Shown here: positions 1 to 64,000 of the stretch, piece by piece
How the letters are laid out: every line of letters begins with the position of its first letter
How positions within the stretch are numbered: position 1 is the stretch's first letter
Assembly (NCBI GenBank): GCA_963840855.1
Contig: CAWJBB010000041.1
Location: 64,001 to 128,000, forward strand
DNA length: 64,000 nucleotides
From: an uncultured delta proteobacterium
Lineage (GTDB): Bacteria > Desulfobacterota > Binatia > UBA9968
Reading direction: 5' to 3'
Notes under the pieces: model-generated
What the model saw: the letters and a program-made list of their open reading frames with translations, nothing else
Database searches by the model: none
What the model was told of the DNA's origin: nothing
Program-made: the position numbers and the translations under genes

Positions 1-871
1 CGATGCGCATATCGTCTTTATCGGCGTTTTCATCGCGTGTGCCATCCAATAACGATTTTCTGATCGAAGCGCGTTCCGATTCGCTATAACGGCTGTTCTG
101 CTTGCCCCAAGGCACCAACTCCGAGGCCAGAAAGTAGCCGTAGCCGTTGTGCATGAGGGTCGCCGGCGTGCCGTCTTCGAATTCCATGAAAGCTGAATAG
201 TAACCCGGAATCGGCCGTCCTTTAAACCATTGCCCGGTTGTACCGCGGACGCTTCTGACCATGCCGCCGCCGAGCAAGCGCAAGGTGTCGATCTGGTGCG
301 GTCCCTGGCGGTAGGGAACCCCGCCGCCCTGGTTGATATCCAGTTCTTCGGCCGTGCGCGGACGGAGCATCCAATCCGTATACGCCCAAACATGCAACGC
401 GCACAGTTTGCCAACTTCACCGGAGCGAATGATTTTTCGCATGGTGCGAATATGCGGCCCAAAGCTCTGGGTATGGCCGCACAGCAGCTTGATCTTGTTT
501 TTGATCGACGCCTCGATCATCTGCTCGGCTTCCTGCAACGAAATCGCCATTGGTTTTTCCACCACCACATGTTTGCCATGATTGGCGGCGAAGATCGTGT
601 GCGGCGCGTGAAATCGATTGGGCGTCGAAACCCAGACGGCTTCGACGTCCGGATCGGCGCAGAGTTTTTCGATGCTGTCATAGGTTCGCGAACCATAGCG
701 TTGCTTGAATGTCTCGAGTACCCGCGGATTAACGTCTGCGGCGGCCACGAGGTCGAACTCCGGGATCTGCTCCATTTGGGGCAAAATTTCCGACGCACCG
801 ACGCCAATGCCGACGATACCAAGCTTCAGCTTTCTGCCGTTCGATTGCTTGTCGATTTGGGATTGGGCCAT
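1..871 (-). CDS. Gfo/Idh/MocA family oxidoreductase (phthalate cis-dihydrodiol dehydrogenase-like), runs off the left edge
   Basis: Manual translation from ATG 871: MAQSQIDKQSNGRKLKLGIVGIGVGASEIL...VWVSTPNRFHAPH...GKHVVVEKPMA (Rossmann fold and EKP motif). It is absent from the ORF track because its stop is outside the window. Confidence 0.9.
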   Translation of the reverse strand, partial: MAQSQIDKQSNGRKLKLGIVGIGVGASEILPQMEQIPEFDLVAAADVNPRVLETFKQRYGSRTYDSIEKLCADPDVEAVWVSTPNRFHAPHTIFAANHGKHVVVEKPMAISLQEAEQMIEASIKNKIKLLCGHTQSFGPHIRTMRKIIRSGEVGKLCALHVWAYTDWMLRPRTAEELDINQGGGVPYRQGPHQIDTLRLLGGGMVRSVRGTTGQWFKGRPIPGYYSAFMEFEDGTPATLMHNGYGYFLASELVPWGKQNSRYSESERASIRKSLLDGTRDENADKDDMRI

Positions 872-1090
872 TCGCCAATTCCTTTCCCGCGGGAGTCCCA
901 AAGTAGCAGATGATAGGCATCCTTTGTCAAGGAGAGTCCGGGATTTTCTCTTTTATCACGGGGGTGTATCTGTTACCGTACGGCAGATGATCTCATCTGG
1001 CGGGGGTTCCATTAGGATGCGAAGGTGGGTTGCATTCAGGTTCGCACTGGTGGCGATCCTTGGAGTGTTGGAGTGATAGGGAAAAATGCC

Positions 1091-2095
1091 ATGAGGCAAT
1101 TTCAAGGATTATCACGTCTAGCGGTTTGTCTCATATTTATGGCATTGACCGCGGGACAATCGTTCGCCCAGGAAAAGAAAAACATTCGAATGGTGTTCGT
1201 AAGCCTGGCTTGGAACAGTGAGATTCCCTTTCGGGCGGCGCTGGCGCGAGGTTTTTTCAAGCAACAAGGGTTGAGTATCGAACCGATCCTGATTCGCGGC
1301 GGTCCGGCGGCCATAGCCGCGCTGGTCTCCGGTGAAGTTGACTTTGCCGCCATTGGCGGCGCGCAGGCGGTTTTTCGCAGCCGCGCCCGCGGATTGGATC
1401 TTTCCATCATTGGATGCACCTCCGGCACGACCAATTACATCTTGCTTGGCAACAAGCAGACTCGGACGGTAGAGGATCTCAAGGGCAAAATGATCGGCAT
1501 AACCGGAGCCGGCACATATTCGGAATTTGCCATGAAGGCGTTTCTCAGAAAATATAACATCAACCCGGACAAGGATGTTACCTTGCGGGCGATCGGCGGA
1601 ACCGTGTTGCGCGCGGCGGCCATCGAAAAGGGAATCATTGCCGCTGCGCCATTTTCGCCTGAAGACGGGGTGCGGCTCCTGAAGAGCGGTTATTCTTTGA
1701 TCAGCAACTTGAGCGAGTCTTTGGGCATACCGCAAAACATCATCGTCAGTCGCAACGAGGTCCTGGAAAAATATCCCGAGACGAGTAAACGGATGCTAAA
1801 AGCTTATATTCAAGGAATCCAGCTCGCCAAGTACAACAAGAAAGAGGCGCTCAAGGCCGGCTTCGATTCCGGCCTGACAGGGGATCCCGAAATCATCGGC
1901 GCCGCCTGGGACCTTTTCGCGCCGGGCCTTACCGCTGATTTATCGATAGTCACCTCTGGACTTCAACAAATGCTCGACGAGGACATCCGTGCCGGTCTTG
2001 TCGATAGCAAGTTCACTCTCGAAAGAGTGGTCAACGATCGTGTTCTCAAGCTCGCCCAGCAGGAGCTGCGGGTCGAAGGGCGGCTCAAACCGTAA
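1091..2095 (+). CDS. ABC substrate-binding protein, NMT1/THI5/SsuA-like
   Basis: Signal peptide; GFFKQQGL, ALVSGEVDF, DLKGKMIGIT motifs. Confidence 0.85.
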   Translation: MRQFQGLSRLAVCLIFMALTAGQSFAQEKKNIRMVFVSLAWNSEIPFRAALARGFFKQQGLSIEPILIRGGPAAIAALVSGEVDFAAIGGAQAVFRSRARGLDLSIIGCTSGTTNYILLGNKQTRTVEDLKGKMIGITGAGTYSEFAMKAFLRKYNINPDKDVTLRAIGGTVLRAAAIEKGIIAAAPFSPEDGVRLLKSGYSLISNLSESLGIPQNIIVSRNEVLEKYPETSKRMLKAYIQGIQLAKYNKKEALKAGFDSGLTGDPEIIGAAWDLFAPGLTADLSIVTSGLQQMLDEDIRAGLVDSKFTLERVVNDRVLKLAQQELRVEGRLKP

Positions 2096-2103
2096 ACGGC
2101 GCG

Positions 2104-2523
2104 GTGGCTTCAGTGAAAGATGCAGAGCCGCAAATTTCGCTTGTCCAGAGTTCGGTCGAACGAAATGACACGCTGGCGCGTTGGAGCATTGGATGGAGCG
2201 TTCAAAACCTCGGCGCGGACCCGATTCGCATCCTAGCCGTGCGCTTGCCGCATGGGCAATTTAAGTCGGAGGAGCTTGGATTCGATCCGCCGGTCGATCT
2301 GGCGCCCGGTGCAACGAGGCAGTTTTCGACTTTGGTCCGCTGCGATGAACCGTCGGGGTTGGTTACCGAAAACGCTTTCGTGATTTTCCAGGCAAACTGG
2401 CGAGGCGAGCCGTGGCGTATATTTGTCCGGCTACGAATAGTCGTCAATGAGAAGGGCGAACCGAACGCAACAACCGAGTTGATAACGACGCAAGAGGTCG
2501 GCTTCACCGGCGTAAAATTCTAG
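2104..2523 (+). CDS. hypothetical beta-rich protein
   Basis: 139-aa ORF starting 8 bp after the SBP stop; alternating hydrophobic pattern suggests an Ig-like fold. Confidence 0.65.
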   Translation: MASVKDAEPQISLVQSSVERNDTLARWSIGWSVQNLGADPIRILAVRLPHGQFKSEELGFDPPVDLAPGATRQFSTLVRCDEPSGLVTENAFVIFQANWRGEPWRIFVRLRIVVNEKGEPNATTELITTQEVGFTGVKF

Positions 2524-2559
2524 CGGGCGTGAGCGATCCCGAACTCAGTGGAGAAAACC

Positions 2560-2781
2560 GTGGCGGATAAAGAAAAAGACCTGTACATCCTCAGACGCAT
2601 GCGCGGCTGACGGAGCAATTGAGGCGTCGGCTTCGAAGAGACCACGGGTATGGTCTCCAATTCTTTGAAGATGGATCAGAAAAAGCTGATCAAAGAGCTC
2701 GAGCGGATCCGGAAGGCCTATGCCGAAGACGCAGATTATCAGAAACTGCGAAAAGATCTGCCGAAAGATTGGCCGCTCTGA
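2560..2781 (+). CDS. putative selenoprotein microprotein with two Sec (UxxxU), 73 aa
   Basis: GGAG RBS 2550-2553, GTG start, in-frame TGA at 2608-2610 and 2620-2622; frame stays open to TGA 2779-2781: MADKEKDLYILRRMRGURSNUGVGFEETTGMVSNSLKMDQKKLIKELERIRKAYAEDADYQKLRKDLPKDWPL. Confidence 0.7.
2631..2670 (+). promoter_or_regulatory. candidate bacterial SECIS hairpin
   Basis: CTTCGAA-GAGACCA-loop CGGGTA-TGGTCTC-bulge-TTTGAAG; the loop starts 22 nt after the second TGA and 34 nt after the first. Confidence 0.65.
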
Positions 2782-2924
2782 ATCGGTTGTCCAGAGTTTA
2801 AAGTCTCGCGTCTCGTTGGATTCGCTATCAACTCTAGCCCGAGACGATCTAACGCAGTTTCTCCGAATGACGACTGAGTTCTCCTATCCCAAGCCAGCTC
2901 AAAACGCTAGACCCTAGACTTTCG

Positions 2925-3677
2925 TTATCGCAATCTAACCGTTGGTTGCCGCAGATTGAGATCCGCCACTCCACCCCAGAACTCCCGCTTGCCCGTCATT
3001 GCCTGGACATGGCCGTCCCATTCCAAGGTGAATGCAGTCAGGCCAAGTTTGACCGCGGCACGAATCTTTTTCTGGGTTTCGTCGTCCTTCGCTAGCAGGC
3101 GAATTGCGTCAATCTGACGGCTGCCGTGGCCTTCGTCCTGGGCCGCGTGGAGATCGTAGGTTTGCGCCGCGCGCGGTGAAAACCCATAGTAACCGGTTAG
3201 CTCCCGATAGACCTTCTCGGAAATTTTACCAGCGCCGCCAAGTTGGCTTTCGACGAAGGCGAGCATGGCGACGCCTTCCAACGCCGAGCGGCGCTGGCAG
3301 CACCCGATGATCATCTCGATTGCCGCTAACGTCCCGGGCGCGGGCTCGGCGTTATCAGCTTCTTCACGCGAGATGCCGCCTTCTTGGAGGAATTGCAGCA
3401 TGATATCGACGTGAGTGTGTTTGCCGCCCAGCTCTTCCATGAAATTTTCCAGGACGGTGTCCATTACCGCGTATTCCTTGGCGGATACGGCATTGATGGC
3501 CATGTAACCGAAGAAGATCGGATTCGTGCGCACCCGCAGATAATGCTGCACTTCACCCAGGATGATCTGCTCTTTGCTCCAACGGTGCTTGATGATGCCG
3601 TCGAACCACGGGTGTTGTTCCATCGGGACTTCGGCGGCGTAGCTCCACAGTTCGGCGATGAACTCGTCAGCGGTCAT
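2925..3677 (-). CDS. heme-oxygenase-like (TenA/PqqC/CADD-type) iron redox enzyme
   Basis: Likely start MTADEFIAEL; HPWF, ENFMEELG-x4-H, FVESQ, H-x3-DEGH ligand motifs. Confidence 0.8.
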   Translation of the reverse strand: MTADEFIAELWSYAAEVPMEQHPWFDGIIKHRWSKEQIILGEVQHYLRVRTNPIFFGYMAINAVSAKEYAVMDTVLENFMEELGGKHTHVDIMLQFLQEGGISREEADNAEPAPGTLAAIEMIIGCCQRRSALEGVAMLAFVESQLGGAGKISEKVYRELTGYYGFSPRAAQTYDLHAAQDEGHGSRQIDAIRLLAKDDETQKKIRAAVKLGLTAFTLEWDGHVQAMTGKREFWGGVADLNLRQPTVRLR

Positions 3678-3814
3678 GAATAAGGTGTAGCGCAATTGCA
3701 GCGTTATTGTCCATAGCAAGTAGAACGGGCTTAGTCTAATTCCTTCTCCCTCTGGGAGAAGGTTAGGATGAAGGCGGGAGAGGGTCGGACGCGCGATAGA
3801 GCGCTTGATTGTAT

Positions 3815-4915
3815 TTACGCGTTGGCGGCTTTTCTCGTCTGCTCCTTTTCGACTCGCGTCTTGAGCCTGGGATAGAATCTCAGCGGGTTGTCCCAGAAAA
3901 TCTTGCGCTTCAGCTCGTCGCTCACGTCTTTGCGATTGATCAAATTCGGGATGTCCTGGCTGAAGTCGCGCTGGTCGCGTTCGTGGGGATAGTCCGATGC
4001 CCAGATGAGCGCGTTGTCGTTCGCTACCTTGGCGGCGAGGGGCAGCGCCGATTCTTCGACTTCCACGGCGAAGTAGATATTGCCCTTTTTGACGTATTCG
4101 CTCGGCTTGAGCTTGCAGCGCGGCGAGTAGTGGCCTTTGCGCTCTTGTTCCTCGTCCATGCGGTCCATCATGTACGGCACCCAACCGACGCCGCATTCGA
4201 TGCAGCCGAATTTGAAATTGGGAAAAAGCTCGAACACGCCTTCGAACATCATGGCGACGAATTGGCGAATCTGCGCGAAGGGATGTTCTAAAGTATGTCC
4301 GATGGTAAAGTTGTTGACCATGTCCAACCCGAGGGACGGCATGCTGAGCCCGCCGTGCGTAGAAACCGGCACGTCGAGTTTCTGCGCTTCTTCCCAGAGC
4401 GGATAGAACTCAGGCCCGCTGTAAAGCCTTCCCGCCGGCGCCACCGCCGGAAGGACGGCTCCGACCATACCTAATTCACTAACAGCGCGGCGCAGTTCTT
4501 TCACGGCTTCGGCAATGTCTTGAATCGGCAGGAGCGCGACCCCCACCAGTCGCGGGCTGACTTTCATGAACTTGTTATAAAGCCAGTCGTTATAGGCCCG
4601 CGCCATGCAGATCGCCCAGTCTTTGTCTTGAATGGCGCCGTGGGTGAGACCCTGCGTCGGGTAAAGAACGGTCAACTCGATTTTGTTTTTGTCGAGAAAA
4701 TCTAGCCAATGATTGGCCTTGGGTCCGTCGCCGCCGCCGGCCCAGCCGCCCTTCTGGCGCAGCGAACGGAGATAGCCGTCCATCGTGAGACCCGGCCAGA
4801 AGGAATAGCTCTGGTGCCATTCCAAATCCTTATAGGGCGGGCCGATGAATTCGCGAAGTTCGCTGTCCAGTTCCATGACATGCCCATCGGCGTCGATGAT
4901 GCGGTAATCTGACAT
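3815..4915 (-). CDS. amidohydrolase family 2 protein
   Basis: IIDADGH, AYNDWL, ECGVGW, WASDYPH motifs. Confidence 0.9.
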   Translation of the reverse strand: MSDYRIIDADGHVMELDSELREFIGPPYKDLEWHQSYSFWPGLTMDGYLRSLRQKGGWAGGGDGPKANHWLDFLDKNKIELTVLYPTQGLTHGAIQDKDWAICMARAYNDWLYNKFMKVSPRLVGVALLPIQDIAEAVKELRRAVSELGMVGAVLPAVAPAGRLYSGPEFYPLWEEAQKLDVPVSTHGGLSMPSLGLDMVNNFTIGHTLEHPFAQIRQFVAMMFEGVFELFPNFKFGCIECGVGWVPYMMDRMDEEQERKGHYSPRCKLKPSEYVKKGNIYFAVEVEESALPLAAKVANDNALIWASDYPHERDQRDFSQDIPNLINRKDVSDELKRKIFWDNPLRFYPRLKTRVEKEQTRKAANA

Positions 4916-4984
4916 TGGCAGAACCTCCTGTGTTACTTTCGATAACTTAAACCATCAGATCAAGTGTAGTCTGGTAGTTTGAAT

Positions 4985-5074
4985 TCACGTATTTCTGGCT
5001 TGAACTCTTCCCTCCCGCAGCGGCTGCAAATAATCATACTTGTCACAGGCGATGGTAAGTTTTAGTTTAGCCAT
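4985..5074 (-). pseudogene. N-terminal remnant resembling 4,5-dihydroxyphthalate decarboxylase family
   Basis: MAKLKLTIACDKYDYLQPLREGRVQ then an early stop; resembles that family's N-terminus from memory. Confidence 0.5.
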
Positions 5075-5233
5075 TGCATCACTTCCCGCGTCGTTTGGTT
5101 TGTTTCAAGTCCCCGAACAGATCATTACTAAAATCTCCCGTGGATTCAACCAGAACTCTTGTTTGGAATTGACAGGTCCGCGTGGGCGGTGCTAAGGGCT
5201 GAACTACGATTCCTATATTTTAAGGAGGCTCTT

Positions 5234-5980
5234 ATGCGCTTCACGGACAAATCAGTCATCATTACCGGCGGCGGCGGCAAGATCGGCAAAGCTTACGCCA
5301 TTGGCTTCGCTAAAGAAGGCGCAAAAGTCGCCTTGCCCGACATTGCCAGCGCCGATCACGTGGTGAAAGCGATCCGGGACATGGGCGGCACGGCCATCAG
5401 CATGGCGTGCGATGTCTCGGATGAAAAGAGCGTCAAGGCGATGGTCGACGAAGTGGCGAAGCAGTTCGGCGGCGTCGATGTGCTGGTCAACAATGCCGCT
5501 TACTTCATGAGCGTCAAGAAAAGCGTGTTTTGGGAAATGGCAGTCGATGAATTCGACAAAGCGATGGCGGTCAACGTGCGCGGGTCGTGGCTCTGCGCCA
5601 AAGCGGCATTTCCGTACATGAAGCAGCAGGGAAAGGGAAAGATCATCAATATTTCTTCCGGCACGGCGCTCAACGGCGGCCAGAATTATATTCATTACGT
5701 GACATCGAAAGGCGCGCTCATTGCGATGACTCGGGCGATGGCAAAAGAGCTCGGTGATTATAATATTTGCGTCAACACGGTAAGCCCAGGCTTCGTCGTC
5801 ACCGAAGGGCGGCAAGTGGATCCAGCCTTCAATGCCAGCCGCGTCGCTGGTCGCGCGCTCAAACGCACGCAGGTGGAAAATGATCTGGTCGGCACCGTGA
5901 TGTTCTTGGCGTCACCCGAGAGTGATTTTATGACTGGCCAGTTGCTCAATGTCGACGGCGGCGCGCATTTTGTGGGGTAG
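5234..5980 (+). CDS. SDR family oxidoreductase
   Basis: TGGGGKIG, NNAA, YVTSK motifs; AAGGAGG RBS. Confidence 0.92.
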   Translation: MRFTDKSVIITGGGGKIGKAYAIGFAKEGAKVALPDIASADHVVKAIRDMGGTAISMACDVSDEKSVKAMVDEVAKQFGGVDVLVNNAAYFMSVKKSVFWEMAVDEFDKAMAVNVRGSWLCAKAAFPYMKQQGKGKIINISSGTALNGGQNYIHYVTSKGALIAMTRAMAKELGDYNICVNTVSPGFVVTEGRQVDPAFNASRVAGRALKRTQVENDLVGTVMFLASPESDFMTGQLLNVDGGAHFVG

Positions 5981-6132
5981 GTGAGACGAGGGGGAAGGCG
6001 TTTCCTCAATCGTCATGCCCGCCCTTCGGCTGGACTCAGGACAAGCTCCAGCGGGCATCCAGGTTGCGGCGGGGGGAGATGCACAGCAGGCGGACTGGAT
6101 TTGGGGCGTAGAAATCAGCGCATTCTACGGGC

Positions 6133-6160
6133 TTGAAGGCCGCCGACGTTGTCCTATAAT
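6133..6160 (+). promoter_or_regulatory. sigma70-type promoter of ccsA-hem operon
   Basis: TTGAAG-N16-TATAAT ending 12 bp before ATG 6173. Confidence 0.55.
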
Positions 6161-6172
6161 GGCCCTGAAATC

Positions 6173-6991
6173 ATGGATATCATCCTGCTCAAGGCCACCG
6201 CGGTATTGTATCTTCTGGCGACCGCGAGTTTTGTCTTCTATGTACTCGTTCGCAATACCGCGTCGCGGCTGCCGACACTAGTCTTGCTCGCTGGATTCTT
6301 GCTCCACACCTCGGCGCTGAGCGTCCATTTTCTCCAGGAAGGATATCCCGCTGTAACACAGTTTCACGAGGCGCTGACTTTCAAGAGCTGGCTCATTGTC
6401 GCGCTTTATTTAGTCATTCAAATCAAATACCGGCTCACGGTTCTCGGCGCCATTGTGACGCCGGTGGCATTCCTCATGACTCTTGCCGCCTTCGCGTTCG
6501 GCGCCGCCAGCGGTGAGCTGCCGCCGGGACTGAGGACTTATTGGCTGCCGGTTCATTTCACGCTCGCGTTCCTCGGCAACGCGGTCTTCGCTTTAGCCTT
6601 CGCGGTGAGCCTGATTTATCTGCTTCAAGAACGCGGCCTCAAGCATAAAAAGATGACCGCTCTCCTCAAGCGAATCCCGTCGTTGGAGGCGCTGGACCGG
6701 TTGAACTATCAGTTGCTCGTATGGGGTTTCCCGCTGATGACCCTCGGCATCTTGACCGGGAGCCTCTTGGCGCGCATTTACTGGGGGGATTATTGGACTT
6801 GGGACCCGCGGCAGATTTCATCGGGAATCGCCTGGCTTTTTTATGGTGCTTTGTTGCACGGGCGTATCACCGCGGGTTTGCGTGGCAAGAAGGCCGCGAT
6901 TCTTACCATGTTCGGATTCTGCGTTGTGCTTGGTTACTTTATCTGGGGCGAAACCCTGTTCCCCAGCCGGCATGGGGGCCGGTTCGAATAA
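6173..6991 (+). CDS. ccsA: cytochrome c biogenesis protein CcsA/CcsB family
   Basis: Multi-TM protein with WWD domain WGDYWTWDPR; directly upstream of hemA. Confidence 0.88.
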   Translation: MDIILLKATAVLYLLATASFVFYVLVRNTASRLPTLVLLAGFLLHTSALSVHFLQEGYPAVTQFHEALTFKSWLIVALYLVIQIKYRLTVLGAIVTPVAFLMTLAAFAFGAASGELPPGLRTYWLPVHFTLAFLGNAVFALAFAVSLIYLLQERGLKHKKMTALLKRIPSLEALDRLNYQLLVWGFPLMTLGILTGSLLARIYWGDYWTWDPRQISSGIAWLFYGALLHGRITAGLRGKKAAILTMFGFCVVLGYFIWGETLFPSRHGGRFE

Positions 6992-6994
6992 GCC

Positions 6995-8281
6995 GTGCAA
7001 AAAGAGATCGTCATCGTCGGTTTGAATCACCGTAGCGCGCCCATCGAAGTGCGCGAAAGCGTCGCTTTCGAAAACGGCTATGTGCGCGACGCGTTGGTGC
7101 GGTTGCGCGGCTATCCGGCCGTCCAAGAAAGCGTGATTCTCTCGACTTGCAACCGCGTCGAAGTGGTCGCGGCGGTCGCCGATGCGCAGACCGCCTGTCA
7201 TGACATGAAAGTATTTCTCGACGAGCAGCGCGCTGAGCATGCTGGGAGCAGTCTGGAGGATCATCTTTACACTTATCGGGGCGCCGATGCGGTGCGCCAT
7301 TTATTTCGCGTGGCGGCAAGCCTCGACTCCATGGTAGTGGGCGAGCCGCAGATATTGGGCCAGCTTAAAGAGTTTTACGATGCTGCGCGGCAAGCCGGTA
7401 CTGTGGGAACGGTCTTGCATCGGCTATTCCACCGGTCCTTTTTCGTGGCCAAGCGGGTGCGCACCGAGACCGGCATCGCCAGCCGCGCCGTTTCCGTGAG
7501 TTCGGTGGCGGTAGATCTCGCGAAGCGGATCTTCGATAGCTTCGATGACAAGACCGTCATGCTGATCGGCGCGGGCAAGATGGGCGATCTGATGGCGCGC
7601 CAGCTCCAGCGCAGCGGCGTGAAGAGTCTGATGGTGACCAATCGTACTTTTGAACGGGCGGTAGCGGTGGCCGAGCGGATACATGGAAGTCCGATCCTAT
7701 TCGAAGATTTTCCGCGCTATCTTAAGATGGCCGACCTGGTGATTGGCTGCACCGGCTCGCCGGAAATCCTGGTGGATGCACCGGCGGTGGAAAAAGTGCT
7801 GCGCGAGCGCAAGCAGCAGCCGATGTTTTTTATCGACATCGGCGATCGGCGAAATTTCGACTCTGCCATTAACGATATTGACAACGCCTATCTCTACAAC
7901 ATCGATGACTTGAAGGAAGTCGCCGAAGAAAATCTCCAGGAGCGATCCAACGAGGCGCAAAAAGCGGAAGAGATCGTGGTCCAGGAAGTCGAGAGTTTCG
8001 GGCGTTGGATCGGATCGCTGGAGCGCGCGCCAACCATCGCTGCGCTGCGCGCGCACTTTGACGAGATTCGCCGGCGCGAATTGGCGAGGTCCTTGAGCGG
8101 CAATCTGAAAGATTTGTCCTCGGAACAACGGCAAGCCCTCGACGACATGACCGCAGCGATGATCAACAAAATGCTGCACGGCCCGATCTCACATTTGAAG
8201 AAAGACGCGCCGGAAGAAGACGAAGAGGACATGCGGTCTATAGCCGCCTTGAAAAAGCTCTTTGACCTGGAGGGCAAATGA
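6995..8281 (+). CDS. hemA: glutamyl-tRNA reductase
   Basis: LSTCNRVE, SLDSMVVGEPQILGQ, GAGKMG. Confidence 0.97.
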   Translation: MQKEIVIVGLNHRSAPIEVRESVAFENGYVRDALVRLRGYPAVQESVILSTCNRVEVVAAVADAQTACHDMKVFLDEQRAEHAGSSLEDHLYTYRGADAVRHLFRVAASLDSMVVGEPQILGQLKEFYDAARQAGTVGTVLHRLFHRSFFVAKRVRTETGIASRAVSVSSVAVDLAKRIFDSFDDKTVMLIGAGKMGDLMARQLQRSGVKSLMVTNRTFERAVAVAERIHGSPILFEDFPRYLKMADLVIGCTGSPEILVDAPAVEKVLRERKQQPMFFIDIGDRRNFDSAINDIDNAYLYNIDDLKEVAEENLQERSNEAQKAEEIVVQEVESFGRWIGSLERAPTIAALRAHFDEIRRRELARSLSGNLKDLSSEQRQALDDMTAAMINKMLHGPISHLKKDAPEEDEEDMRSIAALKKLFDLEGK

Positions 8282-8327
8282 TCAGATGCCGCCGCGTAGG
8301 AGCGGATAAACTCGCGAGGTTAGTGTC

Positions 8328-9248
8328 GTGAAAACCGTCCGCATCGGCACCCGCGGGAGCGCCCTCGCGTTGGCGCAGGCCAATTGGCTGAAGGGAGAGA
8401 TCGAGCGGCAGTGGCCGGCGGCGGAGGTGAACCTTCGAATCATCAAGACCAGTGGCGACCGCTTCGTCGAAGCTTCCCTCCAGGCCATTGGCGGCAAAGG
8501 CGTCTTCACCAAAGAGATCGAAGAGGCTTTGCTCAGCGGCGAAATCGATCTCGCCGTGCATTCGATGAAGGACCTGCCGACGGAATTGGCGCCGGGCCTG
8601 GCCATCATCGCCGTGCCGGAGCGGGAAGATCCGCGCGATGTGTTGGTGGCGCGAAGCGGCGCGCGGTTGAGCGAATTGCCTGCCGGCGCGCGGATCGGCA
8701 CCGGCAGCTTGAGGCGCAAAGCCCAGCTTTTACATTACCGCGCCGATTTATCCGTGGCGCCGATTCGCGGCAACATCGATACCCGTCTCAAAAAACTCGA
8801 CGCCGGCGAGGTCGATGCCCTGGTCATGGCCGCGGCGGGACTCAAGCGCATCGGCAGGGAAGACCGCATTAGCGAATTTCTTCCTGGAGATATCTGCGTG
8901 GGCGCCGCGGCTCAAGGCGCGCTGGCCGTCGAGGCGCGCGACGATGATTCCTTGCGCGAAGAATACGAGTTCCTCGATGATATGCCGACGCATTTCGAGG
9001 TGCAGGGCGAGCGCGGTCTGCTCAAACGCCTCGGTGGCGGTTGCCATTTGCCCGTAGGGGCACGGGCTCAGGTTTATGGTGAATTGATCGAGATCATCGG
9101 CGTTGTCGCGGACCCGGGTGGCCATGAGCTTTTCAAGGCCGAACTGGCTGGACTGGCCATGAAAGCCGAAGAGTTGGGAAAAGAGTTGGCTGATCGGCTG
9201 CTCAGCCAGGGGGCGCAAAAGCTGCTGGCGCGGTTGCAGCCGGAGTAA
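8328..9248 (+). CDS. hemC: hydroxymethylbilane synthase
   Basis: IGTRGSALALAQ, GKGVFTKEIE, AVHSMKD, GGCHLP. Confidence 0.97.
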   Translation: MKTVRIGTRGSALALAQANWLKGEIERQWPAAEVNLRIIKTSGDRFVEASLQAIGGKGVFTKEIEEALLSGEIDLAVHSMKDLPTELAPGLAIIAVPEREDPRDVLVARSGARLSELPAGARIGTGSLRRKAQLLHYRADLSVAPIRGNIDTRLKKLDAGEVDALVMAAAGLKRIGREDRISEFLPGDICVGAAAQGALAVEARDDDSLREEYEFLDDMPTHFEVQGERGLLKRLGGGCHLPVGARAQVYGELIEIIGVVADPGGHELFKAELAGLAMKAEELGKELADRLLSQGAQKLLARLQPE

Positions 9249-9262
9249 GCGAGTCGTAGGAC

Positions 9263-10081
9263 ATGAACGGTAACCACCCGGCGCCGGCATCGCAGATTCT
9301 GTTGGGGAAGCGCATCGTGATTACGCGGGCCCGGGCCCAAGCGGATAGCTTGGCGCGCAGAATTGAAGAGCAGGGTGGCGAGGTGATCGAATTCCCGACG
9401 ATTGAGATACATCCTCCTAGGGATCCACGGCCGCTCGAGGAAGCCATCAAAAAATTAAATTGCTACGACTGGCTGATGTTCACCAGCACCAACGGCGTCG
9501 AGAGATTTTTTGAATGCATGGCTCAACATAAAAGAAGCGTGGCCGAACTGGAGGACGTTCAAATCGCCGCTATCGGGCCTGAAACGGCGAAACGCTTGGA
9601 AACGGCCGGCGTGAAGAACTGCTTGGTGCCCGCGACTTACCAGGCCGAGGGCATTCTTGACGTCCTGAATACGGCGGCCATGCGCGGCAAGCGCGTCCTG
9701 ATCCCACGCGCGGCAAAAGCGCGAGAAATTTTACCCGAAACGCTAAGGCAGTGGGGCGCCGAGGTCGATGTCGTCGAAACCTATCGCACGGTCATTCCGC
9801 AAGCCGACACAGGCAAGCTGAAAGAAACGCTCCGGCGGCGGGCCATCGACATGGTTACGTTCACTAGTCCCAGCACAGTATCGAATTTCGCGCGGCTGTT
9901 CGACGGGCAACGGTTGGCGGATATCTTGGCCGAAACGCCGATTGCCTGCATCGGACCGATCACAAAAAAAACCATCGAAGAGCTAGGCGGTATCGCTGCA
10001 GTATCGGCGCGGGAGTTTACGATTCCCGGATTGGTATACGCTATGGTCGAATATTTCCAAGGCAATTTGCCCCCACCCTAA
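9263..10081 (+). CDS. hemD: uroporphyrinogen-III synthase
   Basis: [27 protein letters not shown]; operon context. Confidence 0.93.
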
Positions 10082-10127
10082 CCTGCGCAAGCGGGGGAGG
10101 AAATGGGAGGGGAGGTCGGAGAAACAA

Positions 10128-11105
10128 ATGGACTTTCCGCGTTACCGGCCAAGACGACTGAGACGCAATGAAAGAATCAGGACGATGGTGCGTGAAACGA
10201 GCCTCAGCCCGAAGAATCTCATCTATCCGCTATTCATCGGTCCGGGAAAGGACAAGGTTCAGCCGGTTTCGTCCATGCCCGGCGTGGCGCAATTGTCCGT
10301 AGACCGCGCGGCGCGCGAGTGCGAGGAGGCCAGCGCGTTAGGAATACCGGCGGTAATTCTCTTCGGTATTCCGGAACACAAAGATGGCGTGGGCAGCGAA
10401 GCCTACGCTGACGACGGTGTGGTGCAGCGGGCGATTCGGCTCATGAAAGAGAAAACTCCCGAGATGCTGGTGATCACCGATGTCTGTTTGTGCGAATACA
10501 CCGACCATGGCCACTGTGGGGTGATCAAAAATGGCGACGTTGACAACGACAGCACCCTGGAGTTGCTCGCGAAAGAAGCGCTGTCTCACGCCCGCGCCGG
10601 CGCCGATATTGTCGGGCCATCGGATATGATGGATGGGCGGGTCGGCGCGATTCGCAAGTCGCTCGACGAAAACGGTTTTGCGCACACCGCGATCATGGCT
10701 TACGCGGCTAAATACGCGTCGGGATTTTACGGGCCGTTTCGCGAAGCGGCGGAGTCGACACCGCAGTTCGGCGACCGCCGCTCGTACCAGATGGACCCGG
10801 CAAACGCAGATGAGGCGTTGCGGGAAGTCGAAATGGACATCCGCGAGGGCGCGGACATCGTCATGGTAAAACCGGCGATGGCCTACCTCGACGTCGTTTA
10901 CCGCGTCAAGCAGAAGTTCGGCTATCCGGTGGCTGCCTATAACGTCAGCGGCGAGTACTCGATGATCAAAGCGGCGGGGGCCAACGGCTGGATCGACGAA
11001 CAGCGCATCATGATGGAGGTTCTACTTTCGATCCGCCGCGCCGGCGCGGACATGATTCTTACCTATTTCGCCAAAGATGCGGCGCGGCTGCTGCACCGAG
11101 AATAA
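10128..11105 (+). CDS. hemB: porphobilinogen synthase
   Basis: [31 protein letters not shown]. Confidence 0.97.
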
Positions 11106-11106
11106 C

Positions 11107-11180
11107 AGTTCAAAACGTTCGATTCGCGAGTGCCCTGAGACGATTTGAATGACTCGAACGTTCGAAATGGTTTGAACGGA
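11107..11180 (+). repeat. GTTCAA/TTGAAC periodic inverted repeat (degenerate)
   Basis: gttcaa aac gttcga ... ttgaat gac tcgaac ... tttgaac between convergent genes. Confidence 0.6.
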
Positions 11181-11184
11181 AATT

Positions 11185-11448
11185 CTAAATCAAATTCCAC
11201 AGGTCTTTGATTTTACGCCTGAGGGTGCGTTCGCATTCGGCTTCCCGCCCGTCGCCGTGCGCCTGGCCATAGGATAAGCGGAAGAGCAGGACACGGGCGC
11301 CTTTGCCAAGTCGGATCAAGTAAGTGTTCGAGTCAGGGTGGTCGTCGTGGACATCTACGGTGAGCTCCTTGTCAACGGTAGACGAAATACGATTCGCCCA
11401 GGCAGCGATTTCCCGCGCGGCCTCCTCGCCCTTCTTGTCGGTGAGCAT
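11185..11448 (-). CDS. hypothetical protein (87 aa)
   Basis: Protein-like ORF flanked on both sides by GTTCAA repeats. Confidence 0.6.
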   Translation of the reverse strand: MLTDKKGEEAAREIAAWANRISSTVDKELTVDVHDDHPDSNTYLIRLGKGARVLLFRLSYGQAHGDGREAECERTLRRKIKDLWNLI

Positions 11449-11457
11449 CTAAAACGT

Positions 11458-11558
11458 ATCGTTCAAGCGGTTCAAAACGTTGAAACAGTTCAAGCCGTTT
11501 TGGATTGGATGAATCGAGACGATTTGAATCGCTTGAACGGCTTGAACGATTTGAACGG
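11458..11558 (+). repeat. 9-nt periodic inverted tandem repeat
   Basis: (nnnGTTCAA)x4-5, spacer, (nnnTTGAAC)x4. Confidence 0.85.
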
Positions 11559-11560
11559 AG

Positions 11561-12558
11561 TCATTTTTTCTTATAGAGGCTGTCGATATAGCCGCTCTGG
11601 TCAAGTTCCCTGATAAAACTTGAATCGGCGAATTGTTCGGGTTTGGCGCTCTTCGCCCGCGGGTCCCGCTCCGCAATCTCGTTGAGAACCGTCTTCAAGC
11701 CCTCTAGGCTCGGGTACTGCTTTTTCGAAAATAGCGTTTCGCTCATGACGTTTTCGTAGCTCTTCTCCAGAAACTCTCGTTCTACGCCCGGCATGTGTTT
11801 ACCGATGGCACGGATGGTGGCTTCCTTGTCCGTCCACATTTTGTGCACTGCTTCAACGTGAGCCTTGACGTAGCGGCGGACTGTGTCCTGGTGCTCGCGG
11901 ATATATTTTTTGGTGGTTGCCGCGCCGGTGTGCTGAAACACCAACCCCATCTTCGCCACATCCGCGAGCACCGCGAGGCCGCGCTTTTCGGCCATGAAGC
12001 TGGAAGGAGGGTTGATGACCGCCGCGGTTACTTTGCCGGTCACCAACGCGTTGAGGCGCTCAGGTCCGCTGCCTACCTGCACGAGCGTTACATCTTTGCC
12101 CGGCGTGAGCCCCACGTTCCGCAGCGCAAAACGGGCGATGGAGTCGGTGGCCGAACCGAACCGGCTAATCGCCAGGGTTCCGCCTTTAAGTTGTTCCGTG
12201 GTTTTGACTCCTTGCCTGCCCATCAGTACGTAGTTGAGGGAAGTAATGCCAGAAGCGACGAACACCGAGTCGGAACCCGCCAGAGAACTGCTTACCAGGC
12301 CGGGTCCGGACACCTGGGTGATCGGCACATCACCGGAGACCAGCGCGAGAATGGCCGTCGTGCCGCCGGTGAAAAAAATCAACTGCACTTCCAGGCCGTT
12401 CTTGGTGAAGATGCCGCTGTCCTTGGCAACCCAGGCCGGCAACTGGTCGGCGCTGACAGCGCTATAGCCGACGTTGAGGCGGGTCATCTGTGCCGACGCC
12501 GAAAACGCGCAGCTAGAATAAACGCGAGGTAGATGGCGAAGGCGAGAAGCTTATTCAT
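11561..12558 (-). CDS. ABC substrate-binding protein NMT1/THI5-like; 1-bp frameshift near 12510 in the signal peptide
   Basis: ATG 12558 MNKLLAFAIYLAFILA.. joins AFSASAQMTRLNVG in another frame; the body is a typical SBP. Confidence 0.8.
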
Positions 12559-12625
12559 TTTTACTACGGAACCCTCCGGAAGACATATTTTGAAGAATAG
12601 TACCGAACGGGGCGGCTAGAAACAA

Positions 12626-12653
12626 GAAAGCCCCTGGCGGGGCAGGGGCTTTC
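12626..12653 (-). terminator. intrinsic terminator after cytochrome c'
   Basis: GAAAGCCCCTG/CAGGGGCTTTC stem followed by TTGTTT on the minus strand. Confidence 0.75.
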
Positions 12654-12696
12654 CTGGGAGTGAATGTTTTGCCGTTGCGACTGGACGAATGACAAC

Positions 12697-13143
12697 CTAT
12701 TCGGAGTATTTGTCGGCCCGGAAGGGTTTGTGGCAATTACCGCAAGCTCCGCTCACAGCTTTTACCTTCGCATCTACGGCTCCGGCGTCACCACTCTTGG
12801 CCGCGGCTGCGAGCTCACCAGCCGCTTTGCTCAAGTTCTTGGCGTTGGCGCCGAAATCATCCGATTTTTCCCAAATCGCCGCCGTTGCCTTGGTTTTGCC
12901 TTTGGTGCTTCCCTTTGGGAAGTGTTCGACGATTTTGTCGGCGCTGCCCATGAGATCCTTCGCTTTGGCTTCCACCGTCGCGTAGTCTTTCGACTCGACG
13001 GCGCCCTTTATCGCCTTGGCAGCGGCGCTCTGGCCTTTCATCAGTTGCTGGCGCTTCTCAATGACATCGGCCTGCGCGAACGCCTGCGAAGAGAATACCA
13101 AAGTCGTGAAGATCGCCGCCGCGATCAAAAAGTATTTGCCCAT
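12697..13143 (-). CDS. cytochrome c' (class II cytochrome c)
   Basis: Signal peptide, RQQLMK, AIW, C-terminal CGNCH. Confidence 0.9.
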   Translation of the reverse strand: MGKYFLIAAAIFTTLVFSSQAFAQADVIEKRQQLMKGQSAAAKAIKGAVESKDYATVEAKAKDLMGSADKIVEHFPKGSTKGKTKATAAIWEKSDDFGANAKNLSKAAGELAAAAKSGDAGAVDAKVKAVSGACGNCHKPFRADKYSE

Positions 13144-13185
13144 AAAGATTGATATCTCCTTTCCTTTTGTGGAATTCGTTAACGT

Positions 13186-13732
13186 CTATTTTTTGTTGAC
13201 TTTCTTCACTTCATTTAAAAGCTGTTCGGTCGAGAGCAAATCTTTCTCCGTGTTCGTCGGCCGAATGTTGAGATACTGGATCACCCCCTCTTTATCGATA
13301 ATGATGTAAGATCGTTTGGCGAGTTTTCTCGGCTCGTCATAGACGCCATACGACTGCATCACTTTACCGTCTCTATCGCTCAGTAATGGGTAGTTGATTT
13401 TGGCGAAGTCTACGAACGCCTTCTGGGAAAACGTGAGCGTTGGCGCTAATCCCTAAGACTTCAGTGTTCTCGGCCTTAAACATCGCAAGATTGTCCGAAC
13501 CGGACGCCTGCAGGTCCTTGATTCAGGTTGGACTAAAATCGAGCACGTAGAAATTGATGAGTACGTTCTTACCTTTCAGGCTACTCAATTTGAGCTTGCC
13601 ACCCGAGGTGCTGTCAAGTTCAAAATCGGGAGCGGGTTGCCCCACTTCGACGGCCGCAATAGAAGAGACCGAAAACAGTGTCATGAGGGCACCGAGCATC
13701 CCGGCCAACATCGCATTTCTAACGCGTGCCAT
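13186..13732 (-). CDS. exported peroxiredoxin (AhpC/TSA) selenoprotein, Sec at codon 70; 1-bp frameshift near 13436
   Basis: VGQPAPDFEL...FYVLDFSPT-TGA-IKDLQ...EVLGISAN, then (+1 shift) TFSQKAFVD...YPLLSDRDG...YGV...RSYIIIDKEGVI to TAG 13186. Confidence 0.85.
13485..13511 (-). promoter_or_regulatory. candidate SECIS of the peroxiredoxin
   Basis: 11 nt after TGA: GCAGG-C-GTCCG-loop GTT-CGGAC-AAT-CTTGC; loop G 22 nt downstream of TGA. Confidence 0.75.
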
Positions 13733-13771
13733 ATGAAATCTCCTTGCCAAACGTTTGTTAACGAGCGGCCC

Positions 13772-13801
13772 TTTATGCCGTACATTTGACAAATTGTCAA
13801 A
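13772..13801 (-). promoter_or_regulatory. promoter TTGACA-N17-CATAAA overlapped by perfect palindrome TTTGACAA-A-TTGTCAAA
   Basis: Seen directly 40-70 bp upstream of the peroxiredoxin start. Confidence 0.55.
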
Positions 13802-13855
13802 TTAAACTACGGGCGCTTTTGCCCTCTGCGGCCAGCTTTGCCATTATGGCTCAAA

Positions 13856-14617
13856 CTAGGGATTAAGCCTCTGGTATATCGCGTTGGCGACCTTTAAAAG
13901 CTCGTCTTTCGGCATCTCTCCGGACAGCGCATAGCTTAGACGACGGTCGAGCCAATAAAATACAGCGACCTTTCCTTGTTGGGAATATCGGAAAGCAGTT
14001 TCACGCTCTGAGCTGGGATCGGTCTTTACGTACAGGGTCAAGCGCTTGCCGCTTGGGTCCTGGTACATGAACTGCGCCACTGGTCCCTGATCGCCCGGAA
14101 GCAAGCGTCCGCCCACTAGTTCGAAGCCGAGATCGACCAGGTGCGGGACTCTGAGCTTACCGCCCAACCGCTTTGAGAGCCAGTTTACCAGGTGTTCTTC
14201 CTGCTCCGCGGTTACTTCCACGGGGTGGCGCACTTCTGGGGTGTAAACCGTATGGGCGAGGGCCGCCTGCCGGGCAAAATCAACGTCCTTTGCTGACCTG
14301 CTGGTTGTTTCTCCGCGCAGAAACCAACCCAATATTCCCCCGACAACGATCCAAGCCAGGGCCGCGGCAACGGCTTTTGCCGGGAAGGGCCAGCGGCGCG
14401 CCAAAGTTTGCCACTTCGCTGGGACAGGTTCAGCTAGCACTGGGTCGAAGAAAGCATGCAGTATCCGATTTTGCTCCTGGTAAGCTTGCACCCGCGCCTG
14501 TTCCTGTGGATTGCCGGAGAGAAAAGTTTCCACTTCGCCCCGGCGTTCCTGCGCCAGCCCGCCGTCAACATAAGCGTGTAAGTCAGTTTCTGATACGGCT
14601 GCGCTTTGGGTGGTCAT
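13856..14617 (-). CDS. transmembrane anti-sigma factor
   Basis: LHAYVDG N-terminus, one TM, HPVEV, WLSKRLG, GGRLLP; overlaps the ECF sigma stop. Confidence 0.88.
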   Translation of the reverse strand: MTTQSAAVSETDLHAYVDGGLAQERRGEVETFLSGNPQEQARVQAYQEQNRILHAFFDPVLAEPVPAKWQTLARRWPFPAKAVAAALAWIVVGGILGWFLRGETTSRSAKDVDFARQAALAHTVYTPEVRHPVEVTAEQEEHLVNWLSKRLGGKLRVPHLVDLGFELVGGRLLPGDQGPVAQFMYQDPSGKRLTLYVKTDPSSERETAFRYSQQGKVAVFYWLDRRLSYALSGEMPKDELLKVANAIYQRLNP

Positions 14618-15120
14618 TTGATCACCTTGAGTTGCGCCGCAGAACTGCCTCTGTTCATCATCGAGCGCAGTTGTTCGCGGCCGCGGGACAAACGGGACAT
14701 GACGGTGCCGATAGGCACGCCGAGGACCTTTGCTGCTTCGTCATAGGACAGCTGTTCTAACCCAATCAATAATACGACTTCCCTTTGTTCATGGGGCAAT
14801 CGCTGCAGGAATTTGTTCAGGTCGATTAACTCGAGCTGATTGTCGTGTGTCGGCGAAACTTGCAAATCAACTTCGTTATGCCCGATGCCCTGACTCGTGC
14901 GCCGTCGTCCGGCCTTGAGTTGGTTGACATAAAGATTGTGCATAATTGTGAAGAGCCAAGCGCGCAGGTCGCTGCCCGGACGCCAAAGTGCCATGCGCTT
15001 CCAACCCCTCTCGATGGTATCCTGCACTAGGTCTTCCGCCGAGGTGAAATCACCGGTCAACGCTCTTGCGTAGCGGCGTAGTTGCGGAATGTAGTTGATT
15101 ATGCCGTCAGCATCCGCCAC
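14614..15120 (-). CDS. ECF RNA polymerase sigma factor
   Basis: LRRYARAL, AEDLVQD, AWLFTIMHN, GTVMSRLSRGR; start uncertain. Confidence 0.92.
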   Translation of the reverse strand: MADADGIINYIPQLRRYARALTGDFTSAEDLVQDTIERGWKRMALWRPGSDLRAWLFTIMHNLYVNQLKAGRRRTSQGIGHNEVDLQVSPTHDNQLELIDLNKFLQRLPHEQREVVLLIGLEQLSYDEAAKVLGVPIGTVMSRLSRGREQLRSMMNRGSSAAQLKVIK

Positions 15121-15253
15121 GGTCGTCTCGACTCCTCGCTCATTATGACGCTGGCCGCGCGATCTCGCGAGAAACCTTTTCATGAGCAAACAACCCGCCA
15201 ACGGAATTTATTCCCCAAACCGGCAATTTTAGTCGCGCCGTCGGCCGCTGTTT

Positions 15254-17674
15254 CTAGCTCGCTGGTTTTAGTAAGAGCAGTGGCCAATGGCGAATTTGTT
15301 CTTCGTTGCCACTGAGTTCGATGTAGTCCTGCCTTTGCCATCGCGCCGTTTGGTCACGGAAGTGTTGAGAGAAGGGATGACCGGATTGGCCTGACGGGAG
15401 GATGAACTTTGACCGAATACTTGGCCCGGTCTCGACGATCATTCTCATGGAGGGACCGACGGTATGTTGATAAGGGTTTGAATGACGGTAAAAGCCAAGA
15501 TTGATCGTAAAGTTGTCGCCGCCAGAGGGGAAGGGCCCTACCGAGAAAACTGGACGTAAGAAGCCGATCCGGCTGAAAGCGTGATTCAAAGTCAAGGTAT
15601 GGAGCTTGCCCCACTGCCAGTGAACTTGCTCCGGACCGAGAGATTCCGTGAGTTTGGCGCAGGCCTCGGCCAGGGCCGAGCGCACCAGTTCTCCGCGTGG
15701 CCGCTCGGTAAACCAGGGTGAGGCCGGGTTACCCAGAATCTTATCGATAGGTACAATGCTCTGATTGATAATTTCGACGTAGGTAACGAAGAACTCTTCG
15801 CTCAAAGCTGGAACCAGGAGGCTCTTGATAAGCTGGTGATGAAACACATGGAAGATTGTCGCTGCGACGCTATCCGTACCGCAGTGACCGTCCCAACGAA
15901 GCAGGTAATCGGCGGCGGCCATGAGATCGCTTCCATCGGCGCGTATTGCCGCTAGCTCGGCGCTGAGGGTCGCAATTAGTTCCCTGGCGTGAAGTGAAAC
16001 AAGATCACCCTGCGTGGCTGACATGTTCTTGATTGAGTGGGTCTCGCTTGCCGCGAGCAGTTGGCGGATGCGCCGTGCACGATATGGGGGCTCGAAGAAT
16101 CCCGAAAGATAATGTTCGAAAGCGTCATCCACAATCTGATTATTGGCGTTGGCGATGGCGCCCTCAGAGGGATTGAACAGGCGCGGCAAATCGCGAAAGG
16201 GCACAAAACCTCGCCATTCATTTTCGCCGCGCCAACCCTCGCGCGGCAATACCGATGGCGCGCCGGTCCGTAGTGGAACCTTGCCGGCGAGGCTGTAGCC
16301 GATGTTTCCCAGACGGTCGGCATAGACGAAGTTTAAGCTCGGGGCGGATTGATAGGATAGCGCCTCGAGAAATTCATCCCAGTTGCGCGCGCGATTAAGA
16401 CGATAGAGACCGCTAAAATCCTGGCTCGCCTCATGGGCGGTCCAGCGCAGGCTCAAGGCTTCCGGCCCTGATAATCGCCCAGCAAAATCGCTGATCACCG
16501 GGCCGTGGCGAGTCCAGCGTACGGTTTTCTCGACCAAACCTTTCCGCCTGACGCGGATGCTTTCGCCATGGCGGTCCATCAAAAACCAGCGGCCGTCTAT
16601 TTGGTAGCGGTCAGGCTCCAACGGATGGATTTTCTCGCAATAAACGTCGACATCGTCGCACAGCGCCGCGGTAATGCCCCAGGTGATCCATCTGTTGTGC
16701 CCGACCTGGATGCCCGGACAGCCGGGTAAAGAGGCGCCCCAGACCTCGTAGCTATCATTTTGAGGTGGCTCGGCGTCGGCTTTCAAATGCATCAAGTACC
16801 AAACCGATGGCACCATCATGCGCAGGTGTGGATCGTTGCACAGAATCGCGCAGCCAGCATCGGAACGGCTCGGGCCAATCACCCAAGCGTTGCTGCCGTG
16901 CCCCGCGGGGTAACAATCGTTTGCGGCGAGCATGCCCGCGGTAAAACGCCAGAGGTGCCGCGTCGAATCCCACATAGCGTGAGTAATCGTAAAGTTGCCG
17001 TCGTAACCCAACGGATAAAGGTCGTGCAGCTTTTCCGGCTCGCCGGCGAGCTTGGCCGCGACCGCAATGGCGTTCAGGCGCGTGAACAGCGGCAGTGACA
17101 GAAGAAACGCAAAGCCTTTGCCGATTGTGAGAGTGTCCTCGGGCCGCCACGGATCGGGTGTATAATGCAGCAAGCGAAACTCCAACGGCAAACGTTTACC
17201 GCATTGCTCGATGAATCTATTAACGCCGTCGCTATAGGCTTCAAGCCGCCGCCGATCCTCCTCGCTAAGCATGCCGGCGGACGCGAGCGCGGCGCGGCGG
17301 ATGCCGATTAGGCGCATGAAATAATCGGCGTCGACGCTGTCGCAGCCGCGAAATTGGCTGGTGAGCTCTTGCCACGGAACGACAACCTGCCCGAGGATCT
17401 CGGCCAGGCGTCCCGAGAGAAAGCGCCGGTTGAAATCCATCTGCCAGAGCCTCTCCTGGGCATGCAGGTAGCCTTGCGCGAAAAATAAATCATGTTCATT
17501 CGCCGCGAAAACATGGGGAATGCCTTCGCTCTGCCAGAAGACACTCACTTGTTTTTCTAGGCCGCGAAGAGCGAGTTCGCCGCGGTAGCGCGGCAGCGAA
17601 GGTTTGGCGAGATGGCGAAGATACGGGCGGAGCAGGGCCGAAAAGACTCTAGCAGGTTGCTGAAAAAGACTCAT
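15254..17674 (-). CDS. penicillin acylase family Ntn-hydrolase
   Basis: GIPHV, AQGYLHAQERLWQMD, GSNAW nucleophile, NDPHL, GQSGHP. Confidence 0.92.
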   Translation of the reverse strand: MSLFQQPARVFSALLRPYLRHLAKPSLPRYRGELALRGLEKQVSVFWQSEGIPHVFAANEHDLFFAQGYLHAQERLWQMDFNRRFLSGRLAEILGQVVVPWQELTSQFRGCDSVDADYFMRLIGIRRAALASAGMLSEEDRRRLEAYSDGVNRFIEQCGKRLPLEFRLLHYTPDPWRPEDTLTIGKGFAFLLSLPLFTRLNAIAVAAKLAGEPEKLHDLYPLGYDGNFTITHAMWDSTRHLWRFTAGMLAANDCYPAGHGSNAWVIGPSRSDAGCAILCNDPHLRMMVPSVWYLMHLKADAEPPQNDSYEVWGASLPGCPGIQVGHNRWITWGITAALCDDVDVYCEKIHPLEPDRYQIDGRWFLMDRHGESIRVRRKGLVEKTVRWTRHGPVISDFAGRLSGPEALSLRWTAHEASQDFSGLYRLNRARNWDEFLEALSYQSAPSLNFVYADRLGNIGYSLAGKVPLRTGAPSVLPREGWRGENEWRGFVPFRDLPRLFNPSEGAIANANNQIVDDAFEHYLSGFFEPPYRARRIRQLLAASETHSIKNMSATQGDLVSLHARELIATLSAELAAIRADGSDLMAAADYLLRWDGHCGTDSVAATIFHVFHHQLIKSLLVPALSEEFFVTYVEIINQSIVPIDKILGNPASPWFTERPRGELVRSALAEACAKLTESLGPEQVHWQWGKLHTLTLNHAFSRIGFLRPVFSVGPFPSGGDNFTINLGFYRHSNPYQHTVGPSMRMIVETGPSIRSKFILPSGQSGHPFSQHFRDQTARWQRQDYIELSGNEEQIRHWPLLLLKPAS

Positions 17675-17855
17675 ATGCTTCGTTGCGCGCGATCACCTCA
17701 TAGTGACTGGAGTGCTGGAGTACTGGAGTGGCGGAATGATGGGCTCGAGCCCCAATCCTCCAATACTCCGTTACTCCAACGCTCCATTTCATTCGCGCGC
17801 CTCGCCTCTGAGATCTTTGAGCAGCCTGCAATCAGAGTTATTCAGCGGGCCGCTA
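17649..17855. mobile_element. MITE-like element with an internal 8-nt periodic hairpin
   Basis: Ends TAGCAGGTTGCTGAAAAA / TTATTCAGCGGGCCGCTA; contains (CTGGAGTr)n...(CCAnTACT-like)n at 17707-17786. Confidence 0.6.
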
Positions 17856-18455
17856 AAGAATCGTTTTAACCGATGGGCGGTCTTTCATTCTCTGCAGATA
17901 TTTGCCCAGGCGGGGCAGTGAGGGATCCGGTAACACGCCAAAACCTTCAAGCCGCGTAAAGCGCGGGATCAAGTCAGCGTCAACCAGGGAAAAATTACCC
18001 ATCAGATACTCTTTATCACCGAGTTCTTGTTCCAGACGCTGGAGCCGTTTCTTGATGTCCTCTTTTGCCGCATTGAGGGTCTCCTGGTTGCGCTCCTTTT
18101 CGTCCTTTGTCATTTCCATGCGCAACTTCGTATACGCCGAGTCCATTTGCGTCAGGCCGAAATCGACCAGGATGCGGGCTTTCGCCCGCGCCCCAGGGTC
18201 AGTGGGCATGAGCCGCGTCGCCGGATACTTTTCATCTAGATATTCATTGATGATGCAGCTTTCGTACAGAACGTTGTCGCCATCGGCGATGGCCGGCACC
18301 TTGCCGTACGGATTGATCTTAAGATAATCGGGGGTTTTTTGTTCCCCGGCGCGTAGGTCGACGTTTACGGTCTCGTAGGGGATCTTCTTTTCCTCCAGGA
18401 CGACCTTTACGCGCTGGCAGTTGGGCGACGATTTGAAATCATAAAGCTTTAACAT
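17853..18455 (-). CDS. glutathione S-transferase
   Basis: SPNCQRV, INPYGKVP, ESCIINEYL, FSLVD. Confidence 0.93.
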   Translation of the reverse strand: MLKLYDFKSSPNCQRVKVVLEEKKIPYETVNVDLRAGEQKTPDYLKINPYGKVPAIADGDNVLYESCIINEYLDEKYPATRLMPTDPGARAKARILVDFGLTQMDSAYTKLRMEMTKDEKERNQETLNAAKEDIKKRLQRLEQELGDKEYLMGNFSLVDADLIPRFTRLEGFGVLPDPSLPRLGKYLQRMKDRPSVKTIL

Positions 18456-18548
18456 CTCTGTTCTCCCTTCATAGTGACTTTTTTTTGGGTGCCTATGATT
18501 TTTACACTAAGTAGCGAGAAAAAGGCAAAGGAAAGAGGGGTGCGAAAA

Positions 18549-18767
18549 ATGGCTTGATCTGACACTGGATTGGTGCTAAGCGCATTACTCAAATTGACGA
18601 AGGGGCGCGATCTTCATTTTATCGGCGCTAAAGTCACTACGGAACGCACCGAAGTGCGACCGTATCCGGTGGACGAGGTGGAGAACAAATACCACTTTAT
18701 TCGGCATGTGGAAATGACCGAGAAGATCGAGATTCTAAGGATGAATCTGCCGGCGAGCTACAGCTAA
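18549..18767 (+). CDS. small protein, possible Sec at codon 3 (MAU...)
   Basis: GAGGGG RBS 8 nt before ATG-GCT-TGA, in frame with the 65-aa ORF 18570-18767. Confidence 0.45.
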
Positions 18768-18772
18768 ATTAG

Positions 18773-18888
18773 TCGTTCAAACGGTTTCCAGTCGTTCAAG
18801 TCGTTCAAACCGTGCGACAAGAGAATAGGTTCAAAGTGTTCAAGCACAGCGATCATTGACCGTTTGAACTGATTGAACGGTTTGAACC
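18773..18888 (+). repeat. 9-nt periodic GTTCAA/TTGAAC inverted repeat
   Basis: Multiple gttcaa units followed by ttgaac units. Confidence 0.8.
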
Positions 18889-18904
18889 TGAAAGATCATA
18901 AGAA

Positions 18905-19922
18905 ATGCAAATCGATATCGAGTTTAACTCCGGCGCGCAATTGCCAATGGATGCGATTCCCGAATTGGCCCGTTTGGCGGAGGATCATGGATTTGGCTGC
19001 GCCTGGGGTGGAGAAGCCAACAATAAAGATCCGACGGTGATGTTGAGCGCGGTGGCGGCGGTAACCAGCCGAATGAAAATCGGCTCGGCGGTTTATCACA
19101 TTCTGGGCCGGACGCCGGTTACTCTCGCGCTGCAGGCGGCGGGGCTCGATGAGCTGTCGCAGGGGCGTTTTTTGCTCGGTTTGGGGTCGTCAAACCCGAC
19201 CATCGCGCGCTGGCATGGCGTGACTATGGACCATCCCCTCGGTCGAGTTGAAGAGTATCTTGATATCGTTCAGCGCGCCATGCGCGGAGATAAGCTCGAC
19301 TTCAGCGGCAAGTATTTTACGGCCCATGCTTTCAAGATGGCGTTCAAAACGGGTGAGAATCGGATCCCTGTTTATTTGGCTGCTTTTGGCCCGAAGATGA
19401 CGCGGCTTGCCGGGCGGATTGCCGACGGCGTCTTGATCAACATGGCAAATCCCAATGAAATTCGCCGCATCGCCGGTGAGGTGAGAGCGGGCGCCAGTGG
19501 ACGCGGGAAAATTGCCGGAAGCAATCGAGATCATCTGCAAAATCCGCTGCTCCATTGCCGACCGCCACGAGGTTGCCCGCGAAGCGCTGAGCCACGCGCT
19601 GACCTACTACGCGCTGGCGGATTACTACCGCGATCTCTTCGGCCGCATGGGATTCGCCCCGGAAGTCGAGGCCATGCGCTCGGCTTGGAAATCGGGAGGG
19701 TTTCATGCGGCGCGCCAGCTTATCACGGATCGTCTTTTTGAAGGGTTGCCGTTGGTGGCAGCGACTTCGGCTCGCGAGGTCGTCGAGCAGATCAAGCCCT
19801 ACGCCGATGCGGGGGCGACGCGCATCATTTTGCCCTACGTCGCGGCATCGGATGACGTGGTCGGCGAACTCAAGAGTTTTATCAACTACTGGACTCCGGC
19901 CACTACCGGATTGGTTCAATGA
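18905..19922 (+). CDS. LLM class flavin-dependent oxidoreductase, frameshift near 19496
   Basis: AEDHGF, GRFLLGLG, YLAAFGPKM, ADGV; C-terminus continues in ORF 19497-19922. Confidence 0.85.
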
Positions 19923-19949
19923 TGTTCCAATGACGAGGAGTTGCGCGTT

Positions 19950-20351
19950 ATGCCTTTTGAGCTAATCAACCCCGCTGGACTGGAACCTCCAGTCGGCTAT
20001 GCCCATGTTGCCAAACTCACGGGTGGAACGATCGTTCATGTCGCTGGGCAAGCGCCGTTTAACGAGAAAGGTGAAGTCGTGGGTAAAGGCGATTTTGTCG
20101 CGCAGTTCGGGCAGGTGATGAAAAACCTAAACACTGCCGTACAGGCCGTGGGTGGTAAGCCGAACCAGTACGCGGTGTTGACGATATACGTTACCGATGT
20201 ACAGGCTTATCACGAAAATACCAAGCCCCTCGGCAACCTCTACCGGGCGATTTTCGGAAAATATTTTCCGGCCATAACGCTGGTAGAAGTGAAAAGCCTG
20301 TATAACCCCGATTGTATGATTGAAGTGTCTGGGATGGCAGTTATCGGCTAG
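19950..20351 (+). CDS. RidA/YjgF family protein
   Basis: GYAHV, VAGQ, FPAITLVEV, MIEVSG. Confidence 0.9.
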   Translation: MPFELINPAGLEPPVGYAHVAKLTGGTIVHVAGQAPFNEKGEVVGKGDFVAQFGQVMKNLNTAVQAVGGKPNQYAVLTIYVTDVQAYHENTKPLGNLYRAIFGKYFPAITLVEVKSLYNPDCMIEVSGMAVIG

Positions 20352-20464
20352 ATCTCGGCGACCGGAGTCATTGCGACTCGTTTCAGAGGCAAGTCCTGCC
20401 CGTGGCAAAGGATCATACGAGTGCCGCTGAAACAGTAGTAATCCGCGACGGTGCTGTTGGAGGC

Positions 20465-20586
20465 TGCCAAATTATGGTCATGGCTGCCAAAATATGGTCA
20501 TACCTGCCAAACGATATTCATTTAAAGTATCGAAGATCGGCCAAAAATCGATGGTTTCGCACCCGATTGATTGGCACTCTGATTGC
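20465..20586 (+). promoter_or_regulatory. sigma54 promoter with three 20-nt-spaced upstream activator sites
   Basis: TGGCAC-N5-TTGC at 20572-20586; TGCCAAAwnnTGGTCA-like repeats at 20465, 20485, 20505. Confidence 0.75.
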
Positions 20587-20642
20587 GTAATTAAGCCAGT
20601 GACATCGCTGCCGATTCAAGATTTAAGGAGCGAAAAACTCTT

Positions 20643-20849
20643 ATGAGAAACAGCCCAATCAGACACTGGACGAATGATCCTGAACAAGATTTCTTTGAAA
20701 CCGTATCAGAAGAAGAAGTCATCGGTCTTTGGCGATCGATAAAAGGCAAGGGATTATCCGAGGACGACGCCTGGCATGCCATCGTGACTGGCATCGCCTT
20801 GGATATGGCCTTTGCCAAGACCAAAGCTAGCTTCGAAATCGAGCACTGA
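20643..20849 (+). CDS. hypothetical protein (68 aa)
   Basis: AAGGAG RBS; downstream of the sigma54 promoter. Confidence 0.65.
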   Translation: MRNSPIRHWTNDPEQDFFETVSEEEVIGLWRSIKGKGLSEDDAWHAIVTGIALDMAFAKTKASFEIEH

Positions 20850-21117
20850 ACCCATATTTATTGCCTGCTGTGCCCCGGGCAGCGCGTCTAGGTGGTGTCA
20901 TTGCGCGTTGCCTGCTTCCAATAACGCCTTCCCGATCTACCCCGGATTCAGCGTTCGTCCACTTGGCCAGTTTTCCCGAACTGGTTTGGCCAAATAATCT
21001 CTTAGCTCTCCTCTTCGAAATAAATTTTCAGCGCTACCAATAATATCCGGTAATTCTCAGATTGACTGCTTAGGGGAAATCTGCTTGAATGTTGGCACAC
21101 TTCGGAAGGAGATTTTA

Positions 21118-21312
21118 ATGTCTCGCATTACGGTCGAAGATTGCCTGCAAAAAGTTAATAGCCGGTTTGAATTGGTGATGCTTGCGTCCAAGCGCGCGCG
21201 ACAACTGTTCAAGGGAGCCAAGCCGCTTATTGACTCGGATAACCGAGAAGTCGTCGTCGCTTTGCGCGAAATTGCCGCCGGAAAGGTGCGAAAAACCGCC
21301 GGCCAATCCTGA
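21118..21312 (+). CDS. rpoZ: RNA polymerase omega subunit
   Basis: [33 protein letters not shown]. Confidence 0.95.
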
Positions 21313-21439
21313 TGGTTGGTTGTCGACGGTTTTTTATTCTCCCTCCTTTAGCCAGCCTGTTCGGAGTTCGACCGCGTTAGTTCCATAGCAGTGACCCTCG
21401 CGCCGGTAATCACCGAATGCTTGCCGGCTGGCGAGGAAT

Positions 21440-22411
21440 TTGGACCGGTTCATGCCTACGGACGAAAAAGATACTTCTATAGAGCGGGAATTTCCCGAAA
21501 TCGAACTTCCCAAGATTCTTGAGGTTGAGGAGCGGGATGAGGGTGCGGGCAAAGCGCTTGTTCCCTTTGACCCGCTCCGGCGCTACCTCGCCGAGATCCG
21601 GCGTTTCTCGGTATTGAGCCGCGAGGAAGAGCACAAGCTCGCAGTCGATTATAAGGAGTACGGCAACCTGGAGGCCGCCTATAAGCTCGTGATGGGAAAT
21701 CTCCGGCTAGTAGTGATGATCGCGCGGGAATATCAAAAGGCCTTTAAAAATCTTCTCGATTTGATCCAGGAAGGCAATATGGGGTTGATGGAAGCGGTTA
21801 AGAACTTTGACCCTTACCGGGGGGTCCGCTTCCCGTCCTACGCGGTTTGGTGGATTCGCGCCTATATCATCCGCTACATCATGAGCGACTGGCGCATGGT
21901 TAAGATTGGCACAACGCAAGCTCAGCGCAAGCTGTTTTTCAATCTGCAAAAGGAAAAGGAAAAGCTCGAAGCGCAAGGAATCACGCCCGGGCCAAAATTA
22001 CTGGCGCAGCGGCTCAACGTCAAGGAAGACGAAGTCATCGAGATGGAGCAACGGCTGGGTAGCCGGGATCTCTCGGTGGATGTTCCGATCGGTGAGGGGG
22101 ATGAGGCGACGCTGCTCAATTTTCTCCCTGACCATAAGCAAAACCCGGAGGAAGAGATCGCCGACACGCAGTACCGCCAAGTGCTGCGCGAAAAGATGGC
22201 TCATTTCGCCAAGAGTCTCAAGGACAAAGAACTGGTTATTTACCGCGAGAGATTGCTCAACGAAGAGCCGCGGACGCTCAGAGAGATCGGCGAGAAATAC
22301 GGTATTAGCCGCGAGCGCGTGCGCCAGATCGAAGAACGGGTGAAGAAGAAACTCAAAGCTTATTTGCGTAAAGAACTAAAAGATTTCGCGGAAGCGACGG
22401 GGTCGGAATAA
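21440..22411 (+). CDS. rpoH: RpoH-family sigma factor
   Basis: DLIQEGNMGL, YAVWWIRA, RpoH box QRKLFFNL, SRERVRQIE. Confidence 0.88.
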   Translation: MDRFMPTDEKDTSIEREFPEIELPKILEVEERDEGAGKALVPFDPLRRYLAEIRRFSVLSREEEHKLAVDYKEYGNLEAAYKLVMGNLRLVVMIAREYQKAFKNLLDLIQEGNMGLMEAVKNFDPYRGVRFPSYAVWWIRAYIIRYIMSDWRMVKIGTTQAQRKLFFNLQKEKEKLEAQGITPGPKLLAQRLNVKEDEVIEMEQRLGSRDLSVDVPIGEGDEATLLNFLPDHKQNPEEEIADTQYRQVLREKMAHFAKSLKDKELVIYRERLLNEEPRTLREIGEKYGISRERVRQIEERVKKKLKAYLRKELKDFAEATGSE

Positions 22412-22553
22412 GCGTTTTTTACATCCGTTGGGGTGTTTGTTTTTTATGATTGGCGGCCCGGCCCCGGAGAGCGACATTTAACCTGCCATTTTCGCTTGCC
22501 ACGCGCACGCGCTTCTGATAGCAAAAATTGCATACTGTGTGGGAGGAATTTTC

Positions 22554-23015
22554 TTGCAATTTCAAAAAGAAATCGAGATCGCGGTGCCTGTGGAAAAAGT
22601 TTGGAACTTCATTTGGGACGTGGACCGTTTCATCGCCTGCGTGCCGGGTTGTCGGGAGGCGAAAACCCTCGAAGCCGGCAAGCGTTACTCCGCCACCATG
22701 ATCGAAAAGGTCGGGCCGTTCAAAGTCGAGTTTCCAACAATCATCGAGGTGCTGGAGCGCGACGAACTTCGTCGTATCAAGGCCCGGGCGTCCGGCGCGG
22801 ACAATAAAATCGGCAGCCGAATGAAGATCGACCTGGACGTAAATTTGCGCGAAGAGGGCGACAAGACGGTGTTAGGATTTATCGCGGGGGTGGATATTTT
22901 GGGAAAATTGGCGGCGCTGGGTCACGGCATTATCAAACGCAAGGCCGATCAGGTTTTGGATGAATTCGCCCAGGCAGTGAAGAAGCGATTGGAAGGAGAT
23001 TCGCAAGATGCTTAG
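22554..23015 (+). CDS. CoxG/SRPBCC family protein
   Basis: VWNFIWD..ACVPG, GKLAALG motifs; adjacent to coxM-like gene. Confidence 0.85.
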   Translation: MQFQKEIEIAVPVEKVWNFIWDVDRFIACVPGCREAKTLEAGKRYSATMIEKVGPFKVEFPTIIEVLERDELRRIKARASGADNKIGSRMKIDLDVNLREEGDKTVLGFIAGVDILGKLAALGHGIIKRKADQVLDEFAQAVKKRLEGDSQDA

Positions 23016-23856
23016 ACGGTTCCGCTTGGAAGAGCCGGAAAGCGTGCAGGAAGCAGCGGATTTACTCAACCGATACGGTGACAGCGCTAAAGTTTACGCC
23101 GGCGGCACGGAACTCCTGCTGGCGATGAAGGAAGGCTTGGTTCACTACGAGCGTCTGATCAACGTTAAACAGCTCAAAGGCTTGAACGAGGTTAGACTCG
23201 ACAATGGGACAGTTTCCGTCGGCGCTCTTTGTACGCACCATCAGCTGGAAACCGCGCCGCTGCTCAAAGAGCATCTTCCCGCGCTGGTTGAGTTGGAGAA
23301 AAACGTCGCCAACGTGAGGGTGCGCCAGGCAGGCACCATCGGCGGCAATCTATGCTTCGCCGAACCTCATGCGGATCCGGGAACTTTGCTCTTGGCTTTG
23401 GGAGCGACGCTGGTGGCGCAGAGATCGTCGTCGCGGCGCGAGATTGCGGCGGCGGATTTTTTCATCGATGCCTACGAAACCTCTTTGGCAGCGGATGAAG
23501 TGCTGAGCGAAATTCGCATACCGGCGCCGGCGGCTAGATCAGGCATCGCCTACCTAAAGTTCGGCTATCTCGAAAGGCCCAGCGTCGGCGTGGCCATCGC
23601 ATTGACTTTGAACGGCGGTATCAGTGACGCGAAGATCGCCGTGGGCTGTGCCGGTCCGGCGCCAAAGCGCGTGGCCGAAGCGGAAGCGATGCTCAAAGGA
23701 AAGAGCATTGAAGAGGCGACCCGTAATTTGGCGAGCGCGGGTCAAGTGGCGGGGCGCGCCGCGCAAGCGATCAGTGATTTGCACGGAGCGCAAGACTACA
23801 AGGAACATATCGTCGGCGTGTTGCTGAAGCGCGCTTTTCAGCGGGCGGTGGGCTAG
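23008..23856 (+). CDS. molybdenum hydroxylase FAD-binding subunit (CoxM/CutM-like)
   Basis: AGGTEL, VRQAGTIGGN, DLHG..YK. Confidence 0.9.
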   Translation: MLRRFRLEEPESVQEAADLLNRYGDSAKVYAGGTELLLAMKEGLVHYERLINVKQLKGLNEVRLDNGTVSVGALCTHHQLETAPLLKEHLPALVELEKNVANVRVRQAGTIGGNLCFAEPHADPGTLLLALGATLVAQRSSSRREIAAADFFIDAYETSLAADEVLSEIRIPAPAARSGIAYLKFGYLERPSVGVAIALTLNGGISDAKIAVGCAGPAPKRVAEAEAMLKGKSIEEATRNLASAGQVAGRAAQAISDLHGAQDYKEHIVGVLLKRAFQRAVG

Positions 23857-23979
23857 CAGGTTTCTGAAAAACCTCCGTTCGCCCTTCGACCAGGCTCAGA
23901 GCCAACGGAGGTTTTACTGATTTCATTAGTAAATCCTGAGCCCGTCGAAGCATGGAGTCCCTTTCTAGCAAGGTACTAG
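23853..23979. mobile_element. MITE/REP-like element bounded by CTAG
   Basis: CTAGCAGGTTTCTGAAAAA ... CTTTCTAGCAAGGTACTAG; internal AAAACCTCCGTT/AACGGAGGTTTT. Confidence 0.6.
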
Positions 23980-24012
23980 GGCTTGGGCATATTACCGATT
24001 GGGGAGAAGTTG

Positions 24013-24525
24013 ATGGCGAAAGCAATGACCAGACCTTCAAAGGCGCAAACGATAGAGGTTTCCTTCACGCTCAACGGCAGGTTGCAGGAAATCGAAGTGG
24101 AACCGCATGAATTGCTCCTCGATGTCATACGCGAAAGATTGGGCCTTACTGGAGTCAAGCTATCCTGCGACGTTCAAGTTTGCGGCGCTTGTACGTTGCT
24201 CGTTGACGGCCGGCCGGTTAGCGCTTGCACAACGCTGGCGTTCGAGGTTCGCGGCCGCTCGGTGCTGACCATCGAAGGTTTGGCTGAAGATGGCAAACTT
24301 CACCCCTTACAAGACGCCTTCATCGAACATGGCGGCTTCCAATGCGGCTTTTGCACGCCGGGGATGATTTTGGCCGCCAAGGCGCTGCTCGACGAAAACC
24401 CGAATCCCACCGAAGATGAATTGAAACATTTCATGCACGGCAATATCTGTCGGTGTACCGGCTATAAGAAAATCATCGAGTCGATCATGGCCGCGGCGAA
24501 AACAATGCGCGCAGGGCGCGCGTAA
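24013..24525 (+). CDS. molybdenum hydroxylase 2Fe-2S subunit (CoxS-like)
   Basis: CDVQVCGAC, QCGFCTPG, CRCTGY. Confidence 0.93.
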   Translation: MAKAMTRPSKAQTIEVSFTLNGRLQEIEVEPHELLLDVIRERLGLTGVKLSCDVQVCGACTLLVDGRPVSACTTLAFEVRGRSVLTIEGLAEDGKLHPLQDAFIEHGGFQCGFCTPGMILAAKALLDENPNPTEDELKHFMHGNICRCTGYKKIIESIMAAAKTMRAGRA

Positions 24526-24526
24526 T

Positions 24527-24610
24527 CGTTCAAGTAGTTCCAATCGTTCAAGCCGTTCAAACCGTTTTCGGAGTTATGAACTGGAACTAACGGCTTGAAC
24601 GACGAACGTT
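24527..24610 (+). repeat. 9-nt periodic GTTCAA/TTGAAC inverted repeat
   Basis: cgttcaa gta gttcca atc gttcaa gcc gttcaa ... ggcttgaac. Confidence 0.8.
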
Positions 24611-26032
24611 TTAATCTTCTATTCCGTATTCTTTCCATCTGCTAGCAACTATATCGAGATGCTCTTTCGGCGGCAGTGAAATTGCCGGATATTGATGCTT
24701 TCTGGTGGCGTCGATTCCAATACGGGAGCCGACATTCCGGCTCGGATCATGTTGAAGCACACCAGCCGGGGCCTGGGACGGATCAAGGCCGACGGCTTGG
24801 ACGTCCGTTTCGATATAGATATCCTTGTCGGGCCGAACATGCCAGCTTAGCGCCCAATCGACGGCGAAGTCATCCCAGACATCGATATCGTCATCGACCA
24901 CCACGGTGATCTTGCCAAAACCAGTTCGTAACGACCAGGCGCCGTACATGAGCTGACGTACTTGCCCAACGAACTGTTTTTTTAGCGAGATGACTAAGAA
25001 GGCGCCACTGCCGCCGGCTTCTTTGAGCCGCAGTTCTTTGATCGGAATATGCAGCGTGTCTTTCAAATGTTTGAAAAGCGGCCACTCACGGCCGATGCCG
25101 CGAATGCAACTGGACTCCGACGGCGGCATCTGGCTGATGAACGCTTGATAGAGCGGCTTGTTGCGATAGGTCATGCACTTGATGTTAAAGAACGGTTCGT
25201 TGCCTGCCGGACCCATATAGCCGGTGTACTCGCCGAAAGGACCTTCGGGTTCGACGGCATTGGGCGGAATCTCGCCTTCGAGAACGATTTCCGCGGTTGC
25301 TGGTACTTCCAACGGGACGGTTTCGCACGGCACCAGATCGACCGGCTCGCCGCGCAGCGCGCCGGCTACGGCGAATTCGTCCAGCGCCTCCGACATCTTC
25401 GATACGGACACGTAGCCGATCGACGGATCGGCGCCGATAACCACGGCCACCGGCGTGGGTTTATTCTGGGCGTTGTTCTTGAGAATATGCAGCGCCATAT
25501 CTTGGCGCCTGCCGATCAAAAGACCGGTCTTGTTCGGGCCTTTGACCTGCATACGATAGGTGCCGACGTTGCGCACGCCGGTTTCGGGGTCTTTGGTGAT
25601 CAGATAGGGCGATGTAAAGAACGGTGCGGGATCTTCACCTACCGTCCATGTCGGGACCGGTAGTTTGGTGATGTCGACATCCTTGCCGTGGAGAATGTTT
25701 TCCTTGCAGGGGGCCTCTCTGACCATCCGGGGCGGGATCGGATTGCCCAATGCATGGTCCCACTTACGGTTGATACCTTCGACCGTTTCCGTTTGCAGGC
25801 CGAGGGCGTATATTTCTCGCGACGCGCCGAGTACGCCGGCGACCACTGGGATCTTGAAACCTTTAACGTTTTCGAACACCACCGCGGGTCGTTTTGACGG
25901 CGGGATTTTCTTGAACAGCTGGCGGCAAACTGCGGCGATTTCCCAATCCTTCTCGACTTCTTTGGTCACCCGCTTGAGTTTTCCGTGCTTCTCCAGGGTA
26001 GCGACGTATTCCCGTAGATCGCGATAAGCCAT
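24611..26032 (-). CDS. UbiD family (prFMN) decarboxylase
   Basis: NVGTYRMQ, EIVLEG, EGPFGEYTGY, VVDDDID, IDAT. Confidence 0.93.
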   Translation of the reverse strand: MAYRDLREYVATLEKHGKLKRVTKEVEKDWEIAAVCRQLFKKIPPSKRPAVVFENVKGFKIPVVAGVLGASREIYALGLQTETVEGINRKWDHALGNPIPPRMVREAPCKENILHGKDVDITKLPVPTWTVGEDPAPFFTSPYLITKDPETGVRNVGTYRMQVKGPNKTGLLIGRRQDMALHILKNNAQNKPTPVAVVIGADPSIGYVSVSKMSEALDEFAVAGALRGEPVDLVPCETVPLEVPATAEIVLEGEIPPNAVEPEGPFGEYTGYMGPAGNEPFFNIKCMTYRNKPLYQAFISQMPPSESSCIRGIGREWPLFKHLKDTLHIPIKELRLKEAGGSGAFLVISLKKQFVGQVRQLMYGAWSLRTGFGKITVVVDDDIDVWDDFAVDWALSWHVRPDKDIYIETDVQAVGLDPSQAPAGVLQHDPSRNVGSRIGIDATRKHQYPAISLPPKEHLDIVASRWKEYGIED

Positions 26033-26320
26033 GAATCCTCCAGAGTTACTGAAACCGAACGAGAAATTTGCCGTATAATAGTCACAAATCGTTTATATAT
26101 CAATAATCGTCGTAGAAAATATCTCGCTAATTGGGGTTCATGGTTCATGCCCGTCCGAACACAAGCACGAGTCGCGTGAGGTGATTGAACGCGTTCTGGC
26201 GGCTGCGCGGGCGAGGTTATGCGTATGCGTAAGCGTGAAAAGGAGTGTTGGGTCGTAGATGCTTAACTCGAGTTTCCAGCACTCAAGTTTTGACTAGGTG
26301 AGGCGTGACTCGTATTCTTC

Positions 26321-26360
26321 AACGGCTTGAACTGTTTGAACGTTTTGAACGGCTTGAACC
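26321..26360 (+). repeat. 9-nt periodic TTGAAC repeat arm
   Basis: ggcttgaac tgtttgaac gttttgaac ggcttgaac. Confidence 0.8.
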
Positions 26361-26446
26361 GTTCCTTGGAGCGGGGCGATTGCACGCGACGTAAGATACA
26401 CGCTTGTGACGCAGCAATTGGCCTATGAGGCTTTTTCGTCTGCCTG

Positions 26447-27373
26447 CTAGGCGCGAATTTCCGCGCGCATGAAGATGATATAGGATATGCCGAAACAGAC
26501 CGCCACGAGGCCAAACAGGGTCGTGATATGAGGCCAGATCAAAGCCATGCTCTGTTCGAGCGCCAACGGCGTCGCCAGGATTCCTTCGGCTTGGCCCGGG
26601 AGAACTCCGCCAAATGTCCGACCGGTGGTAGGGTTAAGGAGAATTTGAACGCTTTCGTTGAAAAGCGTGCTCGGAGAAATTCGCCCCACGAGATTGGCGA
26701 TGTCCATTTGGCGCGAGACGGCTTCCGGGGTCGTCGCGTCAGGGACAGCGACGTTCGCGATGGCTAAAGTCAATACTGGAATGAAGAGGAGCATGAAAAG
26801 CCAAACGGCCATGGAGGCGAGGGCCGCTGTGACGGTTTTTTGAAAAAGCAGCGAAAAAAGCATGGCGAGCGCCAGCCAAAATCCAACGTAAAAAACCCCC
26901 ACCGTGGTGAAGATCAACATGCGCCAAAGCTCTTCAGTGTTAGGCGGAAAGCCTAGCAGTATGATCCCCAAGCCGATAACCAGCAAGAGGATCGAGCTCC
27001 ACAGCACCGAGACAGTAGCGAGGCCGGCGAAAAATTTGCCGTTGATCAAGCTGTCGCGGTAAATCGGCTGCGAGAGCACGCGACTCAGCGTGCCGCGGGC
27101 GTATTCACCGCTGATGGAATCAAAGCCCAGGGTGATGCCCACCAGCGGGCCGAAAAACCCCAGTAGAGTGGCAAGGGAAAAAATGCTTTCACCGCTCGAT
27201 GTGACCAATAGCAAAAAAACAAACTGCGGGGGCACGATCTCTGAGTTCTGGCGTATCGCCTGGCCGGTTGAATAACTCGCCCACAGACCAAATAGCAGAA
27301 CGATTACCAAAAGGATCATGAAACGGCGGCTACTGAAGTGATCCGCTAATTCTTTCCAAAAAACCACGCTCAT
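26447..27373 (-). CDS. ABC-2 type permease
   Basis: GFDSISGEYARGTL..LSQPI, multiple TMs. Confidence 0.9.
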   Translation of the reverse strand: MSVVFWKELADHFSSRRFMILLVIVLLFGLWASYSTGQAIRQNSEIVPPQFVFLLLVTSSGESIFSLATLLGFFGPLVGITLGFDSISGEYARGTLSRVLSQPIYRDSLINGKFFAGLATVSVLWSSILLLVIGLGIILLGFPPNTEELWRMLIFTTVGVFYVGFWLALAMLFSLLFQKTVTAALASMAVWLFMLLFIPVLTLAIANVAVPDATTPEAVSRQMDIANLVGRISPSTLFNESVQILLNPTTGRTFGGVLPGQAEGILATPLALEQSMALIWPHITTLFGLVAVCFGISYIIFMRAEIRA

Positions 27374-27377
27374 TGGC

Positions 27378-28310
27378 TTACGCCTCGCGAAAATATTTGA
27401 GATAGATTTCTTCTAGGGTCGGGTCTTCGGAGCGCAACTGAAGCAGCTTGAGCCCATTACGCCCGACCAGGGAAACGATTTCGCCGCGAACATCCTGCGT
27501 GCAGCGCAAAAACCAGCCGTGGCTTCGCTTTTCGACTTCATCGACTCCCTGAATGGCTTGCAACTCCCGCTGCAGGCCGCCGCCATCCCCGCTGACTTCA
27601 ACGAGGAAATTCCACTGCCGCCCTTTGAGGATCGATTTGCCCAACTGGTCCATTTCCCCCTGGACGATGAGGCGGCCTTTGACGATGATGCCCACGCGAC
27701 TGCAAATTTGTTGGACTTGCTGCAGCTGATGCGACGACAGCATGACCGTCAAGTTGTGCTCACGATTGAGGTCCTTGATCAGTTCAAGAATGCGGATGGC
27801 GCCGTCAGGATCAATGCCCAAAGTCGGTTCGTCCAGGAAAACCGCCTGCGGTTTTTTTACCAGAACTTCAGCGATGCCGAGCCGCTGCTTCATACCGCGG
27901 GAAAATTCGCGGACGAGCCGTCGGCCGTCATCCGGAAGCCCTACCTGATCGAGCACGTCAGCGGTGCGCCGGCGCGCTTCGTTTTCTGGAATGCGGTTCA
28001 AGCGCGCCATGTAAAGGAGATTGTCACGCGCGCTGATGTCATCGTAGAAGCCAGGGCTTTCGGGTAAGTAGCCAACCCGCCGCTTGACCTCAAGCGACTC
28101 ACGGGTGGGGTTGAAGCCGCACACCGAAACATCGCCAGAAGTCGGCTCGGTGAGCCCCAGAAGCATGAGAATCGTCGTCGTCTTGCCCGCGCCGTTGGGT
28201 CCGAGAAAACCGAAGACCTCTCCTTCCTGGACGGTCAGGTTGAGCGCGTTGACCGCGAGAATTTCGTGGTAACGCTTGGTTAAGTCTTTGGTTTCGACGA
28301 CGGCGCTCAT
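27378..28310 (-). CDS. ABC transporter ATP-binding protein
   Basis: GPNGAGKTT, FSRGMKQR, LDEPT. Confidence 0.95.
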   Translation of the reverse strand: MSAVVETKDLTKRYHEILAVNALNLTVQEGEVFGFLGPNGAGKTTTILMLLGLTEPTSGDVSVCGFNPTRESLEVKRRVGYLPESPGFYDDISARDNLLYMARLNRIPENEARRRTADVLDQVGLPDDGRRLVREFSRGMKQRLGIAEVLVKKPQAVFLDEPTLGIDPDGAIRILELIKDLNREHNLTVMLSSHQLQQVQQICSRVGIIVKGRLIVQGEMDQLGKSILKGRQWNFLVEVSGDGGGLQRELQAIQGVDEVEKRSHGWFLRCTQDVRGEIVSLVGRNGLKLLQLRSEDPTLEEIYLKYFREA

Positions 28311-29566
28311 CTGCGTCCTAAGCGGAAGAAGACGATTGCCAGTCCCAGCACCACTACGGCGACGATGGCGAAGCCGATCCAGCCCCAGATCGTCGGCGTG
28401 GAAACCGTGACGCGAAAATCCACCGATTTGTTCGTTTCCGGTGAATTGGCCGTCACGCTCAGCAGATAGTCGCCCGCGATCGTACGGTCGGGGGCGAGAA
28501 TCTCCATTTTGATTTCCCGCACCTCGCCGGGGTTGAGCGCGTCAAGCTTGTCGGGCTTGAAATCAACGGTCCATTTGTCACCGGGCTTCTTGGTAATGAA
28601 AGACAGATTGCGGATCGGCGCTGTGCCGGCGTTGCCGACAACGAAGTCCACCGGGGCTTTTTTGCCGGCGGTCACCGAAGCATTGAGGGTACCAGCCAAA
28701 GAAGCCATCTTGAGGTCCTGCGTGCCCTTGAGGGTGACGTTAACCTTGGTGCTGGCTTCAAAGGCGCCCGAGCGCGCGGTAATGGCGACAGGATGTTCCT
28801 TGGCATCGGCGCGCGACGGTGTGTCGATTTCCACGCTCAAGGTTTCCGAGCCGCTTTCCTTGATTTGAATCGAGGCGATCTGTTGGTCACCGAATTGCGG
28901 CTTGAAGCGGACCGTCCAGCCCGGCGGCGCTTGCGCCGCTAACGACGTTGTCAACGGCTTGTTGGTTTCGTTCTTGAGATCGACGGTAAACTTGAGGGTC
29001 TGGCCGGTACCGGTGGTCAATACCGGATACTGGCTGGTCAGCTTTAGGCCGCCCGTTTCGACTTTCTTCGAGGTAACGCGGAAGTTTATCGTTTCGACGT
29101 ATTGCGTTGGGCCATTGATATCCTTGGCGGTGACTTTGATTTGATAATTTCCGGGCGGGGTCTTTTCCGGAACTTTTGCTTTGAATTCGACCGTCGTGGA
29201 TTTATTAGTGGATTGATCGCCTCCCGCAACCATGACCGAACGAATCGGGTAGCTAGGGTATCGCGAGTTGAGGTTGATGTCCCAACCCTTAGGCACGCCG
29301 TCGAGGGCCAAGCTCACCTCGACTGGAAATCTTCGACGATTGACGACCTCCGTGTCCATGGTGACTTCTTGCCCTTGGCCGACGGTGAGGTCTTTGAAGG
29401 GCAGGATGAGATTGAAGGACTCCTTGGATTCAGGAACGCTTTGCTCGGCTTTTTCGGCTTTTTCCGCGGCTGTTCCTGGCGACGAGACTCCCGCCGCGCA
29501 TAGCAGAGACAACGCGAAGACTAATCCAGACAACCGCGAGCGGAGTTTTGCTGCTCCGAACCTCAT
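28307..29566 (-). CDS. NEW3/Ig-repeat exported protein of the ABC system
   Basis: Signal peptide, three beta-sandwich repeats (P.GW.., GDY), C-terminal TM. Confidence 0.8.
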   Translation of the reverse strand: MRFGAAKLRSRLSGLVFALSLLCAAGVSSPGTAAEKAEKAEQSVPESKESFNLILPFKDLTVGQGQEVTMDTEVVNRRRFPVEVSLALDGVPKGWDINLNSRYPSYPIRSVMVAGGDQSTNKSTTVEFKAKVPEKTPPGNYQIKVTAKDINGPTQYVETINFRVTSKKVETGGLKLTSQYPVLTTGTGQTLKFTVDLKNETNKPLTTSLAAQAPPGWTVRFKPQFGDQQIASIQIKESGSETLSVEIDTPSRADAKEHPVAITARSGAFEASTKVNVTLKGTQDLKMASLAGTLNASVTAGKKAPVDFVVGNAGTAPIRNLSFITKKPGDKWTVDFKPDKLDALNPGEVREIKMEILAPDRTIAGDYLLSVTANSPETNKSVDFRVTVSTPTIWGWIGFAIVAVVVLGLAIVFFRLGRR

Positions 29567-29650
29567 AATAGCAACCCCCTCAGAGAAAAAATTTTACGAG
29601 ATAACTAACCATATTTGGCCCTGGCGTCAAGAGCTAACATTAGTGATCTC

Positions 29651-30103
29651 TCATGTCTTGCCCAACTGCCGCAGGCCCTCGTAGAGAACAATGGCAACCG
29701 CGTTGGATAAATTCAAGCTGCGCACGCCGCTACCCATCATGGGGATGCGTAAGGCGCGCTCCGGATTGAGCGCGATCCACTCCTCCGGTAAGCCCCGGGT
29801 CTCGGGACCGAACACCAGGCAATCATCCTGCGCAAAGCTCACCTGAGTGTATGAGCGCACGGCCTTTTTCGAAAAATAGAGGAGCCGTTTGCCGGTGCGC
29901 TTTTCGAGAAATTGCTGCCACGAACTGTGCACATGAAGATCGACGAACTCCCAATAGTCCAACCCCGCGCGCTTGAGGTGTTTATCGTCGATCTTGAAGC
30001 CCAGCGGTTCGATTAAATGCAGCGGCGTCAGTGTCGCTGCGCACAGCCGGGCGACGCTCCCGGTATTGGGCGGAATTTCGGGCTGGTAGAGGACCACGTG
30101 CAT
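29651..30103 (-). CDS. trmL: tRNA (cytidine34-2'-O)-methyltransferase
   Basis: PEIPPNTG, LKRAGLDYW, FGPETRGL, RSLNLSN. Confidence 0.95.
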   Translation of the reverse strand: MHVVLYQPEIPPNTGSVARLCAATLTPLHLIEPLGFKIDDKHLKRAGLDYWEFVDLHVHSSWQQFLEKRTGKRLLYFSKKAVRSYTQVSFAQDDCLVFGPETRGLPEEWIALNPERALRIPMMGSGVRSLNLSNAVAIVLYEGLRQLGKT

Positions 30104-30109
30104 GTTCGT

Positions 30110-30556
30110 TCAGCTTTCGAGAATCAGGGTCACGGGTCCGTCGTTGACGAGAGCCACGCTCATGGCTGCTTGAAACCGCCCCGTGGCGACGGCGAGGCCG
30201 GCGGCGCGCAACTGAGCGACGAAGAATTCATATAGTCTTTGAGCGTCGGCGGGCGCCGCCGCTTCGCCAAAAGAGGGGCGGTTGCCTTTGCGGCAATCGC
30301 CGTACAAGGTGAACTGAGACACCACCAGAACTTCTCCATGGGTTTCACAGACCGAACGGTTGAGCTTGCCTTGATCGTCGTTAAAAATTCGCAGGCTGCC
30401 GACCTTCCTGGCCAGACTTTCGGCGTTGCGTTCGCCGTCGCCTTTGCCGATCCCTAATAGGATGCAAAGGCCTGGGCCGATCTTGCTGACGACGTCTTCG
30501 CCGCCTTCGCCCACCGTAACTTGAGCTTGAGTAACCCTTTGAATGACCGCGCGCAT
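30110..30556 (-). CDS. dtd: D-aminoacyl-tRNA deacylase
   Basis: [19 protein letters not shown]. Confidence 0.95.
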
Positions 30557-30704
30557 GGTTCGGCTATTCAAGTTGGAGGATAAGTGAGATTATGAAGAAT
30601 CATTGCTTCGGACTGGATCCAAATTCCTACGAAGTGCTAATGCAGTTCTTGTTAACAGAGAAATCCCGCCGCGACAATAAGCATAGAACCGCCTAGGATC
30701 CGCA

Positions 30705-30785
30705 AGTTCAAGCAGTTCCAGACGTTCAAATCGTTCAAGCCGTTGAACGACCTGAAGGATCGATCCGGTTGAACCGTTCGAACGA
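30705..30785 (+). repeat. 9-nt periodic GTTCAA/TTGAAC inverted repeat
   Basis: gttcaa gca gttcca gac gttcaa atc gttcaa ... ttgaac cgt tcgaac. Confidence 0.8.
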
Positions 30786-30833
30786 GTTGTACTATGAAGG
30801 GGGCGACTTCGCGCTCTGCGAGATCTCAGGCAG

Positions 30834-31592
30834 ATGAAGACTAGCCGTTGTTTAGAGTTTGCGATTTTTGCGTTGGCGATCCTGGTCTCTGGGCTGGCAG
30901 CGCAGGGCTGGGCGCTAGCGGCGCAATTCGGCGAGGCGTCGACGTCCGGGCCGGGCGGTAAATTGCTGGGCAGAGTCCTGGTCACAGGCGGCTATGAAAG
31001 GCCTCGCCGGCTCAAAGTGTTTAAGAGCCGGAAATTTTGCGGTGCGACGGTGCCCAATGAGACCTTGTTGATTAGCGCTGACGGCGGCTTGCGCAACGCG
31101 ATAATAACCCTCCAGCCTCTTGACCGGATCGTAACCGCGCTGCCCGGGCGGGTGGTCTTGGATAACCAACAGTGCGCCTTTGTGCCCCATGTTCAAGTCG
31201 CTACGGTGGGGAGCGAGCTAACGTTGAAGAACAGCGATCCGATTTTGCACACGGTTCATGCGCGCATGGGCAAAGAGACGCTGTTTAATATCGGGCTGCC
31301 GACCTGGCGACAGGTGACCAAGCGGCTCGAACGGGCCGGCGTTGTCAGGATTGACTGCGACGTGTTGCACACCTGGATGAGCGCGACGATCATGGTTGTG
31401 GTGACGCCGTATTTTTCCGTGACCGACGCTAGCGGCGCTATTTCGTTTGAAGGATTGCCCGCAGGCATCTATGAAATGGAAGTTTGGCATGAGCGGTTTG
31501 GCGTGAAAAAAACCAGGGTAAATTTGCCGGAAAACAGCGCGGTTGCCGTCGATGTGGTGTTTGGTTCGGGCGCCGGGCGCCCCAATGAATGA
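30834..31592 (+). CDS. exported cupredoxin-like/carboxypeptidase-regulatory-like protein
   Basis: Signal peptide; CAFVPHV, NSDPILHTVH, CDVLHTWM, GIYEMEVWHE. Confidence 0.75.
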   Translation: MKTSRCLEFAIFALAILVSGLAAQGWALAAQFGEASTSGPGGKLLGRVLVTGGYERPRRLKVFKSRKFCGATVPNETLLISADGGLRNAIITLQPLDRIVTALPGRVVLDNQQCAFVPHVQVATVGSELTLKNSDPILHTVHARMGKETLFNIGLPTWRQVTKRLERAGVVRIDCDVLHTWMSATIMVVVTPYFSVTDASGAISFEGLPAGIYEMEVWHERFGVKKTRVNLPENSAVAVDVVFGSGAGRPNE

Positions 31593-31713
31593 CGAATGAT
31601 GAATTCGACCGGCTTTTTGTTAGCTTAGTGTTTTATGGCTTCTGGGTCACGCCTTCACAGTAAACCCCGAACACGCCCTTTTGTAACTGCATCGAAAATG
31701 CCACTATCATGCG

Positions 31714-32553
31714 ATGATTCCGATCCTATTCCATATCGGCCCGATTCCTGTATACAGCTTCGGTGCCTTCATGGCGCTTGCCGCCATCGCCGCAGCGTTG
31801 ATTGTTCAGTTCGAGCTCAAACGAACCGGTTACAATCCTGAGATCGCCTCGACAATGGTGCTTGCGGCGGCGATCGGAGGACTCGTTGGCGCGCGCCTAT
31901 TGTTCATCGTCGAAAATTGGCACGACTTTCTCCGCTCGCCGATGAATTACATTGCCACCGGCGCCGGTTTTACCTGGTACGGCGGATTTATCGGCGGTGC
32001 GCTCGCCGCCAGTTGGGTGGCGTGGAAGAATAAAATCCCATGGCTTCGCGCGGTGGATTGCGCTGCGCCCGCGCTTGCCGCGAGTTACGGCATCGGACGC
32101 ATCGGCTGCCATGTAGCGGGGGATGGTGACTGGGGCGCCGTAACCGACGTTCCTTGGGGAGTTGCCTACACCAACGCCATCATCGGCTGGGTCGATCCGA
32201 ATACCGGGATTCCCTATCCGCCCGGCACTCGCGTCCATCCGACGCCCATCTATGAGTTTATCCAGTCGGCGATCATTTTTGCCATTCTGTGGGCGCTAAG
32301 AAAAAAAGGCTACCCGCCCGGGAGCATGTTCTGGTTGTATCTCATACTCGCCGGACTGGCGCGGGCGATGGTGGAAATTTGGCGCATCAATCCGCCAGTC
32401 GCGTTAGGCATGAGCGAGGCTCAATGGTTTGGCTTGGCCCTTGCCGTTATTGGTTGCTGGCAGCTGCTGCGTGCGCAAGAGCCGCGTTGCTTGACACACC
32501 GACAGGGCACCGAAAGTGGGATTGATCCGAGAACCGGGGAAGGCCGGTCATAA
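31714..32553 (+). CDS. lgt: prolipoprotein diacylglyceryl transferase
   Basis: GARL, WYGG, GRIGC, HPTPIYE, RAMVEIWR. Confidence 0.92.
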   Translation: MIPILFHIGPIPVYSFGAFMALAAIAAALIVQFELKRTGYNPEIASTMVLAAAIGGLVGARLLFIVENWHDFLRSPMNYIATGAGFTWYGGFIGGALAASWVAWKNKIPWLRAVDCAAPALAASYGIGRIGCHVAGDGDWGAVTDVPWGVAYTNAIIGWVDPNTGIPYPPGTRVHPTPIYEFIQSAIIFAILWALRKKGYPPGSMFWLYLILAGLARAMVEIWRINPPVALGMSEAQWFGLALAVIGCWQLLRAQEPRCLTHRQGTESGIDPRTGEGRS

Positions 32554-33272
32554 TGAAGAGTGGATCTCCGTGTAACCGGGACGAGAACAGCCTCCAACGA
32601 TTCAGAGAGATCGCCGCCCATCGACGCGCCAACGGCACCTATAGCGAAGGATTAAGCGTGAACCAACGCCCCGATTGTGGTCCGCCATGCGAATCGGGCC
32701 TAATGGCCCGTTACTCATTTTAGTTCAATAGTCAGGGCGATCTCGGGCAAACCAAAAGCACTTTCGTAAGGGCTCTTTTCCGGGGTCATCATGCACCTGA
32801 GCTCCGTCTCTCAGGGCGCGAGGCTCCAGCTAGGCTCCAGTGGGATGAACATCAAGCTTTGGTGACCGGAAAATAGCCGGCGCATTTTCTCGTATATCCT
32901 ACTCTCACGGCACAATCATTCGCTAGGACGCGAACGATTTCCAGCCTCGAAACTATAGCCTCTTTGAACCCGACAACTTGAGCGATCCCGCTTTCCTCGC
33001 CCAGGCGATCGCCTTAATTCGACTGGCCTCGAACAGCTTGACTGCGAGATGCGCACGAACCAGCCTGGGATAGGCGGCGCCCTGACGCAGGTGAGGTGTG
33101 GCATTCCAGTATCGTTCGTTGAACCGTCGCCGTTAATACCTACCATGGTCATAGCTTTGCGCTGCTAGCTTTTTGCCGCCGGACTGGCTTGATTTTTATT
33201 TATTTATCCTATGTAAACTGACTTTCATCCAGCGCTCAGCGCAACTTCGAAGGGAAAAGGAGAACCGCAACC

Positions 33273-34460
33273 ATGTGGAAAGGGTTCAAGGTGATCGATG
33301 CGGACGCGCATATGCATGAACCGGAGTATTTATGGGATCGTTACGTCGAAACCAAGTACCGCGACCGGGTGCCGAAGGTCGCTTTCATGGACGGAATCCG
33401 GATGGTTTATGAACCCGATGGCAAGATCATCACGAAGGCCGAGCCGCAGCGCCATGCACTCGAAAGCGAGAAGCGGGAGATGGAAAGAAAGTACGGCGAG
33501 GCCTACCGTACCTGGTGGTCAGCGGAAACACGCCTGATAGTGATGGACCAAAATGGTTGGGACATTCAGGTCTGTCTCCCGACGGCGAACAACGGCAACT
33601 TCGCCTATCGCGTCGCGTTAAAAGATGTCGAGCTTGGCGCCGCCATGTGCCGGGCCTACAATAACTGGTGCTATGATTATTGCAGCGCGGATCACAAGCG
33701 ACTGAAATTTGTCGCCGTCTTGCCCGGTGGAGACGCGGGTGAGATGGTCAAGGAGGCGCGCCGAGCGGTCGAGAAGCTGGGGGCCGTGTCGGTTAGAAAT
33801 CCGGTCCTGCGGGATGGCAAGTGGTTGCACGAGCCGGAGATCGATGCGCTCTGGGATCTCGCTTGCGAGCTCGATTTCCCGATCTCCATCCACGGAGAAT
33901 ACCGCCATCTACGTTTCCAACCTTTTGAATACAACAAGGACTGGCAGTTTGAGGGCAATGCCCAGCTCGGCAAGCAGCGCTTCGCGTTGCGCGGTTTGGA
34001 CCACGCGTTGGGATTTCCATTCGATAATATGACCACTCTCGGCTACTTTATCTTCACGGGAATCCTGGAGCGTTTCCCCAAGCTGCGCCTCGGACTGTTG
34101 GAATCCAATTGCGGCTGGTTGCCGTTCTGGCTCGGCCGCATGGACGATCACACCCATGGGCGCAACAGTGTGATGGGCAATGCGGTGGACCGGTTGCCGC
34201 TGCGCCCAACGGAATATTTTATTCGCCAATGCAGCCTGGCGTGCGACAGCGACGAGCGGGCGCTGAGAAGCGTAGTGGACTATTTGAACGGCGATAACTT
34301 GGTGTGGAATAGCGATTACCCGCACCCCGACGCCCCCGAGCCGGCCGAGGCTCTCCCTGATCTCGATGCTCAATCTATTTCCGAGGAAGCCAAACGCAAA
34401 ATCCTGTGGGACAATGCCGTGAAACTCTACGGAGAGCGGATTATTTCAAACCGTTCATAG
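33273..34460 (+). CDS. amidohydrolase family 2 protein
   Basis: VIDADAH, AYNNW, ESNCGWL, SDYPH. Confidence 0.9.
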   Translation: MWKGFKVIDADAHMHEPEYLWDRYVETKYRDRVPKVAFMDGIRMVYEPDGKIITKAEPQRHALESEKREMERKYGEAYRTWWSAETRLIVMDQNGWDIQVCLPTANNGNFAYRVALKDVELGAAMCRAYNNWCYDYCSADHKRLKFVAVLPGGDAGEMVKEARRAVEKLGAVSVRNPVLRDGKWLHEPEIDALWDLACELDFPISIHGEYRHLRFQPFEYNKDWQFEGNAQLGKQRFALRGLDHALGFPFDNMTTLGYFIFTGILERFPKLRLGLLESNCGWLPFWLGRMDDHTHGRNSVMGNAVDRLPLRPTEYFIRQCSLACDSDERALRSVVDYLNGDNLVWNSDYPHPDAPEPAEALPDLDAQSISEEAKRKILWDNAVKLYGERIISNRS

Positions 34461-34521
34461 GCGCTGACGCCGCGTCGGCAAACCGCTGCCGCGGCGCGGA
34501 CGGGAGAAAGAGGAACAAGGG

Positions 34522-35553
34522 ATGCTCAATCGCAAGAGGTCTGCCGCTGGTTTTATCGTTCTGCTTCTATTGTTGGCCTTGAGTTCAGCCGCGCGAGGCG
34601 CCTCCGACGATCTCGTGAAAGCCGCAAATAAGGAAGCCTCGCTGCTTCTGTACGGCGGCGCCACGCTGCAGCATATGACCCTGTTGATCGCAAATTTTAA
34701 CCGCACGCATCCCGGCATAAAAGTCAACTATCTGCGCAAATCAGGATCGTCCCTGTTCGAATTAATTGTCCGAGAGCTGAGGGCCAAAACTTACAACGCC
34801 GACGCCTATGTTCCGATTACCATCGACCAAGCCATCTATTTGGCGGAACGGAAGCTTTTAACCCACCATGCTTCGCCGGAACGGGCGGCAATTCCAGAGC
34901 AGTCGAAAGACCGCGACGGCTATTGGACGACGCTTTACCAGACCGGGCATGTTTTCGCTCATAACACGCGCCAGGTGAATCCCAAGGATGCGCCTCGTTC
35001 GTACGATGATCTGCTCCAGCCCAGGTGGAAAGGAAAGATCATGATGGATGACGAGGAAGACCTGTGGTACGCATCCGTGCTGGAGATTTTGGGCAAAGAA
35101 AAGGGTCAGAGCTTCATGCGCGGCCTGGCGCAGCAACAACCAGTGTTTCAAGGGAGCAAAACGCTGATGATGCAGCTGCTCTGCGCCGGCGAGGTTGCTC
35201 TCGCTTTTCCGGTGAATTTCAATCAAGCCAACGATGCCAAAAAAAGAGGCTGTCCGAGCGACTGGGTGGTCATAGAGCCGCAAACCCAGCGCCCGCCCTT
35301 CGTCATCGCCATGGCGCAGAACGCGCCGCATCCGGCGGCGGCAAAGCTATTCATCGACTTTTTGCTATCCAAGGAGCCGCAAAGATTTATGCAGGAAAAT
35401 ATTTTTCGGCAATCACCGCGGCTGGACGTGGAACCGAGCGGGGATTTGGCCAAGCTCAAGGGCGTTCGCGTCTGGAAATCCGATTGGAATGCGATCTTCA
35501 AAGAACGCGCTGGCTACACTGACGCGTTTAAAAAGGTTTTCAAGCTCTCTTGA
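34522..35553 (+). CDS. ABC substrate-binding protein (AfuA/Fe3+-like)
   Basis: Signal peptide, DLLQPRWKG, APHPAAAKLFIDFLLS. Confidence 0.85.
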   Translation: MLNRKRSAAGFIVLLLLLALSSAARGASDDLVKAANKEASLLLYGGATLQHMTLLIANFNRTHPGIKVNYLRKSGSSLFELIVRELRAKTYNADAYVPITIDQAIYLAERKLLTHHASPERAAIPEQSKDRDGYWTTLYQTGHVFAHNTRQVNPKDAPRSYDDLLQPRWKGKIMMDDEEDLWYASVLEILGKEKGQSFMRGLAQQQPVFQGSKTLMMQLLCAGEVALAFPVNFNQANDAKKRGCPSDWVVIEPQTQRPPFVIAMAQNAPHPAAAKLFIDFLLSKEPQRFMQENIFRQSPRLDVEPSGDLAKLKGVRVWKSDWNAIFKERAGYTDAFKKVFKLS

Positions 35554-35796
35554 TGACTTTTCCCTATCCCGACAATCTCGGCCGGCATCTCTTCCTCTCT
35601 GTTCTGCGCATCTAGATCAGTCCGTCAATTTCGTCTGGTCTTTCCCTGATTCGTAGCCGGGTGTCTGTCCTGTCCCACATTTTCGGAACAATTTTTTCCG
35701 GCTGACTAGGTTGGTAAATTGCTTGGATGCATGACGCGAGTCTTATTGCGAAGAAGAAATAAAAGAGAAACACTAATAAGCCAAATGGAGGTTGTC

Positions 35797-36220
35797 ATGA
35801 AAAAAGTTGTTGCAGCGATGGTTCTATCGGGAGCGCTTGGTTTCTTGCCTGCTCTCGCCCAGGAGAAAAACGACTCCCGCGAAGGAAGGCATGCCGATGA
35901 AAAGGAGATGGGCATGAAAGAGGAGGGCATAATGATGGAACAGCTGAAGGGGATGCAGAGAGAGCATGGAGCGAAATGCGCAAAGCATGGGGGCGGAATG
36001 ATGAAGGGCAGGGACATGATGAAAAGCGAAGATATGCAAGGGATGGGAAAGTCGATGGGGGAGATGTCAGGAGATGATGGGGAATATGGCGCAGATGATG
36101 GGGAGCGGCAAGATGACGCCGGAAGAGTTGCGGAACATGTCGAAGATGATGAGCGACATGTCCGGCATGGTGAAGCAGATGTCGGAGCGGATGGCACGGG
36201 GAATGAAGAAGACTCAATGA
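35797..36220 (+). CDS. exported Met-rich protein, frameshift near 36070
   Basis: GGAGG RBS, signal peptide; after a +1 shift it reads EMMGNMAQMMGSGKMTPEELRNMSKMMSDMSGMVKQMSERMARGMKKTQ*. Confidence 0.75.
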
Positions 36221-36312
36221 ATAACAGCCGGCGAAGAAGACCACCAAAGCATAGAAAGCACATGGGCATATTAGCCGAATTTTGATAACGAAGTCAGAAA
36301 GAGGAAAACGAC

Positions 36313-36792
36313 ATGAAAACTCATCTGCGCGGACTGTTGGTTTTGGTTTTCTCAATCATGGCGATGGCGGGTTGCGAGCGCGCGGCTAAACTTGTTCAAG
36401 GATCCGATGGCCATCAGCATGGCACCCCGGTTAATTGGAAATTCACCTTGCCGGCGGGCAACGCCGCCGAAGGGCGCAAGTTATTCGTCGCGGCGGAATG
36501 TCATAAGTGCCATGAAGTCAAAGGCGAAACATTTCCAGCGGTGGCCAAAGAGCCAGGCGATGTCGGCCCTGAGTTGGCGCAGATGGCCGGGATGCACCCG
36601 CCGGAGTTTTTCGCCGAGTCGATTATCAATCCCAGCGCCGTAATCGACCACGATGCCAAGGAGAAGGGCTATGTCGGTGCAGACGGAAAGTCCAAGATGC
36701 CGGATTACAACGACACTCTTACCCTGCGCCAGCTTGCGGACATTACCGCCTATCTAATTTCACTCAAAGGGGACGGACACAAAGGTCACTAG
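36313..36792 (+). CDS. c-type cytochrome lipoprotein
   Basis: Lipobox MAGC, CHKCH, GPEL, ESIINP, KMP. Confidence 0.85.
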   Translation: MKTHLRGLLVLVFSIMAMAGCERAAKLVQGSDGHQHGTPVNWKFTLPAGNAAEGRKLFVAAECHKCHEVKGETFPAVAKEPGDVGPELAQMAGMHPPEFFAESIINPSAVIDHDAKEKGYVGADGKSKMPDYNDTLTLRQLADITAYLISLKGDGHKGH

Positions 36793-36873
36793 AGCAAAAG
36801 ATCCGCATGACAGACGAAGAGACGAAGGGCGGTGGCTGGCTCCACTGAAACCGCATGCTAAAGTAGGCGCAAA

Positions 36874-38326
36874 ATGTCTGCACAGACTGATCCTGAGTTG
36901 GCCAGACAAAGTCTTGTTTTGCGTTTGGTGGAACGGTTCTTCGGCCGTTTGCGACTGCGTTTCTTACCGGTGCTTCTGACTTATTTTTGTTACGGTGCCA
37001 GCGCCCTCACCGGCGTGGCCTTGGTCTTCTTTGAGAAGAATGTGCTCGGGCTCACGCCGGCTGAAGTGGCGGAGATCGGTTTCTGGTTGGGCCTGCCATG
37101 GAGCATGAAAATGGTCGCCGGGACGGCTTCGGACCACTATCCGATTTTCGGCAGTCGCCGCAGAGCCTATCTTTTGCTCGGCGCCTTTTGCTCTTTGCTG
37201 GGGTATGCCTGGCTCGCGAGCCGTGGTGGGCGTCAAAGAACAGTTTCTCCTCGCCATGTTGATGGTGACGGTGGGTTTTATGATTCAGGACGTGGTCGCC
37301 GACGCTCTCAGCGTGGAGGTGGCGGAAAACGAGGAAGAGCTTAAACAGATTCAGGCGCTGGGGCGAGTGGCGCTGCTCCTTGGCAGTATTAGCGTCGGCT
37401 ATCTCGGCGGCTGGCTGGCCGGACGAATCGGCGCCCGCAACGTGTTCGCCATGGCAATGTTCTTGCCGCTCCTGGTAGCCGCCAGTTCCTACCTCCTGCC
37501 CCCGGAGGAGCGGTCCCGGCAACCATCATTAGATGATACCCCGGGCGCCGGATGGAAGCCGGCTGTGATCATGGCGAGCGGGCTCGCTTACGCATTGTTG
37601 GGCGCGGCACTGCAACTCTTCGAGGTTGCCTACGCACAGGAAATCGTGCTGGTCGTTTCCGGCTTGTTGATAGCGTTTCTTCTCAAGCTGGTCGGTATCT
37701 CGCGCTCGGTCGTGATCGCCGCTCTGGTAATTTTTCTTTTTCGGTCGATTCCCGGCGTCGGTCAAGGCTACCAGTATTGGGCCATCGATCGGTTGGGTTT
37801 CGACGAGCGCTTTCTCGGGCTGCTCTCTCAAGTGAGCTCGGTGCTGAGTTTGGCGGGGCTTTTGATCTTCAGGAAAACCATCGTTGAGCGTCCAGTTAGT
37901 TTCACGCTGTTCTGGGTCGTGCTGGCCGGAAGTGTCCTCTATCTGCCGAGCATCGGGCTCTTTTATGGCGCCAACGAATGGCTCGGAATAACGCCGCGAA
38001 TGTTCGCCTTCATCGACACGACGATTTCCGCGCCTTTGGGTCAGTTGACGATGGTGCCCATTCTCGTGCTCATCGCCAAGTCGGCGAAACCGGGCGCCGA
38101 AGCGACGACGTTTGCCATCATGGCGTCCCTCATGAACCTGGCGCTATCCGCCAGCGAGCTTTTTACCAGGTATCTGAACGATTTTTTTTCGGTCAGCCAA
38201 CAGGACTATTCTAACTTGGGCCGATTGATGATCAGCGTCGGAGTCATCGGCCTATTGCCGCTCTGCGCGCTGCCGCTGTTAAGGCGGGAAGAGCGCGCCG
38301 GCAGCGGCAGTGAGCCTACCGGCTAA
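36874..38326 (+). CDS. BT1 folate/biopterin family MFS transporter, frameshift near 37219
   Basis: LPWSMK..SD.YPIFGSRRRAY, QDVVADAL, GAEATTFA; split over two ORFs. Confidence 0.8.
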
Positions 38327-38394
38327 CGGAATTATTCGCCAGCTCAGCATCCGAATGAGTCTTTCCGGTGGCGGGCAATAGCCGGTACCTTTTT

Positions 38395-38492
38395 GGTTCA
38401 ATGTTCAAGGTTCAATGTTCAACGTATGTCTGAGTAGTTGAACACCCAAACTGTTGTCCCTAACTTTGAACTTTGAACGTTGAACTTTGAAC
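38395..38492 (+). repeat. 7-nt periodic GTTCAA/TTGAAC inverted repeat
   Basis: (GTTCAAn)x4 ... (nTTGAAC)x4. Confidence 0.85.
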
Positions 38493-38536
38493 CGACGCCG
38501 AGAGTTCCCCCGCCACGGGGCGCGCCGCCTAGCCGC

Positions 38537-39628
38537 CTACCAGGCATCGTGCATGGTCGCCAAAATCCGCCCGTAAATTTCAGAGCCGACCATGCCCCGC
38601 GCTTGCAGTTCGGCCCGGCAGATTCTGCTGCAAAAGGCGATGGCGGCCTGGCACACGATCATGGCCTTGCCGTTCATCGTCCGGTGGCCGGTATCACGGC
38701 CATGGCGCAAGAAGACCGTTTCCTCGGGATGGTAAATCAAATCGTAAAAGCGAACCGATCGGGGAATTGACGACGCCAGGTGTAGCGATGCTTCATTGTT
38801 GCGTCTGATATCAGCTTCGGCGGCACGCGTGCCCCTAGCGCCGGATTCGGCCTTGCCGGAGTCAGCTTGCCTTGCTAAGTCCGGCTCCGCCGGCGCAAGA
38901 GCGGAATAGGGTTCTAGTGAGAACGCGCCGCCCTGACCCTTGGTGGTGCTGTTGATGATGAGGATTACCTTCGGTGCCCAGCGCGGCAGTTCATTTTCGC
39001 CGATGGCTTCAGCGTGGCCGCCGGCCCTGCGGATTTCTTCGGCCAGGGCGAGCGCATGTTCCACGGTGCGATTGCAGATGATGAGCTTGCCGCCGCCCAA
39101 CAATTCGCTCACGTAAAAGGCCACGGCCCGGGCCGAACCGCCGGCGCCCAATAAAAGGACGCCGGTGCCGCTGAGCGAAGCGACAAAGCTCTCTGTCTGC
39201 CCGGGTTGGGGTTTCAAGATGCTCGCGCCGAAGCCTGCACCGTCGGTGTTGTAGCCGACGAGCCGGCCGTCGTGGGTTCGGACAACCGTGTTGACGGCCT
39301 GGATGCGCGCCGCACCAGGATCGACTTCGTCTAAGAAGTCCATGATGGCAAGCTTGTGCGGCACCGTGACATTCACGCCGAGCAGCCGCTCACAATTTCT
39401 AAACGCCGCCGCAAGCTCTTTGAGTTTCGCTGAGTCCACGTCCAACGGCACATAACGCGCGTGAATCGCCAAATCGGCAAACGCGGCGTTCCACAAAGCC
39501 GGACTTTTTGAATAGCGCGACGGCGCTTCGCCAATGACCCCGGCGATCCGTTTGTCGCCGATGATCTGTGCATCAATCCGGTTGGTGAGGCAGGCTTGAA
39601 TGGCCACGAGGTCTTTTGCGGTCGACAT
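38537..39628 (-). CDS. aroE: shikimate dehydrogenase
   Basis: SKSP, NVTVPHK, AVNT, GYNTDG, GAGGSARA, DLIYHP. Confidence 0.9.
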   Translation of the reverse strand: MSTAKDLVAIQACLTNRIDAQIIGDKRIAGVIGEAPSRYSKSPALWNAAFADLAIHARYVPLDVDSAKLKELAAAFRNCERLLGVNVTVPHKLAIMDFLDEVDPGAARIQAVNTVVRTHDGRLVGYNTDGAGFGASILKPQPGQTESFVASLSGTGVLLLGAGGSARAVAFYVSELLGGGKLIICNRTVEHALALAEEIRRAGGHAEAIGENELPRWAPKVILIINSTTKGQGGAFSLEPYSALAPAEPDLARQADSGKAESGARGTRAAEADIRRNNEASLHLASSIPRSVRFYDLIYHPEETVFLRHGRDTGHRTMNGKAMIVCQAAIAFCSRICRAELQARGMVGSEIYGRILATMHDAW

Positions 39629-39722
39629 GGCGATTCAGAGTTGCACGGCGGAAACTTGTTGGCAACCCGGCGTTATTCAAAATTCAAGGTTCAACGTTTT
39701 GCCCGCTGAACCCTAAATTCGG

Positions 39723-41153
39723 CTAGGCCGGTTTGATCGAGAGCTTGTCGTCGGCGAATGTTAGCAGGCTAGGTTTCTCGTTGATGACGGTTTCCAAAAC
39801 AACGTCATGTTCCCACAACTGACGCAGGTAGCGCATGGTCTTTTCGGCGTACTCCAGCTGCAGGTCGCGGCCGTCATGTTCATGCTTGAGCAGCAGAGCG
39901 CGATTTTTGTTGTAGTCGGAGTCCACTACTTTAATGACCGGTATGGTGCCGGTGCCGACATTGTGTATCAAGGTTTCTTTGATTTCGCGCCAGCTGTCCT
40001 TGTCGGCCACGCGGCTGACCACTTGCTCGTCGCCCCGCGTGCGGTACTCGAACAGATTCAATTCCCGAAGTAAGTCTTCTGTCAGGTAGCGGCGCAGAAA
40101 CGAGGAGTCGCGCTCCACTTCGCGCACTTCGAAGAGTTTTTCTATGGCGGTTTTTGTTCGCGGACCGAATTCCTTCTCTTCCTCCGGCGAGGGGTGGTCC
40201 CAACGCTTCTCGATATCCTCCCAGATCTTCATGCCGACGTGATAGGGATTCAAACCGCCCGGGTGCGGGCGTAGGACCTGAGTGTGGCGCACGATGAATT
40301 CCAAGTGGAGGCTTTGCGGAAGATCCAGGGCCTCGAGGATGCGCTTGTGCCAGAAGCTCGCCCAGCCCTCGTTCATGATCTTGGTTTCCATCTGTGGAAT
40401 GAAATATTGAGTTTGATCGTAGACGATGGTGAGCAGATCTTTTTCCCAATCGGCGAAATGCGGATTGTGATCGCGAATGAACAGCAATAGATCCTCGTCC
40501 GGGTAGAGCGGCACTCGGGTGAGATCGGGTGGCGCGTACTCCTTGGCGCGGTGGATTGCGCGGAAGGGATCTTTGGCGGGCTCAGATTCTTGCAATTTGG
40601 ATTCGCGCTCTTCTTCGGCGCCACGCTTGCGGATCGCCAGATTGCGCCGGCACTGTAAAGAAAGGGCGTGGGCGGCGTCGAGGATACGCTCGACTTTTTC
40701 CAGCCCTATACTGGGGTCTTCGACATACCGGCGTACGCGGTCCGCATGGGTCTTGAACGTCTCGATGGTGTACTCGGCCCGGGTGGAACGAAAGGTGAAA
40801 TTATTTTTGAAAAAATCATTATGGCCGTAAACATGGGCGATGGTGAGAACTTGCAGCGCCAACGTGTTGTCGCGCATCAGATACGCGATGGCGGGATTGG
40901 AGTTGATGACCATTTCATAGGGCAGGCCGCTGACGCCGTACTCGTAAAGTGTTTTCAGCTTTTCGAAGCTTTTGCCGTAGGACCAGTGCGGGTAATGAGA
41001 GGGCATGCCGGAGTAGACCATGTAGGACAGCATGTCTTCATGGTCGCACACCTCGAACTCCTGTGTGTAGGTGTCGAGTCCAAAGCGCTCAACCAACGCG
41101 ACGATGCGCTCGTTCCAGCTCTCAAGGTCCTCAAGGTTATAGACAGCGCTCAC
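39723..41153 (-). CDS. spoVR: SpoVR family protein
   Basis: YPHWSYGK, YEMVIN, AHVYGHNDFFKNN, TKIMNEGWASFWH. Confidence 0.95.
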   Translation of the reverse strand: MSAVYNLEDLESWNERIVALVERFGLDTYTQEFEVCDHEDMLSYMVYSGMPSHYPHWSYGKSFEKLKTLYEYGVSGLPYEMVINSNPAIAYLMRDNTLALQVLTIAHVYGHNDFFKNNFTFRSTRAEYTIETFKTHADRVRRYVEDPSIGLEKVERILDAAHALSLQCRRNLAIRKRGAEEERESKLQESEPAKDPFRAIHRAKEYAPPDLTRVPLYPDEDLLLFIRDHNPHFADWEKDLLTIVYDQTQYFIPQMETKIMNEGWASFWHKRILEALDLPQSLHLEFIVRHTQVLRPHPGGLNPYHVGMKIWEDIEKRWDHPSPEEEKEFGPRTKTAIEKLFEVREVERDSSFLRRYLTEDLLRELNLFEYRTRGDEQVVSRVADKDSWREIKETLIHNVGTGTIPVIKVVDSDYNKNRALLLKHEHDGRDLQLEYAEKTMRYLRQLWEHDVVLETVINEKPSLLTFADDKLSIKPA

Positions 41154-41162
41154 CGTATGCCC

Positions 41163-42343
41163 CTAAGCCGCGTCTTCGCGGATGCGGTCCTTGGCTAAAA
41201 AAGTCTTGAAGGCAGGCCAGATATCTTCCTTGCGCTGGATCTGGACGGTCTGAAAATTGGGCTCGTGAATTTGCGAGAAGAACTGGATCAGGCTGCTGCC
41301 GTAATAGCCTTCGCCCAGGGGCTTGATTTCACCGTAGCCGAATAAATTAGCCACCTGCGCCAACTCGGTGGCGGACTTGAGCGCCGCCGGGTTGTCGGAA
41401 TCGAAATTATCGCCGTCCGAGCAATGAAACGCGTAGACGTTCCAAAGGGTTGGATGGTAGCGCTGGTTGATGATCTCCAGGGCCTTGACATAACCGGATG
41501 AAATAAATGTTCCACCGGACTCGCCTTTGTGAAAGAACTCCTCCTCGGTTACCTCCCGCGCCTCGGTGTGATGGGCGATGAAGACGATTTCGACGTTTTG
41601 GTAGCGAGTGCAGAGGAACCGATAAAGGATGAAGAAGAAACTCCGCGCCAGGTATTTCTTCATGGTATCCATGGAACCTGAAGTGTCCATAATGCAAAGC
41701 ACGACGGCATTAGATTCGCGGCGCGGCTCGACCACGGTGTGATGGTAGCGCAGATCGTCCTTGTGAAAGGGAAAGCGATTGCCTTCGGGTGCCGGGGGTT
41801 GGCGGTGCTGCGACGCCTTCTTGCGCCTGATACGCGAGAGAGCCGTGCGTTTCTTATCCAAGCGCACGCGGATGCCCTTGCGCCGAAAGCCTTTCTGCTT
41901 GAAGAGTTTTTCCACCTCCATCTGGCGCAGCCGCTTGCGGTCAATATCGGGCAATTCAAGATCCTCGAACATCACTTCGATGAGCTCATCGAGGGTAACT
42001 TCGGTTTCATAGTAGTCGGCGCCCGGACTGTCGCCGGCCTGCTGGCCCGCCGCTTTGTCTTTGCCTTTGCCGATGACCTGCCCGGCTGCGGTTGGCCGTC
42101 GCCGCCCTGGCCGACACCAGGCGCGTTTTCGCCGTAGACAAATCGGTATTCCTTCACGCCACGGATCGGCACCTTGACGATGTGGTCTTTATCCTTGCCG
42201 ATGATGGACTCTTCGGCGACGATGTCCGCGATGTTGTTGCGCACCGCTTCGCGGATTTTTTGGCGGTGGCGCAGCCGGTCGCTGGCGCTGCGGTCGCTGC
42301 GCTGTCCGGAAGAGGAATTATACGGACGAAAGATCGTGTCCAT
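41163..42343 (-). CDS. yeaH: YeaH/YhbH (DUF444) protein, frameshift near 42080
   Basis: N-part DRLRHRQKIRE..; C-part MDTSGSM, FIAHHTEA, SDGDN; split over two ORFs. Confidence 0.88.
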
Positions 42344-42391
42344 TTGATTCCTTCTAGCGATTCGTTTGAGTACGCGGCCCGCTGGCGCTAG

Positions 42392-44326
42392 CTAATCCTT
42401 CCACAGGTGGTTGGCCGCGTATTTGAGGACGACGTCCACGCAGGTCGCGCAATAGCCATTTTCCAAAAGATTTTTCACCATGGCGTTGTATTTTTCGGAT
42501 TGCTCCTCGTCGCGCATGCGCGATTTGGTAATCACCCGGCTTAGATCGCGCACCGAACTGATGAGCTTCTTCTCGATGGCCTCCTTAAGCGGCTCGTAGC
42601 TTCGGTAATCGATCTTTTCGCCGCGCCGGTTGGCCGCCCAGAGATATGCGATGACCTCCTGGCGGAAGCCATCCGCCGCGGAACCGATGATGGCGATCTG
42701 CTCTTCTATGGACTTCAGGAAACCTTCGTCGGGCGCCAATTCTTCCTTGGTATTGCGGTCTTTGACTTTGCTCTTATTGACATAGGCCTCGGCATGGTCG
42801 AGGTAGTTCTGGAAGAGCGATTCGGCCTGCTCCTGGTAGGAATAGACGAAGGCGCGCGTGATCTCTTTCTCCAATATCTCCAAATATTCCTTGTGCAAAG
42901 TATCCTGCAGAGATTCGAGATACTGTTTACGCGCATCGTCCGACAAATCGACCTCCTTGACCATGTTGATCAAGGCTTCGCGCACGTTGATGGGGTTGAT
43001 GCAATTGCCGCCGGCATTGTCGGATAACGCGTTGTCTAGGGCCTTCATGATGAAGCGCGTCGAAATGCCCGACATGCCTTCGCGTTTGGCGCCGTCGCGC
43101 AATTCTTGAATGTCTACTTTCTTGGTCCGGCCTTTTTCGATCACCTCTTCGCCGTTGTAGAGCTTGAGCTTGGTCATCAAATCGCACTTGTTGGTGGGCT
43201 CCAGGCGCGACAGGATGGCAAACATGGACGCAACCTCCAGCGTGTGCGGCGCGACATGCGCGCGGAAGTCAGAATTGCGGATGATCTTTTGATAGATTTT
43301 GACTTCTTCGGAAAGGCGCAAATTATACGGTACGCGAATCACCACGATGCGGTCCAAAATCGCCTCGTTGGTATGGTCGGATTTGAACTTCTGCCATTCG
43401 GCCTCGTTGGAATGGGCGACGATGACGGTGTCGACGTAGACCAAACCGTGGCGGCCCGGCGCTGGTACGACCTTTTCCTGGGTGGCGGTGATCATACAAT
43501 GCAGGTATTCGATCTCGTTTTTGAAGACTTCGATGAATTCGACGACGCCACGGTTGCCGACGTTCAGAGCGCCGTTTAACTCCAGAACCCGCGGATCGCC
43601 TTCGGAGTAAAGGTCCAGTTTCGAAATATCTTCGCTGCCGATGAGCACGGAAGTGTCCTGATTGTTGGGGTCCACCGGCGGGACTACACCGATGCCAACC
43701 CGTGCCCGCTTGGAAAATTCGACGGTGACGATGGGAAACTCTTCGTACTTGCCGTTGAATTCTTCTTTCAGGCGGAAGCGACACACTGGGCAGAGGTCGC
43801 CTTCGATATGCAGCCCCAGCATCTTCTCGAACTCTTTGCGCAGGTGGCGTGGAATCAGGTGCAGCGGCTCTTCAAACATCGGGCAGCCTTCGATCGTGTA
43901 GATCGGATCGGCCGCCTCCAAGCCGCGATGCACCTTCTCGGCTAGGGAGCTTTTGCCGGAGCCGACGGGGCCCATGAAATAGAGCACTTGCCGGCTCTCT
44001 TCGCCCTTCAAGGACGCGGCGTGAAAATAACGCACGATCTGCGAGACGGTCTTTTCGATGCCGAAAAATTCGTCGGCGAAGAAATCGAAGACCTTCAAGG
44101 TTTCGTCTTTATAGAGCCGCTTGACATGTGGATCGCCGCTTTCATGGATGTCGCGGCAGCCAGGTTTCATAATGATGTCATAAACCCGGGCGTGCGCCAG
44201 TTTGGTGATGGTCGGATCTTCCTTGATTTTTTCGATGTAGCCAAGTAGATTGCCGTGCCACGAACGAGCGTGGTGGCGGTCCCGATCCTGCCTGATCAGA
44301 GTTTCAAATTCCGTTGTGGTTGCCAT
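42392..44326 (-). CDS. prkA: PrkA/YeaG serine protein kinase (AAA+)
   Basis: GPVGSGKS, CPMFEEPL, HSNEAE, EGMSGISTRF; prkA-yeaH-spoVR order. Confidence 0.95.
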   Translation of the reverse strand: MATTTEFETLIRQDRDRHHARSWHGNLLGYIEKIKEDPTITKLAHARVYDIIMKPGCRDIHESGDPHVKRLYKDETLKVFDFFADEFFGIEKTVSQIVRYFHAASLKGEESRQVLYFMGPVGSGKSSLAEKVHRGLEAADPIYTIEGCPMFEEPLHLIPRHLRKEFEKMLGLHIEGDLCPVCRFRLKEEFNGKYEEFPIVTVEFSKRARVGIGVVPPVDPNNQDTSVLIGSEDISKLDLYSEGDPRVLELNGALNVGNRGVVEFIEVFKNEIEYLHCMITATQEKVVPAPGRHGLVYVDTVIVAHSNEAEWQKFKSDHTNEAILDRIVVIRVPYNLRLSEEVKIYQKIIRNSDFRAHVAPHTLEVASMFAILSRLEPTNKCDLMTKLKLYNGEEVIEKGRTKKVDIQELRDGAKREGMSGISTRFIMKALDNALSDNAGGNCINPINVREALINMVKEVDLSDDARKQYLESLQDTLHKEYLEILEKEITRAFVYSYQEQAESLFQNYLDHAEAYVNKSKVKDRNTKEELAPDEGFLKSIEEQIAIIGSAADGFRQEVIAYLWAANRRGEKIDYRSYEPLKEAIEKKLISSVRDLSRVITKSRMRDEEQSEKYNAMVKNLLENGYCATCVDVVLKYAANHLWKD

Positions 44327-44902
44327 TCCAGCCTTCCCCCTTTTGCGGAACCAAAATTTGACTGTGTGATATGTGATTGCTTAGCGGCGCAGACGGAGCT
44401 GCCCGGTAACGAATAACCGACGGGCGGCGCAAGGTGTTTGCTTCCGTGAGACTAAGAAGTGTGCTTGTTGGGATTTTTCGCATCACCTTCAAGCGAACAA
44501 AAGCTCAAGCAGGAGGCGCTGCGGAGACGCGCATGGACCGGTATCTGGCTGTTGATGAAGAGCGGCTCACATCGAACTCCTGATCGGTCATTGCTGTTAA
44601 CCAGCCAAGACTTTTCGCCTTTGAAATAAGACGCAGGCGACTAACGGTTTCTTCAATTATCAACATTGAAACTTTATTTTACACGAATGTCAACAAAATG
44701 TATATGCAAGGAGTATGCCGTGACAAACTGATCAATGATTTCACCGTCGGTGAGACACGTGCGTTCTGAATATCGATTTGCGCGCGCCATTTTTTTGACG
44801 CCCGTCAGAAAACCTCCGGATGGATAGGCCGAGTATTTCCCTTTCGAGTTACATTGCAAGGGATTCTTTGCTAAAGTCGGCGAGTACCTTTTCTTAGAAT
44901 TT

Positions 44903-45427
44903 ATGCGCGAAGTTGAAATTGAGATTGTACCTGGTGTTCGATGGTACGCCATACGGAGCAAGCCTAATCGCGAGAAAGAGGTTCAGAAACGGCTGAGCGA
45001 TCTCGGCGTCAAGGTGTTTCTGCCCTGGTTGCGCGCCCGGCGGCGGCGCCGCGGCCGTCGTCAGTGGGTTTTGGTTCCGCTTTTTCCCGGCTACCTGTTT
45101 TCCTGTCTGGACCTTGAGGTGTCCGGCAAGACGGTTCGGTACGTTCCCGGAGTGAAAGACTTTCTCAAGTTCGGCAGCCATGTGGCGGAAGTCTCCCAAG
45201 AGATCGTCGACGAACTACGTGAGCGCTGTCCGGGCGGAGTGGCAGAAATCGATCCATTTAAGATTAATCCCGGCGAAGTCGTTCGCATCCAAGAAGGCCC
45301 CTTTGCCGGCGTGGAGGCGATTTTCCAACGCGCATTGAAAGACAGCGAACGGGTTGCCGTCCTGCTGGAGATTCTCGGTCGCCAGACCAAACTCGAATTG
45401 CCAGCGGAGGCCATCGAAAAGCTGTAG
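44903..45427 (+). CDS. NusG-paralog antiterminator (RfaH/UpxY-like)
   Basis: WYAIRSKPNRE, PLFPGYLF, KOW VRIQEGPFAG. Confidence 0.88.
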   Translation: MREVEIEIVPGVRWYAIRSKPNREKEVQKRLSDLGVKVFLPWLRARRRRRGRRQWVLVPLFPGYLFSCLDLEVSGKTVRYVPGVKDFLKFGSHVAEVSQEIVDELRERCPGGVAEIDPFKINPGEVVRIQEGPFAGVEAIFQRALKDSERVAVLLEILGRQTKLELPAEAIEKL

Positions 45428-45657
45428 GGGCCGTTCCGCGACGCGCCTCCGGTCCTTAGAGACCGCGTCGCAATTAGCCATTCGCCCCATCCGTTTGTAG
45501 TGATCTGGTCGAACCATGGACGGAATTGCCACATAGTCTCTCAGATAAACTCGAAATCCCTGGGTATTTTTCGCCTACCTTGACAAGGTACATCGCGCCT
45601 TGATAGATGCCGAGAACCTCAACGCGGTCTCAAGCGCGGCCGCGCCGAAGGAAAATC

Positions 45658-48171
45658 ATGGGCAATCAATTATGGCAACGGCGCGCCTTGTTTGCGGTCT
45701 TTGGACTTTTATCCGCCGCCCTTGTTTTCACGACCCTGACCGCCTCGCTTAGCTGGATTAACCGGCCGTTCCCGGGATTCTTCGTTCATGAGAATCTCAC
45801 CGTCGGACCTTATTTTCTGCCGGGCTGGAGTGGTGGCGCGGCGGGCGTAAAATCCTTGGACCGCGTCGTAGCCGTAGACGGACGGGAGCTACAGTCGCGG
45901 CAAGATTTCTACGAAATTGTTAAAGGGCGCCCGGCCGGCGCTCAGTTTCGTTACCGGATCGTTCGCAATGGAGATGCCGTCGAAATGCCGGTTTCCTCCA
46001 TGACGTTTACGTTTCATGACTGGTTTCTGAGCTTCGGCGTTTATATCGTAATCGGTCTTGCCTTTCTTATGATCGGCGTGGCCCCTTACTATTTCGGCGC
46101 GCCATCGCCGGCCGCTTTGCCGCTCTGTTTCATGGTGGTGGCGGTGTTCCTGTGGTTTCTCAGCACCTTCGACTTCATGACTACCGGCGCACTGCCGAAA
46201 GAGGTTCGTGTCTTCGGCCTGACCTTCACGCCCGCCGCCGCAATTCACCTGGCCCTGCTTTTCAAAGGCGGCAAACCATTGTGGCGCACCCGGCCCGCGG
46301 CTTTGCTGGCAAACTACGGCTGCGCTTTGCTGCTCGGCGGGCTCATCAGCGCGACCTTTTTTGGGCCTTTCGAGCTCTGGGTAGTGGCGTTTCGACTCGG
46401 CTATCTTTACACCTTGGGCGGCGCATTTTTGTTTTTTGCAATCACCTGGCAGGCGTCGCGGGTGACGACGTCGGACTTAGAGCGCTCGCGACTTCGTGTC
46501 ATGTTAGTCGGCGCTTTTCTCGGCTTCGTCATACCCACTCTTAGCACGGTTCTGACCAGCACTTTCCAGTTGCCCATACCGTATAATCTGGCGTTGGTTC
46601 CAACGGTCTTTTTCCCCATCTCGGTTGCTTACGCACTGCTCAAATATAGCCTGTTTGACCTCGGCAATGTGCTGCGTGTTGGTTTGAGCCGGATGGCGTT
46701 AACCGCATTCTTACTGGCGATCTATTCTCTCCTGGCGCTCTTCGCGGGGCCCTGGGCAGGAATCTATGGATCGGATCCGTTGGTGCCGATCTTCTTTTCC
46801 GTGTTCGTCGTCTTATTGTTCAATCCATTGTTGCGCTGGATCGAAGGAAAGGTGGATCGCTACCTTTATCGGCAAGACTACGACCCGGCATTGGTGCAGC
46901 AGGAGATCAGCCTTTTTCTCCGATCCCTGGCCGATACCGCGCCGCTGGCAGCGGGTTTCTTACAAAGGGTCTCGGAGCGCATGGGGATTTCGTTGGTGGC
47001 GCTGGCGTATCGGCCCAAGAACGCCGCGGAATATTTGACCGCCGGCAGCGCTGCGCCGAACTCCGCTGCGGTAGCGATCACTGAGGGCGCAGTGGCGTTG
47101 TCTGCGTTATGGGGCCGGGATTCGTATCGGGGGGTCTTTCTAGACGAAGTGTCGGCCAATCCGCTTTACCGGGCAGAACGGGAAAACCTGCTGCGGCTGT
47201 TCAAAAATTGGCGTGCAGAGCTTATCTTGCCATTGGTTTTCGAGCGCGAGGTGCGCGGCTTCGTTTCCTTCGGCGCCAAGCGTGCCGCCAGGGAATACAG
47301 CGCCGAAGATCTGCGCTTGCTTGAAACCTTGACCGAGCAATTGGCACTGTCGTTGGAAAACGGCAAACTCTACGAGGAATCGGTAAATGCCTATAACGAA
47401 GCGGCGGCGCTGAACCGGCGTTTGATCGAGATGGACCGCGTCAAAAAACAGTTTGTCGCCAATATCTGCCATGAGCTGAGAACGCCGGTGAGCACGATCA
47501 TCGGCTACGGCGAGATTCTGCGCGACGAGAACTTCAAGGGCGATGCGCGCGGTATTTTGAACAGGCTTGTGAACAATGGCCAGGAGTTGTCCCAGTTGAT
47601 GGATGATCTCATGAATTTCTCGCGCGTGGAGACGGACGTCTCAGTGGCGCGCTTCGAACCGGTGAAATTGACGGAAATTATGGCCGGCCTGGAGATGATG
47701 ACCCGCAGACTGATTCGCGAACGGCCCATCGAATTCTGCCTCAACGTCGAATCGCCCGTAGTTACCATCGAGAGCGACGCGCAAAGGCTGCAGCAAATTC
47801 TCGTGCAGGTGCTAACCAACGCGCTCAAGTTTACGGAGAAAGGCAAGATCGAAATGACCCTGCGCGCTGCGGATGTGAGCGGCGGCAAATTTATCGAGAT
47901 CGCCGTCGCCGACACCGGCATCGGTATCAAACGAGAAGACCACGAACTGATCTTCGAAGACTTTCGCCAGCTCGACGGCTCCTCAAGCCGGACTTACGGC
48001 GGCACCGGGCTGGGCCTCGGTCTATGCCGCAGGCTCGCCACCGCGCTAGGCGGCACCATCAATCTCTCCAGTGAACTGGGAGTGGGCAGTGTTTTTAGTT
48101 TAGTTTTGCCGGTGAACTATTCCGCCGACGGCGCGGGCCCAACCGGACAGCGAATGGCTCCCGCACATTGA
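45658..48171 (+). CDS. PDZ/multi-TM/GAF sensor histidine kinase
   Basis: PDZ-like DRVVAVDG, about 8 TMs, GAF, HELRTP, NALKFT, DTGIG, GGTGLGL. Confidence 0.9.
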   Translation: MGNQLWQRRALFAVFGLLSAALVFTTLTASLSWINRPFPGFFVHENLTVGPYFLPGWSGGAAGVKSLDRVVAVDGRELQSRQDFYEIVKGRPAGAQFRYRIVRNGDAVEMPVSSMTFTFHDWFLSFGVYIVIGLAFLMIGVAPYYFGAPSPAALPLCFMVVAVFLWFLSTFDFMTTGALPKEVRVFGLTFTPAAAIHLALLFKGGKPLWRTRPAALLANYGCALLLGGLISATFFGPFELWVVAFRLGYLYTLGGAFLFFAITWQASRVTTSDLERSRLRVMLVGAFLGFVIPTLSTVLTSTFQLPIPYNLALVPTVFFPISVAYALLKYSLFDLGNVLRVGLSRMALTAFLLAIYSLLALFAGPWAGIYGSDPLVPIFFSVFVVLLFNPLLRWIEGKVDRYLYRQDYDPALVQQEISLFLRSLADTAPLAAGFLQRVSERMGISLVALAYRPKNAAEYLTAGSAAPNSAAVAITEGAVALSALWGRDSYRGVFLDEVSANPLYRAERENLLRLFKNWRAELILPLVFEREVRGFVSFGAKRAAREYSAEDLRLLETLTEQLALSLENGKLYEESVNAYNEAAALNRRLIEMDRVKKQFVANICHELRTPVSTIIGYGEILRDENFKGDARGILNRLVNNGQELSQLMDDLMNFSRVETDVSVARFEPVKLTEIMAGLEMMTRRLIRERPIEFCLNVESPVVTIESDAQRLQQILVQVLTNALKFTEKGKIEMTLRAADVSGGKFIEIAVADTGIGIKREDHELIFEDFRQLDGSSSRTYGGTGLGLGLCRRLATALGGTINLSSELGVGSVFSLVLPVNYSADGAGPTGQRMAPAH

Positions 48172-48235
48172 TTTTGCGCCCATACCGGCGCATGGTACGG
48201 TAATTCCCTCACAATAAAAGACCAGGAGGCGCGTC

Positions 48236-48958
48236 ATGCCTGAACTGCGGCGATTGGGAATTTTGGCTGAAGAACCGGCCAGGCTCGGAGAATTTTACCG
48301 CAACGTATTCGACCTCGAGAAGATCGGTGAAGAAAGCGGTCATGTGATTCTTTCCGATGGTATTTTCAATCTTGCCTTGTTATCTGCGCCCAAAGGATTG
48401 AAAACGGGTTTGCGCTACCTGGGATTTGCTGCCGCGCGGATGGAATCGATCAGCAAGAAACTCGAACACTGGGAAGGCGGAGCGATTACGGTCAACGAAT
48501 GCCCCGCGGTTGCGGAAATCGATCATGAGACGCGCGATCCGGACGGGAATATTATCGGGCTTAATCGGCGCGCCTTCGATACGGCTTACCAAAAGACGCC
48601 GGTGCCGATTCGCCACATCGCGCTGTACACGCCGAACCCACGATGCATGGCGGATTTCTATTGTTCCATCCTCGATATGCGGGAAGTGGAGCGCACCGAC
48701 CGCGGGTCGATTTTCGTAACCGACGGCTACATTAACGTTGCGTTGCTGTTTCAGAGAAAAGAAGAACCATTGGGGCTCAATCACTTCGGCTTTCACGTTA
48801 AAAGCAATGAGGATATGCGCCTGCGCGCGGAACGAGCTGGCGTTCGCCCCGGCGCCAAGCGCCCCGCGCGCATTCCATTCGCCGAGTACCGCGTCCACGA
48901 TCCGGAGGGCAATGGTTTCGATATTTCGGAAAAGGGCTTTCGGGTAGAGCCCAAGTAA
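48236..48958 (+). CDS. two-domain VOC/glyoxalase family protein
   Basis: RHIAL, FVTDG, GLNHFGF, DPEGNGFD. Confidence 0.85.
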   Translation: MPELRRLGILAEEPARLGEFYRNVFDLEKIGEESGHVILSDGIFNLALLSAPKGLKTGLRYLGFAAARMESISKKLEHWEGGAITVNECPAVAEIDHETRDPDGNIIGLNRRAFDTAYQKTPVPIRHIALYTPNPRCMADFYCSILDMREVERTDRGSIFVTDGYINVALLFQRKEEPLGLNHFGFHVKSNEDMRLRAERAGVRPGAKRPARIPFAEYRVHDPEGNGFDISEKGFRVEPK

Positions 48959-48971
48959 TGCGGGATTACGC

Positions 48972-49619
48972 ATGGAGAGCGCGGCGTTTTTGCAAGAGAT
49001 TCTGGTTCCGGTCCGGGAGTTTTGCCGGACTCTCGACGCGCATCCGCCGGCGTATAGCTATATTCCATTGCGCACGGATGAAGAGCGGATTCGCGTGATG
49101 CAAAGCCGGCTCTTCAACGAGTTGCGCGCCGCGGATTTGTTCGGCACCTGGCTGCGCACCACGCCGGAACTGGATGTCAAAGCGACGATGGCGGAATCGG
49201 CCCATGAGGAAATGGTGCACGCGCAACTGCTGAGCAAAAGAATTCGCGATCTGGGCGCCGAGCCGTTCGATTACCAGCCGCTGCCTGCCCAGACCGCCAT
49301 GTTCAACGCCATGGAAGGGCTCAACGAGACCTGCGAGCGCATCGCGGCGCTGTCCGTGGCGGGGGAAACCGTAGCCAACTATTTAATTCAAATGTGCCTC
49401 AAATCGGCGGATGTGCCGGAATGGATCAAGCAGCCCTATCGTAGGATCACCGAAGACGAAGAAGGCCACGGCAGCGCCCCGCAAGAGTTCCTTAAACGCT
49501 ATGCCACGAGCGACCAGCGCCAGGATCGAGTTCGCCGCGCCGTCGCCATGCGCATGGTGCTTTTCCGCGAATATCTTGCCAGTCTGGACCGATGGGCCAT
49601 GGGCAAGGATCGCTGGTAG
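48972..49619 (+). CDS. ferritin-like diiron domain protein
   Basis: NE..A, EEMVH, GE, DEEGH ligand pattern. Confidence 0.75.
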   Translation: MESAAFLQEILVPVREFCRTLDAHPPAYSYIPLRTDEERIRVMQSRLFNELRAADLFGTWLRTTPELDVKATMAESAHEEMVHAQLLSKRIRDLGAEPFDYQPLPAQTAMFNAMEGLNETCERIAALSVAGETVANYLIQMCLKSADVPEWIKQPYRRITEDEEGHGSAPQEFLKRYATSDQRQDRVRRAVAMRMVLFREYLASLDRWAMGKDRW

Positions 49620-49632
49620 TTTTCTTCGCTTC

Positions 49633-49737
49633 GCTCCAACGGCTTGTACGATTTAAACTGCTGGAAATGTTTGAACGGATTGCTATGCTTTAACCGTTAC
49701 ACTTTGAACGGGCGTGGGCCTTGAACGTTTTGAACCT
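49633..49737 (+). repeat. degenerate TTGAAC periodic repeat
   Basis: ggcttgtac gatttaaac tgctggaaa tgtttgaac ... ccttgaac gttttgaac. Confidence 0.6.
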
Positions 49738-49761
49738 CAACATTTATTTAAGGAGGGCTAT

Positions 49762-50697
49762 ATGAAACTGCTGTATTTCGATGATTTCAAACTAGGTGTG
49801 CTAAAGGGCGATACTGTGGTGGACGTGTCGCAGGCGGTAAGCGACATCCCGCACACCGGGCCGCATAACTTGATCAGTGGACTGATCGAGCGTTTCGGGG
49901 ATTACCGCGGCGCCCTCGAGCGGGCCGCTGCCACCGGCACAGGAACGCCGCTCGACAAGGTGCGGATCAGGCCGCCGTTACCCAAGCCGGTCAATATCGA
50001 CTGCATGGCGGTGAACTACATGGAGGACGGCACGCGCAAGGAGCCGGCGCCGATCAACGCGTTCCACAAGTCGCCAGGCTGTGTTATCGGCGACGGCGAC
50101 ACCATGGTACTGCCCGATGTGCCCGCCACCATCTTCGAGGGTGAAGCGGAGTTGGCGCTGGTGATCGGCAAGCGCGCCGCCAACGTGCCCGCTGCTAGTG
50201 CGATGGAATATGTCTTTGGCTACGTGAACTTCATCGATGGATCGGCGCGCGGTCTGCCGCCCGCCGGCAACACGTTCTATCAGATGAAGTCGCGCGACAG
50301 CTTCGGGCCCATGGGCCCATTTCTCGTCACGGCCGACGAGATAAAGGACCCGCACAACCTCCAGGTCAGATTGTGGAATAACGGCACGCTGATGCAGAAC
50401 TACAACACCAGCGACATGGCGCATAAGATTCCCCGCTGCATCGAATGGGTTAGCTCGATCCATCCGCTTGAGCCGGGTGATGTCCTGGCGCTGGGAACCA
50501 ATCACCGCGGCCTAAACCCGTTCCAGGACGGCGACTTGATCGAGATCGAAACCGAGCCGCTGGGCCGGTTGCACTTTAAGATCCGTGACGATCTCAAGCG
50601 TACCTGGGCGAGGGAGACGCGGCTGCAACGGCATGAGAAGGGGCTGGAAGCGCACACCCCACAGCTCACCGGTAAGTACGCCAAGGCGAATCCTTAG
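49762..50697 (+). CDS. fumarylacetoacetate hydrolase family protein
   Basis: FEGEAELALVIG, DGSAR, KSRDSFGPMGP, PGDV. Confidence 0.9.
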   Translation: MKLLYFDDFKLGVLKGDTVVDVSQAVSDIPHTGPHNLISGLIERFGDYRGALERAAATGTGTPLDKVRIRPPLPKPVNIDCMAVNYMEDGTRKEPAPINAFHKSPGCVIGDGDTMVLPDVPATIFEGEAELALVIGKRAANVPAASAMEYVFGYVNFIDGSARGLPPAGNTFYQMKSRDSFGPMGPFLVTADEIKDPHNLQVRLWNNGTLMQNYNTSDMAHKIPRCIEWVSSIHPLEPGDVLALGTNHRGLNPFQDGDLIEIETEPLGRLHFKIRDDLKRTWARETRLQRHEKGLEAHTPQLTGKYAKANP

Positions 50698-50838
50698 AAA
50701 CCGTGGGGCTCAAAGGCAGTATCTGTCATTCATTTGGATACACAATTGGATATACTATGACCGTTATTCGTGCGGCGGGGCTGAATACCGACGCTGACAG
50801 CCCATGAGCAAGCGCGGCGGCACAAAAGAGGAGATCCA

Positions 50839-52710
50839 GTGAAGACAACAATCGCGACGCGATCGTCACAGAGGAAAAATCGGCGGTCCAATAAGTCCCG
50901 GGTCGACATGCCAGAGCTGCTCGGAAAACCGCGCATGGGGTGGGGCAGCGATGTCGTTGCCGAAGTCACTCGCCGGCTCGACCTCAAATATATCGCGCTG
51001 GTACCCGGCGCCAGCTATCGCGGCTTTCACGACAGCGTCGTCAACTATCTCGGCAACGAAAATCCGCAGATGGTCATCTGCCTGCATGAAGAACATGCGG
51101 TCTCGATCGCCGACGGCTATGGCAAGGTGACCGAGGAGCCGATGGCCGTGGCATTGCATGCCAACGTTGGGCTTATGCATGCGAGCATGCCGATCTTCAA
51201 CGCGTGGTGCGATCGCACGCCGATGATCATCTTCGGCGCCACCGGGCCGGTGGATGCGCATCGGCGCCGTCCTTGGATCGACTGGATCCACACGTCGAAG
51301 GATCAAGCGTCCATCGTTCGCGATTACACCAAATGGGACGATCAGCCGGCCTCGCCCCAGGCGGCGGTCGAATCGGTCCTAAGAGCCAACCAGATTACGC
51401 GGACGGCGCCCTGTGGACCGGTCTATATCTGTCTCGATGTCGGTCTTCAGGAATCGCCGCTCACAGAGCGGATATCGATTCCCGATCCGGCCCGTTTCGC
51501 CCCGGCGCCTTCTCCTGCGGCGCCACAGGCATCGGTGCTGCAGGCTTTGCAGGCCATCGATAGGGCGAAGTTTCCGCTGATCCTCATGGGTCGCGTCTCG
51601 CGCAAGCAAGCGGACTGGGATCGCCGCGTGCGCTTTGCCGAGGCCATCGGCGCCGCGGTGTTGACCAGCAGCAACGATCCGGCGGCTTTTCCAACGACCC
51701 ATCCGCTACACTTCGCCGCGCCGTGCTTGCGCCCGAGCAAGGCTGCGACGGCGTTGATCGAAAAAGCCGACCTCATCATCAGCCTCGATTGGCTGGATCT
51801 CGCCGGCATATTTCGTATGAGTCTCGGCGCCGCGCAAACGCAGAACCCCGCGGAAAAGACCATCATCCATTGTTCTGTCGATAACGTTCGCACCAACGGC
51901 TGGAGTATGGATCATCAGGCGCTTGCGGCGGTGGACACTCCTATCTTTGCCGAGCCTGATCAATTCGTCGCGCAGATGCTCGACCAGTTGGGCGCCAAAA
52001 AGACGGCCAAAACAAAAACCAGGCCGGAGATGAAGAACCTGGCGCATTGGAACGATGCGACTATTAGCAAGTCGTCGCCGACACGCGGGCAGCCGATGTC
52101 GTTATGGGACATGGCGATGACCGTGAGAGAATTTGCCAAGAAATACCCGGTGACTTTTGCTCGTTTGCCGATCGGCTGGCCCGGGGAAGCCTATGAGTTC
52201 GACGGACCGTTGTCGTTCATGGGAAATGACGGCGGCGGCGCCGTCGGCACCGGGCCGGGGCATACCATTGGCGCCGCGCTGGCGCTCAAGGACACGGACC
52301 GGCTAACCATCGGCGTCCTCGGGGACGGCGACTATCTCATGGGAGTGAGCGCGCTCTGGACGGCGTCTCACTTTGAGATTCCCGTGATGATCGTGGTCGC
52401 CGATAACCGCTCTTACTTCAACGACGAAATGCATCAGGAGCGCGTCGCCCAGATGCGCAGCCGGCCCGCGCAAAATCGCTGGATCGGTCAGCGTATCGAC
52501 GATCCCCGGGTGGATTTGGTCGCGATGGCGCGGGCTCAAGGTTTTGCCAGCGAAGAGCCGGTCTCGACGGTTGAGGCTTTGGCAAAAGCGCTCAAGAGAG
52601 GCGCGGAGATTGTCGCCGATGGCGGGCGCTATTTCATCGATTCGGTGGTGCAGCCGGGCTACGCCGATAGCGGCCCGGACCAGCGCGCGGGCGACGGCAA
52701 GAAAGGGTGA
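50839..52710 (+). CDS. thiamine pyrophosphate-binding enzyme
   Basis: PGAS, LHEEHAVSIADGY, GDGDYLM..DN. Confidence 0.9.
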   Translation: MKTTIATRSSQRKNRRSNKSRVDMPELLGKPRMGWGSDVVAEVTRRLDLKYIALVPGASYRGFHDSVVNYLGNENPQMVICLHEEHAVSIADGYGKVTEEPMAVALHANVGLMHASMPIFNAWCDRTPMIIFGATGPVDAHRRRPWIDWIHTSKDQASIVRDYTKWDDQPASPQAAVESVLRANQITRTAPCGPVYICLDVGLQESPLTERISIPDPARFAPAPSPAAPQASVLQALQAIDRAKFPLILMGRVSRKQADWDRRVRFAEAIGAAVLTSSNDPAAFPTTHPLHFAAPCLRPSKAATALIEKADLIISLDWLDLAGIFRMSLGAAQTQNPAEKTIIHCSVDNVRTNGWSMDHQALAAVDTPIFAEPDQFVAQMLDQLGAKKTAKTKTRPEMKNLAHWNDATISKSSPTRGQPMSLWDMAMTVREFAKKYPVTFARLPIGWPGEAYEFDGPLSFMGNDGGGAVGTGPGHTIGAALALKDTDRLTIGVLGDGDYLMGVSALWTASHFEIPVMIVVADNRSYFNDEMHQERVAQMRSRPAQNRWIGQRIDDPRVDLVAMARAQGFASEEPVSTVEALAKALKRGAEIVADGGRYFIDSVVQPGYADSGPDQRAGDGKKG

Positions 52711-52735
52711 GCGGGCGAGGGGTTAAACCGCGTGC

Positions 52736-53767
52736 TTACTTTCGGATAAACTGATTTGTGTAGACACTGGCGGCTGAGACCTTCCCGGCTACGTCAAAGA
52801 ACTCGTTTGTGATTTTCACGGTCTTTTCCATCACGTCAGGCTTCATGTAGCCATATCCGGACGCCATCGATTCTGCTGGAATGAAAACTTCCTCCACGCC
52901 GTTCTTAATTTGAACTCTCGTCAGTTCCTGGTCCAACTCAGGTTTGAGTTTCAATAAGACTCTCAGCGCCTCTTCCTGGTGGTCGCGAGCATACCTTAGA
53001 CCCTCCATCGTTCCCTCGACGTAGGCGCGAATCATTTCCGGACGGCGTTTTATATCCTCTTCCTTGACTATGAGAGCGCTGCCGTAAATATCGAGGCCGG
53101 CTTCCCGCATGTGGATGCGCTTTAATCGAATACCTTGTTTAGCGGCAGTCATCTCCGCCACTTCATCGTTGGAGGCACGGAACATAGTGATGAAGTCGGT
53201 TTTCTTAGCCAGCAATGCCGCCGGCTGCAGGGGCGGCGCGGTCTCTTCGATTTTGATGGACTTGAAGTTTAGATTGTTGATCCTGGCAAGGGCCGGCAGC
53301 AGAAACCATTGGGCCTGTCCTGGGCTGATCGCCCACGACTTCCCCTCGAGATCTTTGAGAGTCTTGATGTCGGTCTCCTCGCGCCAGAGAACCGTGACGG
53401 CTATGTAACCGAGCTGAGCAACCGTGACGATAGGCGTGCCCCGGGATCGGCCGACTATGGCCGTTGAAACATTGGCGAAGCCCACGTCAGCCCCGCCCGC
53501 AGCAATGGTGCGGATCGTATCGGCTGAACCTGTCCCAGGCTGAATGGTCACATTCAGTCCCCGCTTGGCGTAAAAGCCTTTCTCCGAGGCAACAAACCAA
53601 GGCGCATGATTTCCTCCGACAATGAAATCCAGCCGGATGGTAACCGGAGTCTCTTTGGCTTTCTCGGCGGCGCTCAGATCGGCGGGAAAAAAACTCAGGA
53701 TGCCAACGACGCCCAGCATAGTAAGCAGAGAGGCTGTCTTTAACCGCGTTAGACCAGTGAGTTTCAT
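52736..53767 (-). CDS. ABC substrate-binding protein NMT1/THI5
   Basis: HAPWFVASEKGFY, PGTGS, DIYG. Confidence 0.85.
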   Translation of the reverse strand: MKLTGLTRLKTASLLTMLGVVGILSFFPADLSAAEKAKETPVTIRLDFIVGGNHAPWFVASEKGFYAKRGLNVTIQPGTGSADTIRTIAAGGADVGFANVSTAIVGRSRGTPIVTVAQLGYIAVTVLWREETDIKTLKDLEGKSWAISPGQAQWFLLPALARINNLNFKSIKIEETAPPLQPAALLAKKTDFITMFRASNDEVAEMTAAKQGIRLKRIHMREAGLDIYGSALIVKEEDIKRRPEMIRAYVEGTMEGLRYARDHQEEALRVLLKLKPELDQELTRVQIKNGVEEVFIPAESMASGYGYMKPDVMEKTVKITNEFFDVAGKVSAASVYTNQFIRK

Positions 53768-53807
53768 GATTGTCTCCTTCCAGGTGTTTTTGCCGCGCTT
53801 GGCGCGC

Positions 53808-54449
53808 TTAGCCGGGCCCATAGATGATAATGCCCATCGGCGTGGCCTTGAATCCGTTGCACGGGTTGCGCTCCTGCGGGCAGTTAGACACTGCTACAAG
53901 CAGGTTCATTTCGGCCCTGAGATCATAGAAGTCACCGGCGCGGCTTGTCGGCTCTTTGATCTCCATTGACCCGTCGGGCTCGACTTCCACCCGCATGAAC
54001 GGAACAAAAGCATTGGGGATTTGTCGCTGGTTGTACCCGCGGGGAGCCAGCGCCATGGCGAAGTTGTCGCGGCAGTTGCGAGTACCGGGCACGCCGTAAC
54101 GGATGCGGTTCAGCTCCTCGCTGCACATGGGGCCGTAGGCGTAGCTTTCTTCGTTGGAGTAGCCGGCGATGGTCATCATCGGATTACAGGTGACCGAGTA
54201 AAGCACGTTGCCCTGGCGCAGCTCGCGGCGCTTGTTCAGGAGCAGACTGTTGCCCATGTTGAGGTGTTCCGTCAGATCGCCCTCGTTGAAGCAAACCAGA
54301 TCCGGTACCTGTTTGCCTTCGATGTCTACGAAGCGCAGGGTCTGCCCGCATTGAATGGTGAAAGCAGAATACTCCTTAGCCGGGATGATCCATTCTTGCA
54401 CGATCGTGCCCGGTACGGGATAAAGCCGCATCGCTTGGTCGTTCGCCAT
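53808..54449 (-). CDS. urea carboxylase-associated DUF1989 protein
   Basis: EGKQVPDL, NCRDNF, SNCPQERNPCNG. Confidence 0.88.
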   Translation of the reverse strand: MANDQAMRLYPVPGTIVQEWIIPAKEYSAFTIQCGQTLRFVDIEGKQVPDLVCFNEGDLTEHLNMGNSLLLNKRRELRQGNVLYSVTCNPMMTIAGYSNEESYAYGPMCSEELNRIRYGVPGTRNCRDNFAMALAPRGYNQRQIPNAFVPFMRVEVEPDGSMEIKEPTSRAGDFYDLRAEMNLLVAVSNCPQERNPCNGFKATPMGIIIYGPG

Positions 54450-54496
54450 TCTCCCCGCCTTTCTGTTATCTCGCGTGATCTCAAGCGCAGACAACT

Positions 54497-55561
54497 CTAT
54501 CGATTGGGCAGCGGATCGGCGCCGGAGAGCTTCTTGTACAGTTCTATGGTTTCTTTGTCGCGGGGAATCTCACGGATCGCGCCTTGATAATCTTCCGGAT
54601 TGATCGGGGAAGGTTCATCGCCGACGAGCTTGCGATAATCCTTTTCAAAATCAGGGTCCTCATAGGCCTTGCGAAATGCGGTTTGGAGTATTTGCACCCG
54701 GTCTCTGGGGGTCCCGGGACCGACGAAGTATGGCGATCCTGCGCCGCGCAGTATCCGGAACATAGCGATGAGTTTTCGCTCCTTTTCCGATCGAGCGAAT
54801 GTTTCCAGATCCGGAAGATGGGCAAATTGTGGAATTTTTTTTCCTTTCGGGACCTCGATGACAGCGTGGACATGCGCTGAGGCCTTCTCAAACAAGTCGG
54901 GTTGTCTTTTCAGAAGCGAAAGAGAAGACTCCGAGCGCGCGTCGATCTCACCCCGCGCCAGAGCGATGTCCTGTTCGGGTGATGAGTAACTGGCGATGAA
55001 CTTTGGATTCTTCAAGCCGAGGATATAGGCAAAAAAGCGCCCAGTGAGGTAAATCGGATGCCCGACTGCGTGGGAGCCAAGCCTGACGCCGTCGGCGGCG
55101 CGGAGCTTTTCCAAAGTGTCCCAACCGGCTTCGCGCCGGGTCAGAAAACTGTAATGAGTTTCGCTTTCCGAAGTGCCGAGAAAGGTGAACTTGTCCAGGT
55201 CATACAGGACGCCCGTTTCGCCCAGGATCGCGCTTGCCAGAATGCCGCCGGGCCCGCTGCCAAGGGTCAAACCATCGGATCGACCGTATACGTGATTGGC
55301 GGCTTTGCGCCCGCCGCCGCCTTCCATAAAATCGACCAAGATCGTTGGCTGTCCCGGAATGTGCTTCTTCAGATACGGGATCAACGCCCGCATTCGCGTC
55401 TCGCCAATTCCCCCCGGAGTGCTGCCGCGAGCTATAGTGATGGTCTTGCCCTGATAGAAGGGAGCCTGCCCGAAAGCTCTCCGGACCGGCGCCACCAAGA
55501 AAATTAGAATCAATAGCGCGACGACGTGCACCGAACGCGTCCATTCGATGTGGAGCTTCAT
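54497..55561 (-). CDS. TctC/Bug-like substrate-binding protein
   Basis: FYQGKTI, PGG, HIPGQP, DGLTL, RGEID. Confidence 0.85.
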   Translation of the reverse strand: MKLHIEWTRSVHVVALLILIFLVAPVRRAFGQAPFYQGKTITIARGSTPGGIGETRMRALIPYLKKHIPGQPTILVDFMEGGGGRKAANHVYGRSDGLTLGSGPGGILASAILGETGVLYDLDKFTFLGTSESETHYSFLTRREAGWDTLEKLRAADGVRLGSHAVGHPIYLTGRFFAYILGLKNPKFIASYSSPEQDIALARGEIDARSESSLSLLKRQPDLFEKASAHVHAVIEVPKGKKIPQFAHLPDLETFARSEKERKLIAMFRILRGAGSPYFVGPGTPRDRVQILQTAFRKAYEDPDFEKDYRKLVGDEPSPINPEDYQGAIREIPRDKETIELYKKLSGADPLPNR

Positions 55562-55799
55562 TGTTTACCTCAACTACCATGTGGGAAGCTGGCCCGAATA
55601 TATAGCGAAGGTTGGGCGCGGACAAGAAGAAAAACGCCACGGATCTTTGAACGCGACCGCCGTGATCTCTGGTCTACGAAGTCAGTTTTTACCAGGGTAT
55701 CGCGGTCAGTCCTTTACTGCGCGTCGGCGGGAAATAATCACTGTCCGCAAACCGAGACAAAATTGACATACTGGCTCCATAGCGGTTACTGTTTACAGA

Positions 55800-56264
55800 A
55801 TGAACCTGCCCCTTCCGGAGGCCGATGCCGCGACCGCTGCCGAGGTGCGCGATTGGCTCGACCGCTTCGCCGCCTGCGTGCGGGACGTGGACTATGCGGC
55901 GGCGCGGCCGTTCTGGCACCCCGAGATCGTCATCTTCGGCACCTACCAGGAACTGGTGCGGAACCTGTCGGCCTGGACGGAGCGCCAATGGGACAATGTA
56001 TGGCCGCGCACGGCGGAGTTCCGTTTTGATCTGGCGAACGCCATGGTCATGGCCTCGCCGGACGGCGCGATGGCAGTCGCGATCGCGCCTTGGACCAGCA
56101 CAGGTTTCCACGCGGACGGAACGTCCTTCGACCGCCCGGGCCGCGCCACCATCGTGCTGGCGAGGCAGCCGGATCGGAGCTGGCTAGGCGTACATTCGCA
56201 CATGTCGCTGGCGCGCGGCGTGCCGCAGGATAGCCATGGAAAACGGCCGGTGAAGGCGTGGTAG
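55800..56264 (+). CDS. SnoaL/NTF2-like protein
   Basis: GRATIVL...W..VHSHMS; higher GC than neighbours. Confidence 0.8.
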   Translation: MNLPLPEADAATAAEVRDWLDRFAACVRDVDYAAARPFWHPEIVIFGTYQELVRNLSAWTERQWDNVWPRTAEFRFDLANAMVMASPDGAMAVAIAPWTSTGFHADGTSFDRPGRATIVLARQPDRSWLGVHSHMSLARGVPQDSHGKRPVKAW

Positions 56265-56275
56265 GTGTGGGTGTT

Positions 56276-57391
56276 TCACTTCTTCTGGGTTTCTTCCAAC
56301 GCTTGACTAACAACTTTTTCCACCGGCTTCATATCCATCCACTCGGGATTCCACATGACGTGATATTTGACTCCTTCGCGCCGCCGCATCATCGGATGCA
56401 CGTCTGTCTTGGGGATGTCGGTCCTTAGCGAATCGGTTCGTCCGGCAAGCTCGGGGTCTCTTTGCACTGCCAATTGCCCATCTCGAGATAGCAACCAGTT
56501 GAGCAATACCTTGGCGGCATTGGGATGAGCCGGCTTATCCATCAGCGCGTACGCGCCGGCAATCGGGTCCAAGCCGGCGCCTTCCTTCCAGCCGGTGGTA
56601 TCAAGAACCTGCACAGGGAGTCCTTGTTGGCTCGCGGTCAAGGTGTCGTCCGACTGGCTGAAGAGAAACAGCGCATACTGCTTTTGCGCCAACCAATCCG
56701 TTGCTTGGCGGTAATCGCGCGATAATTTTAAGTCGGTCTCGCTTAACAGGCGGCGCAAGTACTGGGGCCCGAGCTCCGGATTATAAAAGAGGAAGCGCGA
56801 TCCATTACGGCCCTCTCCCGTGCGCGGATCCGTAGCGACGATTTTGCCCTTCCATCTGGGGTTGAGCAGATCCCAGAAAGACTTTAAATCGGCCGGATTT
56901 ACGAGATCCTTGTTGTAGCTGGCGAAACGTAAATAAGCGCTCGCGGCGGAGATAAAAAGATACCTGCCTTCGGGATCCGTATAGTGATGCTTACCTTGCC
57001 ACCATTTTGACGGGTCCTTGACTTCGGCAAGAATCAACGCCGGACTCACGGGCTGCAACGTTTTGGCTCGATGGAGCGAGTGCGCTGAAGTCAATCCGCA
57101 GCGCACCACATCGCCGAGATACTTCCCGGCCCGCCTTTCCGTCATGATGCGCGACACTATGTCACTGCAGGACGCCGAAACAACCACCGTTTTTATTTTA
57201 GGAAAGGCCTTGTGAAACTCTTCCAGAAATCGATGGCTGCCGCTGGCGGAATAGACCACCTGTCCTTCTTGCTCTGCGGCCTTGACGGTTTTTTCCCATT
57301 CGGCTTGCCCGGGCGCTTCCGCCGCCACCACCCTGCTCGGAGCGCTGAGCTGGCAGAGGAAAAAAACAACAGGGAAAACAATTTTAGCCAT
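56276..57391 (-). CDS. ABC substrate-binding protein
   Basis: WEKTVKAAEQEG, DLLNPRWKGKI, HPNAAKVLLNWLLS. Confidence 0.85.
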   Translation of the reverse strand: MAKIVFPVVFFLCQLSAPSRVVAAEAPGQAEWEKTVKAAEQEGQVVYSASGSHRFLEEFHKAFPKIKTVVVSASCSDIVSRIMTERRAGKYLGDVVRCGLTSAHSLHRAKTLQPVSPALILAEVKDPSKWWQGKHHYTDPEGRYLFISAASAYLRFASYNKDLVNPADLKSFWDLLNPRWKGKIVATDPRTGEGRNGSRFLFYNPELGPQYLRRLLSETDLKLSRDYRQATDWLAQKQYALFLFSQSDDTLTASQQGLPVQVLDTTGWKEGAGLDPIAGAYALMDKPAHPNAAKVLLNWLLSRDGQLAVQRDPELAGRTDSLRTDIPKTDVHPMMRRREGVKYHVMWNPEWMDMKPVEKVVSQALEETQKK

Positions 57392-57526
57392 GCTCTTTCC
57401 ATTCATCAGGGCTTTCCTCCTGTCCATTGCCAAAAATTCGCCGGCGATGTTGGAACCAAAGGGGAAAAGAGATTTAAGCACAAAGCGCAGAACGCGGCAA
57501 AGCCGCAACCAAAAGAATCGGAATAT

Positions 57527-57602
57527 CTCGCGCAAAGACGCAAAGGCGCAAAGGTAAAAACTAAAAGTTTCCGAACTTGGCGTCTTGGCGACTTGGCGCG
57601 AG
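57527..57602 (+). repeat. 8-nt periodic inverted tandem repeat
   Basis: CTCG(CGCAAAGn)x3 ... (CTTGGCGn)x3 CGAG. Confidence 0.8.
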
Positions 57603-57743
57603 TAAATCCCTGTCTTGGAGGTTACGGACAACGGAAAAATTTGCGCAACTAGATGCGAAGGAAGCGAAGAACAAACGCAAGAAGACTATCTTCGAGGTGA
57701 GACCATATTTTCTTGTCGATTCGCGTGCTATCTTGGAACGATT

Positions 57744-59036
57744 ATGAATGACAATCAGGCAGATGAATTCATCGCAAAGCCGGCGATGACGGGGGCGGCG
57801 GGTAAGAACGAGGCAAAACGCTTTAAGTTTGCAACATTTTCTTCCCTGAAACATAGAAACTTTCGATACCTTTGGAGCGGCACGTTGCTGATGGGCGCCG
57901 GCCAGTGGGTCCAGCAGGTAACCTTAGGATGGCTGCTCTATGATCTGACGGGCTCTTCGATCCTGCTCGGACTGCTCAACGGCGCGCGCTCGATACCCTT
58001 TCTGGTCGCGGGACCAATCGCAGGGGTTGTCGCAGACCGGGTGGACCGGCGCAATCTGCTGCTCCAGGCCGAGCAGTTCTTATTTGCAACCACCTTCGTC
58101 ATGGGGTGGTTAGCAGCGACGGGGTCTGTAGCGCCCTGGCATTTGTTCGTTTTTACCTTGGCGACTGGCATAGCATGGTCGTTTACGGATCCGGTGCGAC
58201 AGAGCCTGATTCCAAACGTCGTGCCCAAGGAAGACCTTATAAATGCCGTCGCGCTCAACTCCATAGCCAACAACGCGACTAAAGTCATGGGACCGGCTCT
58301 GGGTGGACTGCTTATCGCCATGTTCGGGGTGGCGGGAAACTTTTTCGTTCAATCCCTCGCTTATGCCGGCGTGCTGATCATGATCTACTGGATGGTGGTT
58401 CCACGGACACCAATCCAAGCGCGGCAGTCATCAATGTTCTCTAACATGAAAGAGGGGCTGGCGTACGTTTGGTCAAACTCATTGGTGTTGGCCCTGATCT
58501 TGATCGCGTTGGTGCCGCGCCTTTTAGCGGTGCCATATCAAACGTTGATGCCGATCTTCCAGAAGGACGTGCTCCGCGTCGGGCCTGCCGGCCTTGGCAT
58601 GTTGATGGCTGCTCCCGGAGTGGGCGGGTTGATCGCTTTGCTGACCTTGGCGACTATCGCCGGCGGGGTCAGACGACAAGGCATTTTGATGCTCACTTCA
58701 GTTATGTTGCTCGGTATCTTCCTGATGATATTTTCTCAAACCACATCCTTCCGTCTAGCGCTGGTGGCGCTCGTCGGTGTGGGCAGCTGCCAGGTTCTTT
58801 TTAATGCCACCGTCAATACCCTGCTGCATCTGACTATTCCCGATCGACTTCGAGGTAGGGTTATGAGCATCTACATGCTCGATCGTGGTTTGATGCCTGC
58901 CGGCGCGTTATTGGCCGGGGTCAGCGCCCATTTTATTGGCGCGCCGGCGACGACAGGGCTCATGGGGTTTGCCGTCTTTTTGCTGGCAATTTTTCTGGCG
59001 TGGCGCGTGCCCGTCATACGCCGGGTCGAAATATGA
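57744..59036 (+). CDS. MFS transporter (MFS_3/EntS-like)
   Basis: HRNFRYLW, GVVADRVDRR, NAVALNS, LRGRVMS. Confidence 0.9.
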   Translation: MNDNQADEFIAKPAMTGAAGKNEAKRFKFATFSSLKHRNFRYLWSGTLLMGAGQWVQQVTLGWLLYDLTGSSILLGLLNGARSIPFLVAGPIAGVVADRVDRRNLLLQAEQFLFATTFVMGWLAATGSVAPWHLFVFTLATGIAWSFTDPVRQSLIPNVVPKEDLINAVALNSIANNATKVMGPALGGLLIAMFGVAGNFFVQSLAYAGVLIMIYWMVVPRTPIQARQSSMFSNMKEGLAYVWSNSLVLALILIALVPRLLAVPYQTLMPIFQKDVLRVGPAGLGMLMAAPGVGGLIALLTLATIAGGVRRQGILMLTSVMLLGIFLMIFSQTTSFRLALVALVGVGSCQVLFNATVNTLLHLTIPDRLRGRVMSIYMLDRGLMPAGALLAGVSAHFIGAPATTGLMGFAVFLLAIFLAWRVPVIRRVEI

Positions 59037-59059
59037 CGTCGAGCACACTGCGTGTGCGC

Positions 59060-59101
59060 AGTTCAAAGTTCAAGGTTCAACGTGGGGATGGGTCTTTGAA
59101 C
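59060..59101 (+). repeat. 7-nt periodic GTTCAA repeat
   Basis: gttcaaa gttcaag gttcaac ... tttgaac. Confidence 0.7.
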
Positions 59102-59211
59102 ATTAAACCCCGCGGGTTTCACCCGCGGCCGGAAGTTGACATGACGCTTCGTTATGGATACGCTCCGGCCCAAAAAGAAACTTCCTATCTTTCAGACAAA
59201 GGAGTTCTCAT

Positions 59212-60285
59212 ATGAAAACCCGTTTGGCGGCGGCGCTCTTCTTCTTCCTAGGGTGTTGGTTCTCAATCTCCTACGCCAGAGCGGCTTCGGATGGCTATCA
59301 AATGGTCGGCAGCCATGGGGAAATCGTCGCCAAAGCCAAAAAAGAAGCTAAACTCAACGTGATTTCCTCTTTGGATGCCGGAACCTTCAAGCCGATGATG
59401 CAATCTTTTGCGAAGAAATACCCGTTCATCGAAGTGCGTATGCAGGAGATTGGCGGGCCCGAAGCGTTGCAGCGCTTCCTCCTTGAATTGAAAGCGGGCA
59501 CCGTCAAGGACTTTGACACCTCGGAAGCGAGTTCGGAATTCTTTCTCGAATTCGCCGCTCATGCGATGAAAATGGATATTCTAAACATGGCGCAAAAGGG
59601 GATCCTCGGACTCGATCCCAAAATGGTCGATCCCGAGTCCCGCGCCGTTGTAGCAGTGGCCAGCTCCATCTGCTCGATTGCTTATAATAAGAACCGGCTG
59701 GCGCCGAACGCGGTTCCCGACAAGTGGGAGGATTTTCTTAAACCCGAATTCAAGGGACGAAAATTTATCGCGGATATCCGGCCCCAGTGCATGGCGTCCA
59801 TGATGGCGGGAATGGGCGAGGAGTGGGTGATAAAATATGCTCGTCAGATAAAGGAACAACAGCCCGTCTGGCTGCGCGGCAATGCGCGGGCCATGGGTGC
59901 CCTCGCAAGTGGAGAACAGGCTCTTCACCAGATGACTTTCTATAACAGCTGTGTCGAAGCGGCTAAAAAGGACCCCACTCAATCGTTGGTGTGCAAGATC
60001 CTGGAGCCAACGCCGGTGTACTTGCGTGAGAACCAGTTTATTCTCAAGAACGCTCCACATCCACACACGGCGCTCCTGTTCATCGAGCATATGGGGAGCC
60101 GCGAAGGTCAAAAAGTGATCGACGATTTTGAGCCGATCAAATCCAGCATATACGCGGACGGAGAAGTGTCAAAGCTAACCAAAGGCAAGAAGCTCGCGGT
60201 CAACGACCACCGGACATTCCAGAATACGCCGAAATGGATGAATATGGTCGTGGACGCGTATGGCCTGCCGCGCGCGGAAAAGTAA
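59212..60285 (+). CDS. ABC substrate-binding protein
   Basis: Signal peptide, AKKEAKL, WEDFLKPEFKG, APHPH. Confidence 0.85.
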   Translation: MKTRLAAALFFFLGCWFSISYARAASDGYQMVGSHGEIVAKAKKEAKLNVISSLDAGTFKPMMQSFAKKYPFIEVRMQEIGGPEALQRFLLELKAGTVKDFDTSEASSEFFLEFAAHAMKMDILNMAQKGILGLDPKMVDPESRAVVAVASSICSIAYNKNRLAPNAVPDKWEDFLKPEFKGRKFIADIRPQCMASMMAGMGEEWVIKYARQIKEQQPVWLRGNARAMGALASGEQALHQMTFYNSCVEAAKKDPTQSLVCKILEPTPVYLRENQFILKNAPHPHTALLFIEHMGSREGQKVIDDFEPIKSSIYADGEVSKLTKGKKLAVNDHRTFQNTPKWMNMVVDAYGLPRAEK

Positions 60286-60342
60286 AAATGGGGGTCGGTA
60301 ACCGCCCATTCGCCTTAGCTCGTCCGTCAATACTCCGAGCAC

Positions 60343-61195
60343 TCAAGGGTGGCCGGCAGAAGGGCATGCCGAAGGGGCCAGCTCTTTAAGAAATTTCATG
60401 GTTTGTTCTCTGACGCTTGCCCTTGGCAGGAAATGGCCATGCTCCGGATAGAGCACAAGCTGGTGGCGGGTTCCCGCTGCCTTTAGTTGGTCGCGCAGCA
60501 AAAGGGACTGGTTGACAGGGATCAGCTTGTCCTGCTCGCCGTGCAAGATGAGGGTCGGCGTGCGCCAGCGCGATTCTGCGCCAAGAAAACTCACCAGTTT
60601 CGGATTGACGTCGCCGTTGGGGTTGAGCATCTTGCGCACCCAGAAGCTCGGCGTTTCGCGGTAAAGCCGCGCCAGGTCGTAGGCGCCGGCATAAAGCACC
60701 GCGCCGCTCACGTCTTTGACCTCGTTGATCATCGCCGCCGCGACGGTAGCGCCGCGCGAAACTCCATAAAACATCAGCCGCTGTTGATCGATCCAGGTGA
60801 TTTGCTTTGCGACCGAAAGACCGTCCTTCACGACCTGCCGGGTGGTCTCTTCGATTGAGCCGTCGGCAACTTGCGTCGAGCCGTAACCCGGAAGCGATAT
60901 GGCAACGCTGGCAAAGCAAAGCTCGTTGGCTAAAGCCTGGGCAGTCCCGAGAACCTGTTCAGCGCCCCTACCGGCTGAGGCTATGCCCATGCAATAGAAT
61001 CACCAACGGGAAAGGACCGGCACCGCGCGGTCGGGCGACGTAAGCCTCCACTTTTCCGCCGGCGCTGGGATAAAAGAAACGGGCCGTTTGCTCCCCTTGG
61101 AGGGTTGCCAGTTGCTTATACGGTACGACCCGAACCGCGTTACAGGCAAATAGAAATAACAAGCTGATGGCGACGAGTCCGGATTTTTTGACCAT
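60343..61195 (-). CDS. alpha/beta hydrolase (S9-like) lipoprotein, frameshift near 60975
   Basis: LFAC lipobox, GPFPLVILLHG, GVSRG nucleophile, LHGEQD, HGH. Confidence 0.8.
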
Positions 61196-61275
61196 GGCTG
61201 ATTCTAACGGCCTCGCGGAAAAAAACAATGCCGTCAAACTGCGCAGGTCCTTAAAACAGCCTGAGAAGAGTGTGG

Positions 61276-61354
61276 TTGAAAAATATATGCCTGTAAGTTT
61301 TAATGACCGTGTCCCGCGTAAATCACTCAATTTCATTATTGCGGAGGGGTGGGA
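61276..61354 (+). repeat. copy 1 of tRNA promoter plus tRNA-Ser 5' end (att-like)
   Basis: TTGAAA-N17-TTTAAT and ATTGCGGAGGGGTGGGA (61338-61354), repeated at 63305-63383. Confidence 0.75.
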
Positions 61355-61363
61355 AATTCTGAA

Positions 61364-61657
61364 ATGGACAAACTGACAGCGGAAGAGCGCCAGGAAATGT
61401 TACACCTCAAGAGATTTTTATCAAAAAATCCGTACGGCGGTCTTCTATCCGATGAACAGGTCTTGGCAATAATCCGCGATGCGGATGAACTGGTCAAAAT
61501 TCCTAGCTTCGTTGATGAAGGATTGCGCAAGGAAAAAGCACAATCACGGTCGGATCGCGAAAGGCTGAAACATCTATTGACACAAGGGAGGATGACAACT
61601 GAAGAATGGGGAGAGATGGCCGAACTCCTCGATCAGCGTTACCCGAAAGGATCCTAA
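61364..61657 (+). CDS. hypothetical protein
   Basis: 97-aa helical ORF in a lower-GC insert. Confidence 0.6.
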   Translation: MDKLTAEERQEMLHLKRFLSKNPYGGLLSDEQVLAIIRDADELVKIPSFVDEGLRKEKAQSRSDRERLKHLLTQGRMTTEEWGEMAELLDQRYPKGS

Positions 61658-61685
61658 GCAAAGCACAAAGTAGACTGAAATTATG

Positions 61686-63065
61686 CGATCATCGCGTCTT
61701 TGTGTGGGTGATTTCAGGTCATTTTAGAGGGCAGACAGCATGCACGTGAGAATCTTCAGTCGCAGATATTCTTCATCGCGCAGGCCGTACGCGCGTCGTT
61801 GGATGACGCGGATCTTGTTGTTCAGTCCCTCCACGAAGCCAAGTGCGACCTTGTTCTCTGGCTTGCAATAAGCTGCAATCCCATCCCAATGACGATCAAT
61901 CATCTGAGCGAATTTCTCATAAGGTTTGAGCCGCTGCCATTTCAGAGAAGCGCGCCAGTTCTCGAAGAAGCGTCGCGCCCAGCCCTCGTGCTCGTAGCTC
62001 CACAGCTGACCGAAAGACTCCCGAAGCAGATAAGCGGTGTTGAGCCGCTTGTTAGCCGCGAGCAAGGTCTTGAGCGCTTGGCGTCCTTCCAAGGTCAGGT
62101 TCTCCCGGCGCGAAAGCAGGTTGTATTTCTGCCCTTTGATGTAGCGGCGCTGTTTACCAGTGAGCCGGGCATACTCGCTCTTTCGGACCTTGTCCAGCGC
62201 TTCACCCAGATGACGCAGCACATGGAACTTATCGAACAAAATGGCTGCTTGAGGGGCGTGGGCTTGAGTGGCGTTGCGAAATGGCTTCCACATGTCCATC
62301 ACCGCCAAGCGAATACGGCGCCGCTTGCTCGCTCCAAGCCAGTTATAAAATTCACCCATACTGGCCTCCGAGCGGTCCTGGCCACCAAACCAGATCGGCC
62401 GGCGACGAATGAGATCGCTGACCACGATGCGGTAGGTGTGCCGCTTTCTGATCGAGATTTCATCAATGCCAATCACCTTCGGTCCCGGCCTGCCCGCCTT
62501 TGCGAGCTGCGCAGTCATGTATTGTTTGTCGAGCTCCTTGACCGCGTGCCAGTCGAGCTTGAGCTCCTCGGCGATATCCTTGATCGTGGTAGAGCGACAG
62601 CGCCGCCCCACGTAATAGGCAAAGCGCTTGGTGTAAAACGGGTTGTCGGCCAAAAACTCCAACCGCTCGCGCTTCACTTTGCCGCAACTGCGGCACTCGA
62701 CACGGCGCACTTCGAAATTGAGATAAATGCGCATGTCGCCGCACGACAGATCGCGAACCTGCCGCCTGGTGCGGTCGTAGACAGCTCCAGTGAAGGGTGG
62801 CGCACAAACCGCAAAGCGTTTTTTTGAGCGTCGGGTAAGTGTAATGACACGCGCCTTGGGGTCACCGAAGACACCACGAAGACGAGTCCGGGGACAACAA
62901 CCCGGGAAACGATATGCGTCCAGCAAACCTTTGCGTTTGGTAGAAGTGGCCATCGAGAAATCATGCCAACTTTTCGCTCCACTTCAAACTCTGCAAAGCC
63001 AGTACTGGTGCGACTTTCAACCATGCTCAGCATCAAAAAACGCCCATACTCTTATGCGAAGATCG
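61686..63065 (-). mobile_element. ISL3-family insertion sequence, 1380 bp
   Basis: Imperfect TIRs CGATCATCGC..GTGTGGGTG / CGATCTTCGC..GTATGGGCG; 8-bp TSD AAATTATG at 61678-61685 and 63066-63073. Confidence 0.92.
61724..62953 (-). CDS. ISL3 family transposase
   Basis: IGIDE, MDMW, FDKFH, EGLNNKI..IQRRAYG. Confidence 0.95.
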   Translation of the reverse strand: MATSTKRKGLLDAYRFPGCCPRTRLRGVFGDPKARVITLTRRSKKRFAVCAPPFTGAVYDRTRRQVRDLSCGDMRIYLNFEVRRVECRSCGKVKRERLEFLADNPFYTKRFAYYVGRRCRSTTIKDIAEELKLDWHAVKELDKQYMTAQLAKAGRPGPKVIGIDEISIRKRHTYRIVVSDLIRRRPIWFGGQDRSEASMGEFYNWLGASKRRRIRLAVMDMWKPFRNATQAHAPQAAILFDKFHVLRHLGEALDKVRKSEYARLTGKQRRYIKGQKYNLLSRRENLTLEGRQALKTLLAANKRLNTAYLLRESFGQLWSYEHEGWARRFFENWRASLKWQRLKPYEKFAQMIDRHWDGIAAYCKPENKVALGFVEGLNNKIRVIQRRAYGLRDEEYLRLKILTCMLSAL

Positions 63066-63070
63066 AAATT

Positions 63071-63271
63071 ATGAAGCACCATTATAAAAAGTACGAGATA
63101 GAAACTTCAGCAAGGCAGCAGTCGAATAGCTGGTGGACAGGGAAAGCGGACATCAAGCCTTCGGTTGCTCGTGTCCGTGCCGTTCAAGTTATTGGGGACT
63201 TTATGAGCCAAATTAGTGCCGAGACTGCGGCGTTCGATCTAGCCAAGCACCAGATTGATAATGCACATTAA
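63071..63271 (+). CDS. hypothetical protein (66 aa), ATG inside the IS target duplication
   Basis: MKHHYKKYEIETSARQ...AETAAFDLAKHQIDNAH. Confidence 0.6.
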   Translation: MKHHYKKYEIETSARQQSNSWWTGKADIKPSVARVRAVQVIGDFMSQISAETAAFDLAKHQIDNAH

Positions 63272-63304
63272 GGCGAGCGCGAAGGTGGTGCGTGTGATTG
63301 CTGG

Positions 63305-63333
63305 TTGAAAAAGTTCCCGCCGTAAGTTTTAAT
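63305..63333 (+). promoter_or_regulatory. sigma70 promoter of tRNA-Ser
   Basis: TTGAAA-N17-TTTAAT ending 38 bp before the tRNA. Confidence 0.7.
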
Positions 63334-63371
63334 GCTCCTGTCCTGCCGAAGTCGTTGAAATCAAACATTGC

Positions 63372-63459
63372 GGAGGGGTGGGAGAGCGGTTTAATCCACC
63401 GGTCTTGAAAACCGGCGTCCATTCGTGGACCGCGAGTTCAAATCTCGCCCACCTCGCCA
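63372..63459 (+). tRNA. tRNA-Ser(TGA), acceptor stem with two mismatches
   Basis: D arm GGA/TCC, anticodon arm CCGGT-CTTGAAA-ACCGG, long variable arm GTCCA/TGGAC, T arm GCGAG-TTCAAAT-CTCGC, G73-CCA. Confidence 0.85.
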
Positions 63460-63574
63460 ACACACAAAGGTCAGGAAAAAATAAATCCGTCGAGGATCTA
63501 GGCAAAGAATGAGCCGGACAGGTTCGTACCGATGCCGACCACCCAACCACTGCCTTCGGCTTGAAGGTCAAGTT

Positions 63575-63631
63575 GTTTAACGCCAAGCTCGGCGTGTGTG
63601 GCGAGCGTCGGGCTCGAGCGCAAAGTTAAGC
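63575..63631 (-). mobile_element. integron attC site
   Basis: Minus strand: GCTTAAC (R'', contains the gene stop) ... GCTCGAGC / GCCGAGC (L boxes with one extra base) ... GTTAAAC (R'); 57 bp. Confidence 0.75.
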
Positions 63632-63811
63632 GGCTGACTGGTCAGTAGGTTCGGCGGTTTTCTCTGTCTTAATCAGCCGGTCCTGGTGCTGTTTCTGGAT
63701 CTCTATGTAGTAGGCCACTAACCGTGCAGGATCGTGATCAAAGCGCGCAGAGATGCGATGGCGCACTTCCCGGATCTCGTCGATTACTGGATCACTCTGA
63801 CTCTGTTTCAT
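63626..63811 (-). CDS. putative antitoxin partner of PIN toxin
   Basis: DPVIDEIREVRHRIS small protein overlapping the toxin stop. Confidence 0.65.
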   Translation of the reverse strand: MKQSQSDPVIDEIREVRHRISARFDHDPARLVAYYIEIQKQHQDRLIKTEKTAEPTDQSAA

Positions 63812-64000
63812 CACTACCTCCAAGCAGTTCCAAGGGCGTCACCAGCGCCGGCACAAAGAGACCAAGCAACACGTTCACGCGGTGAATGTGGCCGAATTTG
63901 TTCGCATTTGCCAAGTGCCGGCAATTCCATGTCACCAGAAAGTCGCATTTGTGATAGGACGCCAGCGCCAAGTGCAGCGCATCACCAGCGGGATTGGCAG
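63792..64000 (-). CDS. PIN/VapC-family toxin, C-terminal part (runs off the right edge)
   Basis: GDALHLALASYHKCDFLVTWNCRHLAN...VTPLEL. Confidence 0.85.
   Translation of the reverse strand, partial: ANPAGDALHLALASYHKCDFLVTWNCRHLANANKFGHIHRVNVLLGLFVPALVTPLELLGGSDETESE

What the first reader, a model, noticed from the sequence alone, without database searches (positions are those of the whole stretch)
2560..2781. Hidden di-selenocysteine (U-x-x-x-U) microprotein with a SECIS-like hairpin, of no family I recognise
Seen in sequence: an RBS and GTG open a 73-codon frame interrupted only by two in-frame TGAs four codons apart (RG-U-RSN-U-GVG), with protein-like sequence on both sides. A 7-bp perfect stem with a G-containing loop on a 7-bp lower stem follows. 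Its loop lies 22 nt after the second TGA, the same offset as the peroxiredoxin hairpin in this window. A shorter alternative hairpin (GAGGC/GCTTC, loop GTCG) could serve the first TGA. Established: bacterial Sec insertion uses UGA plus a downstream in-frame SECIS; most selenoproteins have one Sec in UxxC/CxxU. TGA is a normal stop elsewhere here (e.g. hemA), so this is not a code change, and indel errors cannot create two in-frame TGAs. Inference: a small diselenide or metal-binding selenoprotein at the end of an SBP plus beta-protein operon, invisible to standard gene callers.
Basis: partly seen in the sequence, partly recalled or inferred. Interest (0 to 1): 0.9.

Follow-up and report, generated by a model that had tools for sequence, protein, structure and literature searches.

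The report
New two-selenocysteine small protein family
A 73-residue protein with two selenocysteines four residues apart, hidden from gene callers behind two in-frame TGA codons, is real, conserved in many soil bacteria, has cysteine versions in archaea, and always sits next to a heme-oxygenase-like metal enzyme.

Summary
Window 2560-2781 (+) is one 73-codon gene with in-frame TGA at 2608-2610 and 2620-2622.

- All 77 distinct DNA versions collected from relatives keep both TGAs at fixed spacing, while the final stop codon varies.
- The 13 codons before the first TGA show coding periodicity.
- Homologs with Cys-x3-Cys at exactly the two TGA columns exist: four clusters named as archaeal MAG proteins and one Chloroflexota protein.
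- A 7-bp hairpin (2638-2657, loop CGGGNA) meets the published bacterial SECIS model for both TGAs. Its synonymous sites are frozen in Sec forms and free in Cys forms.
- selA, selB and selD are present. tRNA-Sec was not found in this 94%-complete assembly.
- No Pfam or NCBIfam model matches, and a 2026 catalogue of 119 families lists no U-x3-U family.
- AlphaFold2 gives a confident four-helix fold with both Sec at the end of helix 1.

Function is inferred only. The gene follows an Ig-like 139-aa protein in 69 of 71 loci. It faces a CADD-like heme-oxygenase-like dimetal enzyme in 63 of 71 loci. Among 61 relatives, the same 49 genomes have both genes and the same 12 lack both. Archaeal Cys forms precede a related enzyme in 72 of 79 loci. 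I propose a redox or metal accessory protein of that enzyme.

The parts
2550..2553 (+). Shine-Dalgarno-like GGAG, 6 nt before the GTG start
   Evidence: Read directly from the sequence.
2560..2781 (+). Gene of the 73-residue two-selenocysteine protein (GTG start, terminal TGA 2779-2781)
   Evidence: Translation. Full-length conservation with both TGAs kept. Coding periodicity before the first TGA. Cys-x3-Cys homologs. AlphaFold2 pLDDT 91.8 with four helices.
2608..2610 (+). First Sec codon (TGA, residue 17)
   Evidence: TGA in 77 of 77 distinct sequences. It aligns with an invariant Cys (TGC 48 / TGT 19) in Cys forms.
2620..2622 (+). Second Sec codon (TGA, residue 21)
   Evidence: TGA in 77 of 77 distinct sequences. 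It aligns with an invariant Cys (TGC 46 / TGT 21) in Cys forms.
2620..2635 (+). Hairpin A: a 5-6 bp stem whose 5' arm contains the second TGA, with a 4-nt loop (2626-2629). Role unknown; possibly a helper for the first TGA.
   Evidence: RNAalifold consensus. Four pairs never vary. Pair 15-24 is G-T in 62 and A-T in 15 sequences. Pair 17-22 keeps pairing in 70 of 77 sequences, 3 of them by a change on both sides, and breaks in 7. The core is in the MFE fold of 45 of 77.
2638..2657 (+). Hairpin B, the candidate SECIS: 7-bp stem GAGACCA/TGGTCTC and 6-nt loop CGGGNA (2645-2650)
   Evidence: Present in the MFE fold of 71 of 77 distinct sequences; -9.2 kcal/mol on its own. Synonymous sites are frozen in Sec forms (TTC 77/77, ACC 77/77, GTC 76/77) and free in Cys forms. 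It meets the bSECIS criteria quoted in PMC13188914 section 5.
2104..2523 (+). Upstream same-strand gene of a 139-aa Ig-like beta-sandwich protein, the conserved operon partner in bacteria
   Evidence: Found in 69 of 71 loci, in 68 of them on the same strand and directly upstream. No Pfam or NCBIfam match. AlphaFold2 pLDDT 93.7 with eight strands. Only generic beta-sandwich matches in the PDB.
2925..3677 (-). Convergent gene of a heme-oxygenase-like dimetal enzyme (CADD-like), the conserved neighbour
   Evidence: Pfam Haem_oxygenas_2 5.7e-17 and TENA_THI-4 3.5e-08. TIGR04305 scores 59 bits against a cut-off of 200. Nearest solved structures are CT610 and 4-aminobenzoate synthase, E 4e-14. Found in 63 of 71 loci. 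Present in the same 49 and not found in the same 12 of 61 genomes as the small protein. The start at 3677 was inferred from the ORF translation.

Best explanation
Window 2560-2781 encodes one 73-residue polypeptide. Both internal UGA codons are read as selenocysteine by SelB and Sec-tRNA, directed by an in-frame SECIS hairpin (2638-2657). That hairpin lies at a permitted distance from both codons. A small hairpin containing the second UGA (2620-2635) possibly assists.

The protein is a member of a previously undescribed family of about 70-residue four-helix proteins. The family carries a pair of chalcogen residues four apart (U-x3-U in bacteria, C-x3-C in the named archaeal forms) at the C-terminal end of helix 1. 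It ends in a conserved tail, R-x3-P-x2-[WF]-P.

Its likely role (inferred) is a dedicated accessory protein of the neighbouring CADD-like heme-oxygenase-like dimetal enzyme. It could be a two-electron diselenol/diselenide redox partner, or a carrier of a metal or cluster held by the Sec pair. In bacteria it probably works together with the Ig-like 139-aa protein encoded just upstream.

Shown here: the gene, its conservation, the Sec/Cys pairing, the RNA constraint, and the gene linkage. Inferred: actual Sec insertion, which hairpin serves which UGA, and the biochemical role.
For: **One gene read through both TGAs**
- 51 matches in 49 of 61 relatives, 71 of 72 species-genome loci and 9 of 9 Chloroflexota matches all carry exactly two in-frame TGAs.
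- In 77 distinct DNA versions both TGAs and their spacing never vary. In the translations the last stop is any of the three stop codons.
- Mean conservation at codon positions 1/2/3 is 0.74/0.81/0.53 in the 13 codons before the first TGA. It is 0.63/0.84/0.48 in the C-terminal part.
- An in-frame ATG lies 14 or 16 codons upstream in 73 of 77.

**Sec/Cys pairing**
- A profile search of 1.84 billion representatives gave 124 hits, mostly 43-aa truncations. Of the 25 I fetched, 22 are forms with C-x3-C at the two TGA columns.
- These include MBM2810598.1 (Chloroflexota) and proteins of archaeal MAGs.
- In 67 distinct Cys-form DNAs both codons are TGC or TGT.

**RNA element**
- Hairpin B is in the MFE fold of 71 of 77 sequences, at -9.2 kcal/mol. 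Its loop CGGGNA has G at position 2. The spacing is 22 nt from the second UGA and 34 nt from the first.
- This fits the bSECIS model: 3-9 nt loop, 4-16 bp stem, G in the first two loop positions, 16-37 nt spacing, MFE of -7.5 or lower (PMC13188914 section 5).
- Synonymous sites there are frozen only in Sec forms.
- Other selenoprotein genes of this genome have hairpin loops about 20-28 nt after their UGA.

**Sec machinery**
- selA, selB and a Sec-containing selD lie together at C1:37592-41868.
- 9 AhpC/TSA-family matches in the genome carry an in-frame TGA.
- TGA is the commonest stop of long frames.
- selA was found in all 5 genomes tested through their loci (two are the same assemblies as G021 and G056) and in 9 of 9 Chloroflexota carriers.

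**Fold**
- AlphaFold2 pLDDT 91.8, pTM 0.77. Helices span 3-20, 24-34, 39-53 and 57-63, with the two Sec at alignment positions 16 and 20.

**Link to the enzyme**
- The heme-oxygenase-like gene is in 63 of 71 loci.
- It is present in the same 49 and not found in the same 12 of 61 genomes as the small protein. The 12 include genomes that are 97-100% complete.
- Cys-form loci have a zf-C2H2_9 + TENA_THI-4/Haem_oxygenas_2 gene directly downstream on the same strand in 72 of 79 loci.
Against: - No biochemical proof of selenium insertion exists.
- tRNA-Sec was not found in this assembly. Aragorn finds 40 tRNAs and no SeC. The best Rfam RF01852 hits are below the cut-off and are tRNA-Ser, Leu or others. 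Nothing lies next to selAB.
- The upper stem of hairpin B never varies, so there is no covariation proof of pairing, only frozen synonymous sites.
- Hairpin A has no G in the first two loop positions in 50 of 77 sequences (pair 18-21). It starts only 9 nt after the first UGA.
- selA is nearly universal in the relatives (57 of 61 over the cut-off) and common in Chloroflexota (231 of 301). Its co-occurrence with the gene therefore says little.
- The bacterial and archaeal neighbouring enzymes are only distant relatives of each other (BLASTP E 9e-05 over 50 residues).
- The bacterial enzyme is transcribed convergently, not in the same operon.
- No solved structure resembles the small protein significantly (best Foldseek E 0.37). 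No fusion with the enzyme was found.
- The functional role rests on gene linkage alone.
Confidence: 0.85

Rival explanations
1. There are two separate products. A 16-residue leader peptide ends at the first UGA, with the second UGA as a back-up stop. A 43-residue protein starts at ATG 2650. The hairpin hides the weak ribosome-binding site GAAGAG/GAGGAG and the ATG, so that translation of the leader controls the downstream ORF.
For: - ATG 2650 never varies, and gene callers start there.
- GAAGAG or GAGGAG lies 9 nt upstream of it, and the ATG sits in the 3' side of hairpin B.
- The leader part would also be translated under this model, so its coding periodicity does not discriminate.
Against: - Cys forms are single uninterrupted ORFs. 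Cys occupies both TGA columns, and the Met is an internal invariant residue.
- A leader's stop could be any stop codon, yet both are TGA in 77 of 77, while the gene's last stop varies.
- The codon before the second TGA uses synonymous pairs only: AAT 48 / AAC 21 and CGT/CGG/CGC.
- AlphaFold2 places the residues on both sides of the TGAs in one continuous helix of a confident four-helix fold.
Confidence: 0.05
2. The frame is read through, but not as two selenocysteines. One or both UGAs are decoded by a near-cognate tRNA (Trp, Cys or Arg), or only one site receives Sec.
For: - tRNA-Sec was not found in the assembly.
- One hairpin serving two UGAs 12 nt apart has not been shown for this gene.
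- The first UGA sits 34 nt from the loop, near the upper limit of the 16-37 nt model.
Against: - The Sec machinery genes are present, and the genome has many other genes with an in-frame TGA.
- The hairpin fits the bSECIS model for both codons.
- The RNA constraint is specific to the TGA forms.
- Catalogued families with UxxU and UxxxxU show that closely spaced double Sec sites are accepted elsewhere (PMC13188914 Table 1).
Confidence: 0.07
3. It is not a gene. The region is a conserved non-coding RNA element, or a decayed pseudogene of a Cys-containing ancestor.
For: Nucleotide conservation between 2620 and 2657 is extreme.
Against: - Both flanks show third-position variation typical of coding sequence.
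- Length changes upstream come in whole codons (14 or 16 codons).
- The same two 'defects' and no others appear in every copy across at least two phyla.
- The final stop position is kept.
Confidence: 0.01

Closest known systems
Catalogued double-selenocysteine bacterial proteins with closely spaced Sec: metal-binding protein NF041115 (UxxU), FmdB-family TIGR02605 (UxxU), TsoB NF045694 (UxxxxU). Source: Table 1 of PMC13188914.
   Same: Two UGA codons a few codons apart inside one bacterial gene, with an in-frame SECIS downstream. The Sec pair is presumed to be redox-active or metal-binding. Standard annotation truncates them.
   Different: The spacing is U-x3-U, which is not in that table. No NCBIfam or Pfam model matches, even at E up to 10. 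The fold is a small four-helix bundle with both Sec in one helix, not a thioredoxin-like, rhodanese or zinc-ribbon fold; those fold assignments are recalled, not tested here.
Classical Sec/Cys redox selenoproteins with UxxC or CxxU motifs (thioredoxin, glutaredoxin, AhpD-like, SelW-like)
   Same: Small proteins with Cys-containing homologs in organisms that do not use Sec, and an in-frame bacterial SECIS.
   Different: Those families usually pair one Sec with one Cys. Here every TGA-form copy has two Sec and every Cys form has two Cys. No mixed form was seen among 77 distinct Sec-form and 67 distinct Cys-form DNAs.
Accessory or redox partner proteins of dimetal oxygenases, for example MboB for the heme-oxygenase-like enzyme MboA (passages of PMC13108848)
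   Same: A small separate protein genetically tied to a dimetal O2-activating enzyme.
   Different: That review states that the HDOs studied to date need no protein effector and names MboB as a redox partner. No selenoprotein partner is mentioned there, nor in my search for selenoprotein together with heme oxygenase-like and diiron. No binding or activity was tested here.
CADD / CT610, the self-sacrificing 4-aminobenzoate synthase (closest solved relative of the neighbouring enzyme)
   Same: Haem_oxygenas_2 fold family. The residues aligned with the six positions I recall as CADD's metal ligands (E77, H84, E138, H172, D176, H179 of the window protein) do not vary in 35 sequences.
   Different: Only 59 bits against a family cut-off of 200. 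The sacrificial Tyr27 of CADD aligns with an invariant Phe, and Lys152 aligns with Val (the roles of Tyr27 and Lys152 come from PMC13108848). The same self-sacrificing chemistry is therefore unlikely.

Membership tests
Bacterial selenoprotein gene (UGA decoded as Sec through an in-frame SECIS) | In-frame UGA with protein-level conservation on both sides | tested here: met
   Both flanks show coding periodicity, and both TGAs are present in 77 of 77 distinct sequences.
Bacterial selenoprotein gene (UGA decoded as Sec through an in-frame SECIS) | Homologs with Cys aligned to the UGA position(s) | tested here: met
   C-x3-C lies at both columns in 22 of 25 fetched hits. TGC or TGT occupies both sites in 67 distinct DNAs.
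Bacterial selenoprotein gene (UGA decoded as Sec through an in-frame SECIS) | Downstream hairpin fitting the bSECIS model: 3-9 nt loop, 4-16 bp stem, G in the first two loop positions, 16-37 nt from the UGA, MFE of -7.5 kcal/mol or lower | tested here: met
   Hairpin B has a 6-nt loop CGGGNA and a 7-bp stem. It lies 22 and 34 nt from the two UGAs and folds at -9.2 kcal/mol. Criteria are from PMC13188914 section 5. There is no covariation, because the stem never varies.
Bacterial selenoprotein gene (UGA decoded as Sec through an in-frame SECIS) | Sec machinery in the genome (selA, selB, selC, selD) | tested here: inconclusive
   selA, selB and selD were found. selC (tRNA-Sec) was not found in this 94%-complete assembly with 40 detected tRNAs.
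Bacterial selenoprotein gene (UGA decoded as Sec through an in-frame SECIS) | Selenium shown in the protein | not testable with these tools
   Needs 75Se labelling or mass spectrometry.
Any catalogued prokaryotic selenoprotein family (119 in PMC13188914 Table 1; NCBIfam and Pfam models) | Match to the family's HMM or its Sec motif | tested here: not met
   NCBIfam gave 0 families at E up to 10. Pfam gave only a 14-bit chance hit, and likewise for ten Cys forms. No UxxxU motif appears in the table.
Helix-turn-helix DNA-binding domains (LuxR/GerE, LysR N-terminal, DtxR types) | Significant structural or sequence similarity | tested here: inconclusive
   Foldseek top hits include such domains, but E is 0.37 or more and TM is 0.4-0.58. 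The PDB sequence profile gave nothing relevant.
CADD-type self-sacrificing 4-aminobenzoate synthase (for the neighbouring enzyme) | Family HMM over the cut-off, and the sacrificial Tyr27 and Lys152 | tested here: not met
   TIGR04305 scores 59 bits against 200. Tyr27 aligns with an invariant Phe20, and Lys152 aligns with Val.
[quoted passage not shown] | Pfam Haem_oxygenas_2 domain with conserved His and carboxylate ligand positions | tested here: met
   Pfam 62.5 bits against a cut-off of 28.9. The six ligand-aligned residues do not vary in 35 sequences. Their identity as ligands is recalled.

The most novel reading that the evidence does not exclude
The U-x3-U protein would be the first dedicated protein partner of a CADD-like heme-oxygenase-like dimetal enzyme. 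It would be an ancient two-component system, with Cys-x3-Cys in archaea and upgraded to a diselenol in bacteria. The small protein would re-reduce or load the dimetal site. More boldly, it would supply in trans what CADD sacrifices in cis, since the enzyme's sacrificial Tyr is replaced by Phe. That would turn a single-turnover chemistry into a catalytic one. One SECIS hairpin decoding two UGAs 12 nt apart would also be a natural test case for the distance rules of bacterial Sec insertion.
Probability: 0.3. Interest if true: 0.8.

Novelty: new member of a known kind. Interest (0 to 1): 0.62.

Why it matters
- **A new selenoprotein family.** It adds a family with an unlisted U-x3-U motif and a non-thioredoxin four-helix fold to the prokaryotic selenoproteome. 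It was found in 49 of 61 relatives searched (Candidatus Binatia by record titles) and in 9 of 301 Chloroflexota sampled.
- **An annotation error.** Public protein databases hold a 43-residue stump, or a code-4 'Trp' translation, in place of the real protein.
- **A natural experiment on SECIS spacing.** Two obligatory UGAs share one hairpin, at 22 nt and 34 nt.
- **A lead on an unstudied enzyme.** The strict linkage to a CADD-like dimetal enzyme, in both bacteria and archaea, gives a concrete candidate partner for a branch of heme-oxygenase-like oxidases. A 2026 review says the members of that superfamily studied so far work without protein effectors.

Tried and rejected
**Searches and tests that gave nothing usable**

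- **Known families.** Pfam and NCBIfam scans of the read-through protein and of ten Cys forms gave nothing credible.
- **Fold of the small protein.** Foldseek against the PDB gave no match at E 0.001 or better. A PDB sequence profile of the Cys forms gave only chance hits. An ESM Atlas look-up of a Cys form gave no usable hit.
- **Fused forms.** A search for longer proteins with the Cys-form alignment found none. The tool itself calls that weak evidence.
- **Sec machinery as a discriminator.**
  - selA is present in nearly all relatives, whether or not they carry the gene.
  - It is present in 231 of 301 Chloroflexota. The 9 of 9 carriers with selA is therefore only weakly informative.
- **tRNA-Sec.** Not found with aragorn, Rfam RF01852 or an Rfam scan around selAB. 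I did not search the complete genomes of relatives for it.
It forms in the window copy but is not kept in relatives. I rejected it as part of the element.
- **Cross-detection of neighbours.**
  - HMMs built from the two bacterial neighbour clusters found nothing in the Cys-form loci.
  - The link between the two enzyme genes rests on shared Pfam families and a weak BLASTP hit.
- **The 139-aa neighbour.** Only generic beta-sandwich matches with TM 0.3-0.4, such as ASF1, ApaG, TRAP-beta and archaeal pilins. The Atlas gave only unnamed clusters.
- **RNA evidence.**
  - Contigs from four metatranscriptome libraries were laid on 1900-3800.
  - Three libraries cover parts of 2512-2783 with both TGAs unchanged, and all four cover parts of the enzyme gene.
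  - The tool warns that presence in an RNA library does not show transcription. Uncovered parts prove nothing.
- **Literature.**
  - Searches for selenoprotein with Binatia/Binatota, for 4LQX/PF16293/zf-C2H2_9, and for selenoprotein with heme oxygenase-like and diiron found no description of this family or link.
  - Supplements of papers were not seen and may list further candidate families.
Full report
**1. The observation**

The window lies in contig C41 of a 7.1-Mb, 93-contig assembly that is 94% complete with 8% contamination. Record titles of the closest public relatives name Candidatus Binatia.

At 2560 a GTG, 6 nt after GGAG, opens a frame that runs to TGA 2779-2781. The frame contains just two internal stops, TGA 2608-2610 and TGA 2620-2622. 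The standard ORF list shows only the 43-codon piece from ATG 2650.

- Hairpin B, GAGACCA/CGGGTA/TGGTCTC, is at 2638-2657.
- The small hairpin A is at 2620-2635 and includes the second TGA.

The peroxiredoxin gene of the window has its loop 22 nt after its TGA, the same offset as hairpin B from the second TGA. TGA is not reassigned. It ends 693 of 1718 long open frames in the genome, more than TAA or TAG.

**2. It is conserved as one reading frame**

A six-frame search of 61 genomes (the own genome plus 60 relatives in three families of one order) found 51 full-length matches in 49 genomes. Every match carries exactly two in-frame TGAs.

A scan of one genome per prokaryotic species returned 72 loci.
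- 71 of them show M/L-R-G-U-x-x-[NRS]-U-...-F-E-E-T-T-G-M-V-S-N.
- The 72nd did not match my motif filter and I did not examine it.

A sample of 301 Chloroflexota genomes held 9 carriers, again all with two TGAs.

After removing duplicates there are 77 distinct DNA versions.
- Both TGAs and the 9-nt gaps after each of them never change.
- In the translations the last stop is TGA, TAA or TAG.
- The 13 codons before the first TGA vary mainly at third positions. Mean conservation is 0.74/0.81/0.53, like the C-terminal part at 0.63/0.84/0.48.
- An in-frame ATG sits 14 or 16 codons upstream of the first TGA in 73 of 77.

NCBI organism labels on some of these MAG records are unreliable. One record labelled Acidiferrales is the same assembly as a genome that the tool places in the window's own family. 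I therefore claim only two clearly separate bacterial groups: the Binatia-type order and Chloroflexota/Dehalococcoidia.

**3. Cysteine homologs**

A profile search of 1.84 billion representative proteins gave 124 hits. Most are the 43-residue stump. Of the 25 hits I fetched, 22 carry C-x3-C exactly where the window has its two TGAs. One is an out-of-frame call, and two are unrelated repeat proteins.

Where the Cys forms carry names, they are hypothetical proteins of archaeal MAGs (Heimdallarchaeota, Sulfolobaceae, Thermoplasmata, Marsarchaeota). One is a Chloroflexota protein, MBM2810598.1.

A metagenome scan with six of the Cys forms returned 80 loci, and 79 matched my Cys motif. In 67 distinct DNAs both codons are TGC or TGT.

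Four JGI proteins show W at both positions. Two of them also read W through the final TGA, so I take them for code-4 gene calls. Their DNA was not seen.

No mixed Sec/Cys form was seen in any DNA copy.

**4. The RNA element**

Inside 2632-2657 the Sec forms freeze synonymous sites: TTC 77/77, GAG 77/77, ACC 77/77, ACG 74/77, GTC 76/77. Only the loop base (GGT/GGC/GGA/GGG) and the bases flanking the stem vary.

The Cys forms use TTC 46 / TTT 21, four Thr codons and three Val codons at the same places. The amino acids there also vary. The extra constraint therefore belongs to the TGA forms and acts on the RNA.

Hairpin B:
- It is in the minimum-energy fold of 71 of 77 sequences and is worth -9.2 kcal/mol alone.
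- The same 20-nt window of the Cys forms has a median of -3.4 kcal/mol.
- It satisfies the published bacterial SECIS model for both UGAs, at 22 and 34 nt within the allowed 16-37 nt (PMC13188914, section 5 read).
- Because the stem never varies there is no covariation evidence.

Hairpin A:
- It keeps four invariant pairs. One pair switches between G-U and A-U. One pair keeps pairing in 70 of 77 sequences, 3 of them by a change on both sides, and breaks in 7.
- Its loop usually lacks the G expected of a SECIS, so its role is open.

**5. Sec machinery**

selA, selB and a selD that itself has an in-frame TGA lie together on contig C1. Nine AhpC/TSA-family matches in the genome carry an in-frame TGA followed by hairpins.

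tRNA-Sec was not found. The assembly yields only 40 tRNAs, so this is a gap rather than evidence of absence.

**6. The protein**

AlphaFold2 was run with a 29-sequence alignment and Cys standing in for Sec. It gives pLDDT 91.8 and pTM 0.77. The four helices span 3-20, 24-34, 39-53 and 57-63, followed by a non-helical tail.

Both Sec lie in the last turns of helix 1, one turn apart on the same face. The spacing i, i+4 follows from the sequence; I could not inspect the geometry.

Residues shared by Sec and Cys forms are the two chalcogen residues, F24, T27, M30, R63 and P67, plus the C-terminal [WF]-P.

Foldseek finds no significant relative. The weak top hits are small helix-turn-helix domains.

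**7. Is the family known?**

- No Pfam or NCBIfam model matches.
- A 2026 review tabulates 119 prokaryotic selenoprotein families or subfamilies with their motifs and model accessions. I read sections 5 and 7 parts 1-2.
- The table lists UxxU and UxxxxU double-Sec families but no UxxxU family.
- My literature searches found no paper on this family.

**8. Neighbours and likely role**

In the 71 bacterial loci:
- A 130-150-residue protein is encoded in 69, in 68 of them directly upstream on the same strand. It corresponds to window 2104-2523.
- A heme-oxygenase-like enzyme gene faces the small gene from downstream in 63. It corresponds to window 2925-3677, minus strand. Some of the remaining loci end at a contig edge.

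The 139-aa protein has no family. It folds confidently into an eight-strand beta sandwich and has only generic matches.

The enzyme:
- It matches Haem_oxygenas_2 and TENA_THI-4.
- Its closest solved relatives are CT610/CADD and the 4-aminobenzoate synthases, at E 4e-14.
- It is far below the CADD family cut-off.
- In 35 orthologs the six residues aligned with the His and carboxylate positions I recall as CADD's metal ligands do not vary.
- CADD's sacrificial Tyr27 aligns with an invariant Phe, and Lys152 aligns with Val. The roles of those two residues come from passages of PMC13108848.

Among the 61 genomes, the enzyme ortholog is present in exactly the 49 that have the small protein. It was not found in the same 12, six of which are 97-100% complete. 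Because the two genes are adjacent, this shows that they are gained and lost as a unit. It is not independent co-occurrence.

Independent support comes from the Cys-form loci. The gene directly downstream on the same strand in 72 of 79 loci encodes a zf-C2H2_9 + TENA_THI-4/Haem_oxygenas_2 protein. That protein is close to the solved structure 4lqx. It is only distantly related to the bacterial enzyme.

A small protein with a Cys or Sec pair thus accompanies a heme-oxygenase-like enzyme in two domains of life, despite different gene orders. This is why I propose an accessory role as a redox partner or a metal/cluster carrier. A 2026 mini-review says that the heme-oxygenase-like enzymes studied so far need no protein effector, and mentions MboB as a redox partner of MboA.

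**9. Verdict**

- It is a new family within a known kind: a bacterial selenoprotein with an in-frame SECIS.
- Three features would interest specialists: an obligatory Sec pair at i, i+4; one hairpin at a legal distance from two UGAs; and a strict tie to an unstudied CADD-like enzyme.
- Actual Sec insertion and the function remain to be shown experimentally.
- The counts include two unpublished genomes (G009, G015). The tally includes five (G103, G210, G238, G292, G337). These need their depositors' permission before publication.

Noticed in passing
G000 contig C56 (17,513 bases) versus window 1171-18606: Contig C56 is a 98%-identical copy of this part of the window in reverse orientation. It includes a second copy of the small selenoprotein gene (C56:15906-16124, 93% protein identity) and of the enzyme gene. 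This could be strain heterogeneity in the bin (contamination 8%) or a true duplication.
   Followed up: partly
window about 13273-13645, minus strand (C41:77273-77645): The peroxiredoxin-family selenoprotein gene of the window matches the AhpC/TSA model in two overlapping pieces. One piece has an in-frame TGA and the other has a TAG, which suggests a frameshift or assembly error. The C56 copy matches in one piece.
   Followed up: no
whole genome G000: The genome is rich in selenoprotein candidates. Nine AhpC/TSA-family matches carry an in-frame TGA, and selD has one too.
   Followed up: partly
public protein databases (P0007-P0019, P0021-P0143): The family is stored almost entirely as a 43-residue stump starting at the internal Met. 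A few JGI calls show W at both Sec sites, apparently from code-4 gene calling.
   Followed up: partly
loci L042-L113 (record titles): Several MAG records that carry near-identical copies are labelled Verrucomicrobiia, Udaeobacter, Pyrinomonadaceae, Eisenbacteria or Acidiferrales. At least one of them is the same assembly as a genome placed in the window's own family. These labels should not be used to infer phylum range.
   Followed up: partly
Cys-form metagenome loci, e.g. L178:1513-2160: A ThyX-type thymidylate synthase gene (Pfam Thy1) lies upstream of the Cys-form gene in 8 of 79 loci, and a DUF169 gene in 10. Next to a CADD-like enzyme this is a possible hint of a folate-related context.
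   Followed up: no
window 3815-4915, minus strand: An Amidohydro_2 family gene lies directly upstream of the heme-oxygenase-like gene on the minus strand and is probably in one operon with it.
   Followed up: no
window 63372-63456 and just beyond the window end (C41:128557-128644): Two tRNA-Ser(UGA) genes lie about 1.1 kb apart. They are the best sub-threshold hits to the tRNA-Sec model, but they are ordinary tRNA-Ser.
   Followed up: yes
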